A stretch of DNA of 60,997 nt, filler included. It is 7 parts of 7 records of this genome, joined end to end, with 100 filler letters (N's around TTAATTAATTAA, not from the genome) between each part and the next. Parts side by side here need not be neighbours in the genome. Positions count along the whole stretch, not along the records: positions 16,132 to 36,065 come from SRR20825010_5621; 6 more parts are not named here. The stretch is one strand, 5' to 3'. A program made the translations under genes and the position numbers. Numbering within the stretch: the first letter of the stretch is position 1; each line of letters begins with the position of its first letter. The notes beneath the pieces are model-generated. The model had not been told where the DNA came from and searched no databases. It was given only the letters and a program-made list of their open reading frames with translations. Below are positions 1-60,997 of this stretch, piece by piece.

Positions 1-233
1 TTGACGGTGTCATACATATGCCACTGCCAGCTGTCCGGGCCCATGTTGCCAAGGGATGCCGCGATACCGCCCTGCGCTGCCACGGTGTGTGACCGGGTTG
101 GGAATACTTTAGTGATGCAAGCTGTCTTGAGGCCTGCTTCCGCGAGGCCCATGGTGGCACGAAGGCCAGATCCGCCCGCGCCAACAACAACGGCATCATA
201 GGTGTGCACTGTAATGGGATAGCTGCTCGTCAT
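1..233 (-). CDS. sdhA: Succinate dehydrogenase flavoprotein subunit, 5' part (runs off the window start)
   Basis: Not in the ORF track. Manual translation from the ATG at 233 gives [57 protein letters not shown] (FAD-binding GxGxxG and [10 protein letters not shown] covalent-FAD His motif). Lies directly after sdhD. Confidence 0.95.
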
Positions 234-236
234 GAT

Positions 237-620
237 TTATCCCCCAAACGCTATACGAAGAACGGAGAAGATGCTGAGCGCCGCGATCAGCACACAGGCG
301 AAAGTGATCACCAACATGGAGGCGATCTTGGTGCCCTTGTCATGCACATAATCTTCCACAATCACCTGCAACCCAAGGCGCATGTGATAAACGAAGTTGG
401 CAACAAACAGGATCACAAGAACGCTGGCAAGCGGCTGCTTGAGCCATGCGACCCATTCAGCGTGGCTTTTGCCCACGTTGCCCACGAAGGAGATGACCAT
501 GAAGATCACCAGCGGAATGTTGGCAATGGCAGTTACGCGCTGTAGCCACCAATGGTGCGTGCCGTCTTTCGCGGAACCGAGCCCACGAACCTTGGCCAGT
601 GGTGTTTTCATATCAGCCAT
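237..620 (-). CDS. sdhD: Succinate dehydrogenase hydrophobic membrane anchor
   Basis: RGLGSAKDGTHHWWLQRVTA and HMRLGLQVIVEDYVH motifs; lies between sdhC and sdhA. Confidence 0.95.
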   Translation of the reverse strand: MADMKTPLAKVRGLGSAKDGTHHWWLQRVTAIANIPLVIFMVISFVGNVGKSHAEWVAWLKQPLASVLVILFVANFVYHMRLGLQVIVEDYVHDKGTKIASMLVITFACVLIAALSIFSVLRIAFGG

Positions 621-623
621 GGC

Positions 624-1019
624 TTACATCACCCCCAATACTTTATAGGCCGCAACCCAGATCACGACCGTCATGACGATTGAGAACACAAAGGTCAGCC
701 TGGCTGATGCTGTATTGGCCTTGAGGTCGTACATTTTCCCCATGTCCATTATCAGGTGGCGGATACCGCCAGCCAGATGCTGCATCAGCGCGAAGGTTAG
801 CCCAAGAAGCACAAGGCGACCGACAATCGACCCCGCATAGCCTTGAACAATATCGAAATACTCGTGCCCCGTCGCAAGAGCCACCAACCACCAGGTAAGC
901 AGGATAGACCCAAAAGCCAGCGCCGCACCGGTTGCCCGGTTGATAATCGACGCCGCCATGTGCCATCCCCAGCGATAAACCTGTAAGTGGGGCGAAAGCG
1001 GGCGTTTCACTTGAGCCAT
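624..1019 (-). CDS. sdhC: Succinate dehydrogenase cytochrome b556 subunit
   Basis: MAQVKRPLSPHLQVYR...SIINRATG...HLAGGIRHL; start moved to the ATG at 1019. Confidence 0.95.
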   Translation of the reverse strand: MAQVKRPLSPHLQVYRWGWHMAASIINRATGAALAFGSILLTWWLVALATGHEYFDIVQGYAGSIVGRLVLLGLTFALMQHLAGGIRHLIMDMGKMYDLKANTASARLTFVFSIVMTVVIWVAAYKVLGVM

Positions 1020-1338
1020 GAATAATCCCCTGACAGAATTGACATATTGGCCCTGCGGCGGCGAATGCTGCGCCGCAGAAAGAATCAGGCATTGTTTTAG
1101 CTCCCCATACGGTCCAACCGCAAGAAAGGATTTGGCTAAATCCTGAAATTTAACCGCCATAGGGGGGTACTCATCCCAGTTCACAGCGTGAGTTAGGGCG
1201 ACAGGACAGCCAAGCAACCGGCACGCCCGACACCTTTGCCAAATTAATCACAACCTGCCATTGCAGACCACACACCCATCTGCTAGTCACGGTGTAGTTG
1301 ATACGATTATGCCATCCTGGTCTTGGGGGTCTGGATTG

Positions 1339-3273
1339 ATGAATTTTTCGCTGGCGCATATTCTCGCGCTTTCAAGCCTTATTGCGTTTTTACCGACCGC
1401 ACAAGCAAACGAACCTGCTGATCAATTACCTATCGAAGTGTTCGCTAAACTGCCGCAGTTCTCGAACCCTCAACTCTCGCCTGACGCACAGTTTATCGCC
1501 TACATAAGCCCGATCAACGGTCGCAGAAACCTCATCATCCGGCCGCTTGACCAAGCGGGGAAACCAGAGGCCATCCCCCCCGTTGAGGATACCGATATCT
1601 CATGGTTTCGGTGGGCGAATAATGACCGCCTGCTGGTCTCCTACCGATATTCCGATAGTTGGGATAACAATTCCTATGTACGCACGGCCCTGTTTTCGGT
1701 GCACAAGAGCGAACCCGGATATGTCAACATGGCCAAAGAGCCGAAGGCGTACAAACGCAATCCTTTCGCACGCAAACCGCCACAAATCAGGGACAAGGTC
1801 GTAGATTTCCTGCCCGACGACCCTGATCACGTCCTGCTCGCCATCGATTCCGATTATGATGCACGAGCGGAAATCCGCCGTGTGAAGGTTGAGAATGGAG
1901 CCTTCAGCAATGTTACGGAAGGCTACGACTGGATCAACACCTGGTATGTCGACAAAAACCACGAATATCGTCTCGGTTTCGGAGGTAGCCCCAAAGGCCT
2001 TCGCATCCTCTATATCGACCCTGACACTAACGATCATGAGGAAATTCAGGACACAAGCTGGCTTGAGGACAACGGTGTTCATCTGATTACCTTCACAGAC
2101 GACCCTCGCATTATGTATGCGCTTGAGCCCAATGATCGTGGCTTGAGGCGGCTCATCACCTTCAATGTTCAAGAAGGTGAACGGGCAGCCATTCTGTTTG
2201 AGCATCCCACAGTTGACGTAACCGGCATCGCAAAGGACCCAGAAACAGGCGACTTTGTCGGGGTGCGATATAATGATGACCTGCCACGGGTAAAATATTT
2301 TGATGCGGAACTTGCTGCCCTACAGGCACAGCTCAACCAACTTATCCCCGGCGGCTCAAATGAGATCGTCAGTCGCAACAAGACGGCAGGGCTTTATCTC
2401 ATCCGCCATATCAGTGACCGAGAGGAAACCTATTACGCGCTCGATATGCAGTCACAAAACCTCTCTCGCTATACGGATGCGGTTCCGATACCCGCCAACC
2501 ATCTGGTAAGTACACAGAAACATGCCGTGCCAATGCGAGACGGCAGCTTTATCGAAGCATACCTTACCTCCCCCCGCGGTACGCAGTCTGAGAACCTGCC
2601 TCTCATAGTCATGCCTCATGGTGGTCCCTACTCACGCGATGACAACCGATACAACTATTTCGCCCAGTTTCTGGCGAACCGGGGGTACGCAGTCCTCAGA
2701 CCCAACTTCCGTGGATCAACAGGGTATGGACACTATTTTGAGGCCGCTGGCTACGACCAGTGGGGTGGGCTGATGCAGGACGACGTAACCGATGCCACCC
2801 GCTGGGCGATAGAGGCAGGCATTGCAGATGCACAGCGCGTCTGCATTGTCGGTGGCTCTTATGGTGGTTATGCGGCCCTTATGGGCGCTGTTAAAGAACC
2901 CGACTTATATGCCTGTGCGGCTTCACTGAATGGTGTCTCCGATCTTGTCATGCAGGAAGACCGGCTGAAAGACTTTTTTGGCCGCAGAGATTTCGCAAAA
3001 AAAATTGGCCTTAAAGGCCACAACACCAAGGATGTCTCCCCGTATCACCAAGCGGCTAGAATCAAATCACCCGTGATGATACTGCACGCCGAAGACGACC
3101 CGGTGGTGCCATTTGTTCATGGTGAGAAAATGTATAAAGCACTGGCCCGCTTCAAGAAGGATGTGACCTTTGTGCCACTTCGTAGTGCTGATCATTTTTT
3201 CGATACCGAACAATCACGCCGCGACATGCTGGCCGCGCTTGAAAAATTCCTCACCAAACATATCGGAAACTAA
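1339..3273 (+). CDS. Secreted S9 family (prolyl oligopeptidase/dipeptidyl aminopeptidase-like) peptidase
   Basis: Signal peptide (MNFSLAHILALSSLIAFLPTAQA), propeller-like region, PHGGP, NFRGSTGYG, GGSYGG nucleophile, downstream Asp (AEDDPVV) and His (ADHF). Confidence 0.9.
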   Translation: MNFSLAHILALSSLIAFLPTAQANEPADQLPIEVFAKLPQFSNPQLSPDAQFIAYISPINGRRNLIIRPLDQAGKPEAIPPVEDTDISWFRWANNDRLLVSYRYSDSWDNNSYVRTALFSVHKSEPGYVNMAKEPKAYKRNPFARKPPQIRDKVVDFLPDDPDHVLLAIDSDYDARAEIRRVKVENGAFSNVTEGYDWINTWYVDKNHEYRLGFGGSPKGLRILYIDPDTNDHEEIQDTSWLEDNGVHLITFTDDPRIMYALEPNDRGLRRLITFNVQEGERAAILFEHPTVDVTGIAKDPETGDFVGVRYNDDLPRVKYFDAELAALQAQLNQLIPGGSNEIVSRNKTAGLYLIRHISDREETYYALDMQSQNLSRYTDAVPIPANHLVSTQKHAVPMRDGSFIEAYLTSPRGTQSENLPLIVMPHGGPYSRDDNRYNYFAQFLANRGYAVLRPNFRGSTGYGHYFEAAGYDQWGGLMQDDVTDATRWAIEAGIADAQRVCIVGGSYGGYAALMGAVKEPDLYACAASLNGVSDLVMQEDRLKDFFGRRDFAKKIGLKGHNTKDVSPYHQAARIKSPVMILHAEDDPVVPFVHGEKMYKALARFKKDVTFVPLRSADHFFDTEQSRRDMLAALEKFLTKHIGN

Positions 3274-3353
3274 AACACCTGCTTGCGGTAGCAGGTTCAA
3301 CTCGCGCCAACCTTAAACTATTGTTGTATTTTTCTATTGGGGGATCACACAAA

Positions 3354-5312
3354 ATGACCATTAACCGACTGAAGCAATGCATCTGCGCATTTGCTTTTAC
3401 AGCTCTTTTAGGCAGCCCAAGCGCTTTAGCGGCAGACCTTTTGCCCGCTAGCGCCTATGCATCGTTACCCAACATGCAATCGGTAAAAATGTCGCCAAAC
3501 GCGCAGCAGATTGGCTATCTCACCCACGACGGCGGCCGGATTGTGCTGGTCCTTGAAAATATTGACCGCACCGACAGAGTTATGGTGCCCCCGCTTGAAA
3601 AGGCAGATATCGCCACCTTCTACTGGGCTAACGACGAGCGTGTTCTTATCGTTTATGAACTGTCTGGTAGCTACCGCGGTATCTCAGGACAATATACAAT
3701 GACACGGCTTGTTGGCATCGACAGGGACGGCACCAATGCGTCATGGATTGTCAAAAACCACACGGAGAAGAAGGGTGGGTCTACCGCCGGCAGGATCGAG
3801 TTCGACCCTGCCCAGCTCCAGCATGACATCCTGGATATCCTGCCGGACGAACCTGATCATATATTGCTTTCGCTGGATGCAGATCACGACGGTGCCTATG
3901 AAGTCAGAAAGCTGAATGTTAACGACGGTGACTATGATATCGTCCAGCGGGACCGTCGCGGCATTCAAAACTGGTACGCAGACCACACCGGTGAAGTCCG
4001 CTATGGCTCAGGATATATTGCCGGTACCAGCGACTATATAAGCTCCCTCCGTGATGCAGACGGGAACTGGTTTGCGCTCAAAAAGACAGAATGGGCGAAC
4101 CGGTATAACGTTCGCGGTTTTGACGAAAATCCCAACGTTATTTTTGTCTCCGGCCCCAGTCGCTTCGGCACCAAAGGGCTTTACAAGCTCAATCTCATTT
4201 CCGGCGCGATCATTGAAACAGTGTTTGAAGATGAGCATTATGACATCGGCGGCGTTTTGGATCATCCGGAAACCGGGAAAGCGGCAGGGTATTTTTACAC
4301 ATCCGACGTGAGCCACGTGGTATATTTCGACAAGACGATGCACAAGGTTCAAGGCGCGATCAACAAAGCCTTGCCCGACACAACGAACCACATATATAGC
4401 AAGGCAAAAGGCGCTCACACCTACCTTATTTTCTCTGACAGCCCAACCGATCCCGGTGTCTACTATTGGCTGGATTTCAAGACCAAGGAGATGAAAACTC
4501 TCGGCTCCTACATGCACGGCATCGATCCGGCGATGTCCAGCCCTGCCATGCCAGCGACTATACCGGTGCGAGACGGCACTAGCATACCAGGCTATGTAAC
4601 CATGCCGAAGGGCAAGGAAACCGCAAAAGGCTTGCCCGCTGTTGTGCTGGTACACGGTGGCCCCTGGGCGCGCGACACTGCCGACTGGGACTGGTGGGCA
4701 CAGTTCCTTGCCAGCCGTGGCTATGTTGTGTTGCAACCCAATTTTCGGGGGTCAACAGGTTACGGCCCTGCTTTTGAAAGGGCGGGCGACTCGCAGTGGG
4801 GTGGCCTTATGCAGGATGACGTGACAGACGCAACGCAGTGGCTCATCAAACAAGGCATCGCTGATAAAGACAACGTCTGTATCGTAGGAGCGTCCTACGG
4901 TGGTTACGCTTCCCTGATGGGCGTAATCAAGGAGCCCGGTTTATATAAATGTGCCGTTTCAATTAATGGCGTCACCGATCTGCCTCGGCTCATCGCTGAA
5001 GACAAATACAACGTCATCGGCGGCCGCGACTGGGTGAAGAAGATCGGCCTTGAAGGTGCATCATCGAGCGATGTCTCACCCTATCATCGATCCGAAGGTG
5101 TCAGTGCGCCAGTGCTACTGATGTCATCTAAGGACGATACCCGCATCGACTATGGCGTATCGGAAGCCATGCACAAGCGTCTCGCCAAGCTGGGCAAGGC
5201 CAGCCGTTACGTGATGATTGAAGACGGTGGACACCATATGGATACGGCAGAATCCCGCCTTACCGTACTAACGGAAATGGAAAAATTTCTCGCAACCCAG
5301 ATTGGGCGCTAA
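3354..5312 (+). CDS. Secreted S9 family peptidase (tandem paralog)
   Basis: Signal peptide ending ALA-AD, VHGGP, NFRGSTGYG, GASYGG, KDDTRI, GGHH; same architecture as the upstream gene. Confidence 0.9.
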   Translation: MTINRLKQCICAFAFTALLGSPSALAADLLPASAYASLPNMQSVKMSPNAQQIGYLTHDGGRIVLVLENIDRTDRVMVPPLEKADIATFYWANDERVLIVYELSGSYRGISGQYTMTRLVGIDRDGTNASWIVKNHTEKKGGSTAGRIEFDPAQLQHDILDILPDEPDHILLSLDADHDGAYEVRKLNVNDGDYDIVQRDRRGIQNWYADHTGEVRYGSGYIAGTSDYISSLRDADGNWFALKKTEWANRYNVRGFDENPNVIFVSGPSRFGTKGLYKLNLISGAIIETVFEDEHYDIGGVLDHPETGKAAGYFYTSDVSHVVYFDKTMHKVQGAINKALPDTTNHIYSKAKGAHTYLIFSDSPTDPGVYYWLDFKTKEMKTLGSYMHGIDPAMSSPAMPATIPVRDGTSIPGYVTMPKGKETAKGLPAVVLVHGGPWARDTADWDWWAQFLASRGYVVLQPNFRGSTGYGPAFERAGDSQWGGLMQDDVTDATQWLIKQGIADKDNVCIVGASYGGYASLMGVIKEPGLYKCAVSINGVTDLPRLIAEDKYNVIGGRDWVKKIGLEGASSSDVSPYHRSEGVSAPVLLMSSKDDTRIDYGVSEAMHKRLAKLGKASRYVMIEDGGHHMDTAESRLTVLTEMEKFLATQIGR

Positions 5313-6190
5313 GTTCCTTTTGGAAACATCCCGGCGATGGCTTCGGCCATCGCCACTTGCCGCCGAGCCTCAACCACATGCAGTTCCTCGACCATGCGGC
5401 CATCAAGCACCGCAACCCCTGCACCACGCTGTTTGGCTTCCTCAAATGCTGCAATCATGCGGCGCGCCAGCGCTACGTCATCGCCGCTTGGGGCAAACAC
5501 CTCATTAGCCGCGTCCACTTGTGATGGGTGGATCAGCGTTTTACCGTCAAAGCCCATCTCGTGCGCCTGAACACACTCAGTCCGGAAACCGTCCACGTCT
5601 TTGAAGTTGCCGTACACGCCGTCAAGGATCGTGAGCCCATAGGCCCGCGCCACAAGAAGCGCCATTGAAAGTGCTGTCATCACCGGCATACGGTCTTTGG
5701 TATGGCTGGCGTGCAGGTCCTTGATCAGATCGTTGGTGCCAACAACCCACGTGGTTTGCCGATCCGTAACAGTCGCAAGCTCTTCGAGGCGCAAATATGC
5801 CTTTGGTGTCTCGATCATCGACCAAAGTGCGACCTTGTCAGCCCCACCAAGCCACGCCAGTTCTTCCTCAATCCTGCTGAGGATTGAGGGGTCGTCCACC
5901 TTGGGCACAAGAATAGCGTCTGGCTGTCCTTCAAGGGCGGCGGCCAGATCCTCCCGCCACCAGGATGTATCAAGGCCGTTGATGCGCACGACACGAGTTC
6001 GCTTGCCATAGCCACCCGCCTTGAGCGCACTGGCGGCCTGTTTACGGGCATCGGCTTTCGCGTCTGGCGCTACCGCATCTTCAAGGTCAAAGATAACACC
6101 GTCAGAGGGTAATTCTCGTGCTTTATCAAGCGCGCGGGCGTTAGATGCAGGCATGAAAAGCATGCTGCGATATGGCCGAAAGTCCATCAT
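5309..6190 (-). CDS. CitE/HpcH family CoA-ester lyase, resembling (3S)-malyl-CoA thioesterase Mcl2
   Basis: RSMLFMPASN, FDLEDAVAP, RING, PKV, MIET, GTND, GFDGKTLIHPSQV. Its stop overlaps the convergent S9 gene stop by 4 nt. Confidence 0.85.
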   Translation of the reverse strand: MMDFRPYRSMLFMPASNARALDKARELPSDGVIFDLEDAVAPDAKADARKQAASALKAGGYGKRTRVVRINGLDTSWWREDLAAALEGQPDAILVPKVDDPSILSRIEEELAWLGGADKVALWSMIETPKAYLRLEELATVTDRQTTWVVGTNDLIKDLHASHTKDRMPVMTALSMALLVARAYGLTILDGVYGNFKDVDGFRTECVQAHEMGFDGKTLIHPSQVDAANEVFAPSGDDVALARRMIAAFEEAKQRGAGVAVLDGRMVEELHVVEARRQVAMAEAIAGMFPKGT

Positions 6191-6271
6191 CCACTGCCCC
6201 TTGTTATTGTCCTCACTTCATGAAGGCCCGCGCTGCTCACACGGGCCTCCGCTCTCTACCAGCCGTCGTAG

Positions 6272-8107
6272 TTACCAACCACAGGTACGGTTTGCATTTT
6301 GCTCATCAAGCCAAACCTTAAGCGGCTCGAAATAGGCGATGATTGCATCACCGCTCATCTCGCGGCTGCCAGTGAAGGCTTCAAGCGCTTCCGGCCACGG
6401 CTTCGATGCACCCATTTCCATCATGGCATTAAACTTGGCACCCACTTCCTTGTTGCCGTAGATCGAGCATTCAGCAAGCGGCCCCGTCCAGCCCGCCTGA
6501 TCACAGGCTGCTTTGTAGAACTGGAACTGAAGGATGCGGGCGAGGAAATAACGCATATAAGGCGTGTTGCCGGGAATATGATACTTGGCACCCGGGTCAA
6601 AGGCATCAGCCGGGCGCTCATTTGGTGCTTTCAGGCCCTGGTATTCTTCCCGAAGTTTCCACCAGGCATCGTTATACTGGTCGGGCGTCACCTCGCCGGA
6701 GAAAACCTGCCAGCGCCATTTATCAACCATCAAACCAAACGGCAGGAAGGCCACTTTATCCATCGCCTGACGCAAGAGCGCCGGGATCGGGTCGCTGCTG
6801 GCGGGCACTTCTTCGATCAGACCAATCTGCTTGAGGTAATCCGGTGTCATCGACAGCGCGACCATATCGCCAATAGCTTCATGGAAGCCATCATTGGCCC
6901 CGTTCTGGTGCAGCGGGCTTTGGTCCTTATAAGCACGCTGATAGAAGTTATGACCAAGCTCATGGTGCACGGTCACAAAATCCTCACCATTCACTTTAGT
7001 GCACATCTTGATGCGCACATCGTCCTTGCCATCAATGTTCCAGGCTGATGCGTGGCACTGCACTTCGCGGTCCGCTGGCTTAACGAACAGCGAACGATCC
7101 CAGAAGGTATCCGGCAGCGGTTCAAACCCCAGCGAGGTGAAGAACCCCTCTGCGGTTTTTGCCATCTTCTTGGCGTCATAGCCTTTTTCAACCAACTTGC
7201 TGGTCACGTCGATGCTGCCACCTGCAGTACCTTCAGGCTGCACGACCGGGTATATGTTGCCCCACTCCTGCGCCCACATATTACCCAGAAGATGCGCTGG
7301 GATCGGGCCACTATCCGGTACCACACGGTCACCGTAAAAATCTGAAAGCTTGGCCCGAACGTGACAATGCAGCGCGTCATAAAGCGGCTTCACGTCACCC
7401 CACATTTCATCAACCATCGCGGCGAAAGCATCGGGGTCCATATCATAGCCACCACGCCACATGGCGCCGACATCCTTGTAGCCAAGCTCGCTCGCACCCT
7501 CATTGGCAATATCCACCATGCGGGCATAGTCGTCTTTCATTGGCTTGGAGATTTTATGCCAGCCATCCCACGCGGCCAAAAGGCGCTCCGGCGTGCGGTC
7601 TTCCGCCATAATATCCGACACCTGGCCAAGCGACAGAGTCTCGCCTTCCATCTCCACCTTGCCAGTGCCGTAAGTGGCATCAAGGTTGGCTTTAATGGTT
7701 GCCAGCTCCGCCGTTTTCTCTGCATCATCCGGGGCTGGCAAAGTTAGTGCCGCCTTGAGGATGGTCATTTTACGCGCAAGCTCGGGCGGCAGGTCAAGCC
7801 CGTCAAATCGTTTTGCCTCATTGGCAAGCTTGACACCCAGCAAGGTGAAGGCCTCATCAGCCTCGGCTACGATAATGTTTGTGTCTGCTGTAATAAAGTT
7901 GGCTTGCACCCAGGCCTTGCGGCTGAAGCTTTTACCCTCGTCAGAAAGCTTCTGCTCAGCCTCACGCATGAAAGCCTCGGCTTCAGCAACCGTTGGTACC
8001 GCAGTTTTCGATGCATCTGCCTCATTTTCGCTTTTCTCGCCGCATGCGGTGAGCGAAAGCGCAACTGTCAGCGCAATAACTGATATCCCTGATTTCCACT
8101 GTGCCAT
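6272..8107 (-). CDS. Peptidase M2 (angiotensin-converting-enzyme-like peptidyl-dipeptidase), probable lipoprotein
   Basis: Lipobox LTAC, PAHLLGNMWAQEW, CHASAW, HHELGH zinc motif, GANDGFHEAIGD, FDPGAKYHIP. Confidence 0.93.
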   Translation of the reverse strand: MAQWKSGISVIALTVALSLTACGEKSENEADASKTAVPTVAEAEAFMREAEQKLSDEGKSFSRKAWVQANFITADTNIIVAEADEAFTLLGVKLANEAKRFDGLDLPPELARKMTILKAALTLPAPDDAEKTAELATIKANLDATYGTGKVEMEGETLSLGQVSDIMAEDRTPERLLAAWDGWHKISKPMKDDYARMVDIANEGASELGYKDVGAMWRGGYDMDPDAFAAMVDEMWGDVKPLYDALHCHVRAKLSDFYGDRVVPDSGPIPAHLLGNMWAQEWGNIYPVVQPEGTAGGSIDVTSKLVEKGYDAKKMAKTAEGFFTSLGFEPLPDTFWDRSLFVKPADREVQCHASAWNIDGKDDVRIKMCTKVNGEDFVTVHHELGHNFYQRAYKDQSPLHQNGANDGFHEAIGDMVALSMTPDYLKQIGLIEEVPASSDPIPALLRQAMDKVAFLPFGLMVDKWRWQVFSGEVTPDQYNDAWWKLREEYQGLKAPNERPADAFDPGAKYHIPGNTPYMRYFLARILQFQFYKAACDQAGWTGPLAECSIYGNKEVGAKFNAMMEMGASKPWPEALEAFTGSREMSGDAIIAYFEPLKVWLDEQNANRTCGW

Positions 8108-8352
8108 GATAACCCCTCCGTTATTATATTAGCTCTTTAGGCCGTGCCACGCTTGCCCTGCGCCGCGTCATGATCATGCAAATCGCCCCGGGTCTGTCAA
8201 CTGGTCTGTCCACAGCCCACAACGGCATCTGTATTGCAAATGCTGACGTTTCGTTAACCATCCTGTGCTGTAATAACACGTGCTCAAGGGGGCGCTATAT
8301 TATTTAATGTTGTGCTGCACTTTCCGGCAGTATGGCATGAAGCGGAGACACG

Positions 8353-9600
8353 ATGTCAGCCAGGAACGAAAAGAGCGCCGGTACTGAGCCGTTGGCCGCC
8401 TTTGAGGGCATCACGCACCTCACCGGCAAAGCCTATTTCCAAGCCTTGTGCAAACTGTTGGCTGAGCACTTTGGCGCAGATATCGCCTATGTCTCCCTGC
8501 TCAGTGCAGACCATATGAGCGCGCGCACGCTTGCCCATTATGAACACGGCGCATCAATGCCGCCCACTGACTACCCACTTGACCGCACACCGTGCTGGGA
8601 AACCGTGAATAAACGCGGGTGCTTTTACGAAAGTGCCGTTCGTGAAACCTATACTAAAGACGCTTATCTGGAAGAGCATGAGATCGAGGGATATGTTGGC
8701 TTTCCGCTTATTGGAGAAGACCCCAAGCGCGTTGAAGGCACCCTGATTGCCATGAGCAAAACCGCGATCCCTGAGGATGGCGCGCTGCATACAGTGATGA
8801 AACTTGCGCGAAGCCGCACGCAGGCGGAGCTGGTGCACACCCAATATGAAAACAAGCTGAAGGAAACCATCAGTCAGGCGCTTCTGCTAAACTATTCAAA
8901 ATCCATGTTCATGGCCAACATCGGGCATGAGCTGCGCACCCCCTTGGGTGCCATGGTGGGCTACGCCTCTCTCATTCGTGACGGACAAGCAGACAAAACA
9001 ACCATCAGCAACTATGCCAACAGTATCTGCTCGTCTGGCGAGGAACTTCTGGCCCTCATTAGCGATATCATGTCCCTCGCCATGCTCGAGATTTCTGACG
9101 AGACATCAAAACGTGAGAAGTTCGACCTTCTGGATATCGCCCGCACCGGCAGGCGGCTGATCCAACAGCAAGCGGCGAGCAAAAACCTGACAGTTGCCGC
9201 CGCCACGCGGTCTGACGCGCTGATTGTGCACGGCGATGCCGGGCACACCAAAAAGGCGCTGATGAATCTGCTGTCAAACGCGGTGAAATTCACCAGTAAC
9301 GGCAAGATCGAGATTGTGGTTGAGGAGGATGAGAGCAGCAATGCCCGGCTTAGCGTGATTGACGGTGGCGTGGGCATGAGCCCAGGGGAAATTGCAAAAG
9401 CAACCGAGCCGCTTGGCACTTTCACCCATGCCTATGATATGCATCAGGAAGGGGCCGGGCTCGGTTTGCCAATCACTGCGCTATTGATGCAGCGCCAGGG
9501 CGGCGAACTGCTGATAGAAAGTGAAAAAGGCAAAGGCACCAAAGCTCACCTCATCTTCCCTCGCTCCCTTGTACAAACGGAAGAGGGCGACTTCATCTAA
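8353..9600 (+). CDS. Cytoplasmic GAF-domain sensor histidine kinase
   Basis: N-terminal GAF (YPLDRTPC...GYVGFPL), H-box GHELRTPL, N-box NLLSNAVKFT, DGGVGM, GAGLGL; no TM segment and no adjacent regulator. Confidence 0.88.
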   Translation: MSARNEKSAGTEPLAAFEGITHLTGKAYFQALCKLLAEHFGADIAYVSLLSADHMSARTLAHYEHGASMPPTDYPLDRTPCWETVNKRGCFYESAVRETYTKDAYLEEHEIEGYVGFPLIGEDPKRVEGTLIAMSKTAIPEDGALHTVMKLARSRTQAELVHTQYENKLKETISQALLLNYSKSMFMANIGHELRTPLGAMVGYASLIRDGQADKTTISNYANSICSSGEELLALISDIMSLAMLEISDETSKREKFDLLDIARTGRRLIQQQAASKNLTVAAATRSDALIVHGDAGHTKKALMNLLSNAVKFTSNGKIEIVVEEDESSNARLSVIDGGVGMSPGEIAKATEPLGTFTHAYDMHQEGAGLGLPITALLMQRQGGELLIESEKGKGTKAHLIFPRSLVQTEEGDFI

Positions 9601-9638
9601 AGCCGCCCTCTTGCAATTCTTATCGCTGTTTTTGGCGT

Positions 9639-10661
9639 TTATGCTGCCACGGACAAAATGCCCTGATTGATGAGCGATTCTGCAATCTGCACCGCGTTGA
9701 GTGCCGCGCCTTTGCGCAAGTTGTCAGACACCACCCAGATATTGAGGCCGTTTTTCACCGTTGGGTCCTTGCGGATACGGGAGATGAAGGTCGCAAAATC
9801 TCCAACACATTCAACCGGCGTGATGTAACCACCGTCTTCACGCTTGTCGATCACCATGCAACCGGGCGCCTCACGCAGAAGCGCCCGTGCCTGCTTCTCA
9901 GTCATCTCGTTCTTGAACTCGATGTTGATCGCTTCCGAATGGCCCACAAACACCGGCACACGAACACATGTCGCAGTTAACTGGATATTGGGGTCGAGCA
10001 TCTTGTGTGTCTCGGCAACCATCTTCCACTCTTCTTTGGTGGAGCCGTCATCCATGAACACATCAATGTGCGGAATCACGTTGAACGCGATCTGCTTGGA
10101 GAATTTCTCTTTCACAATCGGGTCATTCACGAACACCGCACGGGTCTGAGTGAACAGCTCATCCATCGCTTCGTTACCCGCACCAGATACAGACTGGTAG
10201 GTGGATACAACAACACGCTTGATCACCGCCGCATCATGCAACGGCTTGAGAGCCACAAGCATTTGCGCCGTTGAGCAGTTCGGGTTTGCGATGATATTTT
10301 TCTTGATTTTCTTCAGGTGGTGCGGATTCACCTCCGGCACCACAAGTGGCACGTCAGGGTCCATGCGGTAATACGATGAGTTATCGATCACCATGGCGCC
10401 TGCGGCTGCGGCCTTCGGGCCAAACTCTTTCGACACACCAGAACCCGCCGCAAAAAGTGCTATATCAACACCCTTGAAGTTGAAGGTATCAAGCGCGACG
10501 ACGGTAATTTCCTTCTCGCCATAGCCTACCTTCTGTCCCATCGATTTTCGCGACGCGATGGCAATAACTTCCGTCGCCGGGAAGTCCCGTTCAGCGAGGA
10601 TGTTCAGCATTTCACGACCGACATTACCGGTCGCACCTACAACAGCGACACGAAAACCCAT
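9639..10661 (-). CDS. asd: Aspartate-semialdehyde dehydrogenase
   Basis: VVGATGNVG, NPNCST, YQSVSGAG, RVPVFVGHSE, DNLRKGAALNAVQIAE. Confidence 0.97.
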   Translation of the reverse strand: MGFRVAVVGATGNVGREMLNILAERDFPATEVIAIASRKSMGQKVGYGEKEITVVALDTFNFKGVDIALFAAGSGVSKEFGPKAAAAGAMVIDNSSYYRMDPDVPLVVPEVNPHHLKKIKKNIIANPNCSTAQMLVALKPLHDAAVIKRVVVSTYQSVSGAGNEAMDELFTQTRAVFVNDPIVKEKFSKQIAFNVIPHIDVFMDDGSTKEEWKMVAETHKMLDPNIQLTATCVRVPVFVGHSEAINIEFKNEMTEKQARALLREAPGCMVIDKREDGGYITPVECVGDFATFISRIRKDPTVKNGLNIWVVSDNLRKGAALNAVQIAESLINQGILSVAA

Positions 10662-10767
10662 GTTAATCTCCTATGGGGCTACAATTTCGGGGCCTTTTGT
10701 GAAGGTTACCCGCTATTTGGTCAAACTCTATTAGATGACGTGATTGTTTAGTTTTACTGCGCCTGCT

Positions 10768-11856
10768 TCACGCTTTTTCAAGCGCCTTGAGCACCGCATC
10801 GCCCATGCCGGATGTGCCCACGCGGGTGAAGCCTTCAGCCCAGATATCACCGGTACGAGCTTCATCAAGCGTGCGAGAGACAGCCACCTCAATCTTGTCG
10901 GCCGCTTCCCCCATATCGAGGGAGTAACGTAGCGCCATCGCAAACGAGAGGATAGCCGCAAGCGGGTTGGCAATACCCTGCCCTGCAATATCGGGGGCGG
11001 AACCGTGTACAGGTTCATAAAGCCCGGGCCCTCCTGCGCCCAGCGATGCGGACGGCAGCATACCAAGCGAACCAGTGAGCATCGCCGCAGCATCCGAGAG
11101 CAAATCACCAAACAGGTTATCCGTGAGGATCACATCAAACTGCTTGGGATTTTTCACCAGCTGCATGGCGCAGTTATCCGCGAGAATATGCTCAAGCTTT
11201 ATATCCGAATATTCAGCAGCGTGCAGTTTGGTGACTTCCTCGCGCCACAAAAGCCCGGCTTCCATCACGTTGGCTTTTTCTGCGCTATGCACTTTACCAC
11301 CACGCTTGCGCGCCATCTCAAACGCGACGCGCGAAATGCGGATAATCTCCGCATCTGTGTAACGCTGGGTATTGATACCAACACGCCCACCACCGGGCAG
11401 GTCTTCAATGCCGCGCGGCTCACCAAAATAAACACCGCCTGCAAGTTCGCGTACAAAAAGGATATCAAGCCCGGCCACATATTCACGCTTCAGGCTTGAG
11501 GCATCTGCCAGCGCATCAAAGCACATGGCTGGCCTCAAGTTCGCGAACAGGTCCAGATCTTTCCGCAGGCGCAAAAGCCCCGCTTCCGGGCGTTTGTCAT
11601 AATCGGTTTTGCTGTCCCACTTCGGGCCACCAACACACGCCAGCAGGATAGCGTCAGATGCTTTGGCGCGCGCAAGCGTCGCATCAGAAAGCGGTGTGCC
11701 CTCCGCGTCATAAGCACAACCACCAATCAGGCCTTCTTCCACATTGAAGGTCACACCATAAGCGCCTTCAACCCATGCCATCACACGGCGTACTTCTGCG
11801 GTAATCTCCGGCCCGATACCGTCACCGGGCAACAGCATAATATTATATGTGCTCAT
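10768..11856 (-). CDS. leuB: 3-isopropylmalate dehydrogenase
   Basis: [35 protein letters not shown]. Confidence 0.97.
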
Positions 11857-11882
11857 GAAACTTCCTCGCCTGATAGGTTATT

Positions 11883-12488
11883 TTATGCCCGGTAAAGCCA
11901 GGGCGTTTGCATCTTCTGTTTGGCTTCATAATTGCCAATGGCTGCCTTGGCGGTCAGCGTCTGGCCGATCTCGTCAAGGCCCTGCATCAGCATGTCCTTG
12001 TGCTCGGAATTGAAGTCAAATTCATAATGCGCGTTCTGGCAGGTGACCGTCTGTGCGTCCAGATCCACATGGATTTCATGGCCCGCTTCTGCGGCCATCA
12101 CCAGCGCGTCCACAGCTTCCTGTGGCAGTTCAACGGTCAGGATGCCGTTCTTGATGCAGTTGCCCGCAAAGATATCCGCAAAACTTGGGGCAATCAGACA
12201 GCGGTAGCCAAGGTCAGCAATTGCCCACGGCGCGTGCTCGCGGCTCGAACCACAACCAAAGTTATCGCCCGCGATCAGGATTTTTGCGCCCTTATAGCGC
12301 TCGCCATCAAACACATTGTCTTTGATGCGGTTGCCGTCAGCGTCAAATCGTACGCTTTCAAATGCAAACTTGCCAAAGCCGGTACGCTCGATCGACTTCA
12401 GGTGTTTTGCCGGAATAATAATATCCGTATCAATGTTCACCCGCGGGAAAGGCGTTGCGATTGAGGTGATTTTGGTGAATTTTTCCAT
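11883..12488 (-). CDS. leuD: 3-isopropylmalate dehydratase small subunit
   Basis: NIDTDIIIP, NFGCGSSREHAPWA, SFADIF. Confidence 0.97.
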   Translation of the reverse strand: MEKFTKITSIATPFPRVNIDTDIIIPAKHLKSIERTGFGKFAFESVRFDADGNRIKDNVFDGERYKGAKILIAGDNFGCGSSREHAPWAIADLGYRCLIAPSFADIFAGNCIKNGILTVELPQEAVDALVMAAEAGHEIHVDLDAQTVTCQNAHYEFDFNSEHKDMLMQGLDEIGQTLTAKAAIGNYEAKQKMQTPWLYRA

Positions 12489-12503
12489 CGTCTCTCTCCG
12501 CCC

Positions 12504-12687
12504 TTAAAATTCGCGTACGTCAACAAAGTGGCCAGCAATTGCCGCGGCGGCCGCCATTGCGGGGCTCACCAGATGCGTGCGTGCGCCCGGCCCTTGCCTG
12601 CTGACAAAGTTGCGGTTGCTGGTACTTGCCACATGCTCACCCGGCCCGGCTTTATCCGGGTTCATGGCAAGGCACATGGAACAGCCC
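12504..12687 (-). CDS. leuC: 3-isopropylmalate dehydratase large subunit, 3' end (truncated by contig edge)
   Basis: Manual translation [60 protein letters not shown]; directly upstream of leuD. Confidence 0.95.
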
Positions 12688-12787
12688 NNNNNNNNNNNNN
12701 NNNNNNNNNNNNNNNNNNNNNNNNNNNNNNNTTAATTAATTAANNNNNNNNNNNNNNNNNNNNNNNNNNNNNNNNNNNNNNNNNNNN
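12688..12787. other. Artificial contig spacer (44 N + TTAATTAATTAA + 44 N)
   Basis: Six-frame-stop linker; an identical 100-nt spacer recurs six times and genes are cut at both sides. Confidence 0.99.
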
Positions 12788-13175
12788 CGGTGCGTGCAGA
12801 TCGGGTGGCGTTCCAGATGGCACGCACGACACGGTCTATGCTGAGATCCTTGGACGTGATGCAGTCGGCAACATTGGCGCGCAGCAACCCCACCATCTCG
12901 GATGAAGACAACCCGTCCGCGATGACGATGATCGGCAGGCTGATGCCCTTGTCCAGCATGCGGAAGCGCATGCTTTTCGCAGCCTCGGCGTCACGCCCGA
13001 CATCCAGCAGAATGCAGTCGAAATGGTCCGCCTCCGCCGCCTGCACCGCTTCTTCGAGCGACGCGACACGGTGGCCCACCACGGATGTGCCGCCGACATT
13101 CAGTCGCGGCGCGATCTCGTCCAGCCGGCTTTGCCCGGACGACACTGTCAGAACCTGAAAACGACCATCGTGCAT
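12788..13175 (-). CDS. Response-regulator receiver (REC) domain protein, 5' part
   Basis: ASLEEAVQAAEADHFDCILLDVG and PIIVIAD...ADCITSKD fit a REC fold; the usual N-terminal acidic pair is absent (VLTVSS); the output domain is lost at the contig edge. Confidence 0.7.
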
Positions 13176-13277
13176 ACTGCTGCCCCTGGGCAAGAAATCC
13201 CTGCACGGCCTTCTGCCATGTCCCGTTCCGGCAAATCTGATGTAACCGGATTGCGCGCTATTAGTAGGGAGCACCGG

Positions 13278-13292
13278 TAAAGAACCCCTTAA
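13278..13292 (-). promoter_or_regulatory. Possible CtrA-type box upstream of the REC gene
   Basis: Minus strand TTAA-GGGGTTC-TTTAC, one mismatch from TTAA-N7-TTAAC, about 100 nt upstream of the start. Confidence 0.3.
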
Positions 13293-13343
13293 TCGGGGTT
13301 GTGGACGGGCAAGTGGCCAACGGCTGGGGGGCGGCCTTTCCTG

Positions 13344-14351
13344 TCAATAGGTCGTGCCCCATTTCAGGTAGCGGTATCGATCACCGGACGTGATGCTGAT
13401 GGCGGAAATGGCGCCATCGCGACCAAGGGTGAGGGGGACGGAAACGCCGGGCTCGCCCCGTTTCCAGACCTTTCGGTACAGGTCAGCCATGGACCGGACA
13501 GGTTCACCATCAACCTCCAGAACCACGTCGCCGGGGCGCAGACCGGCCAAGGCCGCTGGTCCATCTGCGGCGACATATGTGACAACCACATACCCCCTAT
13601 GATCATTGGTGAAGACACCCAGCCAGGGCCGTTCGGACGCACGCCCCTTTCCGTGCGCCAGCATGTCCCCCAGCGCGGCCTTCAGGGCGTCGACCGGGAC
13701 AAACATGTTGCCGGGGTCGCGGGTCGGTCGGCGGCGGGCATCGCGCACGAACAGCGACCCGATGCCAATCAGCCGCCAGTCCGGCCCGAACAGCGCCGAA
13801 CCCTGCCATTCCGCCACCGCGGGTACGGTGAACAGCGCATCTTCAAGCAGGTATTCCCAATAGCCGCTGAAATCACGCACCGCCGCAACCGCGACCGGCC
13901 AGGCCCCGGACTGGCCGCGAAAACTGGCGATCAGCGCAGGTGTATCGAGGCTGAGAGCGCGCGACTCACCCAACCTGACGGCGGGCCGGTTCAGCGGCCC
14001 CTGCGCGCGCAACAGCCCCAGACCCGTTGCATGATCATAGGCCACGATCTCCGCGGGGACGCGGCGCCCGTCCATGTCCGTGACCGTTGCGGCCACAGCT
14101 TCCAGAATCAGATACCCGATGGTCACCACCAGACCGGAATCATCGATCACGACGCCGGTGCCATGTCGGGCGACACCCAGCGCCTGGGCGGTTCGGCCAT
14201 CGGGCGCGATCTCCGCATCCACACGCACAAGACTGTCCAGCGCACGCAGGAACGGCGTATCGTCTGCCTGGACGGGAGAGCCGAGCATGATCAGGCAGAC
14301 AACCAACGGGCGGAACCAATGAAACACAGGCCGACAGATCAATGGACGCAT
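13344..14351 (-). CDS. Exported S1C/HtrA-like trypsin-fold + PDZ protein with degenerate catalytic triad
   Basis: Signal peptide ending VQA-DD, GTGVVIDDSGLVVT, C-terminal PDZ (PWLGV...GPAALAGLRPGDVVLEVDG). Confidence 0.8.
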   Translation of the reverse strand: MRPLICRPVFHWFRPLVVCLIMLGSPVQADDTPFLRALDSLVRVDAEIAPDGRTAQALGVARHGTGVVIDDSGLVVTIGYLILEAVAATVTDMDGRRVPAEIVAYDHATGLGLLRAQGPLNRPAVRLGESRALSLDTPALIASFRGQSGAWPVAVAAVRDFSGYWEYLLEDALFTVPAVAEWQGSALFGPDWRLIGIGSLFVRDARRRPTRDPGNMFVPVDALKAALGDMLAHGKGRASERPWLGVFTNDHRGYVVVTYVAADGPAALAGLRPGDVVLEVDGEPVRSMADLYRKVWKRGEPGVSVPLTLGRDGAISAISITSGDRYRYLKWGTTY

Positions 14352-14431
14352 GTTCGTACCCCTTTGACGTATCAGCCTAGCGCCTGGCGTCCGACGCAGC
14401 CAGCATTGGCCGATCAAATGAAAGCGACACG

Positions 14432-15556
14432 ATGAGCACTCAACCACCCCCCGCCCGTATAGGCGACACCATCGATGACGTGGACACACCTGCCCTGCTG
14501 GTCGATCTGGACGCGTTCGAACGCAATCTGGACCGGATGCAGGCAATGGCAGCAACAGCCGGCATTGACCTGCGTCCCCACGCCAAGACCCATAAGTCCG
14601 TCGATGTCGCGCAGGCACAGATGGCCCGCGGTGCCATCGGTCAATGTTGCCAGAAGGTTTCGGAGGCCGAGGTCCTGGTGCATGGCGGCATCGACAATGT
14701 TCTGGTCAGCAACCAGATCGTCGGCGCGGCCAAGTTGTCACGCCTTGCCCGGTTGGCGCGTCGGGCAACGGTCGGCGTCTGCGTCGACGACGCAGGCAAC
14801 ATTGCCGACCTGTCACACCATGCGACGGCCGCAGGGGTGCAGTTGCAGACATACCTGGAAATCGACGTCGGCATGGGCCGGTGCGGTGTTCCGGCGGACG
14901 CACATGCCGTGGCCCTGTGCCGGCAGATCGCGGATGCACCCGGCCTCGCCTTCGCCGGTATCCAGGCCTATCACGGCAGGGCGCAACATATCCGTGGCGC
15001 GGGGGAACGTGCAGGTGCCATCCGCCATGCGGCGGGGGTCGTGCGGACCATGCTGGATCTGCTGGCGGCGGCAGACATCGCCTGCCCGACGGTGACGGGC
15101 GCAGGCACGGGCACCGCCCCGTTCGAGGCGAAATCCGGCCTGTGGACAGAGTTGCAGGCCGGTTCCTACGCCTTCATGGATGCCGACTATGCCCGCAATC
15201 TGGGACCGGATGGCGCCCCGGACACACGGTTCGAACACAGCCTGTTCCTGCTGGCGACGGTCATGAGCGTTGCCCGCAAGGGCACCGCGATCTGCGATGT
15301 CGGGTTGAAATCCACCAGCTTCGAAAGCGGTCTGCCGCTGGTGGCCGACCTGTCGGGCGTGACCTACGCAGGGCCATCGGACGAACATGGCACGCTGGCC
15401 CTGGATGCGGGTTGTTCCGTGGCCCTGGGGCAGAAGTTGCGGCTGATCCCCGGCCATTGCGACCCGACCATCAACCTGCATGACTGGTACGTCGGATGCC
15501 GCGACGGGATTGTGGAACGTATCTGGCCCGTGTCCGCGCGCGGTGCATTCTTCTGA
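14432..15556 (+). CDS. DSD1 family PLP enzyme (D-threonine aldolase-like, alanine-racemase fold)
   Basis: TPALLVDLD, RPHAKTHK (PLP Lys), CCQKVSEAE, GTGT, ELQAGSYAFMD, SDEHG, PGHCDPT (metal His/Asp). Confidence 0.9.
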   Translation: MSTQPPPARIGDTIDDVDTPALLVDLDAFERNLDRMQAMAATAGIDLRPHAKTHKSVDVAQAQMARGAIGQCCQKVSEAEVLVHGGIDNVLVSNQIVGAAKLSRLARLARRATVGVCVDDAGNIADLSHHATAAGVQLQTYLEIDVGMGRCGVPADAHAVALCRQIADAPGLAFAGIQAYHGRAQHIRGAGERAGAIRHAAGVVRTMLDLLAAADIACPTVTGAGTGTAPFEAKSGLWTELQAGSYAFMDADYARNLGPDGAPDTRFEHSLFLLATVMSVARKGTAICDVGLKSTSFESGLPLVADLSGVTYAGPSDEHGTLALDAGCSVALGQKLRLIPGHCDPTINLHDWYVGCRDGIVERIWPVSARGAFF

Positions 15557-15569
15557 AGGAGGCCCCATC

Positions 15570-16031
15570 GTGGCCCAAGAACCTGCCATCCTGACCGTTG
15601 CGCCCAACGGCGCGCGCCGCACCACCGGGGACCATGGCGCCCTGCCCGTGGTCCCGTCGACGATCGCCGAGACCGCACGCGCCTGTCGCGATGCCGGGGC
15701 CGCGATGATCCATCTGCATGTGCGGGATTCGGGGCAGCGCCACAGTCTCGACCCCGGCCTTTATCGCCAGGCAACCGCCGCCATCCGTGAAGCGGTCGGC
15801 GATGATCTGATCGTGCAGGCAACCAGCGAGGCGGCGGGCCTCTATCAGGCCCCGGCACAGCTTGCCGCCATGCGGGAACTGGCACCGGAGGCCGTGTCCA
15901 TGGGTCTGCGGGAATTCGTGCCTGATGACACGGATGGGGAAGCCGTCGATGCCTTCGCCGCGTTCCTGGCCTTTGCCGAGACGCAGCAGATGCTGGTGCA
16001 ACACATCCTGTATGATGACACGGACGTCGCG
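15570..16031 (+). CDS. Beta-keto acid cleavage enzyme (BKACE/DUF849, Kce family), 3' truncated
   Basis: GTG start after an AAGGAGG RBS; ILTVAPNGA, AGAAMIHLHVRD zinc motif, PEAVS. Confidence 0.88.
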
Positions 16032-16131
16032 NNNNNNNNNNNNNNNNNNNNNNNNNNNNNNNNNNNNNNNNNNNNTTAATTAATTAANNNNNNNNNNNNN
16101 NNNNNNNNNNNNNNNNNNNNNNNNNNNNNNN
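16032..16131. other. Artificial contig spacer
   Basis: 44 N + TTAATTAATTAA + 44 N. Confidence 0.99.
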
Positions 16132-17361
16132 ATCATGGCCGCGACCACCGGCATCATCGGCGCCTCCGTCGTCATGATGACGCTGATGGCGCTGCCGACG
16201 ATGATCTCGCAGAAATATGACCGGTCGCTCGCCACCGGTACGCTCGCGGCCAGTGCCACACTTGGCATTCTGATTCCGCCGTCGATCATGCTGGTGTTGA
16301 TGGGCAGCCTGCTCGCGGTCTCGGTCGGCAACCTTTTCATCGGCGCCATCTTCCCGGGCCTCGTACTGTCCGGCCTCTATGTCGCCTACATCGTGACCAT
16401 GGGCATCATCTCTCCGGAGAAAGCCCCCGCGATCGCCGACGATGCCATTCAGATGGAGCCGAGCAACAAGGCGAATATCGCCAAATTCTTCGGCTTCAGT
16501 GTTGTCGCAATCGGCTTCTGCTACGTCATGGAACAGAGCCATCTCGCGGACATCTTCAACTGGGGCCTGATCGGTTTCCTGATGGTCTTCGGTATCTCGA
16601 TGATCATCGGCCGGATGGAGGGCGACAGCTATCTTGGCGGTGTCCTGAAAGGTTTCGTGCCCCCGATCTTCCTGATCACCCTGGTGCTTGGCTCCATCTT
16701 CGCCGGCTGGGCCACGCCGACCGAGGCGGCGGGTGTCGGTGCGTTCGGCTCACTGATCCTTGCCGTTTCGAACGGGACACTGACCCGGGACGTGCTCCGG
16801 GACGTGGTGCACCGCACCGGTCTCACGACGGCGATGATCTTCCTGATCTTCGTCGGCGCCACGGCCTTCTCGACGATCTTCCGGAACGTCTATGGCGAAG
16901 ACCTGATCATCGAGTTCATCGAGTGGCTTCAGCTTGGCCCCTGGCCGCTGCTGTTCATGCTGATGTTTGTGGTCTTTATTCTCGGCTTCTTCTTCGACTG
17001 GCTGGAAATCACCCTGATCATCCTCCCGGTCTTTGCGCCGGTGATCCAGACCATGGCCCCGGCCTTCGCGCCCCATCTCGGGCTGGAAGCACCGACCAAC
17101 AACGCACAGCTCGAATTCGTGCAACAGCAGGTAATCTACTGGTTCGCGATCATTGTAGCGATCAATCTGCAGACATCGTTCCTGACACCACCCTTCGGTT
17201 TCGCGCTCTTCTATATGAAGGGTGTGGCCAAGGAGATGGTCTCGATGCAGCAGATCTACAAAGGCATCATCCCCTTCGTCATCCTGCAGCTGATCGGTCT
17301 CTCCATTGTGGTTGCCTGGCCGGAAATCACACTCTGGCTGCCCAGCGTGTTGCTGGATTAA
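16132..17361 (+). CDS. dctM: TRAP transporter large permease (DctM family), 5' truncated
   Basis: ATLGILIPPSIMLV, ATPTEAAGVGA, NLQTSFLTPPFGFALFY; many TM helices. Confidence 0.92.
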   Translation: MMAATTGIIGASVVMMTLMALPTMISQKYDRSLATGTLAASATLGILIPPSIMLVLMGSLLAVSVGNLFIGAIFPGLVLSGLYVAYIVTMGIISPEKAPAIADDAIQMEPSNKANIAKFFGFSVVAIGFCYVMEQSHLADIFNWGLIGFLMVFGISMIIGRMEGDSYLGGVLKGFVPPIFLITLVLGSIFAGWATPTEAAGVGAFGSLILAVSNGTLTRDVLRDVVHRTGLTTAMIFLIFVGATAFSTIFRNVYGEDLIIEFIEWLQLGPWPLLFMLMFVVFILGFFFDWLEITLIILPVFAPVIQTMAPAFAPHLGLEAPTNNAQLEFVQQQVIYWFAIIVAINLQTSFLTPPFGFALFYMKGVAKEMVSMQQIYKGIIPFVILQLIGLSIVVAWPEITLWLPSVLLD

Positions 17362-17383
17362 CCCCAGCCTGCAACGAGATAAG

Positions 17384-17411
17384 AAAGCGCCCGGCATTGC
17401 CGGGCGCTTTT
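17384..17411. terminator. Bidirectional intrinsic terminator between convergent dctM and CoA-transferase genes
   Basis: AAAGCGCCCGGCA-T-TGCCGGGCGCTTTT perfect inverted repeat with A/T tails. Confidence 0.85.
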
Positions 17412-17436
17412 GCATTGAGGTTCATTGAGGGCGATT

Positions 17437-18564
17437 TCAGCTCTCTGAAAACTCAGCCCGGATCGCATCGCCATGCTGACCAAGTGACGGCACCGGCCCG
17501 AAGGACATATCCGCCCCGACGAACTGTGCCGGGGGCGCCACCACATCGATGGTGCCAACCGGGGTTTCAACCGGCACCTGCCGCAATGCCGGATGCTCCA
17601 GCACGTCGGCAACGCTGTTGATGGCCCCGAAGGCGATGCCCGCCGCCGTCAGTTTCTCCTTCACCTGATCACGGGTCAGCCTGCCGAAGACGCCGTTGAT
17701 CGCATCGTTCATCGCCCCGCGATTGGCCACCCGGTCGGTGTTCGTGCGGAACCGCTCGTCATCCGCGATCCCTTCATCCCCGAGCGCGTCCTTACAGAAG
17801 CGGCGCCACTCCCGGTCGTTCTGCACGGCGATCAGAATCATGTCCCCGCCGGCACAGACATAGGCACCGTAAGGCGCGATGGCCGGATGGCTGAGACCGA
17901 TCCGCTGTTCCTTCAGCACGCCATAGGCCTGATGCAGCAACCAGGGCGACATCCATTCGGTCATGCCGCCAAAGAGCGACAACTTGATCTGGCTGCCCTC
18001 ACCCGTCCGCTCCCGCAGCAGCAACGCCTCAAGCACGGCCGTCCGGGCGAACATGCCGCAGGCGATATCGCAGATCGAAACACCGACCCGGCCCATCTCC
18101 TCTTTCGAGCCGGTGACCGAAATCAACCCGCTCTCCGCCTGGACCAGAAAGTCATAGGCCTTCATGGCGGCATAGGGACCTTCGTCCCCATAGCCGCTGA
18201 TATCCACCGTGGTCAGCCGGGGGTAGCGTTTGCGGAGATCGTCGGAGCCGAGACCAAGACGGTCCGTCGCGCCCGGCGCCAGGTTCTGCAGGAAAACGTC
18301 GGCCTTGCTCATGATCCTGTGCAGCAGAGCCAGATCGTCCGGATTTTTCAGATCCGCGACCAGACTTTCCTTGCCCCGGTTGAGCCACATGAAAAAGGCG
18401 CTCTCGCCCTTTATCTCATGGTCATAGCCGCGTGCGAAGTCTCCCTCGGCGCGTTCGATCTTGATCACGCGGGCACCGGCATCGGCCAGGCGGGAGGCGC
18501 AATAGGGCGCCGCCACCGCCTGATCGATGGAAAGCACCAGCATGCCGTCGAGCGGCTTTGTCAT
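17437..18564 (-). CDS. CaiB/BaiF family (class III) CoA-transferase
   Basis: PLDGMLVL, AAPYCASRLADAGARVIKIE, NRGKES, AYDFLVQAESG, SICDIACG (catalytic Asp). Confidence 0.93.
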   Translation of the reverse strand: MTKPLDGMLVLSIDQAVAAPYCASRLADAGARVIKIERAEGDFARGYDHEIKGESAFFMWLNRGKESLVADLKNPDDLALLHRIMSKADVFLQNLAPGATDRLGLGSDDLRKRYPRLTTVDISGYGDEGPYAAMKAYDFLVQAESGLISVTGSKEEMGRVGVSICDIACGMFARTAVLEALLLRERTGEGSQIKLSLFGGMTEWMSPWLLHQAYGVLKEQRIGLSHPAIAPYGAYVCAGGDMILIAVQNDREWRRFCKDALGDEGIADDERFRTNTDRVANRGAMNDAINGVFGRLTRDQVKEKLTAAGIAFGAINSVADVLEHPALRQVPVETPVGTIDVVAPPAQFVGADMSFGPVPSLGQHGDAIRAEFSES

Positions 18565-18579
18565 GACATCCTCCCCCGC

Positions 18580-19743
18580 TCAGTAGGAACGCGGCAGGCC
18601 AAGCACATGCTCGGCGAGGAAGGACAGGATCATGTTGGTAGAGATCGGCGCCGTGCGGTACAGCCGGGCCTCGCGGAACTTGCGCTCCACATCATATTCC
18701 TCGGCAAACCCGAAACCGCCATGGGTTTGCAGGCAGGTATCCGCAGCGTCCCAGGCAGCTTCCGCCGTCAGCAGCTTCGCCATGTTGGACTCGGGGCCAC
18801 ACGGCTCACCGGCCTCGAACAGCTTGGCCGCCTTCTCCGCCATCAGGGCCGCAGCCTCGGTCGCGGCAAAGGCTTTCGCGATCGGGAACTGCACGCCCTG
18901 GTTCTGCCCGATCGGGCGGCCGAACACTTTCCGGTCATTGGCGTAATTCGTCGCCTTCTCGATGAACCAGCGGGCATCGCCGATGCTCTCATGCGAGATC
19001 AGGATGCGCTCGGCGTTCATGCCATCGAGGATATAACGGAAGCCCTTTCCCTCCTCACCGATCAGATTCTCGGCGGGCACTTCGAGATTGTCGAAGAAGA
19101 CTTCCGTCGTCGCATGATTGACCATCGCGCGGATTGGCTGGATTTCCAGCCCGTTACCCTTCGCCTCGCGCATATCGACGATGAAGACGGACAGGCCGTC
19201 TGTACGTTTCTTCACCTCATCCTTCGGCGTGGTCCGGGCAAGCAGCAGCATCAGGTCGGAATGCTCTGCGCGCGAGGTCCAGACCTTCTGGCCATTCACG
19301 ACATATTTGTCGTTACCCTTTTTCACCGCCGTGGTGGAGAGGGAAAGCGTATCGGTGCCGCTGGTCGGCTCCGTCACCCCGAAAGCCTGCAGGCGCAGCT
19401 CCCCGCTGGCGATCTTCGGCAGATATTTCTTCTTCTGCTCCTCGTTCCCGTGCCGGAGCAGGCTGCCCATGATGTACATCTGGGCATGACAGGCGCCGCC
19501 ATTACAGCCGGATTTGTGGATTTCCTCGAGGATCGCCGCAGCCGCGCTGATGGACAGCCCGCTGCCACCATATTCTTCCGGGATAAGAACGGCGAGGTAA
19601 CCGGACTCGGTCAGTGCCTGGACGAATTCCGTTGGATAGGCGCGCTCCCGGTCCTTCTCCCGCCAGTATTCCCCCGGAAAATCCGCGCAGAGCGCCTGAA
19701 CGGCACGCCTGATCTCGGCGATAACATCGCTGTCCGTACTCAT
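18580..19743 (-). CDS. Acyl-CoA dehydrogenase
   Basis: IPEEYGGSG, VTEPTSGTD, NGQKVWTS, R.VFGRPIGQNQGVQF, QTHGGFGFAEEY. Confidence 0.95.
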   Translation of the reverse strand: MSTDSDVIAEIRRAVQALCADFPGEYWREKDRERAYPTEFVQALTESGYLAVLIPEEYGGSGLSISAAAAILEEIHKSGCNGGACHAQMYIMGSLLRHGNEEQKKKYLPKIASGELRLQAFGVTEPTSGTDTLSLSTTAVKKGNDKYVVNGQKVWTSRAEHSDLMLLLARTTPKDEVKKRTDGLSVFIVDMREAKGNGLEIQPIRAMVNHATTEVFFDNLEVPAENLIGEEGKGFRYILDGMNAERILISHESIGDARWFIEKATNYANDRKVFGRPIGQNQGVQFPIAKAFAATEAAALMAEKAAKLFEAGEPCGPESNMAKLLTAEAAWDAADTCLQTHGGFGFAEEYDVERKFREARLYRTAPISTNMILSFLAEHVLGLPRSY

Positions 19744-19785
19744 ATTTCCTCCCGTTGCAGCTCGTACACGGCCGCAATCTGGTTT

Positions 19786-20631
19786 TCAGTCTGGTTTCAG
19801 TTTGAAGATAGCAAGCCGGACAGCAATCCGGCCCTCCTTCAAATTGCGATAGATGTGTTTCTGCTTCTGGACGAAGGACTCGCCCATGATGACCGGCGCA
19901 CCTGTCGGCGGCTCCGGCTCGCCCTTTTCCACGCGCAACTGACGTGCCGCACGTTGATCGTCGAGATAGGTCTCGACCAGGGCTGACTGATCTTCCGACC
20001 GTTCGGTTATCAGACCAGCGGCATTCACCGCCTCCTCAACCGCATCGGCCGTGATCAGATGGCTGTGTTCAGGAAGAGTGGCCCAAGGGACGGGCATATG
20101 GATCGGCTCTCCCGATCCGGCAACCACGTCATAAAGCCCGAACCTGCCGCCCGGCTTCAGAACCCGGGCGATTTCGCGATAGAGCCCCGCCTTGTCGGCG
20201 ATGTTCATCGCCACATGCAGGGTAAAAATTACATCGAAACTGTTGTCGGGGAACGGCATGGCGAGTGCGTCGCCCTGCTCGATCCGGATCATCTCCAGCC
20301 CGACCAGCGCATTGAGCTGCCGGGCGCTGTCACAAAACGCCTCGGTCAGATCGATACCGGTGACGTCCGCGCTATAACGGCTCGCGGCCATACGGGCCGG
20401 GCCACCAAGACCGCAACCGACATCCAGCACCTTGTCCCCGGCCTTGATATCGAGACTGTCGAGAAATTCCCGCGCCGCCGTCCGGCCGCGCAGATGCATC
20501 TGATCGACGGAATGCAGATCCGCTTCGGTAATCCGGTCCCGGCTGAGACCGGAGGCTTCAAGAATTGCGATCAACCGGTCCGCCAGCCCATCCGAGCTGT
20601 AATGCGAGGTGACGTCCGGCAGATCCGCCAT
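19786..20631 (-). CDS. Class I SAM-dependent methyltransferase (small-molecule type)
   Basis: VLDVGCGLGG motif I, VTGIDLT, GDALAMPFPDNSFD, RVLKPGG; ATG 8 nt after the dgcA stop. Confidence 0.9.
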   Translation of the reverse strand: MADLPDVTSHYSSDGLADRLIAILEASGLSRDRITEADLHSVDQMHLRGRTAAREFLDSLDIKAGDKVLDVGCGLGGPARMAASRYSADVTGIDLTEAFCDSARQLNALVGLEMIRIEQGDALAMPFPDNSFDVIFTLHVAMNIADKAGLYREIARVLKPGGRFGLYDVVAGSGEPIHMPVPWATLPEHSHLITADAVEEAVNAAGLITERSEDQSALVETYLDDQRAARQLRVEKGEPEPPTGAPVIMGESFVQKQKHIYRNLKEGRIAVRLAIFKLKPD

Positions 20632-20639
20632 GAGACGCT

Positions 20640-21626
20640 TTAGCCCCAGGTTCCGAATTCGGGAGGCTGAATGATGCTGCCCTGATAGGTCAGCCCCGGC
20701 TCCCGGTCTTTCGCCAGCAGCAGCGGCCCGTCGAGATCGACCACGGCACACCCCTGTGCCACGAGCACGCCCGGTGCCATGGCAAGCGAGGTGCCGACCA
20801 TGCAGCCAACCATCACCTCGAAGCCCATCTCCAGGGCCTTGTCGCGCAACACCAGCGCCTCGGTCAGACCGCCGGTCTTGTCGAGCTTGATGTTGATCAT
20901 GTCGTATTTACCGACAAGCGCATCGAGGGTCTTGCTGTCGTGGCAGCTCTCATCGGCGCAGACCGGGACAACCCGGTCGAGACCGCGCAGCCCTTCATCG
21001 TCAGCGGCGGGCAGCGGCTGCTCGATCATGACGACACCGAGTTCGGCGAATTTCGGCGCGTATTCCTGATACTGCGCCACGGTCCAGCCTTCGTTGGCAT
21101 CGACCACGAGCTTTGCATTCGGGGCGTTCTTGTGGATCAGGGCGACCCGCTCCAGATCCTTCTCATCCCCGGTCATCTTCAGCTTCAGAACCGGGCGAGC
21201 CGCATTCTCAGCCGCTTTCGCGCCCATCACGTCCGGCTCGTCCACGCCAAGCGTGAAGACGGTCGTGACCGGCTTCGGCTCGGACAGGCCGGCAAGTTCC
21301 CAAGCCCGTTTGCCGGTTTGTTTTGCTTCAAGATCCCAGAGGGCGCAGTCGATGGCGTTACGTGCGGCTCCCGGTGCGAGCGCCGCCGCCAGACCGGCAC
21401 GATCCATGCCGTTGGCAAGTTCACCCGCAACGGACTCGATCTGGGCCGCAACGCTGTCCAGCGTCTCCCCGTAGCGCTTGTAGGGAAAGCATTCGCCCAT
21501 GCCGGCGACATCGTCGCCGGCAATTTCCACCACAATGACTTCCGACTCTGTCCGGGCGCCCCGGGAGATCCGGAAGACGCCCTGCAGCGGCCAGCTTTCA
21601 CGACGGACGGTGACCGACCTGTACAT
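20640..21626 (-). CDS. dgcA: N-acetyl-D-glutamate racemase DgcA / L-Ala-D/L-Glu epimerase (enolase superfamily)
   Basis: FRISRG, ARNAIDCALWDL, KLK, DANEGW, EQP, ADES, NIKLDKTGGLTEA, GCM, DLDG; directly downstream of dgcN. Confidence 0.88.
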   Translation of the reverse strand: MYRSVTVRRESWPLQGVFRISRGARTESEVIVVEIAGDDVAGMGECFPYKRYGETLDSVAAQIESVAGELANGMDRAGLAAALAPGAARNAIDCALWDLEAKQTGKRAWELAGLSEPKPVTTVFTLGVDEPDVMGAKAAENAARPVLKLKMTGDEKDLERVALIHKNAPNAKLVVDANEGWTVAQYQEYAPKFAELGVVMIEQPLPAADDEGLRGLDRVVPVCADESCHDSKTLDALVGKYDMINIKLDKTGGLTEALVLRDKALEMGFEVMVGCMVGTSLAMAPGVLVAQGCAVVDLDGPLLLAKDREPGLTYQGSIIQPPEFGTWG

Positions 21627-21654
21627 CGACTGCTCCTCTTGCGTTGGGATAGGC

Positions 21655-22656
21655 CTAAAGCGGCATGTTATCGACGATGGCACCGACACCGTTGCGGATC
21701 GGATCCACAGCCGGCAGGCCCGTCTCGTCGCTGGCCTTCTTCAGGAACTCCTCGGCAGCCTTGTCGTCCAGGCTGGAGGTGTTCACGCAAACACCGACGA
21801 ACTGCGCATCCGGGTTCGTCAGGCGGGCAGCCTGCAGATAGTACGGAATGCATTCGGTCAGGCTCGGCACCTTGTATTCCGGCAGACCGCGCATGTGCGG
21901 GCGGTTGGCTTCGTGACAAAGCACCAGAGCATCCGGCTGGGCGCCATGGATCAGCCCCATGGTGACGCCCGCATAGGACGCGTGGAACAACGAGCCCTGG
22001 CCTTCGACCAGATCCCAATGATCCGCATCGTTGGCCGGTGCCAGCTCTTCGACCGCACCGGAAATGAAGTCGGCGACAACCGCATCGACGGAAACGCCGG
22101 AGCCGGCGATGAAGATGCCGGTCTGGCCTGTCGCCCGGAAGGTCGCCTTCACATTACGATTGTGCAGCTCCCGCTCGATGGCGAGGGCGGTGAACATCTT
22201 GCCGACGGAGCAGTCGGTGCCGACCGGAAGCAGCCGCTTGCCGGTGCGCTTCTTGCCGTTTGCGACGGAAAAGGTGCCGGTCGGATGGCGCACGTCATAA
22301 AGGCCGAGGCCCTTTTCCTTCGCCTTGGCCGCCAGCGACGGGATGGTGCTGATACGGGTATGCAGGCCGCTGGCGATCTCCATGCCGAGATCGAGCGCCT
22401 TTTCCAGCTCGACGAGCCAGGTATCCGGCATGAAGCCGCCACGATTGGCAACGCCGAGAATGACGGTCTTCACACCGGCTTCGGCTGCTTCCTCGATAGT
22501 CATGTCCGGAAGTTTCAGGTCCGCGTTGCAGCCCGGCAGGCGGAACTGACCGACGCACCAGTCTTCGCGCCAGACCTTCACACCATTGGCGGTCTTTGCT
22601 GCGAGCTGATCGGGCGCATCGCCCAGGAACATAAGATAAGGATTGCGGATTTCCAC
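21655..22656 (-). CDS. dgcN: D-glutamate N-acetyltransferase DgcN (DUF1611)
   Basis: GTG start, IRNPYLMFLGDAPDQLAAKTA, ASGLH, GTDCSVGKM, RATGQTG, DAVVADFISGAVE, VEGQGSLFHASY. Confidence 0.9.
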   Translation of the reverse strand: MEIRNPYLMFLGDAPDQLAAKTANGVKVWREDWCVGQFRLPGCNADLKLPDMTIEEAAEAGVKTVILGVANRGGFMPDTWLVELEKALDLGMEIASGLHTRISTIPSLAAKAKEKGLGLYDVRHPTGTFSVANGKKRTGKRLLPVGTDCSVGKMFTALAIERELHNRNVKATFRATGQTGIFIAGSGVSVDAVVADFISGAVEELAPANDADHWDLVEGQGSLFHASYAGVTMGLIHGAQPDALVLCHEANRPHMRGLPEYKVPSLTECIPYYLQAARLTNPDAQFVGVCVNTSSLDDKAAEEFLKKASDETGLPAVDPIRNGVGAIVDNMPL

Positions 22657-22780
22657 GACGTCACCTTGGCAAAAATGTGGTTGCGCATTGCCCCGGACGG
22701 GGCACGAATTAACCCGTGCCTGCGTCCAGGGGAGTTTTGTCGACCTTTGTCCGGCCACCCTTGGGGGGCGGCGCGTTTGG

Positions 22781-24469
22781 TCAGGTCTCCTCTAGATGGA
22801 CTTCGTGGTCACTTTTGGCTGCCACTTTCCATCCGGACGCTGCACTTCGCCAGAGAAGATAGGCGGAAAGTGCCAGCAGCGCTACTCCGATAATCGGCCG
22901 GACAAAGCCTTCCATCATGAAGAGCGGGACCGAGACCGCAGCCAGCAGAACCGGGATATAGGCCAGGGTCCAGGCTTTGGTTTCCCGCGCCTTCTGATAC
23001 CAGGGGAAGCCGATCGAAAAGAGCGACACAATCAGGAAGAAGAGCGACCACGGCCGGGTGATGAACAGCATCAGATCGCTGTCCGTCGCCAGGGACCGCG
23101 ACAGGTTGAGCTCCGCCACATGCCCAAGCACCACGCCAAGAATGATCGGCGCCAGCGGAAAGCCGAGTTGCCGCATGACGTAGCCGACGATTCCGAACGA
23201 GAACAGCACCCAGATATCATAGGTGATGTTGTTCAGGGCAAAGACACCGATAGCGCAATAGGCCAGGATCACCGAGGCCAGCATATACATCGGAATCCGT
23301 GTCACCATCACGAACAGCCGCAGCGTCACGGACTGCATCGCGATCATGATGAAGTGGGCCAGGAAGAATGCGACGAAGATCGCATAGGCCAGATCCGGAT
23401 TATCGGTGATGAAGGTCGGGCTTGGCTGAACATTGTGAATCAGCAGAGCGCCGAGCATGACGGCGGTAATGATGTCGCCGGGAATGCCGAGAGCCATCAT
23501 GGTGATCAGGGCACCACCGGCTGTCGCGTTGTTCGATGCCTCGGGCGCGACGATACCGTCCGGCGTTCCCGTTCCGAATTTCTCGGGCGTCTTGGATGCC
23601 TTCTTCGCCTGATCATAGGCAAGGATGTTCGAAATCGAGCTACCGGCTGCAGGAAGTACACCGGTGAAAACGCCGATGAAGGAAGACCGGAGCAGGTTCG
23701 TCCAGCGTGACAGCACCATCTTGATGGCGTTCACATGCTCGATACGGACCCGGGCATCCGCGCCGCGTGCATCCATCAAGGGCAGCCGGGCCTTCACCCG
23801 GTCCTGCAGATCGGACAAAAGCTGGCTGAAGGCGAAAAGCCCGATCAGGACCGGCAAAAAGGTAAAGCCGGATTCAAGATCCTCGAACCCGAAGCTGAAA
23901 CGCGCGACGCCGTTCACTTCATCCTCGCCGACCGTGGCGATGAAAAGGCCGAGCGCTCCGGCGATCATGCCTTTGACCAGGTTTTCCCCGGACAGGCTCG
24001 CCGTGATGGTCAGTGCGAAAAGCACGAGTGAGAAGTAATCCCACGGACCGAACTCAAGGCCAATCACGGCCAGGCGCGGAGCCAGAGTGACGAGCAGGAC
24101 CGCACTGAACATGCCACCGAAGAAGGACGACCAGACGCCAAGCCCGAGCGCGAGGCCCGGCTTGCCGTTCCGCGCCATCGGGAAACCGTCGAATGTCGTC
24201 GCGATGGAGGACGGCGTTCCCGGAATCCCCGTCAGCATGCCCGACATCAAACCGCCTGACAGACCGCCGACATAAACGCCGATCATGGTCGAAAGACCTT
24301 CAACCGGGCTCAGCCCGAAAGTGAAAGGCAGCGTCAGAACGACAGCCATGGCGATGGTGAAGCCCGGGATCGCTCCAGCGATCAAACCGGCCGTGACGCC
24401 GACTGTCATCAGCACCAGGTTCCACGGCGCGAAGACATCGGCGAAGGCGTACATAAGAGTGTCGATCAT
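22781..24469 (-). CDS. tctA: Tripartite tricarboxylate transporter permease TctA
   Basis: GAIPG, GIPGTPSS..TTFDGFPMA, APEASNNA, LGIPGD. Confidence 0.93.
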   Translation of the reverse strand: MIDTLMYAFADVFAPWNLVLMTVGVTAGLIAGAIPGFTIAMAVVLTLPFTFGLSPVEGLSTMIGVYVGGLSGGLMSGMLTGIPGTPSSIATTFDGFPMARNGKPGLALGLGVWSSFFGGMFSAVLLVTLAPRLAVIGLEFGPWDYFSLVLFALTITASLSGENLVKGMIAGALGLFIATVGEDEVNGVARFSFGFEDLESGFTFLPVLIGLFAFSQLLSDLQDRVKARLPLMDARGADARVRIEHVNAIKMVLSRWTNLLRSSFIGVFTGVLPAAGSSISNILAYDQAKKASKTPEKFGTGTPDGIVAPEASNNATAGGALITMMALGIPGDIITAVMLGALLIHNVQPSPTFITDNPDLAYAIFVAFFLAHFIMIAMQSVTLRLFVMVTRIPMYMLASVILAYCAIGVFALNNITYDIWVLFSFGIVGYVMRQLGFPLAPIILGVVLGHVAELNLSRSLATDSDLMLFITRPWSLFFLIVSLFSIGFPWYQKARETKAWTLAYIPVLLAAVSVPLFMMEGFVRPIIGVALLALSAYLLWRSAASGWKVAAKSDHEVHLEET

Positions 24470-24479
24470 CGCGCTCGTC

Positions 24480-24965
24480 CTAATTCAGCTGCAAGAGTTC
24501 GCCGTCCGGCAGCAGGACGCCGAGACCGAAGGTAAAGATGGTCCACATCAACCCGACCATGCCAACGGCAATGGCCAAGTGAAGAGGCACACGTTTCAAC
24601 TCCGGCTCACCGAGAAGCGTCAGAGCGAGGAAAACAAAGCCGATACCGCCCAGCAGCATGCCGAGATAAGGCATGGTCACGAGGAAGAGGAAAAACAGGA
24701 TATAGACGGTGATTGCGTTTCGGTACCGGCCAATCCCGCCGCTTGCAGCACTGGTCTCTGATTTTGCAATAGTGGGCTTGAGCACACTCTGCCCAAACAT
24801 CGCGAGACAAAAGACCGTCAAAACCCCGAGCACGACCTGCGGCCAGACGCTCGACTGCATGGTCCCGTAATTTGTATCCTCGATTTCCAGGCTCGCGGAA
24901 ATCATCACGCCGCAAAAGACCAGAAGCAACAGAGACACCAACGTATCGCGATTCAAGCGCGCCAC
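24480..24965 (-). CDS. tctB: Tripartite tricarboxylate transporter small subunit TctB
   Basis: Four TM segments, WP motif, C-terminal GLGVLLP.G; lies between tctC and tctA. Confidence 0.88.
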   Translation of the reverse strand: MARLNRDTLVSLLLLVFCGVMISASLEIEDTNYGTMQSSVWPQVVLGVLTVFCLAMFGQSVLKPTIAKSETSAASGGIGRYRNAITVYILFFLFLVTMPYLGMLLGGIGFVFLALTLLGEPELKRVPLHLAIAVGMVGLMWTIFTFGLGVLLPDGELLQLN

Positions 24966-24994
24966 CGGCTTTCCTCCATATCCCGTATCGTTAA

Positions 24995-25030
24995 ATGCAA
25001 ACGGCGGCCCCCGGAGAACGGGAGCCGCCG
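24995..25030 (-). terminator. Stem-loop after tctC (attenuator or mRNA stabiliser)
   Basis: Minus strand CGGCGGCTCCC-GTTCTCC-GGGGGCCGCCG followed by TTTGCATTT. Confidence 0.5.
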
Positions 25031-25047
25031 CTCGTCAGGCTGATTAA

Positions 25048-26019
25048 TCAGTCGCCCTTGTAAAGTCCAACCTCAATCGCGATCCGCTTCCAGTCCGCGA
25101 AGGTTTTCTCGAAATATTCGGTGTATTCCTTCGGGCCGAGATAATTCACATCCGTACCCTTGGCGGTCATCGCTTCGATGACCTTCGGGTCCGCAGCCGC
25201 TTTCTTGAAGATTTCGGCATAATGATTGATCACGTCCTGGCTGACACCCTTCGGCAAAACGACACCACGGTCCGTACCATAAACGAGATCATAGCCCTGT
25301 TCCTTCAGAGTCATGACGTCCGGGATTTCCGCGTTCCGCTTCGGCGTGGTGATGCCAAGTGCTTTCAGCTCGTTGGTCTGGATGTACTTCTTGGCCGAGG
25401 CGAGGTTGATTTCGCCGATATCGATATTCTTGGCCAGAAGCGCGGTCATCCGCTGACGGGTACCGTCGTAGGAAACATGCTTGAATTTCACGCCGGCCGC
25501 ATCTTCAACCAGCAGGAAGATGAAGTGGCTGGTGGAGCCGAGAGTACCGCCGGCGGTCACGGAACCTGGTTCCTTCTTCGCGGCAGCAACCAGTTCCTTG
25601 ATGTTGTTGTACGGCACGTCCGGGCTGGCACCGATGATCGCCGGGGTCCGGGTCAGCAGGGCAACCGGCTCGAAGGCGTCCCAGGTGAAGTCCACACGAC
25701 CGTTGAAGAAGCTGGTCATCGCGCTCTGGTGAATGGCGAAAAGCGTGCAACCGTCCGGCTTTGCCTTGCGGGCTTCCTTGGCGCCCTTGTTGCCGCCCTG
25801 GCCGCCAATATTCACGACCTGCAGCTTCGGATCCGCACCGGCTTCGTTCGCCGCTTCGACAAACTGGCGGAAAATCACGTCGGTACCGCCACCGGCGCCC
25901 CACGGCACGATCAGCTTGGCGGTACGGCAGGACAGATCCGCAGCCTGCGCAGCAGGCACACCAGCAAAGGCAACGGAAGCCGTCGCAAAAGCTGCAAAGA
26001 GTGCTGTCTTGAGTTTCAT
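25048..26019 (-). CDS. tctC: TTT substrate-binding protein (TctC/Bug family)
   Basis: Signal peptide, IVPWGAGGGTD carboxylate-pincer motif, VVNIGGQGG, KPDG.TL, HVSYDG; ATG after a GGGAGA RBS. Confidence 0.92.
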   Translation of the reverse strand: MKLKTALFAAFATASVAFAGVPAAQAADLSCRTAKLIVPWGAGGGTDVIFRQFVEAANEAGADPKLQVVNIGGQGGNKGAKEARKAKPDGCTLFAIHQSAMTSFFNGRVDFTWDAFEPVALLTRTPAIIGASPDVPYNNIKELVAAAKKEPGSVTAGGTLGSTSHFIFLLVEDAAGVKFKHVSYDGTRQRMTALLAKNIDIGEINLASAKKYIQTNELKALGITTPKRNAEIPDVMTLKEQGYDLVYGTDRGVVLPKGVSQDVINHYAEIFKKAAADPKVIEAMTAKGTDVNYLGPKEYTEYFEKTFADWKRIAIEVGLYKGD

Positions 26020-26106
26020 TTTAGTCTCCCTGTAGACACGCCGCCCAAACCGACAGCGTTCGAAATTCTTCAGGCGCACTGGAAGCGCACCAATCTTGTG
26101 ACTGAC

Positions 26107-26134
26107 ACCCTATGAATACAGCCCCGCCTGTCAA
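26107..26134 (-). promoter_or_regulatory. Possible sigma70 promoter for tctCBA
   Basis: Minus strand TTGACA-N16-TAGGGT, flanked by TTGTGAACA and TGTCAGTCACAA operator-like sequences. Confidence 0.35.
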
Positions 26135-26235
26135 CTGTTCACAATCATTCAGGCGCGTATTCCATTGCCGCGCGTATAAAGACAAAAAAATTCATCCAGT
26201 AACGGGACATATTCTTTCAACGAAGTCTTGGACTT

Positions 26236-27246
26236 TCAGCTTTTTTGTCCCAGGCGTTTGCCGTTATTTTGACGTTGAAGCATTTCCGTCCAATCTGCGG
26301 CGAGATTTTCAAGATATCGTGCGAATCCATCGCCCGCGATCAGAGCGGTCTCTGTTCCATATTCCTTGTGCAACTCGGACAGAACGCCGCGGGTTTCCAG
26401 AACCTTCCGCATGACAGCAACAAGGCTCTTCACAGTATCATCCGGTATGTCGCGCGGCCCGAAAAGCCCGTGATCAATTCCAAATGTCAGCCCATTGGCC
26501 TCACCACCGAGCGTCGGCACACCAGATAGCATGCCCGGCTCAAACGCCCCACTGACCGCGAGCACACTAAGTTCTTTCCCCTTGCTTCGGGCAGCAGCAG
26601 CCCTGAGAGAGATAAAGCCCGCTACACCCGGGGGGCCACTCACCAAATCCCGATGACGCGCCAGCCCGGTCGGATAGCTCCGGATTCGGAAACGCACGCC
26701 GAGGGCCTCTTCCATCCTCAGAAACAGCATTTGTTCCAGTGGATCTTCCACCAGGGCGAAAGTGACGCTCTCTGGTTTGTCTCTAAGCTGGGCGAGCATG
26801 CCGGAAAAGCTCGGCGGCTCGGATTCCTGACCTTTCGGAGCCGCAGGAGGCGCCCCACCAGTCGACAGCGCAATTGCCAACGGAGTCCGGGTCAACAAGG
26901 CGATCGGCTTGAAATCGCGCCAATCGGTCTTGCCTTTGTCGAGCATCTCGAACGCCACCTGAATCTGCGAGTCGAGCATCAGGGTACACCCGTTCGGCGC
27001 CGCATCCTCGAGCAACCGGCGGGCAATATCACGGGGCCGGTTGCGCACCCGGAAGGTGCTGCCGCCGAGTTTCGTCGCAGCCTCGGCGACGGCGCGGCCG
27101 ACCAGATCCCCGGCAGAGCCAACGGCGGACGGTACGATAATGGAAACCGTAAGACAGGAAAGCTCTTGTGCCCGGGCATCCTCCGGGCGCGTTCCCAGCG
27201 CCAGGACGGTCATAATCACAAGCATCAGGAACTGAAACGGTCTCAT
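26236..27246 (-). CDS. Divergent TctC/Bug-family periplasmic binding protein
   Basis: Signal peptide; IIVPSAVGSAGD, APNGCTL, DFKPIALLTRTP, GVPTL, GLFGPRDIP align with the neighbouring TctC. Confidence 0.78.
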   Translation of the reverse strand: MRPFQFLMLVIMTVLALGTRPEDARAQELSCLTVSIIVPSAVGSAGDLVGRAVAEAATKLGGSTFRVRNRPRDIARRLLEDAAPNGCTLMLDSQIQVAFEMLDKGKTDWRDFKPIALLTRTPLAIALSTGGAPPAAPKGQESEPPSFSGMLAQLRDKPESVTFALVEDPLEQMLFLRMEEALGVRFRIRSYPTGLARHRDLVSGPPGVAGFISLRAAAARSKGKELSVLAVSGAFEPGMLSGVPTLGGEANGLTFGIDHGLFGPRDIPDDTVKSLVAVMRKVLETRGVLSELHKEYGTETALIAGDGFARYLENLAADWTEMLQRQNNGKRLGQKS

Positions 27247-27393
27247 TGTACTCCCACTCGGCTGGCGCCCCACTATACCCGGCCCCGGATCATCGTCCAG
27301 CGGCACCAATAATCTCGAACATTTGACCTGTAAGGATTTTCCGCTACAGAAGGGCGGCGGACTTAACGTGTGATTGAAACGAGGGAAACAGAA

Positions 27394-28209
27394 ATGGCGG
27401 GGAATATGAAGGTCGGAATCGGCGGACTGGGTGCAATCGGCCTGACACTGGCCCGCGCGATCACAGACGGCCGCCTGCCGGGCCTAGAACTTGGCGCCGT
27501 TTCTGCCCGCAACGTTGAAAAAGCTCAGAAAAACCTGACATCCATTGGTGCCAGCGCGCCTATCGTGTCTCTGGAAGCATTGGCGGAATCCTGCGACGTC
27601 GTCGTGGAGTGCGCTCCGGCTTCGGTCTTTCCGGTCATCGCGGAAGCGGCCATCGCCAAGGGACGGGTCTTTATTCCGGTCAGCATCGGCGCTCTGCTCA
27701 ACCACATGGAGCTTGTTGACAAGGCGAAAGAAACCGGCGCCCGGCTCATTCTGCCGACCGGCGCCCTGATTGGTCTGGATGCCGTGCGCGCCGCTTCGGA
27801 AGGCACCATCGCATCCGTGACCCTCGAAACCCGGAAGCCGCCACGCGGTCTCGCCGGCGCCCCTTATCTTGTTGAGAACGACATCTCTGTCGAGGGACTG
27901 ACTGACGCGAAAAAGGTTTTCGAGGGAAATGCCCGGGCCGCCGCCAAAGGCTTCCCGGCCAATGTCAATGTTGCGGCAGCTCTCAGCCTTGCGGGTATCG
28001 GTCCGGACCAGACCAGCGTCGAAATTTGGGCTGATCCGTCCGTCACCCGGAACACCCATACAATCAGGGTCGAAGCGGACAGCGCACGCTTCACCATGAC
28101 GATCGAGAATATTCCGACAGAAGAGAACCCGAAGACGGGCAAAATCACGGCACTCAGTGTGATTGCAACCCTGCGTCGCCTGAACGCGCCATTAACCGCA
28201 GGAACGTGA
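27394..28209 (+). CDS. nadX: L-aspartate dehydrogenase family
   Basis: GLGAIG Rossmann motif, VVECA, SIGAL, GALIGLD, RKPP, FEGNAR.AAKGFPANVNVAA, NTH, ENPKT. Confidence 0.9.
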   Translation: MAGNMKVGIGGLGAIGLTLARAITDGRLPGLELGAVSARNVEKAQKNLTSIGASAPIVSLEALAESCDVVVECAPASVFPVIAEAAIAKGRVFIPVSIGALLNHMELVDKAKETGARLILPTGALIGLDAVRAASEGTIASVTLETRKPPRGLAGAPYLVENDISVEGLTDAKKVFEGNARAAAKGFPANVNVAAALSLAGIGPDQTSVEIWADPSVTRNTHTIRVEADSARFTMTIENIPTEENPKTGKITALSVIATLRRLNAPLTAGT

Positions 28210-28241
28210 CCGCCGGTCCCAGCTGACAACCGGGCAGGCGG

Positions 28242-30740
28242 CTAGCTAAGCAGATTGAGCATGCCGCCGCCGCCGCTGATATTCTGGAAGAGGCCAACCA
28301 AAGCTGCGTTCTTGGGCTGCACTGTGGTGCTGCCCCCGATCGCTTCCAGATCCTTCTTTACCAGATACTGCTCAATGAACTTGATCGCGTAATTCGTGTT
28401 CTCTAGCGGCTTCAGGAAATCGAGGTTCTCAGCCGATCCGCTGGTATTGCTGAGCGCTGACTGTTTCTCGCTTAGAATCGATTGCTGGATATTCAGCGTG
28501 AACTTCTCGGCATTGATCCGGCTCAGCGTCGAGCCGACCGAGAACAACGCATCGTTCAGGATACTCTCACGCGATGCCGCCGCCCCACCGCTCACGGCGG
28601 CATACTGAAGCGAACTCAGGGAGTTTTCGAATTCTTCCTTGAAGCCACCCTGCGCATCGACCGTGATTGTCGTCGCTAGCGTCCCGAGAACGACCTTAAG
28701 GTCTCTCCCGTATTCTTTGAGAAGGTTGTCCCCGCTCTCGCCGGCACGTTCGATAATTTCGTCCAGATCGCCCCGAATCTGACGGATTTCAGCATCGATA
28801 GAGCCAAGCGGATCCGCTACATTCGCCGCGAAATCAAAAACTTTCCGATCCGTGACCAGGTTGTCTTTCAACTCGGAAAGAGAGTCCGTTACCGTCGTGT
28901 CGATGTTGCTCAGAATACCGTTCGCGTTTGCTGCGGAAAGGTTGGCGGGCAAGCCACCAAGAATATCGGCATCCAGAGAACCGCCCCGGGCATCAATGCT
29001 TTTCCCGGAATTTGCATCAGCCTCATAGCTGATCGTTCCGCTGGTTAACAGATTGTCGAATGTGAATGTGTTCGTTCCGTCTGTCGCCGAACCGGCGTTG
29101 TTGATCAGCGATGTCAATTCATCAAGTTTTGCGCCGTATTTCGCGTTCAAGTCGTCGATATCAGCGTCTTCCGCCTGAGCATCCAGTGCCAGCGCACGAA
29201 TCTCGGAGATCACGCCCGCAGCTTTGGCGAGGCGCGTAAGGCTGTCATCGACCGCAGAAATCCCTTGGGACAGAGACTGGGTATTCAGAGAGTAGCCGAA
29301 ATTCACGCTCTTCACGCTGCCGGTGAAACTGGAAGCGTTAACGCCATTCTGAATATTCGCGGATTTGAAATCCTTTTCGATCGAATCGAAATCGGCCTCG
29401 GCCGCCGCAATGCCGGAAGACAGGCTCCCCAGATTGATTGCCTGAAAAGCCGTGTTCGCATTATCCAGATTTGTCAGAAAATCGGAAAGATCCGAAGAAC
29501 CAGTCACAACCGCAGTGCCATCCGCCTTCACGACTGTCGTCACCTTGGTTGACGGCAGGGCATCGATCCCGCTCCCCGCATCTCCTGACGGTAACAGCAG
29601 ATTTTCGGTCGTTCCCGCAGCGCTATCGGTGTAATTCGACCCCTTGATGAAACCGTCAGCGTCGGTGATTTCGGATACCAACCGGTCGAACTCGCTCTTC
29701 AGCGCATCAAGCTCTTCCTGGGTTTCAACCTCGGCCGCTTCCTTGAAGATCGCATCAATGCGCTTAATGTTTGTGTCTGTGTTGGTCAGTGCCTTTTCGG
29801 CGGATGCTATCAGCCCCTGCTGACGGATCAGCTCCGGGATTGCCGCTTCCTGAACCGGGATTTCGTCCGCAAGAACCCCGCCCGGATCCGTAACATTATC
29901 GATATCCAGCAAATGGATGCGAAGAGTCTCAAGCTGATCCTGCAGGGAAGACAGCTCAACACTTGCGTTGGTGGTTGCGGCAAGTCCGGTTTTGATGGCG
30001 CTCAGATCGTCGTTGACCAGATCGAGTTGAGTCTTGGAGGCACTTTCCCCGTCCCGGTCCAACGTGTTCAGCTTGTCAAAATCAAGTTTAGCATCGATCA
30101 GGGATTGCTGCTTGAGCACGGATTGATTGGCTATCTGAGCCGGCAGGCTAAGAGCCGTCGTCACGATGTTACGCAGCGGCAGATCGCCAAGAATTTCGAG
30201 TGCGCTATCAACTTCATTGATACGCCGCAGGAAAAACACCGCCTCGCGTGCCGCCGGGCTTTCAAGTCCGATTGAAACCTCAAACGCGTTGGTCAGATAA
30301 TCATCAATGACCTCGGTCTGCGCGTCAGCCGACTGTAGCTTTGTAAAGCCTTCATTCTCGACGTTCAGGAACTTCGTAAACTCACCGTAGCGCGCATCGG
30401 CCAGCCGGTTCGAGTAGGAATTCGGATCATCCGGATCACTGTTTATGATCGCTTTCAGCTTGCCGGGATTATTGAGTTCCGATTCCAGACCAAAGGCCGT
30501 CAGAACGAATTCGAGAGTTTTCCGGTCCGCCAGAAAATCCTCAACCGACTTGATCTCGCTCGCGCTCGACTGAAAATTTTTGATGCTTTTCTGAACAGCC
30601 GCGCTTTCATAGAAATCGCGGCGCGCACCTTCGGGGTCCCGCTTGTATTTTGCGAAAGCAGCAACACCCGTCGTGGTCCCGCCACTGCTGGTGCTGTAAG
30701 ATCCACCCAAAATGCTCAATGCGGCGGCTGCGTTAGTCAT
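28242..30740 (-). CDS. DUF1217-family flagellar-associated protein with a large flagellin-like insertion (832 aa)
   Basis: aa ~25-225 carry DUF1217-type motifs (IKSVEDFLADRKTLEFVLTAFGLE, SDPDDPNSYSNRLADARY, YLTNAFEVSIG, ILGDLPLRNIVTTALSLP, KQQSLIDAKLD); the terminal helix KFIEQYL is displaced to aa ~787; the interval has repeated helical modules ending in NLL. Confidence 0.75.
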   Translation of the reverse strand: MTNAAAALSILGGSYSTSSGGTTTGVAAFAKYKRDPEGARRDFYESAAVQKSIKNFQSSASEIKSVEDFLADRKTLEFVLTAFGLESELNNPGKLKAIINSDPDDPNSYSNRLADARYGEFTKFLNVENEGFTKLQSADAQTEVIDDYLTNAFEVSIGLESPAAREAVFFLRRINEVDSALEILGDLPLRNIVTTALSLPAQIANQSVLKQQSLIDAKLDFDKLNTLDRDGESASKTQLDLVNDDLSAIKTGLAATTNASVELSSLQDQLETLRIHLLDIDNVTDPGGVLADEIPVQEAAIPELIRQQGLIASAEKALTNTDTNIKRIDAIFKEAAEVETQEELDALKSEFDRLVSEITDADGFIKGSNYTDSAAGTTENLLLPSGDAGSGIDALPSTKVTTVVKADGTAVVTGSSDLSDFLTNLDNANTAFQAINLGSLSSGIAAAEADFDSIEKDFKSANIQNGVNASSFTGSVKSVNFGYSLNTQSLSQGISAVDDSLTRLAKAAGVISEIRALALDAQAEDADIDDLNAKYGAKLDELTSLINNAGSATDGTNTFTFDNLLTSGTISYEADANSGKSIDARGGSLDADILGGLPANLSAANANGILSNIDTTVTDSLSELKDNLVTDRKVFDFAANVADPLGSIDAEIRQIRGDLDEIIERAGESGDNLLKEYGRDLKVVLGTLATTITVDAQGGFKEEFENSLSSLQYAAVSGGAAASRESILNDALFSVGSTLSRINAEKFTLNIQQSILSEKQSALSNTSGSAENLDFLKPLENTNYAIKFIEQYLVKKDLEAIGGSTTVQPKNAALVGLFQNISGGGGMLNLLS

Positions 30741-30792
30741 CGAACCCTCTGCTTCTGCTTGTTTTATGCAGATACATTAACAAAAATTAACA

Positions 30793-30808
30793 TGCACAAA
30801 ACGGGCCA
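30793..30808 (-). promoter_or_regulatory. Sigma54 (-24/-12) promoter of the DUF1217 gene
   Basis: Minus strand TGGCCCGTTTTGTGCA = GG-N10-GC, ending 52 nt before the ATG, in an AT-rich intergenic region. Confidence 0.65.
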
Positions 30809-30943
30809 TCTCTTCTGAGATCGCAAAACACATAGCATTTTTTTCTGCAAACTACAATGCAAGATAGAGTCTCGCGCAATTGCACCCGCGGGCATCCTGC
30901 GATTATAGTTGCCGCCCTTCCAACCCCCCCTCGTGGACCCGCC

Positions 30944-32725
30944 ATGTTTACCACCAGACCCGAAATACGCGGCACCTTCGGTGTCGTTGCCTCTACGCAC
31001 TGGCTTGCTTCTTCGGCCGGCATGGCGATCCTTGAACGCGGCGGAAATGCATTCGATGCCGCGGTCGCAGCCGGTTTCGTGCTGCAGATCGTCGAGCCGC
31101 ATCTGAACGGCCCTGGCGGTGACCTGCCATTGATCATGCACAGCGCCAAACAGAACCGCACACAGGTAATCTGCGGTCAGGGACCGGCGCCGAAAGCCGC
31201 GACGATCCCGGCGATCCGCGACCTCGGACTCGATCTGATCCCCGGCAGCGGCCTGCTTGCGGCCGTGACACCGGGCGCCTTCGATACCTGGATGCTGATG
31301 CTGCGGGACCACGGCACCATGGGCCTCGGCGACGTTCTGGAATATGCCATTGGCTATGCCCGTAATGGCTATCCTGTCGTGTCGAAAATCACCGACACAG
31401 TCGAGACCGTGCGCGGGCTTTTCGAAACCGAATGGCCGACCTCGGCTGCGATCTATCTGAAAGACGGCAAGGCGCCAACACCGGGCGCTTTGTTCTCCAA
31501 CCCGAAGCTGGCCGATACCTACGAGCGGATCGTGCGTGAAGCGGAAACGGGTGGCGGAAACCGCGAAGCCCAGATCGACCGGGCACGGGATATCTGGTAT
31601 CGTGGCTGGATTGCGGAAACCATCGACCGGTTCTGCCGGGATGCCTACATGGACGCGACCGGCCGGCGCCATAAGGCCCTGCTCACCGGAGACGATCTTG
31701 CAAGCTGGTCGGCGACGTATGAAGATGCGCTGACCTACGACTATGGCCGCTATACCGTTGCGAAATGCGGCGCCTGGAGCCAGGGGCCCGTCATGCTGCA
31801 GCAGCTGTCCCTGCTGAAAGCCATGGGCATTGCCGACATGGACCCGACAGGCCCTGATTTCGTTCATGCCGTAACAGAAACCTCCAAGCTCTCCTACGCC
31901 GACCGCGAGGCCTATTACGGTGACCCTGACTTCGTCGATGTGCCGATGGAAACGCTGCTGAGCGACGCATATGCGGAAAGCCGCCGGGCGCTTGTTGGCA
32001 AAGACGCGTCCGACGCGTTCATTGCCGGTACCATCGAAGGCTACAGCAACAATATATCCCACTCCCTGCTGCCGCATGCTCAGGACATTTCCGGTGCCGG
32101 CATGGGCGTTGGCGAGCCGACCGTCGGCAAGATGGGAGAGGCCCGGGGCGACACGGTTCATATCGACATTATCGACAAGCACGGCAACATGGTCTCGGCT
32201 ACGCCCAGCGGCGGTTGGCTGCAAAGCTCGCCGATCATTCCCGAACTCGGCTTCTGCCTCGGCAACCGGGCACAGATGTTCTGGCTGGAGGAAGGCTCGC
32301 CTTCCACTCTGGCGCCGGGCAAGCGCCCGCGCACCACACTGTCGCCTTCCTTCGCGCTGCGTGACGGCGAGGCCTATATGCCATTCGGCACGCCGGGCGG
32401 AGACCAGCAGGACCAATGGTCGCTCTTATTGTTCCTGCACCATGCGGATCACGGCATGAACCTGCAGGAAGCGATCGACTGCCCGGCCTTCCACAACGAG
32501 CATTTCCCGAGTTCGTTCTGGCCGCGCGGCCGGATCAACAAGCGTCTGGTGCTGGAAGACAGGTTCCCGCAGGAGACCTATGCCGAACTGCGCCGCCGTG
32601 GGCACGATCTGGAGGTCGGCGATCCCTGGTCGGAGGGCCGTCTGACGGCGGCGGCCAAGGATGGGGATATGCTGCGAGCCGCCGCCAACCCGCGCGGCAT
32701 GCAGGGATATGCCGTCGGCCGCTAA
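30944..32725 (+). CDS. Gamma-glutamyltransferase family Ntn-hydrolase (cytoplasmic type)
   Basis: GGNAFDAAVA, VEPHLNGPGGD, DTVH (Thr nucleophile), PGKRPRTTLSP, FGTPGGDQQDQ; no signal peptide. Confidence 0.92.
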   Translation: MFTTRPEIRGTFGVVASTHWLASSAGMAILERGGNAFDAAVAAGFVLQIVEPHLNGPGGDLPLIMHSAKQNRTQVICGQGPAPKAATIPAIRDLGLDLIPGSGLLAAVTPGAFDTWMLMLRDHGTMGLGDVLEYAIGYARNGYPVVSKITDTVETVRGLFETEWPTSAAIYLKDGKAPTPGALFSNPKLADTYERIVREAETGGGNREAQIDRARDIWYRGWIAETIDRFCRDAYMDATGRRHKALLTGDDLASWSATYEDALTYDYGRYTVAKCGAWSQGPVMLQQLSLLKAMGIADMDPTGPDFVHAVTETSKLSYADREAYYGDPDFVDVPMETLLSDAYAESRRALVGKDASDAFIAGTIEGYSNNISHSLLPHAQDISGAGMGVGEPTVGKMGEARGDTVHIDIIDKHGNMVSATPSGGWLQSSPIIPELGFCLGNRAQMFWLEEGSPSTLAPGKRPRTTLSPSFALRDGEAYMPFGTPGGDQQDQWSLLLFLHHADHGMNLQEAIDCPAFHNEHFPSSFWPRGRINKRLVLEDRFPQETYAELRRRGHDLEVGDPWSEGRLTAAAKDGDMLRAAANPRGMQGYAVGR

Positions 32726-32982
32726 AGCGGCCGGCTCCGTGCGGCCTGCTCCATCAGGCCTGTCGTAAGATATTCCCGGAGATAAAGCGCGAGATCGTCA
32801 GAGAGCGAGATCGCGCGTTCCCGTCCATCGTCGAACCGGAAGGTAATGACGAACCGGTCATCAACGAGATCGATGACGAATGACGAGACCTCCGGGATAT
32901 CGCCCGCCGACTCCTGCCTCAGACGCTCGTGGGGCTGTTTCATGAAAAAATCCAGCCACTCGCGCGCTTCCTTGTCCTGCAT
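32722..32982 (-). CDS. Hypothetical protein (86 aa)
   Basis: ATG after a GGGGGA RBS, fills the gap between ggt and fliL, 4-nt stop overlap with ggt; no recognisable motif. Confidence 0.55.
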   Translation of the reverse strand: MQDKEAREWLDFFMKQPHERLRQESAGDIPEVSSFVIDLVDDRFVITFRFDDGRERAISLSDDLALYLREYLTTGLMEQAARSRPL

Positions 32983-33121
32983 TATCCCCCCACTCCTCCG
33001 GCCCGCAACAGTATCATAGGATCGAAGCTCCAGAGGATTGCAGCGGAAATACTGTTCATTCAAATAGGATAACTGCTAGTGCATAAGCAATAACGGCCCC
33101 GGTCAGAATGGAGCGCGCCCC

Positions 33122-33628
33122 GTGAAGAAACTCATCATCTTCGTCACCCTGCCGCTGATGCTCATTGTCGGCGCTGGAATGGGGGCAGTGATGTTCGGGC
33201 TGATTCCGGGATTCGATCCGCTCGGAACACAGAAAAAAAACGGCATGGCCAACGCGAACAGCGAGCCGAAAGAAGAGCCCTTTCTGAACGAGGCACCGCC
33301 GACATTCGCATCCTCCCCGCCCGGCGCCATTAACTTTCAGCTTGAAGAGTTCGTTATCAATCTGCAGACCGAACGGCATTATCCGATCTTCATGCTGCTC
33401 AGTGTCGCCTTGGAACTCAAGGATCAGGCGGCACAGGTCCGGGTGAGTGCTCTTGAGCCGCGCATCAGGGACAAGGTGATCATCTTCGCCAGCAGCCTGA
33501 CCGAACAGGAACTGAGAGGATTCGACGGTATCAATAAAATCAGGGACGGACTCTGGGTCCGGCTGCGCCAGATCATCGCCAAGGAGGATCTGCTGAATGT
33601 GCAGATCCTGAAGATGACAATCAAATAG
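33122..33628 (+). CDS. fliL: Flagellar basal body-associated FliL family protein
   Basis: Single N-terminal TM, LEEFVINL, LSVALE, PRIRD...L.EL.G.DG. Confidence 0.82.
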   Translation: MKKLIIFVTLPLMLIVGAGMGAVMFGLIPGFDPLGTQKKNGMANANSEPKEEPFLNEAPPTFASSPPGAINFQLEEFVINLQTERHYPIFMLLSVALELKDQAAQVRVSALEPRIRDKVIIFASSLTEQELRGFDGINKIRDGLWVRLRQIIAKEDLLNVQILKMTIK

Positions 33629-34337
33629 ACGCCGCTTTTTCCAATTTGCCGGTCTCGGTTTCAATCACCTCTTCAAGCCGGGCCATGAACGTCTTCCGGT
33701 CGAGCCCCGGCGGGATCGGCTCAAGAATATGGACGTCGATCACACCCGGATATTTCATGAAGCTCTCCCGGGCCCAGAACTGACCGGAATTAAGGGCAAT
33801 GGGCACCACCGGAAGGTTCAGTGCGCGATAGAGGGCAAAGACACCCGGGTGATATGCCTGCTCGGCGCCCGGGGCGACACGGGTACCCTGCGGGAAGATC
33901 ACAACTGGCCGCCCTTCGGCAACCCGCTCCTCCGCCGCCTTGACCATCAGCTTCAGCGCACCGGCACCCGCCGACCGGTCGATCGGCACCATGCCGACCC
34001 GGCGGAAATACCAGCCTATCACAGGCAATTTCAGCAATTCCTGTTTCAACACGATGGCCGGATCCCGGCAAAACAGCTGCAGCGCGATCGTCTCCCACGC
34101 AGACTGATGCTTGCAGGCTATCAACACCGGACCGTCCGGCATCCGCTCCCTTCCGGTCAAGCGCCAGCGCAATCCCACAACAAGGCCGAGCAGCGTGATA
34201 ACACTGCGCGACCAGGCATCCCGAACGGCGCAAACCCAGCTTCGCGGGCCGAGACAAGCCGGCAGCAACAGCAGGCCGACAATTGGCGTGAGCGTGTAGA
34301 AGAGAGTGTTAAACAGCGTTGCCCGGAAGGCTTTCAT
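33621..34337 (-). CDS. plsC: 1-acyl-sn-glycerol-3-phosphate acyltransferase
   Basis: KHQSAWET, KQEL, IDR, IFPQGTR, VVPIALNSG. Confidence 0.9.
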   Translation of the reverse strand: MKAFRATLFNTLFYTLTPIVGLLLLPACLGPRSWVCAVRDAWSRSVITLLGLVVGLRWRLTGRERMPDGPVLIACKHQSAWETIALQLFCRDPAIVLKQELLKLPVIGWYFRRVGMVPIDRSAGAGALKLMVKAAEERVAEGRPVVIFPQGTRVAPGAEQAYHPGVFALYRALNLPVVPIALNSGQFWARESFMKYPGVIDVHILEPIPPGLDRKTFMARLEEVIETETGKLEKAASI

Positions 34338-34439
34338 TTCAGAATCCCTTGATTTATGGGACACCCTTTACTGAAGAATGCCGGGCCTGTCAGGGCAAAA
34401 CTGACCGCTCGCCCCCTGTCCACCGGAGCCTGAAGCCCG

Positions 34440-34820
34440 ATGAGCGATGTACGAAGCGCCAGTCGCCACGATGACGAACCATGGTTTGCCCGCATGATCG
34501 CCGCACTGGAAGAAAGCGCCCGGGCCGAGCGCACGATCACCTATGCTGAACTTGCCGAGGCAGCGGGCATGCCCGGACCGTATCGGATTCACAGAGTAAC
34601 CGAAGCGCTTGAGGATCTGATCACGTCCGACCACGATGCCGGCTACCCCTTGCGGTCGGCGGCCGCGATCTCGAAAGCCCGGAACGGCCTGCCCGGCCCT
34701 GGCTTCTTCCAGCATTGCGCCGGGATTGGCCTTTACTTCGGTCCCGACACCGGTCCACAGGCGGAAACATTCCACCTTCTGGAGCTGAATCGCCTATTTG
34801 TGAGCTACCGACAGAGTTGA
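34440..34820 (+). CDS. Hypothetical protein with a possible helix-turn-helix
   Basis: TITYAELAEAAGM followed by GLPGPGFF; divergent from plsC. Confidence 0.65.
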   Translation: MSDVRSASRHDDEPWFARMIAALEESARAERTITYAELAEAAGMPGPYRIHRVTEALEDLITSDHDAGYPLRSAAAISKARNGLPGPGFFQHCAGIGLYFGPDTGPQAETFHLLELNRLFVSYRQS

Positions 34821-34906
34821 TTGTCTGGTAATTGCGCCCCTATAAGCTGATTAATTATCCCTACATCCGCTATATTCATCCTTTCAAAATCGAAATGGCT
34901 GGTCCC

Positions 34907-35251
34907 ATGTCTGTTTCCAAATTGCTCGGCGTCACACTCTCGGGAGTTGCCCTGCTCGGGGGATTGGGCATCACACTCGCTATCGCGGCCTTCCCGGCCG
35001 CCATCGTCAGCCAGGAAGGCCGCAAGTTCACCCCCGGTGATATCACCGTTAAAAAGGGCGACATGGTGCGCTTCGTGAACGATGATTTTTACGGCCACAA
35101 CGTCTATTCGGAAACCGAGGGGGCGAGCTTCGATATCGGCCTGCAGCCGCCGGGCGAAAGCCGCGACGTGGTACTGGAAAAGCTCGGTATCGTTGACGTT
35201 CACTGCCGCATTCATCCCCGGATGCGACTGAAAATCACCGTCACCGAATAA
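34907..35251 (+). CDS. Exported cupredoxin (amicyanin/plastocyanin-like type 1 copper protein)
   Basis: Hydrophobic leader, F.PGDITVKKGD.VRFVN, HNVY (first His), CRIHPRM = C-x2-H-x2-M copper loop. Confidence 0.85.
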   Translation: MSVSKLLGVTLSGVALLGGLGITLAIAAFPAAIVSQEGRKFTPGDITVKKGDMVRFVNDDFYGHNVYSETEGASFDIGLQPPGESRDVVLEKLGIVDVHCRIHPRMRLKITVTE

Positions 35252-35261
35252 CCCGCGAGCG

Positions 35262-36065
35262 ATGTCCCTCCGCCTCAAACTGATCGGCGCATTTCTGGTG
35301 GCCGTGCTGGCCGCAGGCGCTCTGGCGGGAACCAGTTTTTTTGCCACATGGTCCCTCGGCGACATCGCCAAGGCACTGTATGACCGGCCGCTGCAATCGA
35401 TCAATTTCGCCCGTTCGGCCCAGACCAATTTCCTAGTCATGGAGCTGGAGGAACGGCTGACCGGGGCCGCGACGGAAGAGCACCTTGCCAAATTGCGCGA
35501 GGATTTCTTCATCGACCTTGAAGTTGCCACGGACCGCCGGATGTCCGAACGGACGCTCGAGCTCGCGGAAATCCTGCACACGGATTTCGAGGCATGGTGG
35601 GACGTTGCCCATGCGGCAAGAAACGACCCGGCCATAAAGCCCGATCGCGACGCCATCGCAGACAGGATCAAGGTCAATCTGGACATCCTGGTGCAGGTTG
35701 CCGCCGAAGACGGATACCGCTTCTGGCTCGCTGCCGAGCAAAGCGTCAACGACACCAAACGGCTGACCAGCTACATCCTCGCCGGCGTGCTTGTCGTCTC
35801 GCTGATCGTCGCCGGCTTGCTTGCCCGCAACATCATCCGCCCCCTGAACCGGTTGGCCAAGGGCACCATCTCCCTCGCCTCGGGAGACCGTTCCGTCGCC
35901 GTCGATGAGCGCGACCAGGCCCGGGGTGACGAGATCGGCGGCATGGCGCGCTCCCTGCTGGTGTTCCGCGACGTCATGAACGAAGTGCGCGAGGCACGGG
36001 ACAGCGCCGAGGCCGCCGCCAAGGCGAAGTCGGACTTCCTGGCCATGATGAGCCATGAGATCCGC
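35262..36065 (+). CDS. Membrane sensor histidine kinase (TM, periplasmic helical bundle, TM, HAMP, HisKA), 3' truncated
   Basis: Two TM segments, HAMP (IIRPLNRL...RGDEIGGMARSL), AKSDFLAMMSHEIR H-box at the contig edge. Confidence 0.9.
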
Positions 36066-36165
36066 NNNNNNNNNNNNNNNNNNNNNNNNNNNNNNNNNNN
36101 NNNNNNNNNTTAATTAATTAANNNNNNNNNNNNNNNNNNNNNNNNNNNNNNNNNNNNNNNNNNNN
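36066..36165. other. Artificial contig spacer
   Basis: 44 N + TTAATTAATTAA + 44 N. Confidence 0.99.
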
Positions 36166-37771
36166 CGCGGACATGTCCGCGGGGGCGATCGACCATGCAG
36201 AGGCTAAGCGCCGCCGTGAAACTGAACAACAAGAGACAACCTTTTTCGGGTCTCTCGACGGCGCGTCGAAATTCGTCAAGGGCGACGCAGTTGCCGGCCT
36301 TTTGATCACCATATTGAACCTCGTCATGGGGATCATCATGGGCACCGTAATGCATGGTATGCCGCTGAGTAGCGCGCTTGAAACTTATGCGATCCTGACC
36401 GTGGGTGACGGGTTGGTATCCCAAATTCCGGCTGTGATTATTTCGATTGCAGCGGGTCTCTTACTGGCACGTGGGGGGGCGACCGGGGCAACGGACGTTG
36501 CCGTGGCAGCCCAACTCGGGCGACATCCCTCGGCGCTCTTGGCGGTTGCCGTGCTGATGGTGCTTTTTGCGCTGGTTCCGGGCCTGCCCTTTGTGCCCTT
36601 CATTCTTGGCGGCGGGGTTCTTGGCGGGACGGCCTGGTGGTTGTCCAGACGCCCCCCTGAAACAGAAGACAGCACAGAAGCTGCTGAGGAAGAGCCTGGG
36701 CCAACCGTTCAGCACATGGGCGACGTCCTTGATTTGGACGATATCCATGTCGAATTTGCACCCGATCTGGTCAATATGGTGTTGGATCCGGGCACTGGAC
36801 TGGACGTCAGAATAGCCAACATGCGGCGTCACATTGCGTCAAATTTCGGCCTCGTCCTGCCAGAGATCCGGCTGACGGACGCCCCTTCTTTGCCGACCGG
36901 CACCTATGTGATCCGCATCCACGGAGTCGAAATGGCGCGGGGTGAGTTGAATCCCGACTTCGTTCTTGCACTTTTGCCGGAGTTCAGCGGTGCTCTGCCG
37001 CAGGGACGTGACGTTTCCGAACCAGTCTACGGTGCGCCCGCACGCTGGTTGCGGCCCGAGGATCAGGAAAAAGCCGCGATCACCGGAGCGACCATCGTCT
37101 CACCGACCGAGGTGTTGGCAACGCACTTGCTTGAAGTTATCCGCCGCAACTTTGGTCGACTTCTGACGTTGAAGGCGCTGCGCCGTCTGCTGGATGAAAT
37201 GGTTTCTCTCAGCAATCAGTCCCGTGCCGAAGCAAATCGCAAGCTGCTGGATGAGCTGATCCCGGACAAAGTGCAAATCGACACCCTACTTCAGGTGCTG
37301 CGGCTCTTGTTGGATGAACAGGTTTCGGTGCGCAACCTACCGTTGATCCTTGAGACAATTGCCGAAATGCGGGGCCAGCAATCCCAGGCCGAGGCTATCT
37401 GTGAACATGTGCGTCAGCGCCTAGGCTTTCAGCTTGTGGCAGGGATGCGACGCGATGACGGGACTATTCCACTCGTCCAACTTGCCCCGGAATGGGAAGA
37501 AACCTTTTTGTCGTACCAAGTTGAAAGTAGCCAAGGCGCGCTGGACGTTGCATTGCCGCCGGACAAGTTTGAGGCGCTCACCAGCGGCCTGGCGGAAACC
37601 ATTGGCGAAGCGGCTAACCGGGGTGTCTCTGCCGCCGTGGTCACCTCTGCCCGACGCCGAAGATTCTTGCGCACGGTTATGGTTGCCAAGGGCCTCAATG
37701 CGCCGGTCATGTCCTATGAAGAAATTGGGTTGGAGGCACGGCCTGCACTGGTTGGGGTAGTGGCCGCGTGA
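36166..37771 (+). CDS. flhA: Flagellar export protein FlhA, 5' truncated
   Basis: FFGSLDGASKFVKGDAVAG, LTVGDGLVSQIPA, LLDEQVSVRNL, VMSYEEI. Confidence 0.96.
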
Positions 37772-38535
37772 CCGCACTGCACCCTCTGATGGAACATTTT
37801 TCAGGCGGGCTGTGGCTTTCACTGGTGGTGTTTCTCCGGGTTGCAGCGACTCTTGCGGCCCTTCCCGGCTTGGGTGAACAGGTCATTTCCGTCCGAGTCC
37901 GTCTTGTCATCGCAATCATGTTGACTGTGATTGTCACGCCGGCCGTCGCACCGGGGATCGACCTGCCGGACCCAACGCTTGGTGCGTTTGTGATGGTGCT
38001 GGCCACGGAAACGCTCAGCGGGCTGTTTCTGGGAATAATGCTGCGGCTGTTCATTCTAGCCATTCAGACTGCCGGGGCAATGGCCGCGCAATCCACCTCA
38101 CTTTCGCAGCTTTTGGGGGGATCGGGGCTCGATCCGCTGCCGGCCATCGGCCATATCCTCACCACGGCGGCGCTGGCGCTTTTGATGGCGACCGGCTTTC
38201 ACATAAAGGCTGCGTCCTTCCTGATCCTGTCGTACGAACTGCTGCCAGCGCTGCAATTTCCAAATCCAGCCGATGTGGCCGACGCCGGGCGTCATCGCGT
38301 AGGGCAGAGTTTCGCGTTGGCGTTTACCCTTGCCGCGCCGTTTGTCCTGATGTCGGTGATCTACAACCTGACGTTGGGCGTTATCAACAAGGCGATGCCC
38401 CAGCTTATGGTGGCGTTTGTCGGTGCGCCTGTCATTACGTTCGGGGCAATCGCGCTATTGATGATCTCGGCCCCGATCCTGCTTTCGGTCTGGTTACATG
38501 CCTTTGACGGCTTTCTTGCCGCGCCCTTCAGGTAG
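37768..38535 (+). CDS. fliR: Flagellar export protein FliR
   Basis: VFLRV...LPG.GE, GVINKAMPQL.V.FVGAP; GTGA overlap with flhA. Confidence 0.93.
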   Translation: MTALHPLMEHFSGGLWLSLVVFLRVAATLAALPGLGEQVISVRVRLVIAIMLTVIVTPAVAPGIDLPDPTLGAFVMVLATETLSGLFLGIMLRLFILAIQTAGAMAAQSTSLSQLLGGSGLDPLPAIGHILTTAALALLMATGFHIKAASFLILSYELLPALQFPNPADVADAGRHRVGQSFALAFTLAAPFVLMSVIYNLTLGVINKAMPQLMVAFVGAPVITFGAIALLMISAPILLSVWLHAFDGFLAAPFR

Positions 38536-38541
38536 ATCTCC

Positions 38542-39630
38542 ATGTCGCAGCAAGACGATTCGGCGGAAAAGAGTCACGAACCCTCTGAGCGAAAACTCGA
38601 TCAGGCCCGAAAAAAGGGCGAAATCCCGCGCGCGCCTGACATTCTGACAGCGATGGCCTACCTTGGCATGTTGATCTGCATGGTGGCGCTGGGTGGTCCC
38701 GGTCTGTCGCAATTTGCGGATTCTCTGTTGCCACTGTTGGAACAGCCCGACCGGCTGGAGGCCCTGTTCTTTGAGGATGGCGCGCCCGCAATGGTAGGTT
38801 CCGTAATGTCGGCGGCCCTGACGCCTACGTTGCCTTTTCTCGCGGTGCCCGGGCTGTTTGTCCTTCTGACGCTTTTTGCAACTCGCGGGGTGCTATTCAC
38901 CGGGTCGAAATTGGCACCCAAGGCATCGCGCATCAACCCGATAGAGAACGCCAAGAACAAGTTCGGTCGTCGGGGTCTGTTCGAGTTCTTCAAGAGTTTC
39001 GTCAAACTGAGCGTTTATTCCATCCTTCTCGCGGTATTTTTGCGTGGCAAACGGGATGTGATCATTGGTGTGATCATGGGTACGCCGGGCGAGGTTGTCC
39101 TGAGCATGACCAGCCTCATTCAGCAGTTTCTGTTCATCGTTGTTCTGATTGCAGTGGTTATAGGTGGAATCGACTTGTTCTGGCAACGCGCTGAACACAT
39201 TCGCAAAAACCGGATGACGATGAAGGAGTTGCGCGACGAAATGAAGGAATCCGAGGGCGATCCGCACCTAAAACAACACCGCCGCATGCGTGCTCAAGAA
39301 CTGGCGTTGAACCAGATGATGGGTGAGGTTCCGAAGGCGGATGTGATCATCGTCAACCCGACCCATTTTGCTGTCGCCCTGAAGTGGAGCCGGATGGGGG
39401 GATCTGCACCGGTGTGTGTGGCTAAAGGTCAAGACGCCGTTGCGGCGCGCATCCGTGAGGCGGCGAAGGATGCCGGCGTTCCGATCCACTCTGATCCGCC
39501 AACCGCGCGGGCGCTGTACGCCACCACAAAAATCGGCGCGGAGATTGCGGCGGATCACTATCGGCCCGTCGCAGCGGCGATCCGTTTTGCCGACAGTATG
39601 CGTGCCAAAGCCAAGGAGAAGCGCTGGTGA
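38542..39630 (+). CDS. flhB: Flagellar export switch FlhB
   Basis: EKSHEPSERKL..ARKKGEI, KESEGDP, NPTH autocleavage motif. Confidence 0.96.
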   Translation: MSQQDDSAEKSHEPSERKLDQARKKGEIPRAPDILTAMAYLGMLICMVALGGPGLSQFADSLLPLLEQPDRLEALFFEDGAPAMVGSVMSAALTPTLPFLAVPGLFVLLTLFATRGVLFTGSKLAPKASRINPIENAKNKFGRRGLFEFFKSFVKLSVYSILLAVFLRGKRDVIIGVIMGTPGEVVLSMTSLIQQFLFIVVLIAVVIGGIDLFWQRAEHIRKNRMTMKELRDEMKESEGDPHLKQHRRMRAQELALNQMMGEVPKADVIIVNPTHFAVALKWSRMGGSAPVCVAKGQDAVAARIREAAKDAGVPIHSDPPTARALYATTKIGAEIAADHYRPVAAAIRFADSMRAKAKEKRW

Positions 39631-39808
39631 CATCCAAATATGATGATCTGACCGAAGCAACCGAATTGCTGTTGGAAAGAGATCTCGAGAAACACCGACG
39701 AAACCTTGCCGAAAGCAGTCGTCTTGCGGGAGAACTGGCGCAGATCGACGGTTTGCGCCAAGCCGCTCAATCTGACACCGGGTCAATAAACGCCAGACAG
39801 ATACTGGG
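39627..39808 (+). CDS. Hypothetical coiled-coil protein downstream of flhB, 3' truncated
   Basis: GTGA overlap with the flhB stop; helical charged sequence; cut by the contig edge. Confidence 0.55.
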
Positions 39809-39908
39809 NNNNNNNNNNNNNNNNNNNNNNNNNNNNNNNNNNNNNNNNNNNNTTAATTAATTAANNNNNNNNNNNNNNNNNNNNNNNNNNNNNNNNNNNN
39901 NNNNNNNN
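39809..39908. other. Artificial contig spacer
   Basis: 44 N + TTAATTAATTAA + 44 N. Confidence 0.99.
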
Positions 39909-40637
39909 GGTTTGAGCACAAGCATTCACCAGGGTGTGGCTGCCCACACTGTCCACCACCGCCGCGAACTGTTCTTTCTGCAAAGGCTTGCCAGGGCGCG
40001 ACATCGATTCCCGGTGAATCAGGTGGGTTGAACCCAACTGCAAACGCTCGAAATGCTTGGCAGCCGATTCCGACACAGGGTCACCCATTGCATCTATCGA
40101 CCCCGTCAACCCCACCACCTCGTAACCCAAATGCTGAAGCAATAGGCAAGCCACTGTGCCCACGCCACCGCTAACACCAGTCACCAGCACAGGGCCATCG
40201 CCGGGCCTCACCGGGTGGTCTTGCAAGGCCATCACGCACAAGGCAGCGGTATAACCCGCAGTGCCCAGGGCTGCAGCCCAGCGGGCACTTCGCCCTTCAG
40301 GTATCGGGGAAATCCATTGCGCAGGCACACTGGCCCGCTCGGCCAAGCCTCCCCAATGGGTTTCGCCCAGCCCCCAGTCGTTCACCTGGCACACCGTGCC
40401 CACCGGCCACTGGCTTGTGTTCGATTCAATCACCTCGCCCACCGCATCAATGCCATGCACCATAGGGTACTTGCGCGCAATAGGCGCGGTGTGGGTTAGC
40501 GCCAACGCATCCTTGTAGTTCAGGCAGCTGTAGTGCAGCTTCAAAACCACGTCTTGCCCGGTGAATTCAGCTTCATCCAAAGTTTCCAGCTCGGCCTGCG
40601 CTTGGTCTGCGGCCCTGGAAATCCATGCCCTGATCAT
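39909..40637 (-). CDS. acuI: MDR family oxidoreductase, AcuI/YhdH (acryloyl-CoA reductase-like), 3' truncated
   Basis: YSCLNYKDAL, GIDAVG, GETHWGGLAE, GTAGYTAALCV.AL, VLVTG.SGGVG, VDSVG. Confidence 0.82.
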
Positions 40638-40748
40638 TTTGTCTCCTTATTCTGGGTGAGCCAATGATCGCACAAACAAGTGATCAAATTTGCGCGCAAA
40701 GCCCGGCTTGCATACACTTCAGGTTTGCCTTAGAAGAACAACCATACC

Positions 40749-41534
40749 GTGCGCAAACCCACCGCCAAAAGCCTGATCCTCGACCTGCTGCTTGCATCCA
40801 AAGGTCGCCCCCTGTCTGCCAAACAGGCCATTGCAGCCTGTGGCATATTCGACATCAGCGTGAACAACACCCGCGTGGCGCTAGTGCGCCTGTCATCGGA
40901 AGGGCTGATCGAATCGGCAGGCCGCGCCCTCTACCAGCTGACCGACGACGCCCACACCCTGGCCGACGACGTGGCCGCCTGGCGAACCCGCAGCACCCGC
41001 GTTCGCGCATGGGACGGCGGCTACATTGTGGTTCAGGCAGAAAAGCTTTCACGCAGTGAAGCCAAACAACAGCGCGCCCGTGCCCGCGCACTACTGATGC
41101 TGGGCTTTCAGCCCCTGAACGAACACCTCTTCATTCGACCCAACAACATAGAAGACACGCTTGAAACAGTGCGGGCACGACTCTACAAACTGGGACTTGA
41201 AAAAGAAGCGCCTGTGTTTGAAGCCCGCGGCTTTGATCCCGAAACAACACAACGAATCGCCACGCTGTGGAACCCGCGCGAACTGGAAACCAATTACGCA
41301 CAGCTTGAGAAAAAAATGCGCACCTGGCTGGATCGTTATAATTCACTGGAACCTGAAGTGGCCGCACGCGAATCGTTTTTGCTGGGTGGCACCGCCATCA
41401 AACATGTGGTGTACGATCCCTTCCTGCCAGCCGAATGGGTGGATGTTCAGGCGCGTGAACGGTTCTTGAACGCCGTGGATGAAGTGGATCAGGCGGGCAT
41501 GCGGATCTGGAGCGGCATGTGGGCAAGTATTTAG
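40749..41534 (+). CDS. PaaX family transcriptional regulator
   Basis: N-terminal winged helix (RVALVRLSSEG...Y.LT), WDG, LGF, LWN..EL, DPFLPAEW. Confidence 0.78.
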   Translation: MRKPTAKSLILDLLLASKGRPLSAKQAIAACGIFDISVNNTRVALVRLSSEGLIESAGRALYQLTDDAHTLADDVAAWRTRSTRVRAWDGGYIVVQAEKLSRSEAKQQRARARALLMLGFQPLNEHLFIRPNNIEDTLETVRARLYKLGLEKEAPVFEARGFDPETTQRIATLWNPRELETNYAQLEKKMRTWLDRYNSLEPEVAARESFLLGGTAIKHVVYDPFLPAEWVDVQARERFLNAVDEVDQAGMRIWSGMWASI

Positions 41535-41606
41535 AATAAACCCTCATCCGAAACGCCCATTGCTGCGTATAAACTTCGTCCATCCCAACATTGCACCGCA
41601 GCAACC

Positions 41607-42764
41607 GTGAAAAAACTACTCAGAACCGCCTTGAAGCTCAACGAATTGGCCGTGAACACTGCGACCAATGCGGCGGACTGGTTTTTTCGCAAGGAAATCC
41701 TGATCCAATCGGGCAAAACCGAATACGAAGTCATTGCCGAGCACCCGCCCATGCGCGTGCGCTACTACGCGCCGTCCAGCCCCACAACCGATACCACGTT
41801 GCAACATGCAGTGCCTTTGGTGCTGGTGCCCCCGCTGGGTGTCACCACAGAAACCTTTGACCTGATGCCTGATCGCAGCCTTGCGAAAACCATGGTTGAG
41901 GCAGGCTACCGAGTGTACGTGGTCGACTGGGGCAAGCCTGAACGCAAAGACGGCCACCTTGGCTTGTTCGACTACAGCCACACCATGATGGGCCAAGCCC
42001 TTCAAGCCGTTCGCCAGCACAGCCAATGCAAAGACATTTCACTGTTTGGCTGGTGCATGGGCGGCTTGCTGTGCCTGTTGTACAGCGGTTACGGGCATGA
42101 CAAACACATTCGCAACCTGGTGACCGTGGCCAGCCCAATCGACCTTCGCGACGGCAAAAACATCATGGCCTTCGCGTCCAACACACTGAACGTCACAGCC
42201 CGATTCATTCGCAAATACAGCGAATTTCGCCTGGACCGAATCAACCCCACCTTGTTCAGCCCGCCTGGCTGGATGGTCAGCCTCGGTTTCAAACTCACCG
42301 CGCCGGTGGCCAGCATCACCACTTACTGGGACCTGCTGACCCGCCTGAACGACCGTGATTTTGTGGAACAACACACCACCACCGCCGACTACCTCAACAA
42401 CATGATGCTGTACCCGGGCGGCGTGGTTCGTGATTTCATGATCCGCTTCGCCGTGGACAACAGGTTGGCCAATGGCAAAGTCAGAATGGGCAACAAGGTT
42501 TCCGAACTCAGCAACATCACAGCCAACATGCTGGTGTTTGCCGGGGAAACAGACCACCTGGTGCCCCCCAGCATGGCCAGCAAAAGCCTGTCCATGGTGG
42601 CATCCAAAGACAAATGTTTCCTGGTTGCGCCCGGCGGGCACATGGGTGTTATTTTGGGCGGCCAAGCCCGCGAACACGTGTGGGAAAAGGTAGCAGACTG
42701 GCTGGCTGGTCATTCACAACAAGCAGCACCCCCACGCAAAACCCGCAAGCCCCGAGCGGTGTAA
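41607..42764 (+). CDS. Class III/IV PHA-synthase-like alpha/beta hydrolase
   Basis: PLVLVPPL, FDLMPDRSL, VDWG, PhaC box GWCMGG, GETDHLV (Asp), GGHMG (His). Confidence 0.8.
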   Translation: MKKLLRTALKLNELAVNTATNAADWFFRKEILIQSGKTEYEVIAEHPPMRVRYYAPSSPTTDTTLQHAVPLVLVPPLGVTTETFDLMPDRSLAKTMVEAGYRVYVVDWGKPERKDGHLGLFDYSHTMMGQALQAVRQHSQCKDISLFGWCMGGLLCLLYSGYGHDKHIRNLVTVASPIDLRDGKNIMAFASNTLNVTARFIRKYSEFRLDRINPTLFSPPGWMVSLGFKLTAPVASITTYWDLLTRLNDRDFVEQHTTTADYLNNMMLYPGGVVRDFMIRFAVDNRLANGKVRMGNKVSELSNITANMLVFAGETDHLVPPSMASKSLSMVASKDKCFLVAPGGHMGVILGGQAREHVWEKVADWLAGHSQQAAPPRKTRKPRAV

Positions 42765-42804
42765 GAAAATCCAATTTGCGGATTCTTGCAACCAACCCAG
42801 CCAT

Positions 42805-42839
42805 TAATTCGACATTTCCATTATTATCGAATTATGGAA
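42805..42839 (+). promoter_or_regulatory. ArsR operator/promoter overlapping the arsR start
   Basis: Interleaved inverted repeats TAATTCGA-N14-TCGAATTA and TTCCAT-N12-ATGGAA; TATTAT 6 nt before the ATG; no SD sequence. Confidence 0.6.
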
Positions 42840-43169
42840 GAAAATGACATCATCAAAGCACTGGCCGCCCTGTCTCACAGCTCTCGTTTGCGCGTATTTC
42901 GTGCGCTCGTCGTGACAGGCCCCGCCGGGCTAACCCCAAGCCAACTTTGCGAACGGCTCGACATACCCGCTGCCACCATGTCTTTCCACTTGAAAGAACT
43001 CAGCAACGCGGGGCTGGTTCAACCCATTCGCGAGGGGCGCAACCTGATTTACAGCGCCCAGTTTACCCACATGAACGGCGTTATTTCTTACCTGACCGAA
43101 AACTGCTGCGAGGGCCAAGGCTGTACCCCCCAAGGCACACCAATTCACAACGAGGCCCACCATGAGTGA
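42834..43169 (+). CDS. arsR: ArsR/SmtB arsenic-responsive repressor
   Basis: LAALSHSSRL.VFR.L, MSFHLKEL..AGLV, C-terminal ENCCEGQGC As(III) site; first gene of the ars operon. Confidence 0.92.
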   Translation: MEENDIIKALAALSHSSRLRVFRALVVTGPAGLTPSQLCERLDIPAATMSFHLKELSNAGLVQPIREGRNLIYSAQFTHMNGVISYLTENCCEGQGCTPQGTPIHNEAHHE

Positions 43170-43662
43170 CAAAACATTCAATGTGCTATTCATATGTACC
43201 GGCAATTCTGCGCGATCCATTCTGGCTGAAGCCATTCTGAACCAGCTTGGGCGTGGGCAATTCAAAGCCTATTCAGCGGGCAGCTTCCCGGCCGGGCGCG
43301 TCAACCCCTACACCCTTGAAATTCTTGAGCGTTGGGAAATGGACACCAGCAATTTGCGCAGCAAAAGCTGGGATGAATTTGCCGCGCCAAGCGCACCAAA
43401 AATGGATTTTGTGTTCACCGTGTGCGACCAGGCAGCAGGCGAGGTTTGCCCCGTGTGGCCAGGCCAACCCGTGTTGGCACACTGGGGAGCACCCGACCCA
43501 GCCAAAGCCCAAGGCACCCATGAACACATCTTGCAGGAATTCCGCAGCGTGGGCCTTTTGCTGCGCAAGCGCATCGAACTAATGCTGGCCCTGCCGATTG
43601 CCAAACTTGAAAAACTAACCATTCAACACGAAGTCGAACAAATAGGAAAAATATCGTCATGA
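43162..43662 (+). CDS. arsC: Arsenate reductase (LMW-PTP/thioredoxin type)
   Basis: CTGNSARS P-loop; TVCDQAAGEVCPVWPG with both resolving Cys. Confidence 0.93.
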   Translation: MSDKTFNVLFICTGNSARSILAEAILNQLGRGQFKAYSAGSFPAGRVNPYTLEILERWEMDTSNLRSKSWDEFAAPSAPKMDFVFTVCDQAAGEVCPVWPGQPVLAHWGAPDPAKAQGTHEHILQEFRSVGLLLRKRIELMLALPIAKLEKLTIQHEVEQIGKISS

Positions 43663-44147
43663 GCACCAATGTTCTCATTCTTTGCACCCACAATTCTGCA
43701 CGCAGCGTGCTGTCAGAAGGCATGCTGAACCACCTGGCCCAACAATACGGCAAAGACATCAAAGCCTTCAGCGCAGGCAGCGCGCCCAGTGGCCGCGTGA
43801 ACCCCTACGCCTTGCAGGCCCTGGCCAATGCCGGTATCGACACCAGCCAATACACCAGCAAAAGCTGGGACGTATTTACAGAACCCGGTGCGCCAAAAAT
43901 CGACATTGTGATCACCGTGTGCGACAGCGCAGCAGCCGAGCAATGCCCTTACTGGCCCGGCAGCCCAGTGAAAACACACTGGGGCTACCCCGACCCATCC
44001 AATGAAGTGGAAGAAAACAAGCCCCGTGCCTTTGAGCTGACCCGCCAAGCGATTGCTTTTAAGATGATGCAACTTATTCAGCTGCCACTAGGCAGCATGA
44101 GCACAGCCGAGCTAAACGCAGCATTGGCTGCTATTGCACGGAGCTAA
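43659..44147 (+). CDS. arsC: Second arsenate reductase (LMW-PTP type)
   Basis: CTHNSARS; TVCDSAAAEQCPYWPG; ATGA overlap with the first copy. Confidence 0.92.
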   Translation: MSTNVLILCTHNSARSVLSEGMLNHLAQQYGKDIKAFSAGSAPSGRVNPYALQALANAGIDTSQYTSKSWDVFTEPGAPKIDIVITVCDSAAAEQCPYWPGSPVKTHWGYPDPSNEVEENKPRAFELTRQAIAFKMMQLIQLPLGSMSTAELNAALAAIARS

Positions 44148-44153
44148 TCGACC

Positions 44154-44822
44154 ATGTACACACTGCCCAAAAAACTGGGTGCCGAATTTCTCGGCACCCT
44201 GCTTCTGCTGGCCATCGTAATCGGTTCTGGTGTGATGGCTGAAAACCTGTCTGAAGGCAACAATGGTGTGGCCTTGATGGCCAACACCCTGGCAACCGTG
44301 TTCGGCCTGTACATCCTGATTGAAGTGTTCGGCCCCGTCAGCGGTGCGCACTTCAACCCGGTGGTTACGCTGTCCATGGTGTTGCTCAAGCGCCAACCCA
44401 CCTCCGAATTACTGCCCTACATTCTGGTTCAACTGGCCGGCGCATTTTGTGGTGCCATTCTTGTGCACCAAATGTTCGACATGGAACTTCTGCAGTTTTC
44501 CGAAAAAGCACGCACTGGCTGGGGCATCTGGACTGGTGAAATTGTGGCCACAGCAGGTTTGTTGCTGGTTATTCTTATGGCCAAACAAGAACGCGTTTCC
44601 GGCATGGTGGCTTGCTACATTGGCGCGGCTTACTGGTTCACATCATCCACTTCGTTTGCCAATCCGGCTGCAGCATTCGGGCGTTTGTTCTCCAACAGCT
44701 TTGCTGGCATTGCGCCGGCAGATGTTCCTGCTTACGTAGTGTTCGAGGTTATCGGTAGCTTGTTGGCCCTGGCGATCTACAAAGCATTCAGCACCAACAT
44801 TACCACTGCCCACGCTACATAA
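44154..44822 (+). CDS. MIP/aquaporin channel, AqpS-like arsenic channel
   Basis: AEFLGT, SGAHFNPVVT and TSSTSFANPA loops; last gene of the ars operon. Confidence 0.9.
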   Translation: MYTLPKKLGAEFLGTLLLLAIVIGSGVMAENLSEGNNGVALMANTLATVFGLYILIEVFGPVSGAHFNPVVTLSMVLLKRQPTSELLPYILVQLAGAFCGAILVHQMFDMELLQFSEKARTGWGIWTGEIVATAGLLLVILMAKQERVSGMVACYIGAAYWFTSSTSFANPAAAFGRLFSNSFAGIAPADVPAYVVFEVIGSLLALAIYKAFSTNITTAHAT

Positions 44823-44859
44823 AAAAAGGCCCCAGGTTGATCTACCTTGGGGCCTTCTT
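44820..44859. terminator. Bidirectional terminator between the ars operon and pstS
   Basis: A-run + AAGGCCCCA...TGGGGCCTT + CTT; a second small hairpin TTCAACC-TG-GGTTGAA lies at 44864-44879. Confidence 0.8.
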
Positions 44860-44881
44860 GAACTTCAACCTGGGTTGAAAT

Positions 44882-45922
44882 TTACTTCATTGCAATCGCT
44901 TTGCCGTCAGTTGCTTTAACGGTCTTCCATGCATTTTCGATCAACTTTACAGTTGCGTCTGGCAGGGGAACATAGTCCAGGTCAGAGCTCAACTTGTCGC
45001 CCTTGGCGTAAGCCCAGGTGAAGAACTTCAACACTTCTGAAGCCTTGGCCGCATCAGCCTGCTGTGTGTGAAACAGGATGAAAGTAGCGCCAGTGATTGG
45101 CCAAGCAGTTTTGCCGGGCTGAAGTGTCAAAATTTCATAGAAGCTATTGGACCAGTCAGCACCCGCAGCAGCAGCCTTGAAGGTTTCTTCGTCGGGCTGT
45201 ACAAACGCGCCTTCCTTGTTGTTCAACTGAGTGTGTGTCAGCTTGTTTTGCTTGGCGTATGCGTATTCAACGTAGCCGATTGAACCTGGCAGGCGCTGTA
45301 CGAACGCTGAAACACCTTCGTTGCCCTTGCCGCCCAAACCAACTGGCCACTTCACTGCTGTGCCTTCGCCAACAGTGCTTTTCCAGTCAGCGCTGACCTT
45401 GCTCAGGTAGTTTGTGAAAATGAAAGTTGTACCTGAACCATCGGCACGACGAATCACGCTGATGTCCGAATCAGGCAAGGCTACACCGGGGTTCAAGGCA
45501 ACAATTGCTTTGTCATTCCACTTGGTAATCTTGTTCAGGTAGATGTTGGCCAGCACTTCGCCAGTCAATTTCATCTGACCTGGAGCAACACCCTGCAGGT
45601 TCACCACGGGCACAACGCCACCGATCACGGTTGGGAACTGCATCAAACCTTTTTCTTTCAGATCTTCAGGCTTCAAAGGCATGTCAGAAGCGCCGAAATC
45701 AACAGTTTTCGCGGTAATTTGCTTGATACCACCACCGGAACCGATGGACTGGTAGTTCACCTTGTTGCCGGTTTCCTTGTTGTAGGCATCGGCCCACTTG
45801 GAATACACAGGCGCGGGGAAAGAAGCGCCAGCACCAGTAATTTCAGCGGCGTTTACAGAAGTCATGCTCAGGGCCAGGGCACCTGCGGAAATCGCCGTAG
45901 CGATTGTTTTGATGTTGAACAT
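44882..45922 (-). CDS. pstS: Phosphate ABC transporter substrate-binding protein
   Basis: [43 protein letters not shown]. Confidence 0.97.
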
Positions 45923-45967
45923 TTTTTCACCTCACTTATTAAAGTATGGTCATACTGCCGGACAAAT

Positions 45968-45985
45968 ATGTCAGATTCATGACAA
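45968..45985 (-). promoter_or_regulatory. Pho box upstream of pstS
   Basis: Minus strand TTGTCAT-GAAT-CTGACAT, 11-bp direct-repeat period, 45 nt upstream of the ATG. Confidence 0.75.
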
Positions 45986-46009
45986 AAATAAAGCATTAAC
46001 ATAAATGTC

Positions 46010-46045
46010 AAAAAACCACACCCAGCTGCCCGAATGTGGTTTTTT
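46010..46045 (-). terminator. Intrinsic terminator after pstB
   Basis: Minus strand AAAAAACCACATTCGG-GCAG-CTGGGTGTGGTTTTTT (stem with G:U pairs, U tail). Confidence 0.7.
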
Positions 46046-46076
46046 AGCAATCAAGTCAAGGACTTGCCAAGCGTGA

Positions 46077-46856
46077 TCAGCCAAATCGGCCAGTAATGTA
46101 ATTTTCTGTTTCCTGCTTCTTGGGCTTCAGGAAAATTTGATCTGTCACACCAAACTCGATCAACTCACCCAGGTACATGTAGGCCGTGTAATCGGAAACC
46201 CGGGCGGCCTGCTGCATGTTGTGGGTCACAATCACCACCGTGTAATCTTCTTTCAGCTCGGTGATCAATTCCTCAATGCTGGCAGTGGAAATTGGGTCGA
46301 GTGCTGAACAGGGCTCATCGAGCAACAAAATTTCGGGCTTGATCGCAATGCCCCGCGCAATACACAAACGCTGCTGTTGACCACCCGACAAGCCATTGCC
46401 ACTTTGGTGCAGCTTGTCTTTCACTTCTTTCCACAACGCTGCCTTGGACAAAGCCCATTCCACACGCTCTTCCATTTCACCCTTGGACAGCTTTTCAAAC
46501 AGGCGCACGCCAAAAGCAATGTTTTCGTAGATCGACATCGGAAACGGCGTGGGCTTCTGGAACACCATGCCAATTTTGGAACGGATCAAGGCAATGTCTT
46601 TCTTGCTGGTAATCAGGTCTTCGCCGTCCATCAAGATCTGGCCCTCGGCACGTTGCTCGGGGTACAGCGCATACATCTTGTTGAATGTGCGCAGCAAGGT
46701 GGACTTGCCACAGCCAGACGGCCCAATGAATGCCGTGACCTTTCTTTCCGGGATCGTCAGGTTGACCGACTTCAGCGCATGAAAATCGCCGTAATAGAAG
46801 TTCAGGTCTTTAACTTCCAGTTTTGTTTTCTCGACAACAACTTCAGTATTGGGCAT
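46077..46856 (-). CDS. pstB: Phosphate ABC transporter ATPase
   Basis: [51 protein letters not shown]. Confidence 0.97.
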
Positions 46857-46877
46857 TTTTAGGCCTTGAATGGTCAA

Positions 46878-47795
46878 TTATTTTGAGTTCTTCAACAGCG
46901 AACGCGCGATGATGTTCAACACAAGCACGCCTGCGGTGATCAGGAATACACCAGCCCAGGCCAGTTCTTGCCACTCTTTAAAGGGGCTAAGCGCAAAGTT
47001 AAAGATCATCACAGGCAAGTTCGCCATCGGCTTCATCATGTCAGTGTTCCAGAACTGGTTCGACAGCGCTGTAAACAACAAAGGCGCGGTTTCACCCGCA
47101 ATACGGGCAACCGACAACAAAATACCGGTCAATATGCCCGCGTAACTGGCCTTTACGGTAATCGCCATCACCATTTTCCACTTGGGCGTGCCCAAGGCAA
47201 AGGCCGCTTCACGCAAGGCATCTGGCACCAAGCGAAGCATGTTCTCGGTGGTGCGAACCACAATTGGAATTTGAATCAAAGCCAAAGCCACAACACCCGC
47301 CCACGCCGAAAAATGACCCATGAGGCGCACCATCACTGCGTAAACAAACAGACCAATCACGATAGAGGGGGCCGACAGCAAAATGTCGTTGATGAACCGA
47401 ACCGAGGCCGCCAACTTGTTGTCTTTGCGGGATTCAGCCAGGTGTATGCCCGCCAAAATGCCAAGTGGCGTGCCAAACAAGGTGGCAAAACCCACCATGA
47501 GCAAAGTTCCGGTTATTGCGTTGGCCAAGCCACCGCCCTCTACACCGGGGGGTGGGGTCATTTCAGTGAACAGATCCCATGACAAACCATTGATACCCAA
47601 TGTGACCGTGGTGTATAAAATCCAGATCAACCAGAACAGGCCAAAAGCCATGGCCGCAAGCGACAGGGTCAGCGCGATCGAATTGATCAGCTTGCGTTTG
47701 GACTGCATTTTCAAACGCATTTTCTCGTCGGTGGCCACGGTGGTCACCAGGTTCTCTTTTGATATCGCGGTGGGGTCGGTGTAAATGCTGCTCAT
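46878..47795 (-). CDS. pstA: Phosphate ABC transporter permease
   Basis: [38 protein letters not shown]. Confidence 0.96.
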
Positions 47796-47798
47796 GGC

Positions 47799-48749
47799 TT
47801 ATCTCCCGTTGCTCGACAATTTGGACAGCAACAGCTTGGATGCCACCAACACGAAAAACGTGATTACAAACAGAATCAAGCCCAATTCCATCAGCGCCGA
47901 GGTATGCAGGCCTGCATCGGCTTCCGCAAATTCATTCGCCAGCGCAGACGTAATGCTATTGCCCGGCGAGAACAAGGAAATGTCATTCAGGTAATTGGTG
48001 TTACCAATCACAAATGTAACGGCCATGGTTTCGCCCAAGGCGCGCCCCAAGCCCAACATCACACCGCCAATCACGCCCACTTTGGTGTGGGGCAACACAA
48101 TTTTCCAGATCACTTCCCACGTGGTGCAGCCCATGCCATAACCGGCTTCTTTCAGCATCACAGGGGTTACTTCAAATACATCGCGCATCACAGCCGCAAT
48201 GTAAGGGATGATCATGATGGCCAGCACCACACCCGCAGTCAGCAAGCCAATGCCAATGGGCGGGCCTGAAAACAGCGCGCCGATCACAGGCACTTTCCCC
48301 AAGGTGGATCCCAGGGGCCCTTGAACATACTTGGCAAAAATGGGTGCAAATACCAGCAAACCCCACATGCCATACACGATTGACGGCACAGCAGCCAACA
48401 ATTCAATGGCGGTGCCCAAGGGGCGGCGCAACCAGGGGGGCGACAGCTCAGTAAGAAACAGGGCAATACCAAAACTGATGGGCACTGCGATGACCAAGGC
48501 AATAAACGAGGTCACCAGCGTGCCGTAAATTGGCACCAATGCACCGTATTCATCAATGGGTGGGTCCCAGTTGGCCGTAAACAGAAAATCAAAACCAAAT
48601 GCGGTGATGGTTGGCCAGGAAGCAACCACCAAAGAAGCGATGATCCCGCCGAGCAACAACAGGGTGAACACGGACGCGCCGCTGGTCAACAGGCCGAATA
48701 TGGCATCGCCCCGTTTGGTCGGAACCTTGATCGTCGAGTTATTGGACAT
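47799..48749 (-). CDS. pstC: Phosphate ABC transporter permease
   Basis: [33 protein letters not shown]. Confidence 0.96.
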
Positions 48750-48810
48750 GTTGGTAAATGGTTAATCCAGCTGAAGCTTTCATGCAGACCCACAAGGGTA
48801 TCCAAGAATT

Positions 48811-48828
48811 ATGACAAAAAAATGACAA
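48811..48828 (-). promoter_or_regulatory. Pho box upstream of pstC
   Basis: Minus strand TTGTCAT-TTTT-TTGTCAT, perfect 11-bp-period direct repeat. Confidence 0.8.
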
Positions 48829-48883
48829 AAATAAGACTTACCCGTGAAATCGAATATCACGGCACAGTCACCGGAACATAAAT

Positions 48884-50866
48884 TCAAGCCGGTTTTCGCT
48901 TCATAAAAGTAATTGGTACCACCGAAGGGGGCGGACTGTTGAATATGTCTTTGCGCATTTTACCCATGATGTGCATTTCACAGGGTTTGCAATCGAATTT
49001 CAGGGTGTACTTTTGGTCGCCATTGACCAGCACCATGGGCTCAGCCTTCACCTGACCCTGAACCCCTTTCACACCTTTGGCCTGCTTTGGGCACAAATTA
49101 AACGAAAATCGCAGGCAATGCTTGGTGATCATGACAGGCACCTCGCCTGCCTCCTCGTGCGATTCATACGCAGCGGCGATCATTTGAACGCCATGTTTTT
49201 TGTAAAATTCCCGCGCTTTGTCGTTGTAAACATTGGCAAGAAAACTGAGCGACTTTTCCGGGTATTCCACATAGGGCTGCAGGGGATCCTTGCGGGGCGG
49301 CCGCTGCCAAGCAGCCACGCGAGCCACATTTAGGGCTTCAATGGCTTCGCGGCGCATGGCATTCAACCCGCTGGCAGGAACAAACCAGGGTTGACTTAGG
49401 TGCACATTCAAGCCCAAGGCTGAAAAATCGCTACCGCCCAGTTTGCCAAGGTGGGTTTTAATACTGTCTACCGCCGTGTCGGCCTGCTTGGCTGGCTCCA
49501 ACACCATTTCAAGCCGTGCCACAGACGCCACACCGTCTTCATCGGTCAGGTCAAGCTGCAAGCCCTTTAATACATCGCCGTCCATCCATTCAGTCAGGGT
49601 CAGCCACAAACCAATTCGACGTTCGGCACTTTCTTTGGCCAATGCCATGTCCCAGGCGTGGTCGCGGTTTCGGTGCATGGGCAAGCCAGCCTTCAAACCG
49701 TCGTAGCTGGCAATCGGATCTTTGGGAAACACGCGGTACACCACTTGGTCTTCACCTTTGGCATGCAATTTCTCGGCGCGGTTCACATGCAAGCCCATGA
49801 CTTCGCGCTTGCGCATGAAGTTCAGGCCATCGCCATTGTGCAATTCATCGCTGGTTTGAATGTCGATGCTTTTGTCATTCACCGCGAGCACATGGCCCAC
49901 GGGCTGGCCAATGAACTTGGGTGAATCAAACGCGCCAATGTCGATCTTGCGGCCACTGGCAAAGTAATCCGTCGAGCCGCGATGAAAATTGCGATCGGGG
50001 TCGGGCCGGAAATAGTGACGGGTAGTGCCGCTGGATGCGCGGGTGAATTCGCCGCGCTGCTCCATGATCTCGTCCAGCAAAATCCGGTAATGGGCCGTGA
50101 TGTTTTTCACATAGGCCATGTCTTTGTAACGGCCCTCAATTTTGAAAGACCGCACACCCGCATCAATCAAATGCTCCAGGTTGCCACTTTGGTTGTTGTC
50201 TTTCATGGACAGCAAATGTTTGTCAAAGGCCACCACAGCGCCACTTTGATCGGTCAGCGTGTAAGGCAGGCGGCAGGCTTGCGAACAATCGCCACGGTTG
50301 GCGCTACGGCCAGTTTCCGCTTGGCTGATGTAACACTGCCCGGAAAAAGCCACGCACAAGGCACCATGAATAAAATATTCAATCGTGGCTGAATTGCGAA
50401 CTGAAGCATGAGTTGCCGCAATTTCCTCCACGGTCAGCTCGCGCGCAAGCACCAGCTGCGAAAAACCACTGTCGGCCAAAAATTTCGCTTTCTCGACCGT
50501 TCGAATATCGCATTGCGTGCTGGCGTGCAGTTGAATGGGCGGCAAGTCCATTTCCAGCAAACCCATGTCCTGGATAATCAAGGCGTCAACGCCTGCGTCA
50601 TACAGCTGCCACACCAGCTTGCGGGCCTCTTCCAGCTCAGCATCGTGAAGAATGGTGTTGATGGTTGTGAAAATTCGTGCGTGGTAGCGGTGGGCAAACT
50701 CCACCAGCTTCGCAATGTCGGCCACCGAATTGGCGGCGTTGGCGCGCGCGCCAAACACTGGGCCGCCCAGGTAAACCGCGTCTGCGCCGTGCAGAATCGC
50801 CTGGCGACCAATTTCAACGTCGCGTGCAGGGGCAAGCAATTCCAATTCGTGTGGCAACAAACTCAT
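48884..50866 (-). CDS. rlhA: U32 family protein, RlhA/YdcP-like 23S rRNA 5-hydroxycytidine synthase
   Basis: ELLAPA, GADAVYLG, HASTQ, EYFIHGALCVAFSGQC...SANRGDCSQACR Fe-S motif, KIEGR; long C-terminal extension (660 aa). Confidence 0.85.
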   Translation of the reverse strand: MSLLPHELELLAPARDVEIGRQAILHGADAVYLGGPVFGARANAANSVADIAKLVEFAHRYHARIFTTINTILHDAELEEARKLVWQLYDAGVDALIIQDMGLLEMDLPPIQLHASTQCDIRTVEKAKFLADSGFSQLVLARELTVEEIAATHASVRNSATIEYFIHGALCVAFSGQCYISQAETGRSANRGDCSQACRLPYTLTDQSGAVVAFDKHLLSMKDNNQSGNLEHLIDAGVRSFKIEGRYKDMAYVKNITAHYRILLDEIMEQRGEFTRASSGTTRHYFRPDPDRNFHRGSTDYFASGRKIDIGAFDSPKFIGQPVGHVLAVNDKSIDIQTSDELHNGDGLNFMRKREVMGLHVNRAEKLHAKGEDQVVYRVFPKDPIASYDGLKAGLPMHRNRDHAWDMALAKESAERRIGLWLTLTEWMDGDVLKGLQLDLTDEDGVASVARLEMVLEPAKQADTAVDSIKTHLGKLGGSDFSALGLNVHLSQPWFVPASGLNAMRREAIEALNVARVAAWQRPPRKDPLQPYVEYPEKSLSFLANVYNDKAREFYKKHGVQMIAAAYESHEEAGEVPVMITKHCLRFSFNLCPKQAKGVKGVQGQVKAEPMVLVNGDQKYTLKFDCKPCEMHIMGKMRKDIFNSPPPSVVPITFMKRKPA

Positions 50867-50953
50867 GATTTCACTGATATTTCTGGCAAAGGGTGACCAT
50901 TATTTCAAAAAGCCGGTCTGATTGAAAGCAAAACCGTGATTGCCACGTCGGGT

Positions 50954-51826
50954 TTACAACACCCAGTACAGGGCCAGTGGCACAAATATCAGGCTCATCA
51001 GGTTCCCCATCATCACCAGCGAGGCCACGCGGTGGGGTTGCAAGCCGTATTTTTCAGCAAATACAAAGCCAAGCACTGCGGGTGGCAAAGCACCAAATAC
51101 GATCAGCATGGCTGCATGCTCGGGGCTAAGTGGCAACAGCCACACGCAAGCAAATGCGAAAATCAAACCCGTGACAGGGCACAACACACCACCAATCACA
51201 CCCAGTTTTACATCCGAAAAATCGGCTTGGGTCAAACGCACGCCCAAGGCAAAAAGCAGCAGTGGAATGGACACGTCACCGGTCATGTCAATCGCGAAAT
51301 ACAGGGGCGCCCACACCTCGATCCCCAACACGCTGATCAACAAGCCCACAATTGACGCAGCAATCACAGGTTCTTTCCACAAATTCCAGACCCGTGCGTT
51401 TGGGCTCATCATCCAGGTACCCAGCGAATAATGCAGGGTATTGCCAACAACAAACAACATCACGGCTGCGGGCAGCGCCTGTTCACCAAAGGCAAGAATG
51501 GCCAGTGGCAAACCCATGTTGCCGCAATTGCTGAACATCATGGGCGGCACGAAAACACGGCTGTCAATGCCCAGAAAACGACCAACAGGCCACGCCAGCA
51601 AACCCGACCCCAAAATGACAATTGCCCCGCCCACGGCGAGCAACCAATAAGCTTCAATGTCGAACGACTTGCTGGCCAGCGCAGAAAATACCAGCGCCGG
51701 CACAAAAATTTCCATGTTCAACTGGTTGGCAAAACGCATGTCGGGCTTCTTGACCCGCCCATACCAATAACCCAAGGCCACTACAGCAAACACCGGAAAA
51801 ATAACCGCAACAATGCGTAACAACAT
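50954..51826 (-). CDS. AEC (auxin efflux carrier) family permease
   Basis: FVPALVFS, FSNCGNMGLPL...AFG, PLLLFALG, LPPAV; about 10 TM segments. Confidence 0.88.
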   Translation of the reverse strand: MLLRIVAVIFPVFAVVALGYWYGRVKKPDMRFANQLNMEIFVPALVFSALASKSFDIEAYWLLAVGGAIVILGSGLLAWPVGRFLGIDSRVFVPPMMFSNCGNMGLPLAILAFGEQALPAAVMLFVVGNTLHYSLGTWMMSPNARVWNLWKEPVIAASIVGLLISVLGIEVWAPLYFAIDMTGDVSIPLLLFALGVRLTQADFSDVKLGVIGGVLCPVTGLIFAFACVWLLPLSPEHAAMLIVFGALPPAVLGFVFAEKYGLQPHRVASLVMMGNLMSLIFVPLALYWVL

Positions 51827-51878
51827 GGGCAGACCGTTCAAAGGGAAGGACAGGGAAAGCGAAGTTTACTGCAAGCGC

Positions 51879-52778
51879 CTAGGCAGGGCGATTCGGGTTT
51901 GCATTGAACAACAGCTTCAATGCAGGGTGGTTTAAATTGCGTGGGTGGGTAAATGCGAAAAAGTCTTCAACCACATCGCCCGCATCGCCCATGTGTACCA
52001 CCGTGTGGTCGCGCACCACGTCTTCAATCAACAATGCGGGTACGGCAAAAAGCCCCAAACCGGCACGGCCAAAGGTTTCCAGCAGGGCCAGGTCATCAAA
52101 TTCGCCCACCACCTTGACTTCCACCCCAACGCTTTCCAGCCAGTGCTCCAGCTTCAGGCGCAACACGTTGTTGCGCGAGGGCATCAGAAATGGTGCATGT
52201 TGCAGGCTGCGCGGAAAATTTTCCTGGTACTTCGCCCTCAGCGCCGGGCTTGCAAAAATACGCACCGGGTAAGTCAGCAACTTGGCAACCTGCAGGTGCG
52301 CCGTGCCCTGCCCACCAGGGCGCTCAGCCAGCACCACGTCCACGCTGTGTTGCACCAGCTCTGAACACAGCGCTTCGAACCGACCCTCCTGGCACACCAG
52401 CCGCACCGGCCGCTGCATGCCCAAAACCGGTTCGATCATGTGAAACGACACCGTTTTTGGCAAGGCATCGGCAATGCCCACCGACAGGCGAAGGGTGTAG
52501 TCCAATTGCTCATCACCCAGGCTTTCTGCCATTTGTTCGCCCAGCTGAAATATCTGGTCGGCATAACGCAAGGCAATGCGCCCAGCCTCAGTAAGCCCCA
52601 AACCCCGACCCACTGGCTGAAGCAGTGCGCGCCCCAGCGTTTGTTCCAGCTGGGCAATTTGACTGGACAGCGTTTGCGCCCGAAGGCCAAGCCGTTCGGC
52701 AGCAGCGGTCAGGCTGCCCGTGTTGGCCACCATCCAGAAATAGCGCAAGTGGTGAAAATTCAGGTCAGTAAGTTTCAT
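51879..52778 (-). CDS. LysR family regulator, NhaR-like
   Basis: LNFHHLRYFWMVA..GSL..AAERL, QTLSSQI, VGIADALPK, VVGEFDD.ALL..FG..GLG.F..P. Confidence 0.85.
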   Translation of the reverse strand: MKLTDLNFHHLRYFWMVANTGSLTAAAERLGLRAQTLSSQIAQLEQTLGRALLQPVGRGLGLTEAGRIALRYADQIFQLGEQMAESLGDEQLDYTLRLSVGIADALPKTVSFHMIEPVLGMQRPVRLVCQEGRFEALCSELVQHSVDVVLAERPGGQGTAHLQVAKLLTYPVRIFASPALRAKYQENFPRSLQHAPFLMPSRNNVLRLKLEHWLESVGVEVKVVGEFDDLALLETFGRAGLGLFAVPALLIEDVVRDHTVVHMGDAGDVVEDFFAFTHPRNLNHPALKLLFNANPNRPA

Positions 52779-52785
52779 CGAACAC

Positions 52786-52800
52786 TTCGATTAAATCGAA
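52786..52800. promoter_or_regulatory. LysR-type operator palindrome between the nhaR-like gene and htpX
   Basis: TTCGAT-TAA-ATCGAA (contains T-N11-A), 7 nt from the LysR start codon. Confidence 0.6.
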
Positions 52801-52887
52801 CATTTAATAAGCAATTGTTCCATTTATTCTTACATTAAACCCACGTACACTTCAACTGTCTATTTTTCCGAACAAGGAATACGCATC

Positions 52888-53766
52888 ATGAAACGGATTG
52901 TTTTATTTCTCGCCACCAACATCGCCATCATGGTGGTGCTGGGCATTACCGTGCATTTACTGGGCCTGAACCAGTTCATGGCGGGTGGGCAGTTGAACCT
53001 GGGCATGCTGCTGGCATTTAGCGCGGTGCTGGGTTTTGGTGGTTCGTTCATCAGCCTGTTGATCAGCAAAAAAGTAGCCAAGTGGAGCACCGGCGCACAG
53101 GTTATTGAAACCCCGCGCAACCCGACCGAGCAGTGGTTGGTTCAAACCGTGGAACGCTTTGCCCGCAAGGCCAACATCGCCATGCCGGAAGTGGCCATTT
53201 ACGAGGGCGCACCCAACGCATTCGCCACCGGCCCCAGCAAAAACAATTCACTGGTGGCGGTAAGCACTGGCTTGCTGCAAAGCATGAGCCGCGAAGAAGC
53301 CGAAGCCGTGCTGGCCCACGAGGTGGCGCACGTGGCCAACGGCGACATGGTTACATTGACACTGATTCAAGGCGTGGTGAACACCTTTGTGTTTTTCCTG
53401 GCCCGTGTAGTTGGGTTCGCAGTGGATCAATTTCTGCGCAAAGACAATGAGGAATCAAACGGCCAGGGCATGGGTTACTTCATCACCGTGATCGTGATGG
53501 AAATTACACTGGGTATTTTGGCATCGATTATCGTGATGTACTTCTCGCGTCAGCGTGAATTCCGTGCCGATTCTGGCGCAGCGCAACTGATGGGTTCTCG
53601 CCAACCCATGATTTACGCCCTCAAGCGATTGGGCGGAATGCAGGCGGGCGAACTGCCATCAAGCATGGCCGCATCTGGCATTTCGGGCAAAGGTGGCATC
53701 ATGGCATTGTTCAGCAGCCACCCCCCGATTGAACAACGCATTGAGGCTTTGGCCCAGCAACGTTAA
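52888..53766 (+). CDS. htpX: Membrane zinc metalloprotease HtpX
   Basis: [50 protein letters not shown]. Confidence 0.96.
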
Positions 53767-53780
53767 TTGACTGGCAGGTG

Positions 53781-54233
53781 CTAGATCACCCGGCGCACCT
53801 TCCAGAAAGTTTTACGCCAGTACAAATCATCAAGCTTGCTAATGGTAACCCCCACCTTCGTGGAGGCATGCAAAAACTGCCCGCCTCCCAGGTAAAAACC
53901 AACATGCTTGGTGGTGTACCCTGTCCGGAAAAACAGCAAATCACCCACCTTCAAACTGTCGCGCTCAACGGCCTCGCCCATTTGCACTTGCTGCGTGGTG
54001 GTGCGCGGTGCATTTACGTTGAAATGGGTAGAAAGGGTTTGTTGCACAAACGCCGAACAGTCAATGCCGGCTTTTGAATTGCCACCCAACTTGTAGGGTG
54101 TTCCCCGCCATTCGCGAAACTGAGCCAACAAGGCTTGCTGTACCATGCCCCGATCAGCCGCATCGCCGACAAACACGGTGCCGTCTTCCAGCACAAGGGT
54201 GTCACCTGGTTCTTCCTGAACACTGGCACATCC
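53781..54233 (-). CDS. NlpC/P60 lipoprotein endopeptidase (Spr/MepS-like), 5' truncated
   Basis: W.GTPY.LGG, GIDCSAF, LPRTT-like APRTT, HVG, FLHAS; the frame is open to the contig edge and begins G-C-A-S (likely lipobox Cys). Confidence 0.9.
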   Translation of the reverse strand, partial: GCASVQEEPGDTLVLEDGTVFVGDAADRGMVQQALLAQFREWRGTPYKLGGNSKAGIDCSAFVQQTLSTHFNVNAPRTTTQQVQMGEAVERDSLKVGDLLFFRTGYTTKHVGFYLGGGQFLHASTKVGVTISKLDDLYWRKTFWKVRRVI

Positions 54234-54333
54234 NNNNNNNNNNNNNNNNNNNNNNNNNNNNNNNNNNNNNNNNNNNNTTAATTAATTAANNNNNNNNNNN
54301 NNNNNNNNNNNNNNNNNNNNNNNNNNNNNNNNN
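54234..54333. other. Artificial contig spacer
   Basis: 44 N + TTAATTAATTAA + 44 N. Confidence 0.99.
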
Positions 54334-54405
54334 CTGGCTCTTGCCGCAGAAGGAGCAGTACAGCGTGTTCTTGGAGTCCCCGCTGCCGTTGCTGGCCTTG
54401 CTCAT
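54334..54405 (-). CDS. clpX: ATP-dependent Clp protease ATPase ClpX, extreme 5' end
   Basis: Manual translation MSKASNGSGDSKNTLYCSFCGKSQ (zinc-finger start), AAGGA RBS, downstream of clpP. Confidence 0.93.
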
Positions 54406-54725
54406 GTCTTACGTCCTTTCACTACCCACCGGCATGTCGCCCCGTACCTGCCGGGCGGTCATGGACCCTGAAGATGGGATAACCTCCAGGTGGTCCACGC
54501 TCTGTCTTCGAAACGAACCACAAATCCGAAAACGCGGCAACCATACCGAGCCCCTGACCAGACCTTGGCTCTGGAAACTCAATATAGGTTTAACGTAGGC
54601 GTTCACACACCGGCTGCAAACACAAAAATGTGACAGAATTGACGCAATCGGCCGCAAATGCGCACCGAATCGCGCCTCACCCGGCGCCTTGCCGGGCCCT
54701 GCGTTAATGAATGCCTGAACGGACC

Positions 54726-55358
54726 TCAGGATCCGGGCGCTTTCTCGACCGCTTCGCGCGAACTGATCACCTTGTCGATCAGGCCGAACTCCTGCGCCTC
54801 GTCCGAGGTCATGAAGTGGTCACGGTCGAGCGTCTTTTCAATCGTCTCGTAGTCCTGGCCGGTATGCTGGACATAGACCTCGTTCAGGCGACGCTTCAGC
54901 TTGATGATGTCCTGCGCGTGGCGCTCGATATCGGACGCCTGCCCCTGAAAACCCCCGGAGGGCTGATGCACCATGATGCGTGCGTTGGGCGTGGCAAAAC
55001 GCATATCCTTGTGACCGGCGCACAGAAGCAGCGATCCCATGGACGCGGCCTGGCCGATACACAGGGTGGAGACCGGAGGCTGGATGAACTGCATCGTATC
55101 GTAGATGGCCATGCCCGAGGTCACCACACCGCCCGGCGAATTGATGTAGAGCGCGATCTCTTTCTTGGGATTGTCGGCCTCAAGAAAAAGAAGCTGCGCA
55201 CACACGAGCGAGGCCATGCCATCCTCGATCGGGCCGGTGATAAAGATGATGCGCTCTTTGAGAAGGCGCGAGAAGATGTCGTAAGCCCGTTCACCCCGGT
55301 TCGTCTGCTCGACGACCATGGGCACCAGATTCATGGCGGTATCGACGGGATTCGGCAT
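54726..55358 (-). CDS. clpP: Clp protease proteolytic subunit
   Basis: [53 protein letters not shown]. Confidence 0.97.
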
Positions 55359-55438
55359 GAATATACCTTTCGGTTGGAAGTCGCACGCCGCAAGTCTGGC
55401 GCGCGCAAAAGCGGCAGAATCGTTTGGTTCAAGGGGAT

Positions 55439-55468
55439 AAATAGGATGCCCCCTTCCCCTGACGCAAG
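55439..55468 (-). promoter_or_regulatory. Possible RpoH/RpoD-type promoter of clpP
   Basis: Minus strand CTTGCG-N17-CCTATTT, resembling the alphaproteobacterial CTTG...CCTAT consensus. Confidence 0.35.
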
Positions 55469-55572
55469 AGCAAGCGCGTATCAAGATGCTCGTCTGCTGC
55501 CGATTCGCCCGTTATGAATGGCGATTGGTGCCACATGGCATCGTCTGTCCTGGAAGCCGGATTGCCAGCAAC

Positions 55573-56823
55573 ATGCACTCCAAGCCTGCCTATCTCCAGT
55601 TCGACGCTGATCGAAAATCCGTCCAGCTCGACCCGCACCAGCCGGAATTCGTTTGCAATCCTTATGACGCCTACGCGTTCCTCCACGCGCAGGGACCGGC
55701 CTTCTTCTGGGAAAATTACGGCTTCTGGTGCCTGATCGATCATGACGGCGTCAATCGCGCGCTGCGCGACCGGCGCCTCGGGCGCCAGCAGCCCGACGGG
55801 CGCAAGCCGGACCCTGCGTCCCGAACGCATCTCGCCAATTTCGACGCGGTCGAAGCGAACTCCATGCTGGAGCTGGAACCGCCAGTCCATACGCGGCTCA
55901 GAAAACTCGTCAACCGCGCCTTCGTTTCGCGTCAGGTGGAGCGCCTGCGCCCGCGCGTCGAAGCACTTTGCCATGAACTCATCACCGGCTTCGAGCGGGA
56001 TGGCGAGGCGGAGCTCCTTGCCGCCTACGCAACGCCCATACCGCTGGTCATCATCACGGAAATGCTTGGCGTTCCGGGCGAAATGGGGCCGCAACTGGTC
56101 GAGTGGTCGCACCGTATGGTGGCCATGTATATGCATGGCTCGGATGAGAAAACCCAGCGCCGCGCCGACGCGGCCGCACGCGACTTCTCCGCCTTCATCC
56201 GTGCCTATGCCGTGAAGCGGCGTGCCTCTCCCGGCGATGATCTGCTAAGCCTTCTGATTGCCGCGAAAGAAGATGGTGAGCAGCTTTCCGAAGATGAACT
56301 AGCTTCGTCTGCGATCCTGCTCCTGAATGCGGGACACGAAGCGACCGTGCACCAGCTCGGCAATGCCATATCCACCATTCTTGCGCAGGGCGGCGACCCG
56401 CGCCGCTTCTTCGCCTCCGAGGCAGAGACGGCGGCCACGGTCGAGGAATGCCTGCGCTACGATCCGCCGCTGCACATGTTCACACGCTACGCCTACGAGA
56501 CCGTTGAGGTCACGGCTGGCCTCACCCTGAAGCCCGGCGAAACCGTGGGGCTGATGCTGGGTGCGGCCAATAGCGACCCGCGCGCCTTCGATCATCCGCG
56601 CAACTTCCGGCCTGGTCGTGGAGATCAAAAAAACGTCTCGTTCGGTGCCGGCATCCATTTTTGTATAGGTGCGCCACTGGCGCGACTGGAAATGCAGGTG
56701 GGATTGAAAGTTCTGTTCGAACGCCTGCCCCCGCTCGCTCTGAAGGCGCCACCGACCTATGGCGACACCTATCATTTTCATGGGCTTGAGCGGCTGGACT
56801 GCCGCTGGCATACTGGCTCTTGA
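55573..56823 (+). CDS. Cytochrome P450
   Basis: EPPVHTRLR, I-helix AGHEAT, EECLR (ExxR), heme motif FGAGIHFCIG. Confidence 0.95.
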   Translation: MHSKPAYLQFDADRKSVQLDPHQPEFVCNPYDAYAFLHAQGPAFFWENYGFWCLIDHDGVNRALRDRRLGRQQPDGRKPDPASRTHLANFDAVEANSMLELEPPVHTRLRKLVNRAFVSRQVERLRPRVEALCHELITGFERDGEAELLAAYATPIPLVIITEMLGVPGEMGPQLVEWSHRMVAMYMHGSDEKTQRRADAAARDFSAFIRAYAVKRRASPGDDLLSLLIAAKEDGEQLSEDELASSAILLLNAGHEATVHQLGNAISTILAQGGDPRRFFASEAETAATVEECLRYDPPLHMFTRYAYETVEVTAGLTLKPGETVGLMLGAANSDPRAFDHPRNFRPGRGDQKNVSFGAGIHFCIGAPLARLEMQVGLKVLFERLPPLALKAPPTYGDTYHFHGLERLDCRWHTGS

Positions 56824-56904
56824 CGAGGCTCGGTCTCGCGCGAAATGGAAACGGCACGGGCCAAAGAGCCCGCGCCGCAAAAAAACCAAGCAAGCGTATC
56901 TGGC

Positions 56905-57623
56905 TCAGATCTGGGCTAGCGCCTGCTCCAGATCGGCGATGATGTCTTCCACATCCTCGATACCGATCGACAGGCGTATCACATCGACGCCTGCACCAGC
57001 TGCAGCCTTTTGCTCATCGGAAAGCTGGCGATGCGTGGTGGACGCCGGATGAATGATCAGGGATTTCGTGTCGCCGATATTGGCCAGATGCGAGAATAGC
57101 TCCACGCTCTCCACCACCTTCACACCCGCATCGAAGCCGTCCTTCAGGCCAAAGGTGAAGACCGCACCCGCGCCCTTGGGGGAGTATTTCTTCATGAGGC
57201 CATGATTGGGATCATCGGGCAGGCCCGGATAGGAAACCCAGGACACCTTGTCGTGGCCCTTCAACCACTCGGCGACCTTGAGCGCATTGTCGCTGTGACG
57301 TTGCATGCGAAGGGCGAGCGTCTCGATGCCGGTCAGAATCTGGAACGCGTTGAAGGGCGAGATCGCCGGGCCGAAATCACGCAGTCCCAAGACGCGGGCG
57401 GCAATCGCGAACGCGAAGTTGCCAAAGGTCTCATGCAATACCATGCCGCCATATTCGGGGCGCGGCTCGGAAAGCATTGGATACTTACCCGACTTCGACC
57501 AGTCGAACGTACCACCGTCGACCAGAACACCGCCCACGGAATTGCCGTGGCCGCCCATGAACTTGGTCAGCGAGTGCAAAACAACATCGGCGCCGTGCTC
57601 AATGGGGCGCAACAGATAGGGTG
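56905..57623 (-). CDS. metY: O-acetylhomoserine aminocarboxypropyltransferase (sulfhydrylase), 5' truncated
   Basis: [11 protein letters not shown] (PLP Lys), [39 protein letters not shown]. Confidence 0.92.
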
Positions 57624-57723
57624 NNNNNNNNNNNNNNNNNNNNNNNNNNNNNNNNNNNNNNNNNNNNTTAATTAATTAANNNNNNNNNNNNNNNNNNNNN
57701 NNNNNNNNNNNNNNNNNNNNNNN
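57624..57723. other. Artificial contig spacer
   Basis: 44 N + TTAATTAATTAA + 44 N. Confidence 0.99.
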
Positions 57724-57824
57724 AGATTCTGTTCTGGGATGAGCTGCCGCGCAGTCCCGTTGGCAAGGTTCTGAAAAAAGAGATTCGCAAGGTTTTCTGG
57801 GAAGAGGCGGGTCGGAAAATCTGA
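57724..57824 (+). CDS. AMP-binding acyl-CoA synthetase, last ~33 codons
   Basis: Manual translation ILFWDELPRSPVGKVLKKEIRKVFWEEAGRKI* (LPR...GK terminal motif of adenylate-forming enzymes). Confidence 0.8.
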
Positions 57825-57915
57825 CCGGTTACCATTTCGACTACACTTTTTACACGCCTGCCCGCCGGGCCTTAAACACTTAACCATCTGTCTGTAATAG
57901 TAGTGAGGATATATT

Positions 57916-59181
57916 GTGAAGGTTAGTATTGTTGGTGCGTATAACAGCAAGTTTGGTGCGTTCGTCAAACGCGACCGTGAAACCGGTGAGGTCGAGGATC
58001 TCAAATCCTTTTATGAATTGCTGACAGAGGCGGGGGCTGGTGCCATTGCTGATGCCGGGCTGGAAGCAAAGGACATTGATGCCATCTGGGTCGGCTCCTG
58101 CTCTCCATCTTTGTTCGTGAACCAGGAGCACGTCGGGCCGCTGGCGCTGGAAATTGATCCTCAAGGATTGCTGTTCAAGCCCACCACCCGCACCGAGGGA
58201 GCCTGTGCCACCTCCTCTCTGGCCATCTACAATGCCGCCTATGCAGTGGCCTCTGGCCGGTTCAAAAATGTACTGGCGATCGGCGTCGAGAAAATGAACA
58301 CCCTGAATACCGCTGGTGTGACCCATGCGCTGTCCTGTTGTTCCTACTGGCCGGAAGAAGGTAACAAGGGCATGACCTTCCCCGGTTTGTTTGCTGAACT
58401 GGGTAAAGCTTACCAAGAGAAAGAAGAACTTTCTCCCGAGCAGTTGCGTATCATGTTGGCTCATGTCAGTGCCCTGAATTACCGCAATGGTATCCAGAAT
58501 CCACTGGCGCATTTTGGCCCCGGTAGTATACCGGACATCAACAAGTTGACTACCGCCGAGGCGATCCTCAATCTGCCGGAATCGGGCAAGGGTAGTAACC
58601 CGATGATCGCCCCGCCATTGCGCCTGCACGATTGCTCACTGATTACCGATGGGGCGGCCGCAGTGGTGCTCACTTCCAGCGATAATGCCAAAGCCAGCTT
58701 CAAGCATGCCGTTGAGTTGTCCGGTATCGGCCATGTGACGGACCGGATGATGCTCAAGGAACGCATCGGTCGTCTGCATGAGCTTCGCGCCACCCGTCAC
58801 GCCGTCGACTTGGCGCTGAAGGAAGCGGGAGCCACCGTGGATGATCTCGATCTGGCGGAGGTGCATGACTGTTTCACCATCAATCAGCTTCTCTGCGTTG
58901 AAGCTATCGGTCTGTCCGAGTCGGGCCGTGCCGGTTACGATTTCATGAGTGGTAAATACGATCCAGACAGTGACTGTCCGATCAACCTGTCTGGTGGCCT
59001 GAAATCCAAGGGCCACCCGGTGGGTGCCACAGGTGCATCGATGCATGCGCTGGCCTACAAACAACTGGTGGGCGAGCCGATAGGGGTGGCGGCAAAGGGT
59101 AATCCGGAAGTGGCGATGACCGTCAATATCGGTGGCTCCGGTGTGACCAATTGTGTCTCGGTTATGCGTCGACTCAAATAG
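57916..59181 (+). CDS. Thiolase, SCP2-type
   Basis: EGACATSS, GVEKM, DCSLITDGAAA, EVHDCF, NLSGGLKSKGHPVGATG. Confidence 0.92.
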   Translation: MKVSIVGAYNSKFGAFVKRDRETGEVEDLKSFYELLTEAGAGAIADAGLEAKDIDAIWVGSCSPSLFVNQEHVGPLALEIDPQGLLFKPTTRTEGACATSSLAIYNAAYAVASGRFKNVLAIGVEKMNTLNTAGVTHALSCCSYWPEEGNKGMTFPGLFAELGKAYQEKEELSPEQLRIMLAHVSALNYRNGIQNPLAHFGPGSIPDINKLTTAEAILNLPESGKGSNPMIAPPLRLHDCSLITDGAAAVVLTSSDNAKASFKHAVELSGIGHVTDRMMLKERIGRLHELRATRHAVDLALKEAGATVDDLDLAEVHDCFTINQLLCVEAIGLSESGRAGYDFMSGKYDPDSDCPINLSGGLKSKGHPVGATGASMHALAYKQLVGEPIGVAAKGNPEVAMTVNIGGSGVTNCVSVMRRLK

Positions 59182-59192
59182 TGCTTTCCTCC

Positions 59193-59239
59193 CTGACAGG
59201 GCGTGAACCGGCTACCGGTTCGCCCCTGCCAGTTTTTTT
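59193..59239 (+). terminator. Intrinsic terminator after the thiolase gene
   Basis: CTGACAGGGCGTGAACCGG-CTA-CCGGTTCGCCCCTGCCAG followed by T7. Confidence 0.8.
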
Positions 59240-59444
59240 GATATCTCCCCGTCACCCCAAAAAGTCTTGATTCCAATCAAACTTCCTGAACTTTTGTTGT
59301 CACAGTATTTGTTTTCCTGTGGGCTTGGTTTAATAATTGTCCCGTGGGTTATGATAGAGCTGGTTCCGGCAAGCTATTTTGCGCAGCCTGCTTGGTACCG
59401 GTAGTTGTAGATGTAGCAAGAATAAAAAATCAGGAGATGATGAG

Positions 59445-60167
59445 ATGCCAAAAGTAGCACTGGTGACTGGGGGAACAAGAGGTATCGGTGAAGTCATTGC
59501 TATTGAGCTCAAGGAGGCGGGCTATCTGACGGTGGCCAATTACGGAGGCAACGATGACCGGGCCAGCGAGTTTAGGAAGCGGACCGGTATTCCCACTTAC
59601 AAGTTCGACGTATCCGATTTCGATGCCTGTAAAAACGGTATCGAAACGATAGAACGTGATATCGGCCCCGTCTCCATTCTGGTTAATAATGCGGGGATCA
59701 CCCGCGATGGCACTTTGCACAAAATGTCCCCGCAATCCTGGCAGGAGGTGCTTGATACCAATCTGGGCTCCTGTTTCAACATGAGTCGCTGTGTGATTGA
59801 GGGCATGCGTGAGCGCCGTTTTGGTCGTATCGTCAATATCGGCTCACTGAACGGTCAGGCGGGTCAGTATGGACAGGTCAATTACGCTGCGGCCAAGTCC
59901 GGGATTCACGGCTTTACCAAGGCGCTGGCGCTGGAAGGTGCGAGCATGGGGATCACGGTTAATGCGGTAGCCCCAGGCTATGTGGAAACTGATATGGTGA
60001 GGGCCGTGCCAGCCGCCGTGTTGGAAAAAATTGTTGCCCGTATTCCCGTTGGTCGGCTTGGTTCCGCCCATGATATCGCTCGGGGCGTACTGTTTCTGGT
60101 GTCGGATGAGAGTGGTTTTATTACAGGCTCTACCCTGTCCATCAACGGTGGCCAGCACATGTACTAG
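59445..60167 (+). CDS. phbB: Acetoacetyl-CoA reductase (SDR)
   Basis: VTGGTRGIG, NNAGITRD, NGQAGQYGQVNYAAAK, IPVGRLG, ending NGGQHMY; AGGAG RBS. Confidence 0.92.
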   Translation: MPKVALVTGGTRGIGEVIAIELKEAGYLTVANYGGNDDRASEFRKRTGIPTYKFDVSDFDACKNGIETIERDIGPVSILVNNAGITRDGTLHKMSPQSWQEVLDTNLGSCFNMSRCVIEGMRERRFGRIVNIGSLNGQAGQYGQVNYAAAKSGIHGFTKALALEGASMGITVNAVAPGYVETDMVRAVPAAVLEKIVARIPVGRLGSAHDIARGVLFLVSDESGFITGSTLSINGGQHMY

Positions 60168-60201
60168 CGCCGGAGCCTTTTATTTACTTTATTTCTTATT
60201 C

Positions 60202-60997
60202 TCAGGTCGGCTTCTTCAGATGGTATTTTTTCATTTTCTGGTAGAGCGTACTCTTGGCGATGCCCAAGTGTTTGGCCGCTTGGGTCATGTTGCCTTCCGC
60301 CTGTTTGATGGCGGCCTCAATGGTGGATTTTTCAACCCTGTCCAGATTACCCTGGGGTGGTGTGATGAAGGCGTTGACGTGCTCCGGCTCTAAATTGCTT
60401 TCCCCTGGCCGATAACCTTCGGGGAGATCGTCAATCGTCAGGGTTTCGTTTGTGGACATAAAACACATGCACTCCACCACATTGGCCAGTTCACGGATAT
60501 TGCCGGGCCACTCGCGGCTTTTCAGGGCCGTCATCAGGCCCGGTGAGAAGCGTTTCGCTGAGATGTCGTCGGTTTTGCGGATGCGCGCCATCACCAATTG
60601 AGCGATTCCTTCGATATCTTCCTTGCGGCCCGACAGTGGGTCGAGACTGATGGTCACGGTGGATAGCCGGAAATACAGATCCTTGCGGAACAGCCCCTCG
60701 TTCACTGCGCCTTTCAGGTCGCGGTTGGTGGCGGCAATCAGTCGGAAATCCACGGGGATCGGTTTGATGTCCCCCACCCGGTAAATTTTCTTCTCCTGCA
60801 GTACCCGCAGAAACACCGGTTGCAATTCCAGCGGCAGCTCGCCAATTTCGTCGAGAAACAGTGTGCCGCCATTGGCCGCCTCGATTTTGCCGACCATGCC
60901 GCCCTTGCGCGCGCCGGTGAACGCCCCCTCCACATGGCCGAACAGTTCGCTGCTGAGAATGTCCCGGGTGAAGCCGCCGCAGTTCAGGTCGATAAAT
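60202..60997 (-). CDS. Sigma54-dependent transcriptional activator (AAA+ and Fis HTH), 5' truncated
   Basis: Frame open to the window end: LNCG...[51 protein letters not shown]-terminal HTH. Confidence 0.95.

Follow-up and report, generated by a model that had tools for sequence, protein, structure and literature searches.

The window, a stretch of 60,997 nt along which all positions are counted, carries in the part derived from SRR20825010_5621 (16,132 to 36,065) a gene that encodes an 832-aa protein of a marine Nisaea bacterium (Table 1). The reading frame is real, and every peptide quoted in the original prediction was found where that prediction had placed it, within a few residues. The immediate neighbours are a gamma-glutamyltransferase (GGT) gene on one side and an aspartate dehydrogenase gene on the other, and the synteny of GGT, aspartate dehydrogenase and TctC is kept out to SAR116. 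DUF1217 genes had been expected in flagellar clusters, which does not hold at this locus: the neighbours are metabolic, and no flagellar gene is closer than fliL, at a distance of 2.4 kb both here and in four of the six related loci scanned.

Table 1. Features of the DUF1217 gene and its surroundings, in window coordinates
Feature	Position	Strand	Basis
Whole gene, 832 codons and stop	28242..30740	minus	ORF
N-terminus, aa 1-22, predicted disordered yet conserved	30675..30740	minus	pLDDT 29-33, conserved columns
Main, N-terminal part of the DUF1217 fold, aa 23-225	30066..30674	minus	Pfam, profile, structure match
Module A, first long helix in the ND1a position, aa 238-284	29889..30029	minus	Model helix 238-278, docking
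Module B, complete flagellin/FlgL D1-like domain, aa 285-484	29289..29888	minus	Structure match
Module C, complete flagellin D1-like domain, aa 485-643	28812..29288	minus	Structure match, hhalign
Module A, remainder, aa 644-768	28437..28811	minus	hhalign, profile, docking
DUF1217 closing helix (783-801) and conserved, predicted-disordered tail ending LNLLS, aa 781-832	28245..28400	minus	2O8S alignment, tail profile
Conserved GG-N10-GC element TGGCCCGTTTTGTGC, 54-68 nt upstream of the start codon	30794..30808	minus	Sigma-54-promoter-like
fliL-like gene, nearest flagellar gene	33122..33628	plus	PF03748, E 4.1e-11

The N-terminal part of the protein belongs to DUF1217, as had been predicted. Pfam PF06748 matches aa 82-226 (E 1.2e-35; 123.4 bits, cut-off 22.9) over profile positions 1-145 of 149. 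A family profile also finds PDB 2O8S (E 1.6e-36; aa 11-225 on chain residues 43-257), which is AGR_C_984 of Agrobacterium tumefaciens, a short DUF1217 protein with the same domain, fold, C-terminal helix and tail. When 2O8S is superposed on the AF2 model of the 832-aa protein (pLDDT 81.5), the match (Z 20.0, rmsd 3.2 A, 207 residues) runs from model residue 23 to 801 on chain residues 55 to 278, and so includes the C-terminal helix. In 9 of 16 single-domain DUF1217 proteins (240-310 aa), an HMM built from aa 765-832 finds a match at the very C-terminus (domain E < 0.01), best at residues 229-266 of the 267 in P0197 (E 3.6e-8 in a 24-sequence set). Short DUF1217 proteins, about 245-300 aa long, have this tail straight after the stretch equivalent to aa 225, with the closing helix directly behind the main body, whereas the long form carries about 555 aa of flagellin-like sequence at that place. 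The 2O8S alignment and the tail HMM thus bear out the proposal of a DUF1217 unit whose closing helix has been displaced to the C-terminus, and the predicted structure supports a DUF1217 domain interrupted by an insert of some 555 aa made of flagellin/FlgL D1-like domains.

Three flagellin-D1-like modules had been proposed within the insert, and structure matches together with the sequence homology of aa 644-768 uphold them. Flagellin (FliC, FljK) and FlgL (HAP3) share with the protein the D1 order of long helix, shorter helix, NLL, beta hairpin and return helix, and the D1 copies are matched at rmsd 2.4-3.0 A over 150-173 aa; the modules, as modelled, have the elements of the D1 fold (ND1a, ND1b, beta hairpin, CD1). 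With the reservation that the modules are predicted structures and that Z values of 13-16 are attainable by chance among helical bundles, module C (about aa 481-643) matches Pseudomonas aeruginosa FliC 4nx9 at Z 15.8 (rmsd 2.4 A, 151 aa) and 1io1 at Z 14.8, and module B matches Bacillus cereus FlgL 5ziy at Z 14.2 (rmsd 3.0 A, 173 aa). Folded alone (pLDDT 92.1), module B finds only flagellin or FlgL among its best 16 of 48,161 chains, 4 of the 16 being FlgL, with a small margin over generic helical bundles (13.8 vs 11.3). Small beta inserts in module B (399-414) and module C (569-585) stand where flagellins bear D2. All 30 homologs compared keep the N of each NLL motif (380, 563 and 672), and in all 20 flagellins of the same genera the motif comes after the second D1 helix.

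Sequence comparison places the strongest flagellin signal in the second half of module A. Residues 644-768, ordered as ND1b helix, NLL, beta hairpin and CD1 helix (721-764), form the most flagellin-like stretch of the protein; they align with flagellin residues 111-229 by hhalign (P 8.9e-6; reversed control P 0.16), and their profile matches true flagellins in four genomes (E 9e-7). The two halves of module A dock, with helix 238-278 antiparallel on 721-764 (ipSAE 0.79 vs 0.01 for the best control), a pass that may reflect resemblance to solved flagellin D1 structures. Docking and homology agree with the nesting originally proposed, B and C inside a split A and A inside DUF1217, and this nesting of D1 domains in one another and in another domain is among the features that set the protein apart from flagellin and FlgL. 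Module C also matches flagellin by hhalign (P 0.002). Module B does not reach significance against flagellins (P 0.047), nor does helix 236-282 against flagellin residues 57-103 (P 0.24), though it sits at the expected ND1a position. Comparisons of module with module are likewise not significant (hhalign P 0.05-0.3), and two apparent module-module matches proved to be overlaps of identical residues. No flagellin came up by sequence when the PDB was searched with a profile or with the single sequence, and whole flagellin chains superpose on model residues 232..768 at an rmsd of about 20 A only, which is uninformative.

A survey of homologs for variable insert copy number had been proposed, and module number varies in five distant relatives of 928-1,679 aa (P0120, P0083, P0065, P0067 and L031). 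The SAR116 member, L031, has its DUF1217 domain at aa 82-223 and shares the locus arrangement of the window, with GGT upstream and aspartate dehydrogenase downstream; at 1,679 aa it is twice the length of the 832-aa protein and has extra beta-rich inserts (Pfam E1_FCCH, End_beta_barrel). No natural relative with module A alone was found, and a candidate one-module form, P0146 (401 aa), was set aside after its tail proved to be frameshift-like junk.

The protein contains no Cys, no Trp, one His and two Met; with the composition of 26 neighbouring proteins as base, the chance of zero Cys and zero Trp is about 1.3e-9. Cys is absent from 29 of 30 homologs and Trp from 29 of 30, Cys, Trp, His and Met are strongly depleted across the 30, and the flagellins of the same genera have a similar composition. 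Both termini are conserved and predicted disordered, unlike flagellin termini, with conserved N-terminal columns at N3, A4, A7, L8, L11, G12 and G13. We regard the Cys/Trp-free composition and the conserved, predicted-disordered termini as export-like traits, that is, as indirect signs of possible export.

The 832-aa protein cannot be an ordinary filament subunit. Profile parts covering the N- and C-terminal D0 helices never matched, which agrees with the predicted lack of flagellin D0 termini. The proposed Pfam check returned no match to Flagellin_N (PF00669) or Flagellin_C (PF00700) even at E <= 10, whether with the full sequence or with its pieces; a Nisaea homolog scores 15.9 bits against the Pfam flagellin model, below the cut-off of 26.6, and the homolog P0021 bears a precomputed PF00669 label. 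Since D0 is absent and Pfam flagellin models do not match, the protein is not a flagellin, and without D0-like termini it cannot insert into the filament as an axial protein does. Neither FliD_N (PF02465) nor FliD_C (PF07195) is among the Pfam families found at E <= 10, which distinguishes the protein from FliD, and the lists of 50 structural matches for the whole model and for module B contain no chain named FliD. Pfam families from other systems did not match either, and an NCBIfam search gave nothing relevant.

We also considered the suggestion that DUF1217 is the family of Caulobacter FlaY. FlaY of Caulobacter crescentus is cited as a flagellin polymerisation factor that is secreted (Kint and Viollier 2023, Cell Rep 42:112890). 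PF06748 has no match in any of 14 control genomes, among them Caulobacter vibrioides, which is positive for Flagellin_N and FlaF; FlaY is therefore not a DUF1217 protein by this test. FlaY is reported to have a beta-propeller fold, which would be unrelated to the all-helical DUF1217 protein. FlaY and DUF1217 are separate entries in a table of a 2026 preprint, and the identification is not supported. A literature search for the FlaY fold or for FliD-less alphaproteobacteria yielded nothing usable, and a 458-aa ORF in the flagellar cluster of a related genome (G001), weighed as a possible gene of FlaY type, is apparently a spurious antisense ORF.

Our survey of 151 genomes of the class (100 Flagellin_N-positive, 51 negative) ties DUF1217 to flagella. 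The domain occurs in 21 of the 100 positive genomes and in 0 of the 51 negative ones (Fisher p 7.8e-5, uncorrected for phylogeny), and in this sample short and long forms alike are confined to flagellated alphaproteobacteria. Of the 100 flagellated genomes, DUF1217 and FliD_C occur together in 2, DUF1217 alone in 19, FliD_C alone in 34 and neither in 45 (odds ratio 0.14, p 0.003, without correction for phylogeny). The association with flagella and with FliD absence is thus as anticipated, 19 of 21 DUF1217 genomes being without FliD_C; the 45 genomes with neither domain mean, however, that DUF1217 is not a general FliD replacement. Five Nisaea/Thalassobaculum genomes illustrate the pattern: FliD_C, FliD_N and FliS are each found in 0 of 5, each genome has 6-7 Flagellin_N matches, and in all five the gene of the long protein is the only DUF1217 gene. 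Genomes of this group have the Caulobacter-type FlbT/FlaF, FlbD and FliX system, and G001 contains FlgK, FlgL, FlaF and FlbT. Short DUF1217 genes lie within about 2-4 kb of flagellin genes in three genomes (G040, G067 and G154), and a paper on Brucella places a DUF1217 gene between motA and flgF. Taken jointly, the architecture of the protein and its link to the flagellum appear to us very likely.

We tentatively propose that this is a flagellum-specific accessory protein, probably type III exported, that would act as a cap-like or polymerisation factor at the filament tip of bacteria without FliD. Putative export and flagellin binding seem to us to have slightly better than even prospects of being right; a cap or polymerisation factor specifically is doubtful. 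By prediction and comparison, the helical DUF1217 domain forms the base, with D1 domain A seated between its last two helices, and the loop between the first and second helix of A bears two complete D1 domains, B and C. Exported through the flagellar type III system, the protein would act outside the cell on flagellin. Its D1 copies would present the surfaces by which flagellin subunits pack through D1, so that the protein could dock where the last layer of flagellin leaves D1 faces exposed. Once docked, it could help incoming flagellins fold into place, and the DUF1217 base with its conserved, predicted-disordered termini could substitute for the missing D0. The protein would resemble FliD (HAP2) in this proposed job and in being large, mostly of extracellular type and equipped with predicted-disordered termini, in host genomes without FliD; FlaY offers a parallel as a FliD analogue in a FliD-less alphaproteobacterium with the same FlaF/FlbT system. 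The cap or junction role put forward originally nevertheless continues to be something we infer; 45 flagellated genomes have neither FliD_C nor DUF1217, and capping may be the work of another factor such as FlaY.

Alternatively, the protein could be a stoichiometric minor structural part, either a surface or sheath-like decorator or an extra element of the hook-filament junction, that binds the D1 surfaces of flagellin or FlgL. We think this rather unlikely. It has the architecture, flagellar link and export-like composition in common with a tip factor, and it accords with the proximity of module B to FlgL structures (5ziy; FlgL in 4 of the best 16) and with a module number that differs among distant relatives, a frequent trait of outer decoration domains. 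A decorator does not, however, explain the near-exclusion with FliD_C (2 of 21), and a junction element is at odds with G001, where the junction is not missing a part, because both FlgK and FlgL are present.

Flagellin chaperones and regulators bind the C-terminal D0 region of flagellin, which bears on a further possibility, namely that the protein is a cytoplasmic flagellin mimic in FlaF/FlbT control that would, for example, keep titrating a flagellin-binding factor up to completion of the hook. A regulatory flagellin paralog acts in the FlaF/FlbT circuit of Caulobacter, and the Caulobacter-type control system of these genomes and the three flagellin D1 copies of the protein would suit such a role. 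We consider it distinctly improbable, as the protein lacks D0, the very target of those factors, and the depletion of Cys, Trp, His and Met over 30 homologs better fits an exported protein. That the protein is a long-helix surface or storage protein unrelated to the flagellum, its D1 likeness and co-occurrence being convergence and shared genome ancestry, is consistent with the metabolic neighbours and their conservation out to SAR116, with Z values of 13-14 that helical bundles can attain by chance and with the non-significant module-module and module B-flagellin sequence signals, but is very hard to reconcile with two independent tests that make aa 644-768 homologous to true flagellins, three invariant flagellin-type NLL motifs, the absence of DUF1217 from all 51 flagellin-less genomes and short DUF1217 genes near flagellin genes in three genomes.

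FliD is missing from many swimming alphaproteobacteria, and to our knowledge filament capping and growth without it are understood in Caulobacter alone. The family described here, as the bearer of the sole DUF1217 gene in five related genomes without FliD and FliS, is a concrete candidate for testing a tip factor. DUF1217, with a solved structure since 2007, gains a likely field of action in flagellin or the filament; the function of the short proteins is given as 'unknown' in the 2026 preprint and the Brucella paper. The architecture is a rare double nesting, in which the domain that interrupts DUF1217 is in turn interrupted by two more domains of its own type, and suggests that flagellin D1 is reusable as a portable module outside axial proteins. 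We raise, as a rather unlikely speculation, a third, unrecognised kind of filament cap or flagellin polymerase beside FliD and FlaY, derived from D1 copies grafted into DUF1217, that would serve an entire branch of marine alphaproteobacteria (Thalassobaculaceae, SAR116 and relatives) and have the short DUF1217 proteins from flagellar clusters of rhizobia as its minimal form.

Upstream of the gene, the conserved GG-N10-GC element begins 68-74 nt before the start codon. Of 20 sequences, 13, among them that of the window, have the stricter pattern TGG[CT], 8-9 nt, [TG]GC[AT] there, and a similar element lies upstream of 4 of 20 flagellin genes. The window holds one sigma-54-like pattern against 0.69 expected, which is not significant, and RNA-library contigs of two studies pass through the element, to 30808 and 30812. 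The element is probably not a promoter, because RNA contigs extend upstream of the expected start near 30782, and we set aside a sigma-54 promoter and do not take the element as a sign of co-regulation. No RNA contigs cover 30816-30912; the DUF1217 gene itself is covered by RNA-library contigs from three studies.

The 832-aa product of this ORF, from a marine Nisaea bacterium and here called the DUF1217-D1 protein, was read in the original prediction as a DUF1217 domain split by nested flagellin-D1 modules, an observation that our analysis confirmed and sharpened. Pfam family PF06748 (DUF1217) matches residues 82-226 (E 1.2e-35, 123.4 bits against a cut-off of 22.9, profile positions 1-145 of 149), and a profile of 30 homologs (A1) aligns residues 11-225 with residues 43-257 of PDB 2O8S (E 1.6e-36), which is AGR_C_984 of Agrobacterium and the only solved DUF1217 member. 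Superposed on the AlphaFold2 model (mean pLDDT 81.5, pTM 0.62; residues 240-765 mostly >90), 2O8S matches with Z 20.0 and rmsd 3.2 Å over 207 residues (model 23-801, chain 55-278), and the DUF1217 fold continues past residue 226, where the Pfam model ends. Independently, an HMM of residues 765-832 (24-sequence set) matches single-domain DUF1217 proteins of 240-310 aa (short forms) at their extreme C-termini, with domain E < 0.01 in 9 of 16. The best match is to residues 229-266 of the 267 in homolog P0197 (E 3.6e-8), most weaker matches fall at the same C-terminal place, and in short forms the tail lies within a few residues of the equivalent of residue 225. From the fold match to residue 801 and the tail matches, we conclude that ~555 residues (226-780) are an insertion between the last two DUF1217 helices.

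Three flagellin-type D1 domains make up the insert, modules B and C by structure comparison and module A by sequence profile and docking prediction, as originally proposed. After 2O8S, the Foldseek list consists mostly of flagellins and FlgL with weak E-values, and re-alignment of the AlphaFold2 model gives two compact matches. Module C (481-643) matches flagellin D1 of P. aeruginosa FliC (4nx9; Z 15.8, rmsd 2.4 Å, 151 residues), B. cereus flagellin (5z7q; Z 15.8) and the Salmonella F41 fragment (1io1; Z 14.8); module B (285-484) matches FlgL D1 of B. cereus (5ziy; Z 14.2, rmsd 3.0 Å, 173 residues) and FlgL of X. campestris (5zj0; Z 13.9). Because helical bundles can reach Z of such size by chance, module B was folded alone (alignment A2, 20 sequences; pLDDT 92.1, pTM 0.86) and compared with 48,161 PDB representatives without Foldseek. 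Flagellin and FlgL fill every one of the top 16 rows (Z 11.9-13.8, with 158-180 of the 200 residues aligned), and generic helical bundles come next (Z <= 11.3, 131-148 aligned); for this predicted fold the ranking is clean and the margin over helical bundles modest. Aligned by hhalign to 20 flagellins of Nisaea and Thalassobaculum, modules C and B gave P 0.002 and P 0.047, respectively. Sequence likeness between modules is not significant (P 0.05-0.3), which counts against a simple duplication story.

The helices left over (238-278, 644-665 and 721-764, plus a hairpin at 681-694) are exactly those of a third D1 domain, module A, if B and C occupy its first inter-helix loop. Residues 644-768 form the most flagellin-like sequence stretch, aligning by hhalign to flagellin residues 111-229 (second helix, hairpin and return helix) with P 8.9e-6, against P 0.16 for the reversed control. 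Across 151 genomes, the A1 profile matches true flagellin ORFs in four (G090, G006, G147 and G010), at profile positions 587-762 with E 8.7e-7 to 7.9e-4. Adding helix 606-642 to the query raised the hhalign score by only 1.5; this helix therefore does not carry the signal and fits better as module C's return helix, its place in the AlphaFold2 model. Two-chain prediction of residues 644-772 with partner residues 232-292 gave ipSAE 0.79 (three runs: 0.79, 0.81 and 0.79), against 0.01 for the best of three controls; in calibration of the tool, 51 of 78 solved complexes reach this mark, as do 2 of 108 mismatched pairs. The runs have at least 93% of contacts in common, with partner pLDDT of at least 79, and place helix 238-281 antiparallel on helix 721-764 (pairs 749-253, 742-256, 739-263 and 732-270) and in contact with 645-674 and 681-688, the flagellin D1 arrangement. 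The docking pass may be partly owed to likeness with solved flagellins; the predicted dock supports, without proving, a topology in which B and C are nested in a split A. Smaller signs agree with this. The Asn of each NLL motif after the second helix (380, 563 and 672) does not vary among the 30 homologs, and N-[LIVM]-[LIF] follows the second D1 helix in 20 of 20 same-genera flagellins, at positions 137-182 of called ORFs whose starts are in several cases placed too far upstream; 18 of the 20 have it as F-[ND]-G-x-N. As a lead only, a language-model look-up of residues 226-780 returned Flagellin_N clusters in 13 of the 30 nearest matches (score 0.91).

Full-length relatives extend well beyond this genome. 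Named homologs share 73-94% identity in Nisaea and ~42% in Thalassobaculum, with near-constant length (824-840 aa). Among 1.84 billion cluster representatives, 962 proteins match at E <= 0.001, and the 150 matches listed include 38 single-stretch, full-length relatives (776-849 aa) with identity down to 25%; the architecture is therefore that of a conserved broad family rather than a single-genome oddity. The number of modules varies: close relatives keep three, whereas among distant relatives P0120 and P0083 carry a repeated C-like module, and P0065 (936 aa), P0067 (1,611 aa) and the SAR116 protein of locus L031 (1,679 aa) have more. P0084 adds two partial DUF1217 repeats. Among the homologs examined, no natural relative with module A alone was found. 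The L031 protein (L031:6786-11822) also matches Pfam E1_FCCH (E 2.8e-29) and an endosialidase beta-barrel (E 1.8e-14) besides DUF1217, suggestive of additional beta-rich decoration domains. Many proteins of 600-1,400 aa (in the range P0088-P0207) are built of 4-8 partial DUF1217 repeats in tandem and, after them, one complete domain.

The Flagellin_N match sought in the insert was not obtained: searched with the whole sequence and with separate segments, Pfam returned none of Flagellin_N, Flagellin_C, FliD_N and FliD_C at E <= 10, and the best homolog score for the flagellin family was 15.9 bits against a cut-off of 26.6. None of the matches covers flagellin D0 parts, in line with the lack of D0 termini first noted. 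On these grounds the protein is not a flagellin, FlgL or FliD. Its first 21 and last 27 residues are conserved and predicted to be disordered. Composition gives signs of export: Cys and Trp are absent, with 1 His and 2 Met among the 832 residues; given the averages of 26 neighbouring proteins (1.07% Cys, 1.36% Trp), absence of both Cys and Trp has a probability of ~1.3e-9. Cys is absent from 29 of 30 aligned homologs, as is Trp, and 15 of 16 short forms lack Cys. Flagellins of Nisaea and Thalassobaculum are similarly biased, and flagellar axial proteins have such composition and disordered termini.

Each of five related genomes has exactly one DUF1217 match, the DUF1217-D1 gene; profile searches of these five found FliD_C, FliD_N and FliS in none, FlaF in all, and 6-7 Flagellin_N matches in each. 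Among 151 genomes drawn evenly from the class, DUF1217 occurs in 21 of the 100 with Flagellin_N and 0 of the 51 without (Fisher p 7.8e-5, kinship ignored), and FliD_C in 40, of which 36 are flagellin-positive. The 100 flagellin-positive genomes divide into 2 with both DUF1217 and FliD_C, 19 with DUF1217 only, 34 with FliD_C only and 45 with neither (odds ratio 0.14, p 0.003, kinship ignored); the expected scarcity of fliD is thus seen in DUF1217 genomes (2 of 21 with FliD_C), and one of the two double positives has only a sub-threshold FliD match. FliD_C is absent from the six sampled genomes with a long-form match to the A1 profile (G001, G005, G019, G106, G132 and G149) and from G032, whose 860-aa DUF1217 frame matched the A1 profile in the domain only. 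Short DUF1217 genes lie ~2-4 kb from flagellin genes in G040, G067 and G154, and a Brucella study places a DUF1217 gene between motA and flgF (PMC7410920). One of the five related genomes, from Nisaea, has a main flagellar cluster (G001:C1:362000-399999; loci L076 and L077) of the Caulobacter type, with a flbD-like sigma-54 activator, fliX, flbT, flaF, three flagellins, a TPR-glycosyltransferase, flgK and flgL. Its TPR and GT9 protein resembles the flagellin glycosyltransferase FlmG, and DUF1153 and DUF6468 genes are also present.

On co-occurrence, composition and domain logic, we propose that the DUF1217-D1 protein would be an exported helper of filament assembly, standing in for FliD. A cap or polymerase role specifically is a tentative reading, less likely than not, and has live rivals. 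Equating DUF1217 with Caulobacter FlaY, reportedly a beta-propeller, is unsupported, since PF06748 was not found in any of 14 control genomes, including Caulobacter vibrioides, which matches Flagellin_N and FlaF. In a table of a 2026 preprint, "FlaY, FliD analog, C. crescentus" and "DUF1217, function unknown, S. meliloti" have a row each (PMC13277936), and a 2024 preprint calls FlaY an analogue of FliD (10.1101/2024.09.25.614892). A full-text literature search on "DUF1217" returned no description of this architecture or of any function; within the reach of our searches, this unusual architecture is undescribed in print.

Features of the window around and beyond the DUF1217-D1 gene
Feature	Coordinates	Strand	Remarks
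Tandem S9 prolyl-oligopeptidase genes	1261-3273, 3321-5312		adjoin peptidase M2 gene
Peptidase M2 gene, angiotensin-converting-enzyme type	6272-8107	-	full-length; E 2.4e-216, profile 3-581 of 581
Aspartate dehydrogenase gene	27370-28209		convergent, downstream of DUF1217-D1 gene; then TctC/TctBA transporter genes
DUF1217-D1 gene	28242..30740	-	single ORF, 832 aa
Gamma-glutamyltransferase (GGT) gene	30857-32725		divergent, upstream of DUF1217-D1 gene
fliL-like gene	33122-33628		one or two genes past GGT; also in L020, L025, L031, L007
HAMP/HisKA kinase ORF	35262-36113		cut by N run
flhA, fliR, flhB	36173-39630		36.2-39.6 kb, beyond N run; far from main flagellar cluster
flhA	36173-37771		cut by same N run; FHIPEP profile 138-653 only
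Sigma-54-dependent activator gene	60202-60933	-	Sigma54_activat, HTH_8; cut by window end

The immediate neighbours of the DUF1217-D1 gene are metabolic. The order GGT, DUF1217-D1, aspartate dehydrogenase, TctC (window 26236-32725) is kept from Nisaea through Thalassobaculaceae to SAR116 (loci L007, L020, L024, L025, L026 and L031; central gene 36-73% identity), except that L024 has a fumarase-type lyase gene in place of aspartate dehydrogenase; L031, encoding the 1,679-aa form, has the same neighbours as the window gene. No functional reason for this conserved neighbourhood is apparent. In related genome G001 the main flagellar cluster includes a full-length flhA (711 aa), so the window flhA, fliR and flhB may form an additional export-gate set or belong to one that is dispersed. 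Several runs of N, 36070-36115 among them, total 528 positions between 12688 and 57723; the window is therefore a scaffold in which adjacency across gaps is uncertain.

The DUF1217-D1 gene is covered by RNA-library contigs from three studies, which are silent on strand and level. Two of the studies have contigs that stop at 30808 and 30812, weakly hinting at a transcript start ~70-80 nt before the ATG. Also conserved is a GG-N10-GC element (30794-30808), similar to the sigma-54-type elements found ahead of 4 of 20 flagellin genes; it lies inside the RNA contigs, is no more frequent in the window than by chance, and is not taken as evidence of sigma-54 control. A conserved purine-rich stretch before the start codon (window 30741-30790 and loci L002-L036), GCAGAAGCAGAGG in Nisaea and GCAGAAACAGGAG in Thalassobaculum, is distinct from the CCTTAGAA-GAGGA before flagellin genes of the same genera, and may be only a ribosome-binding region.
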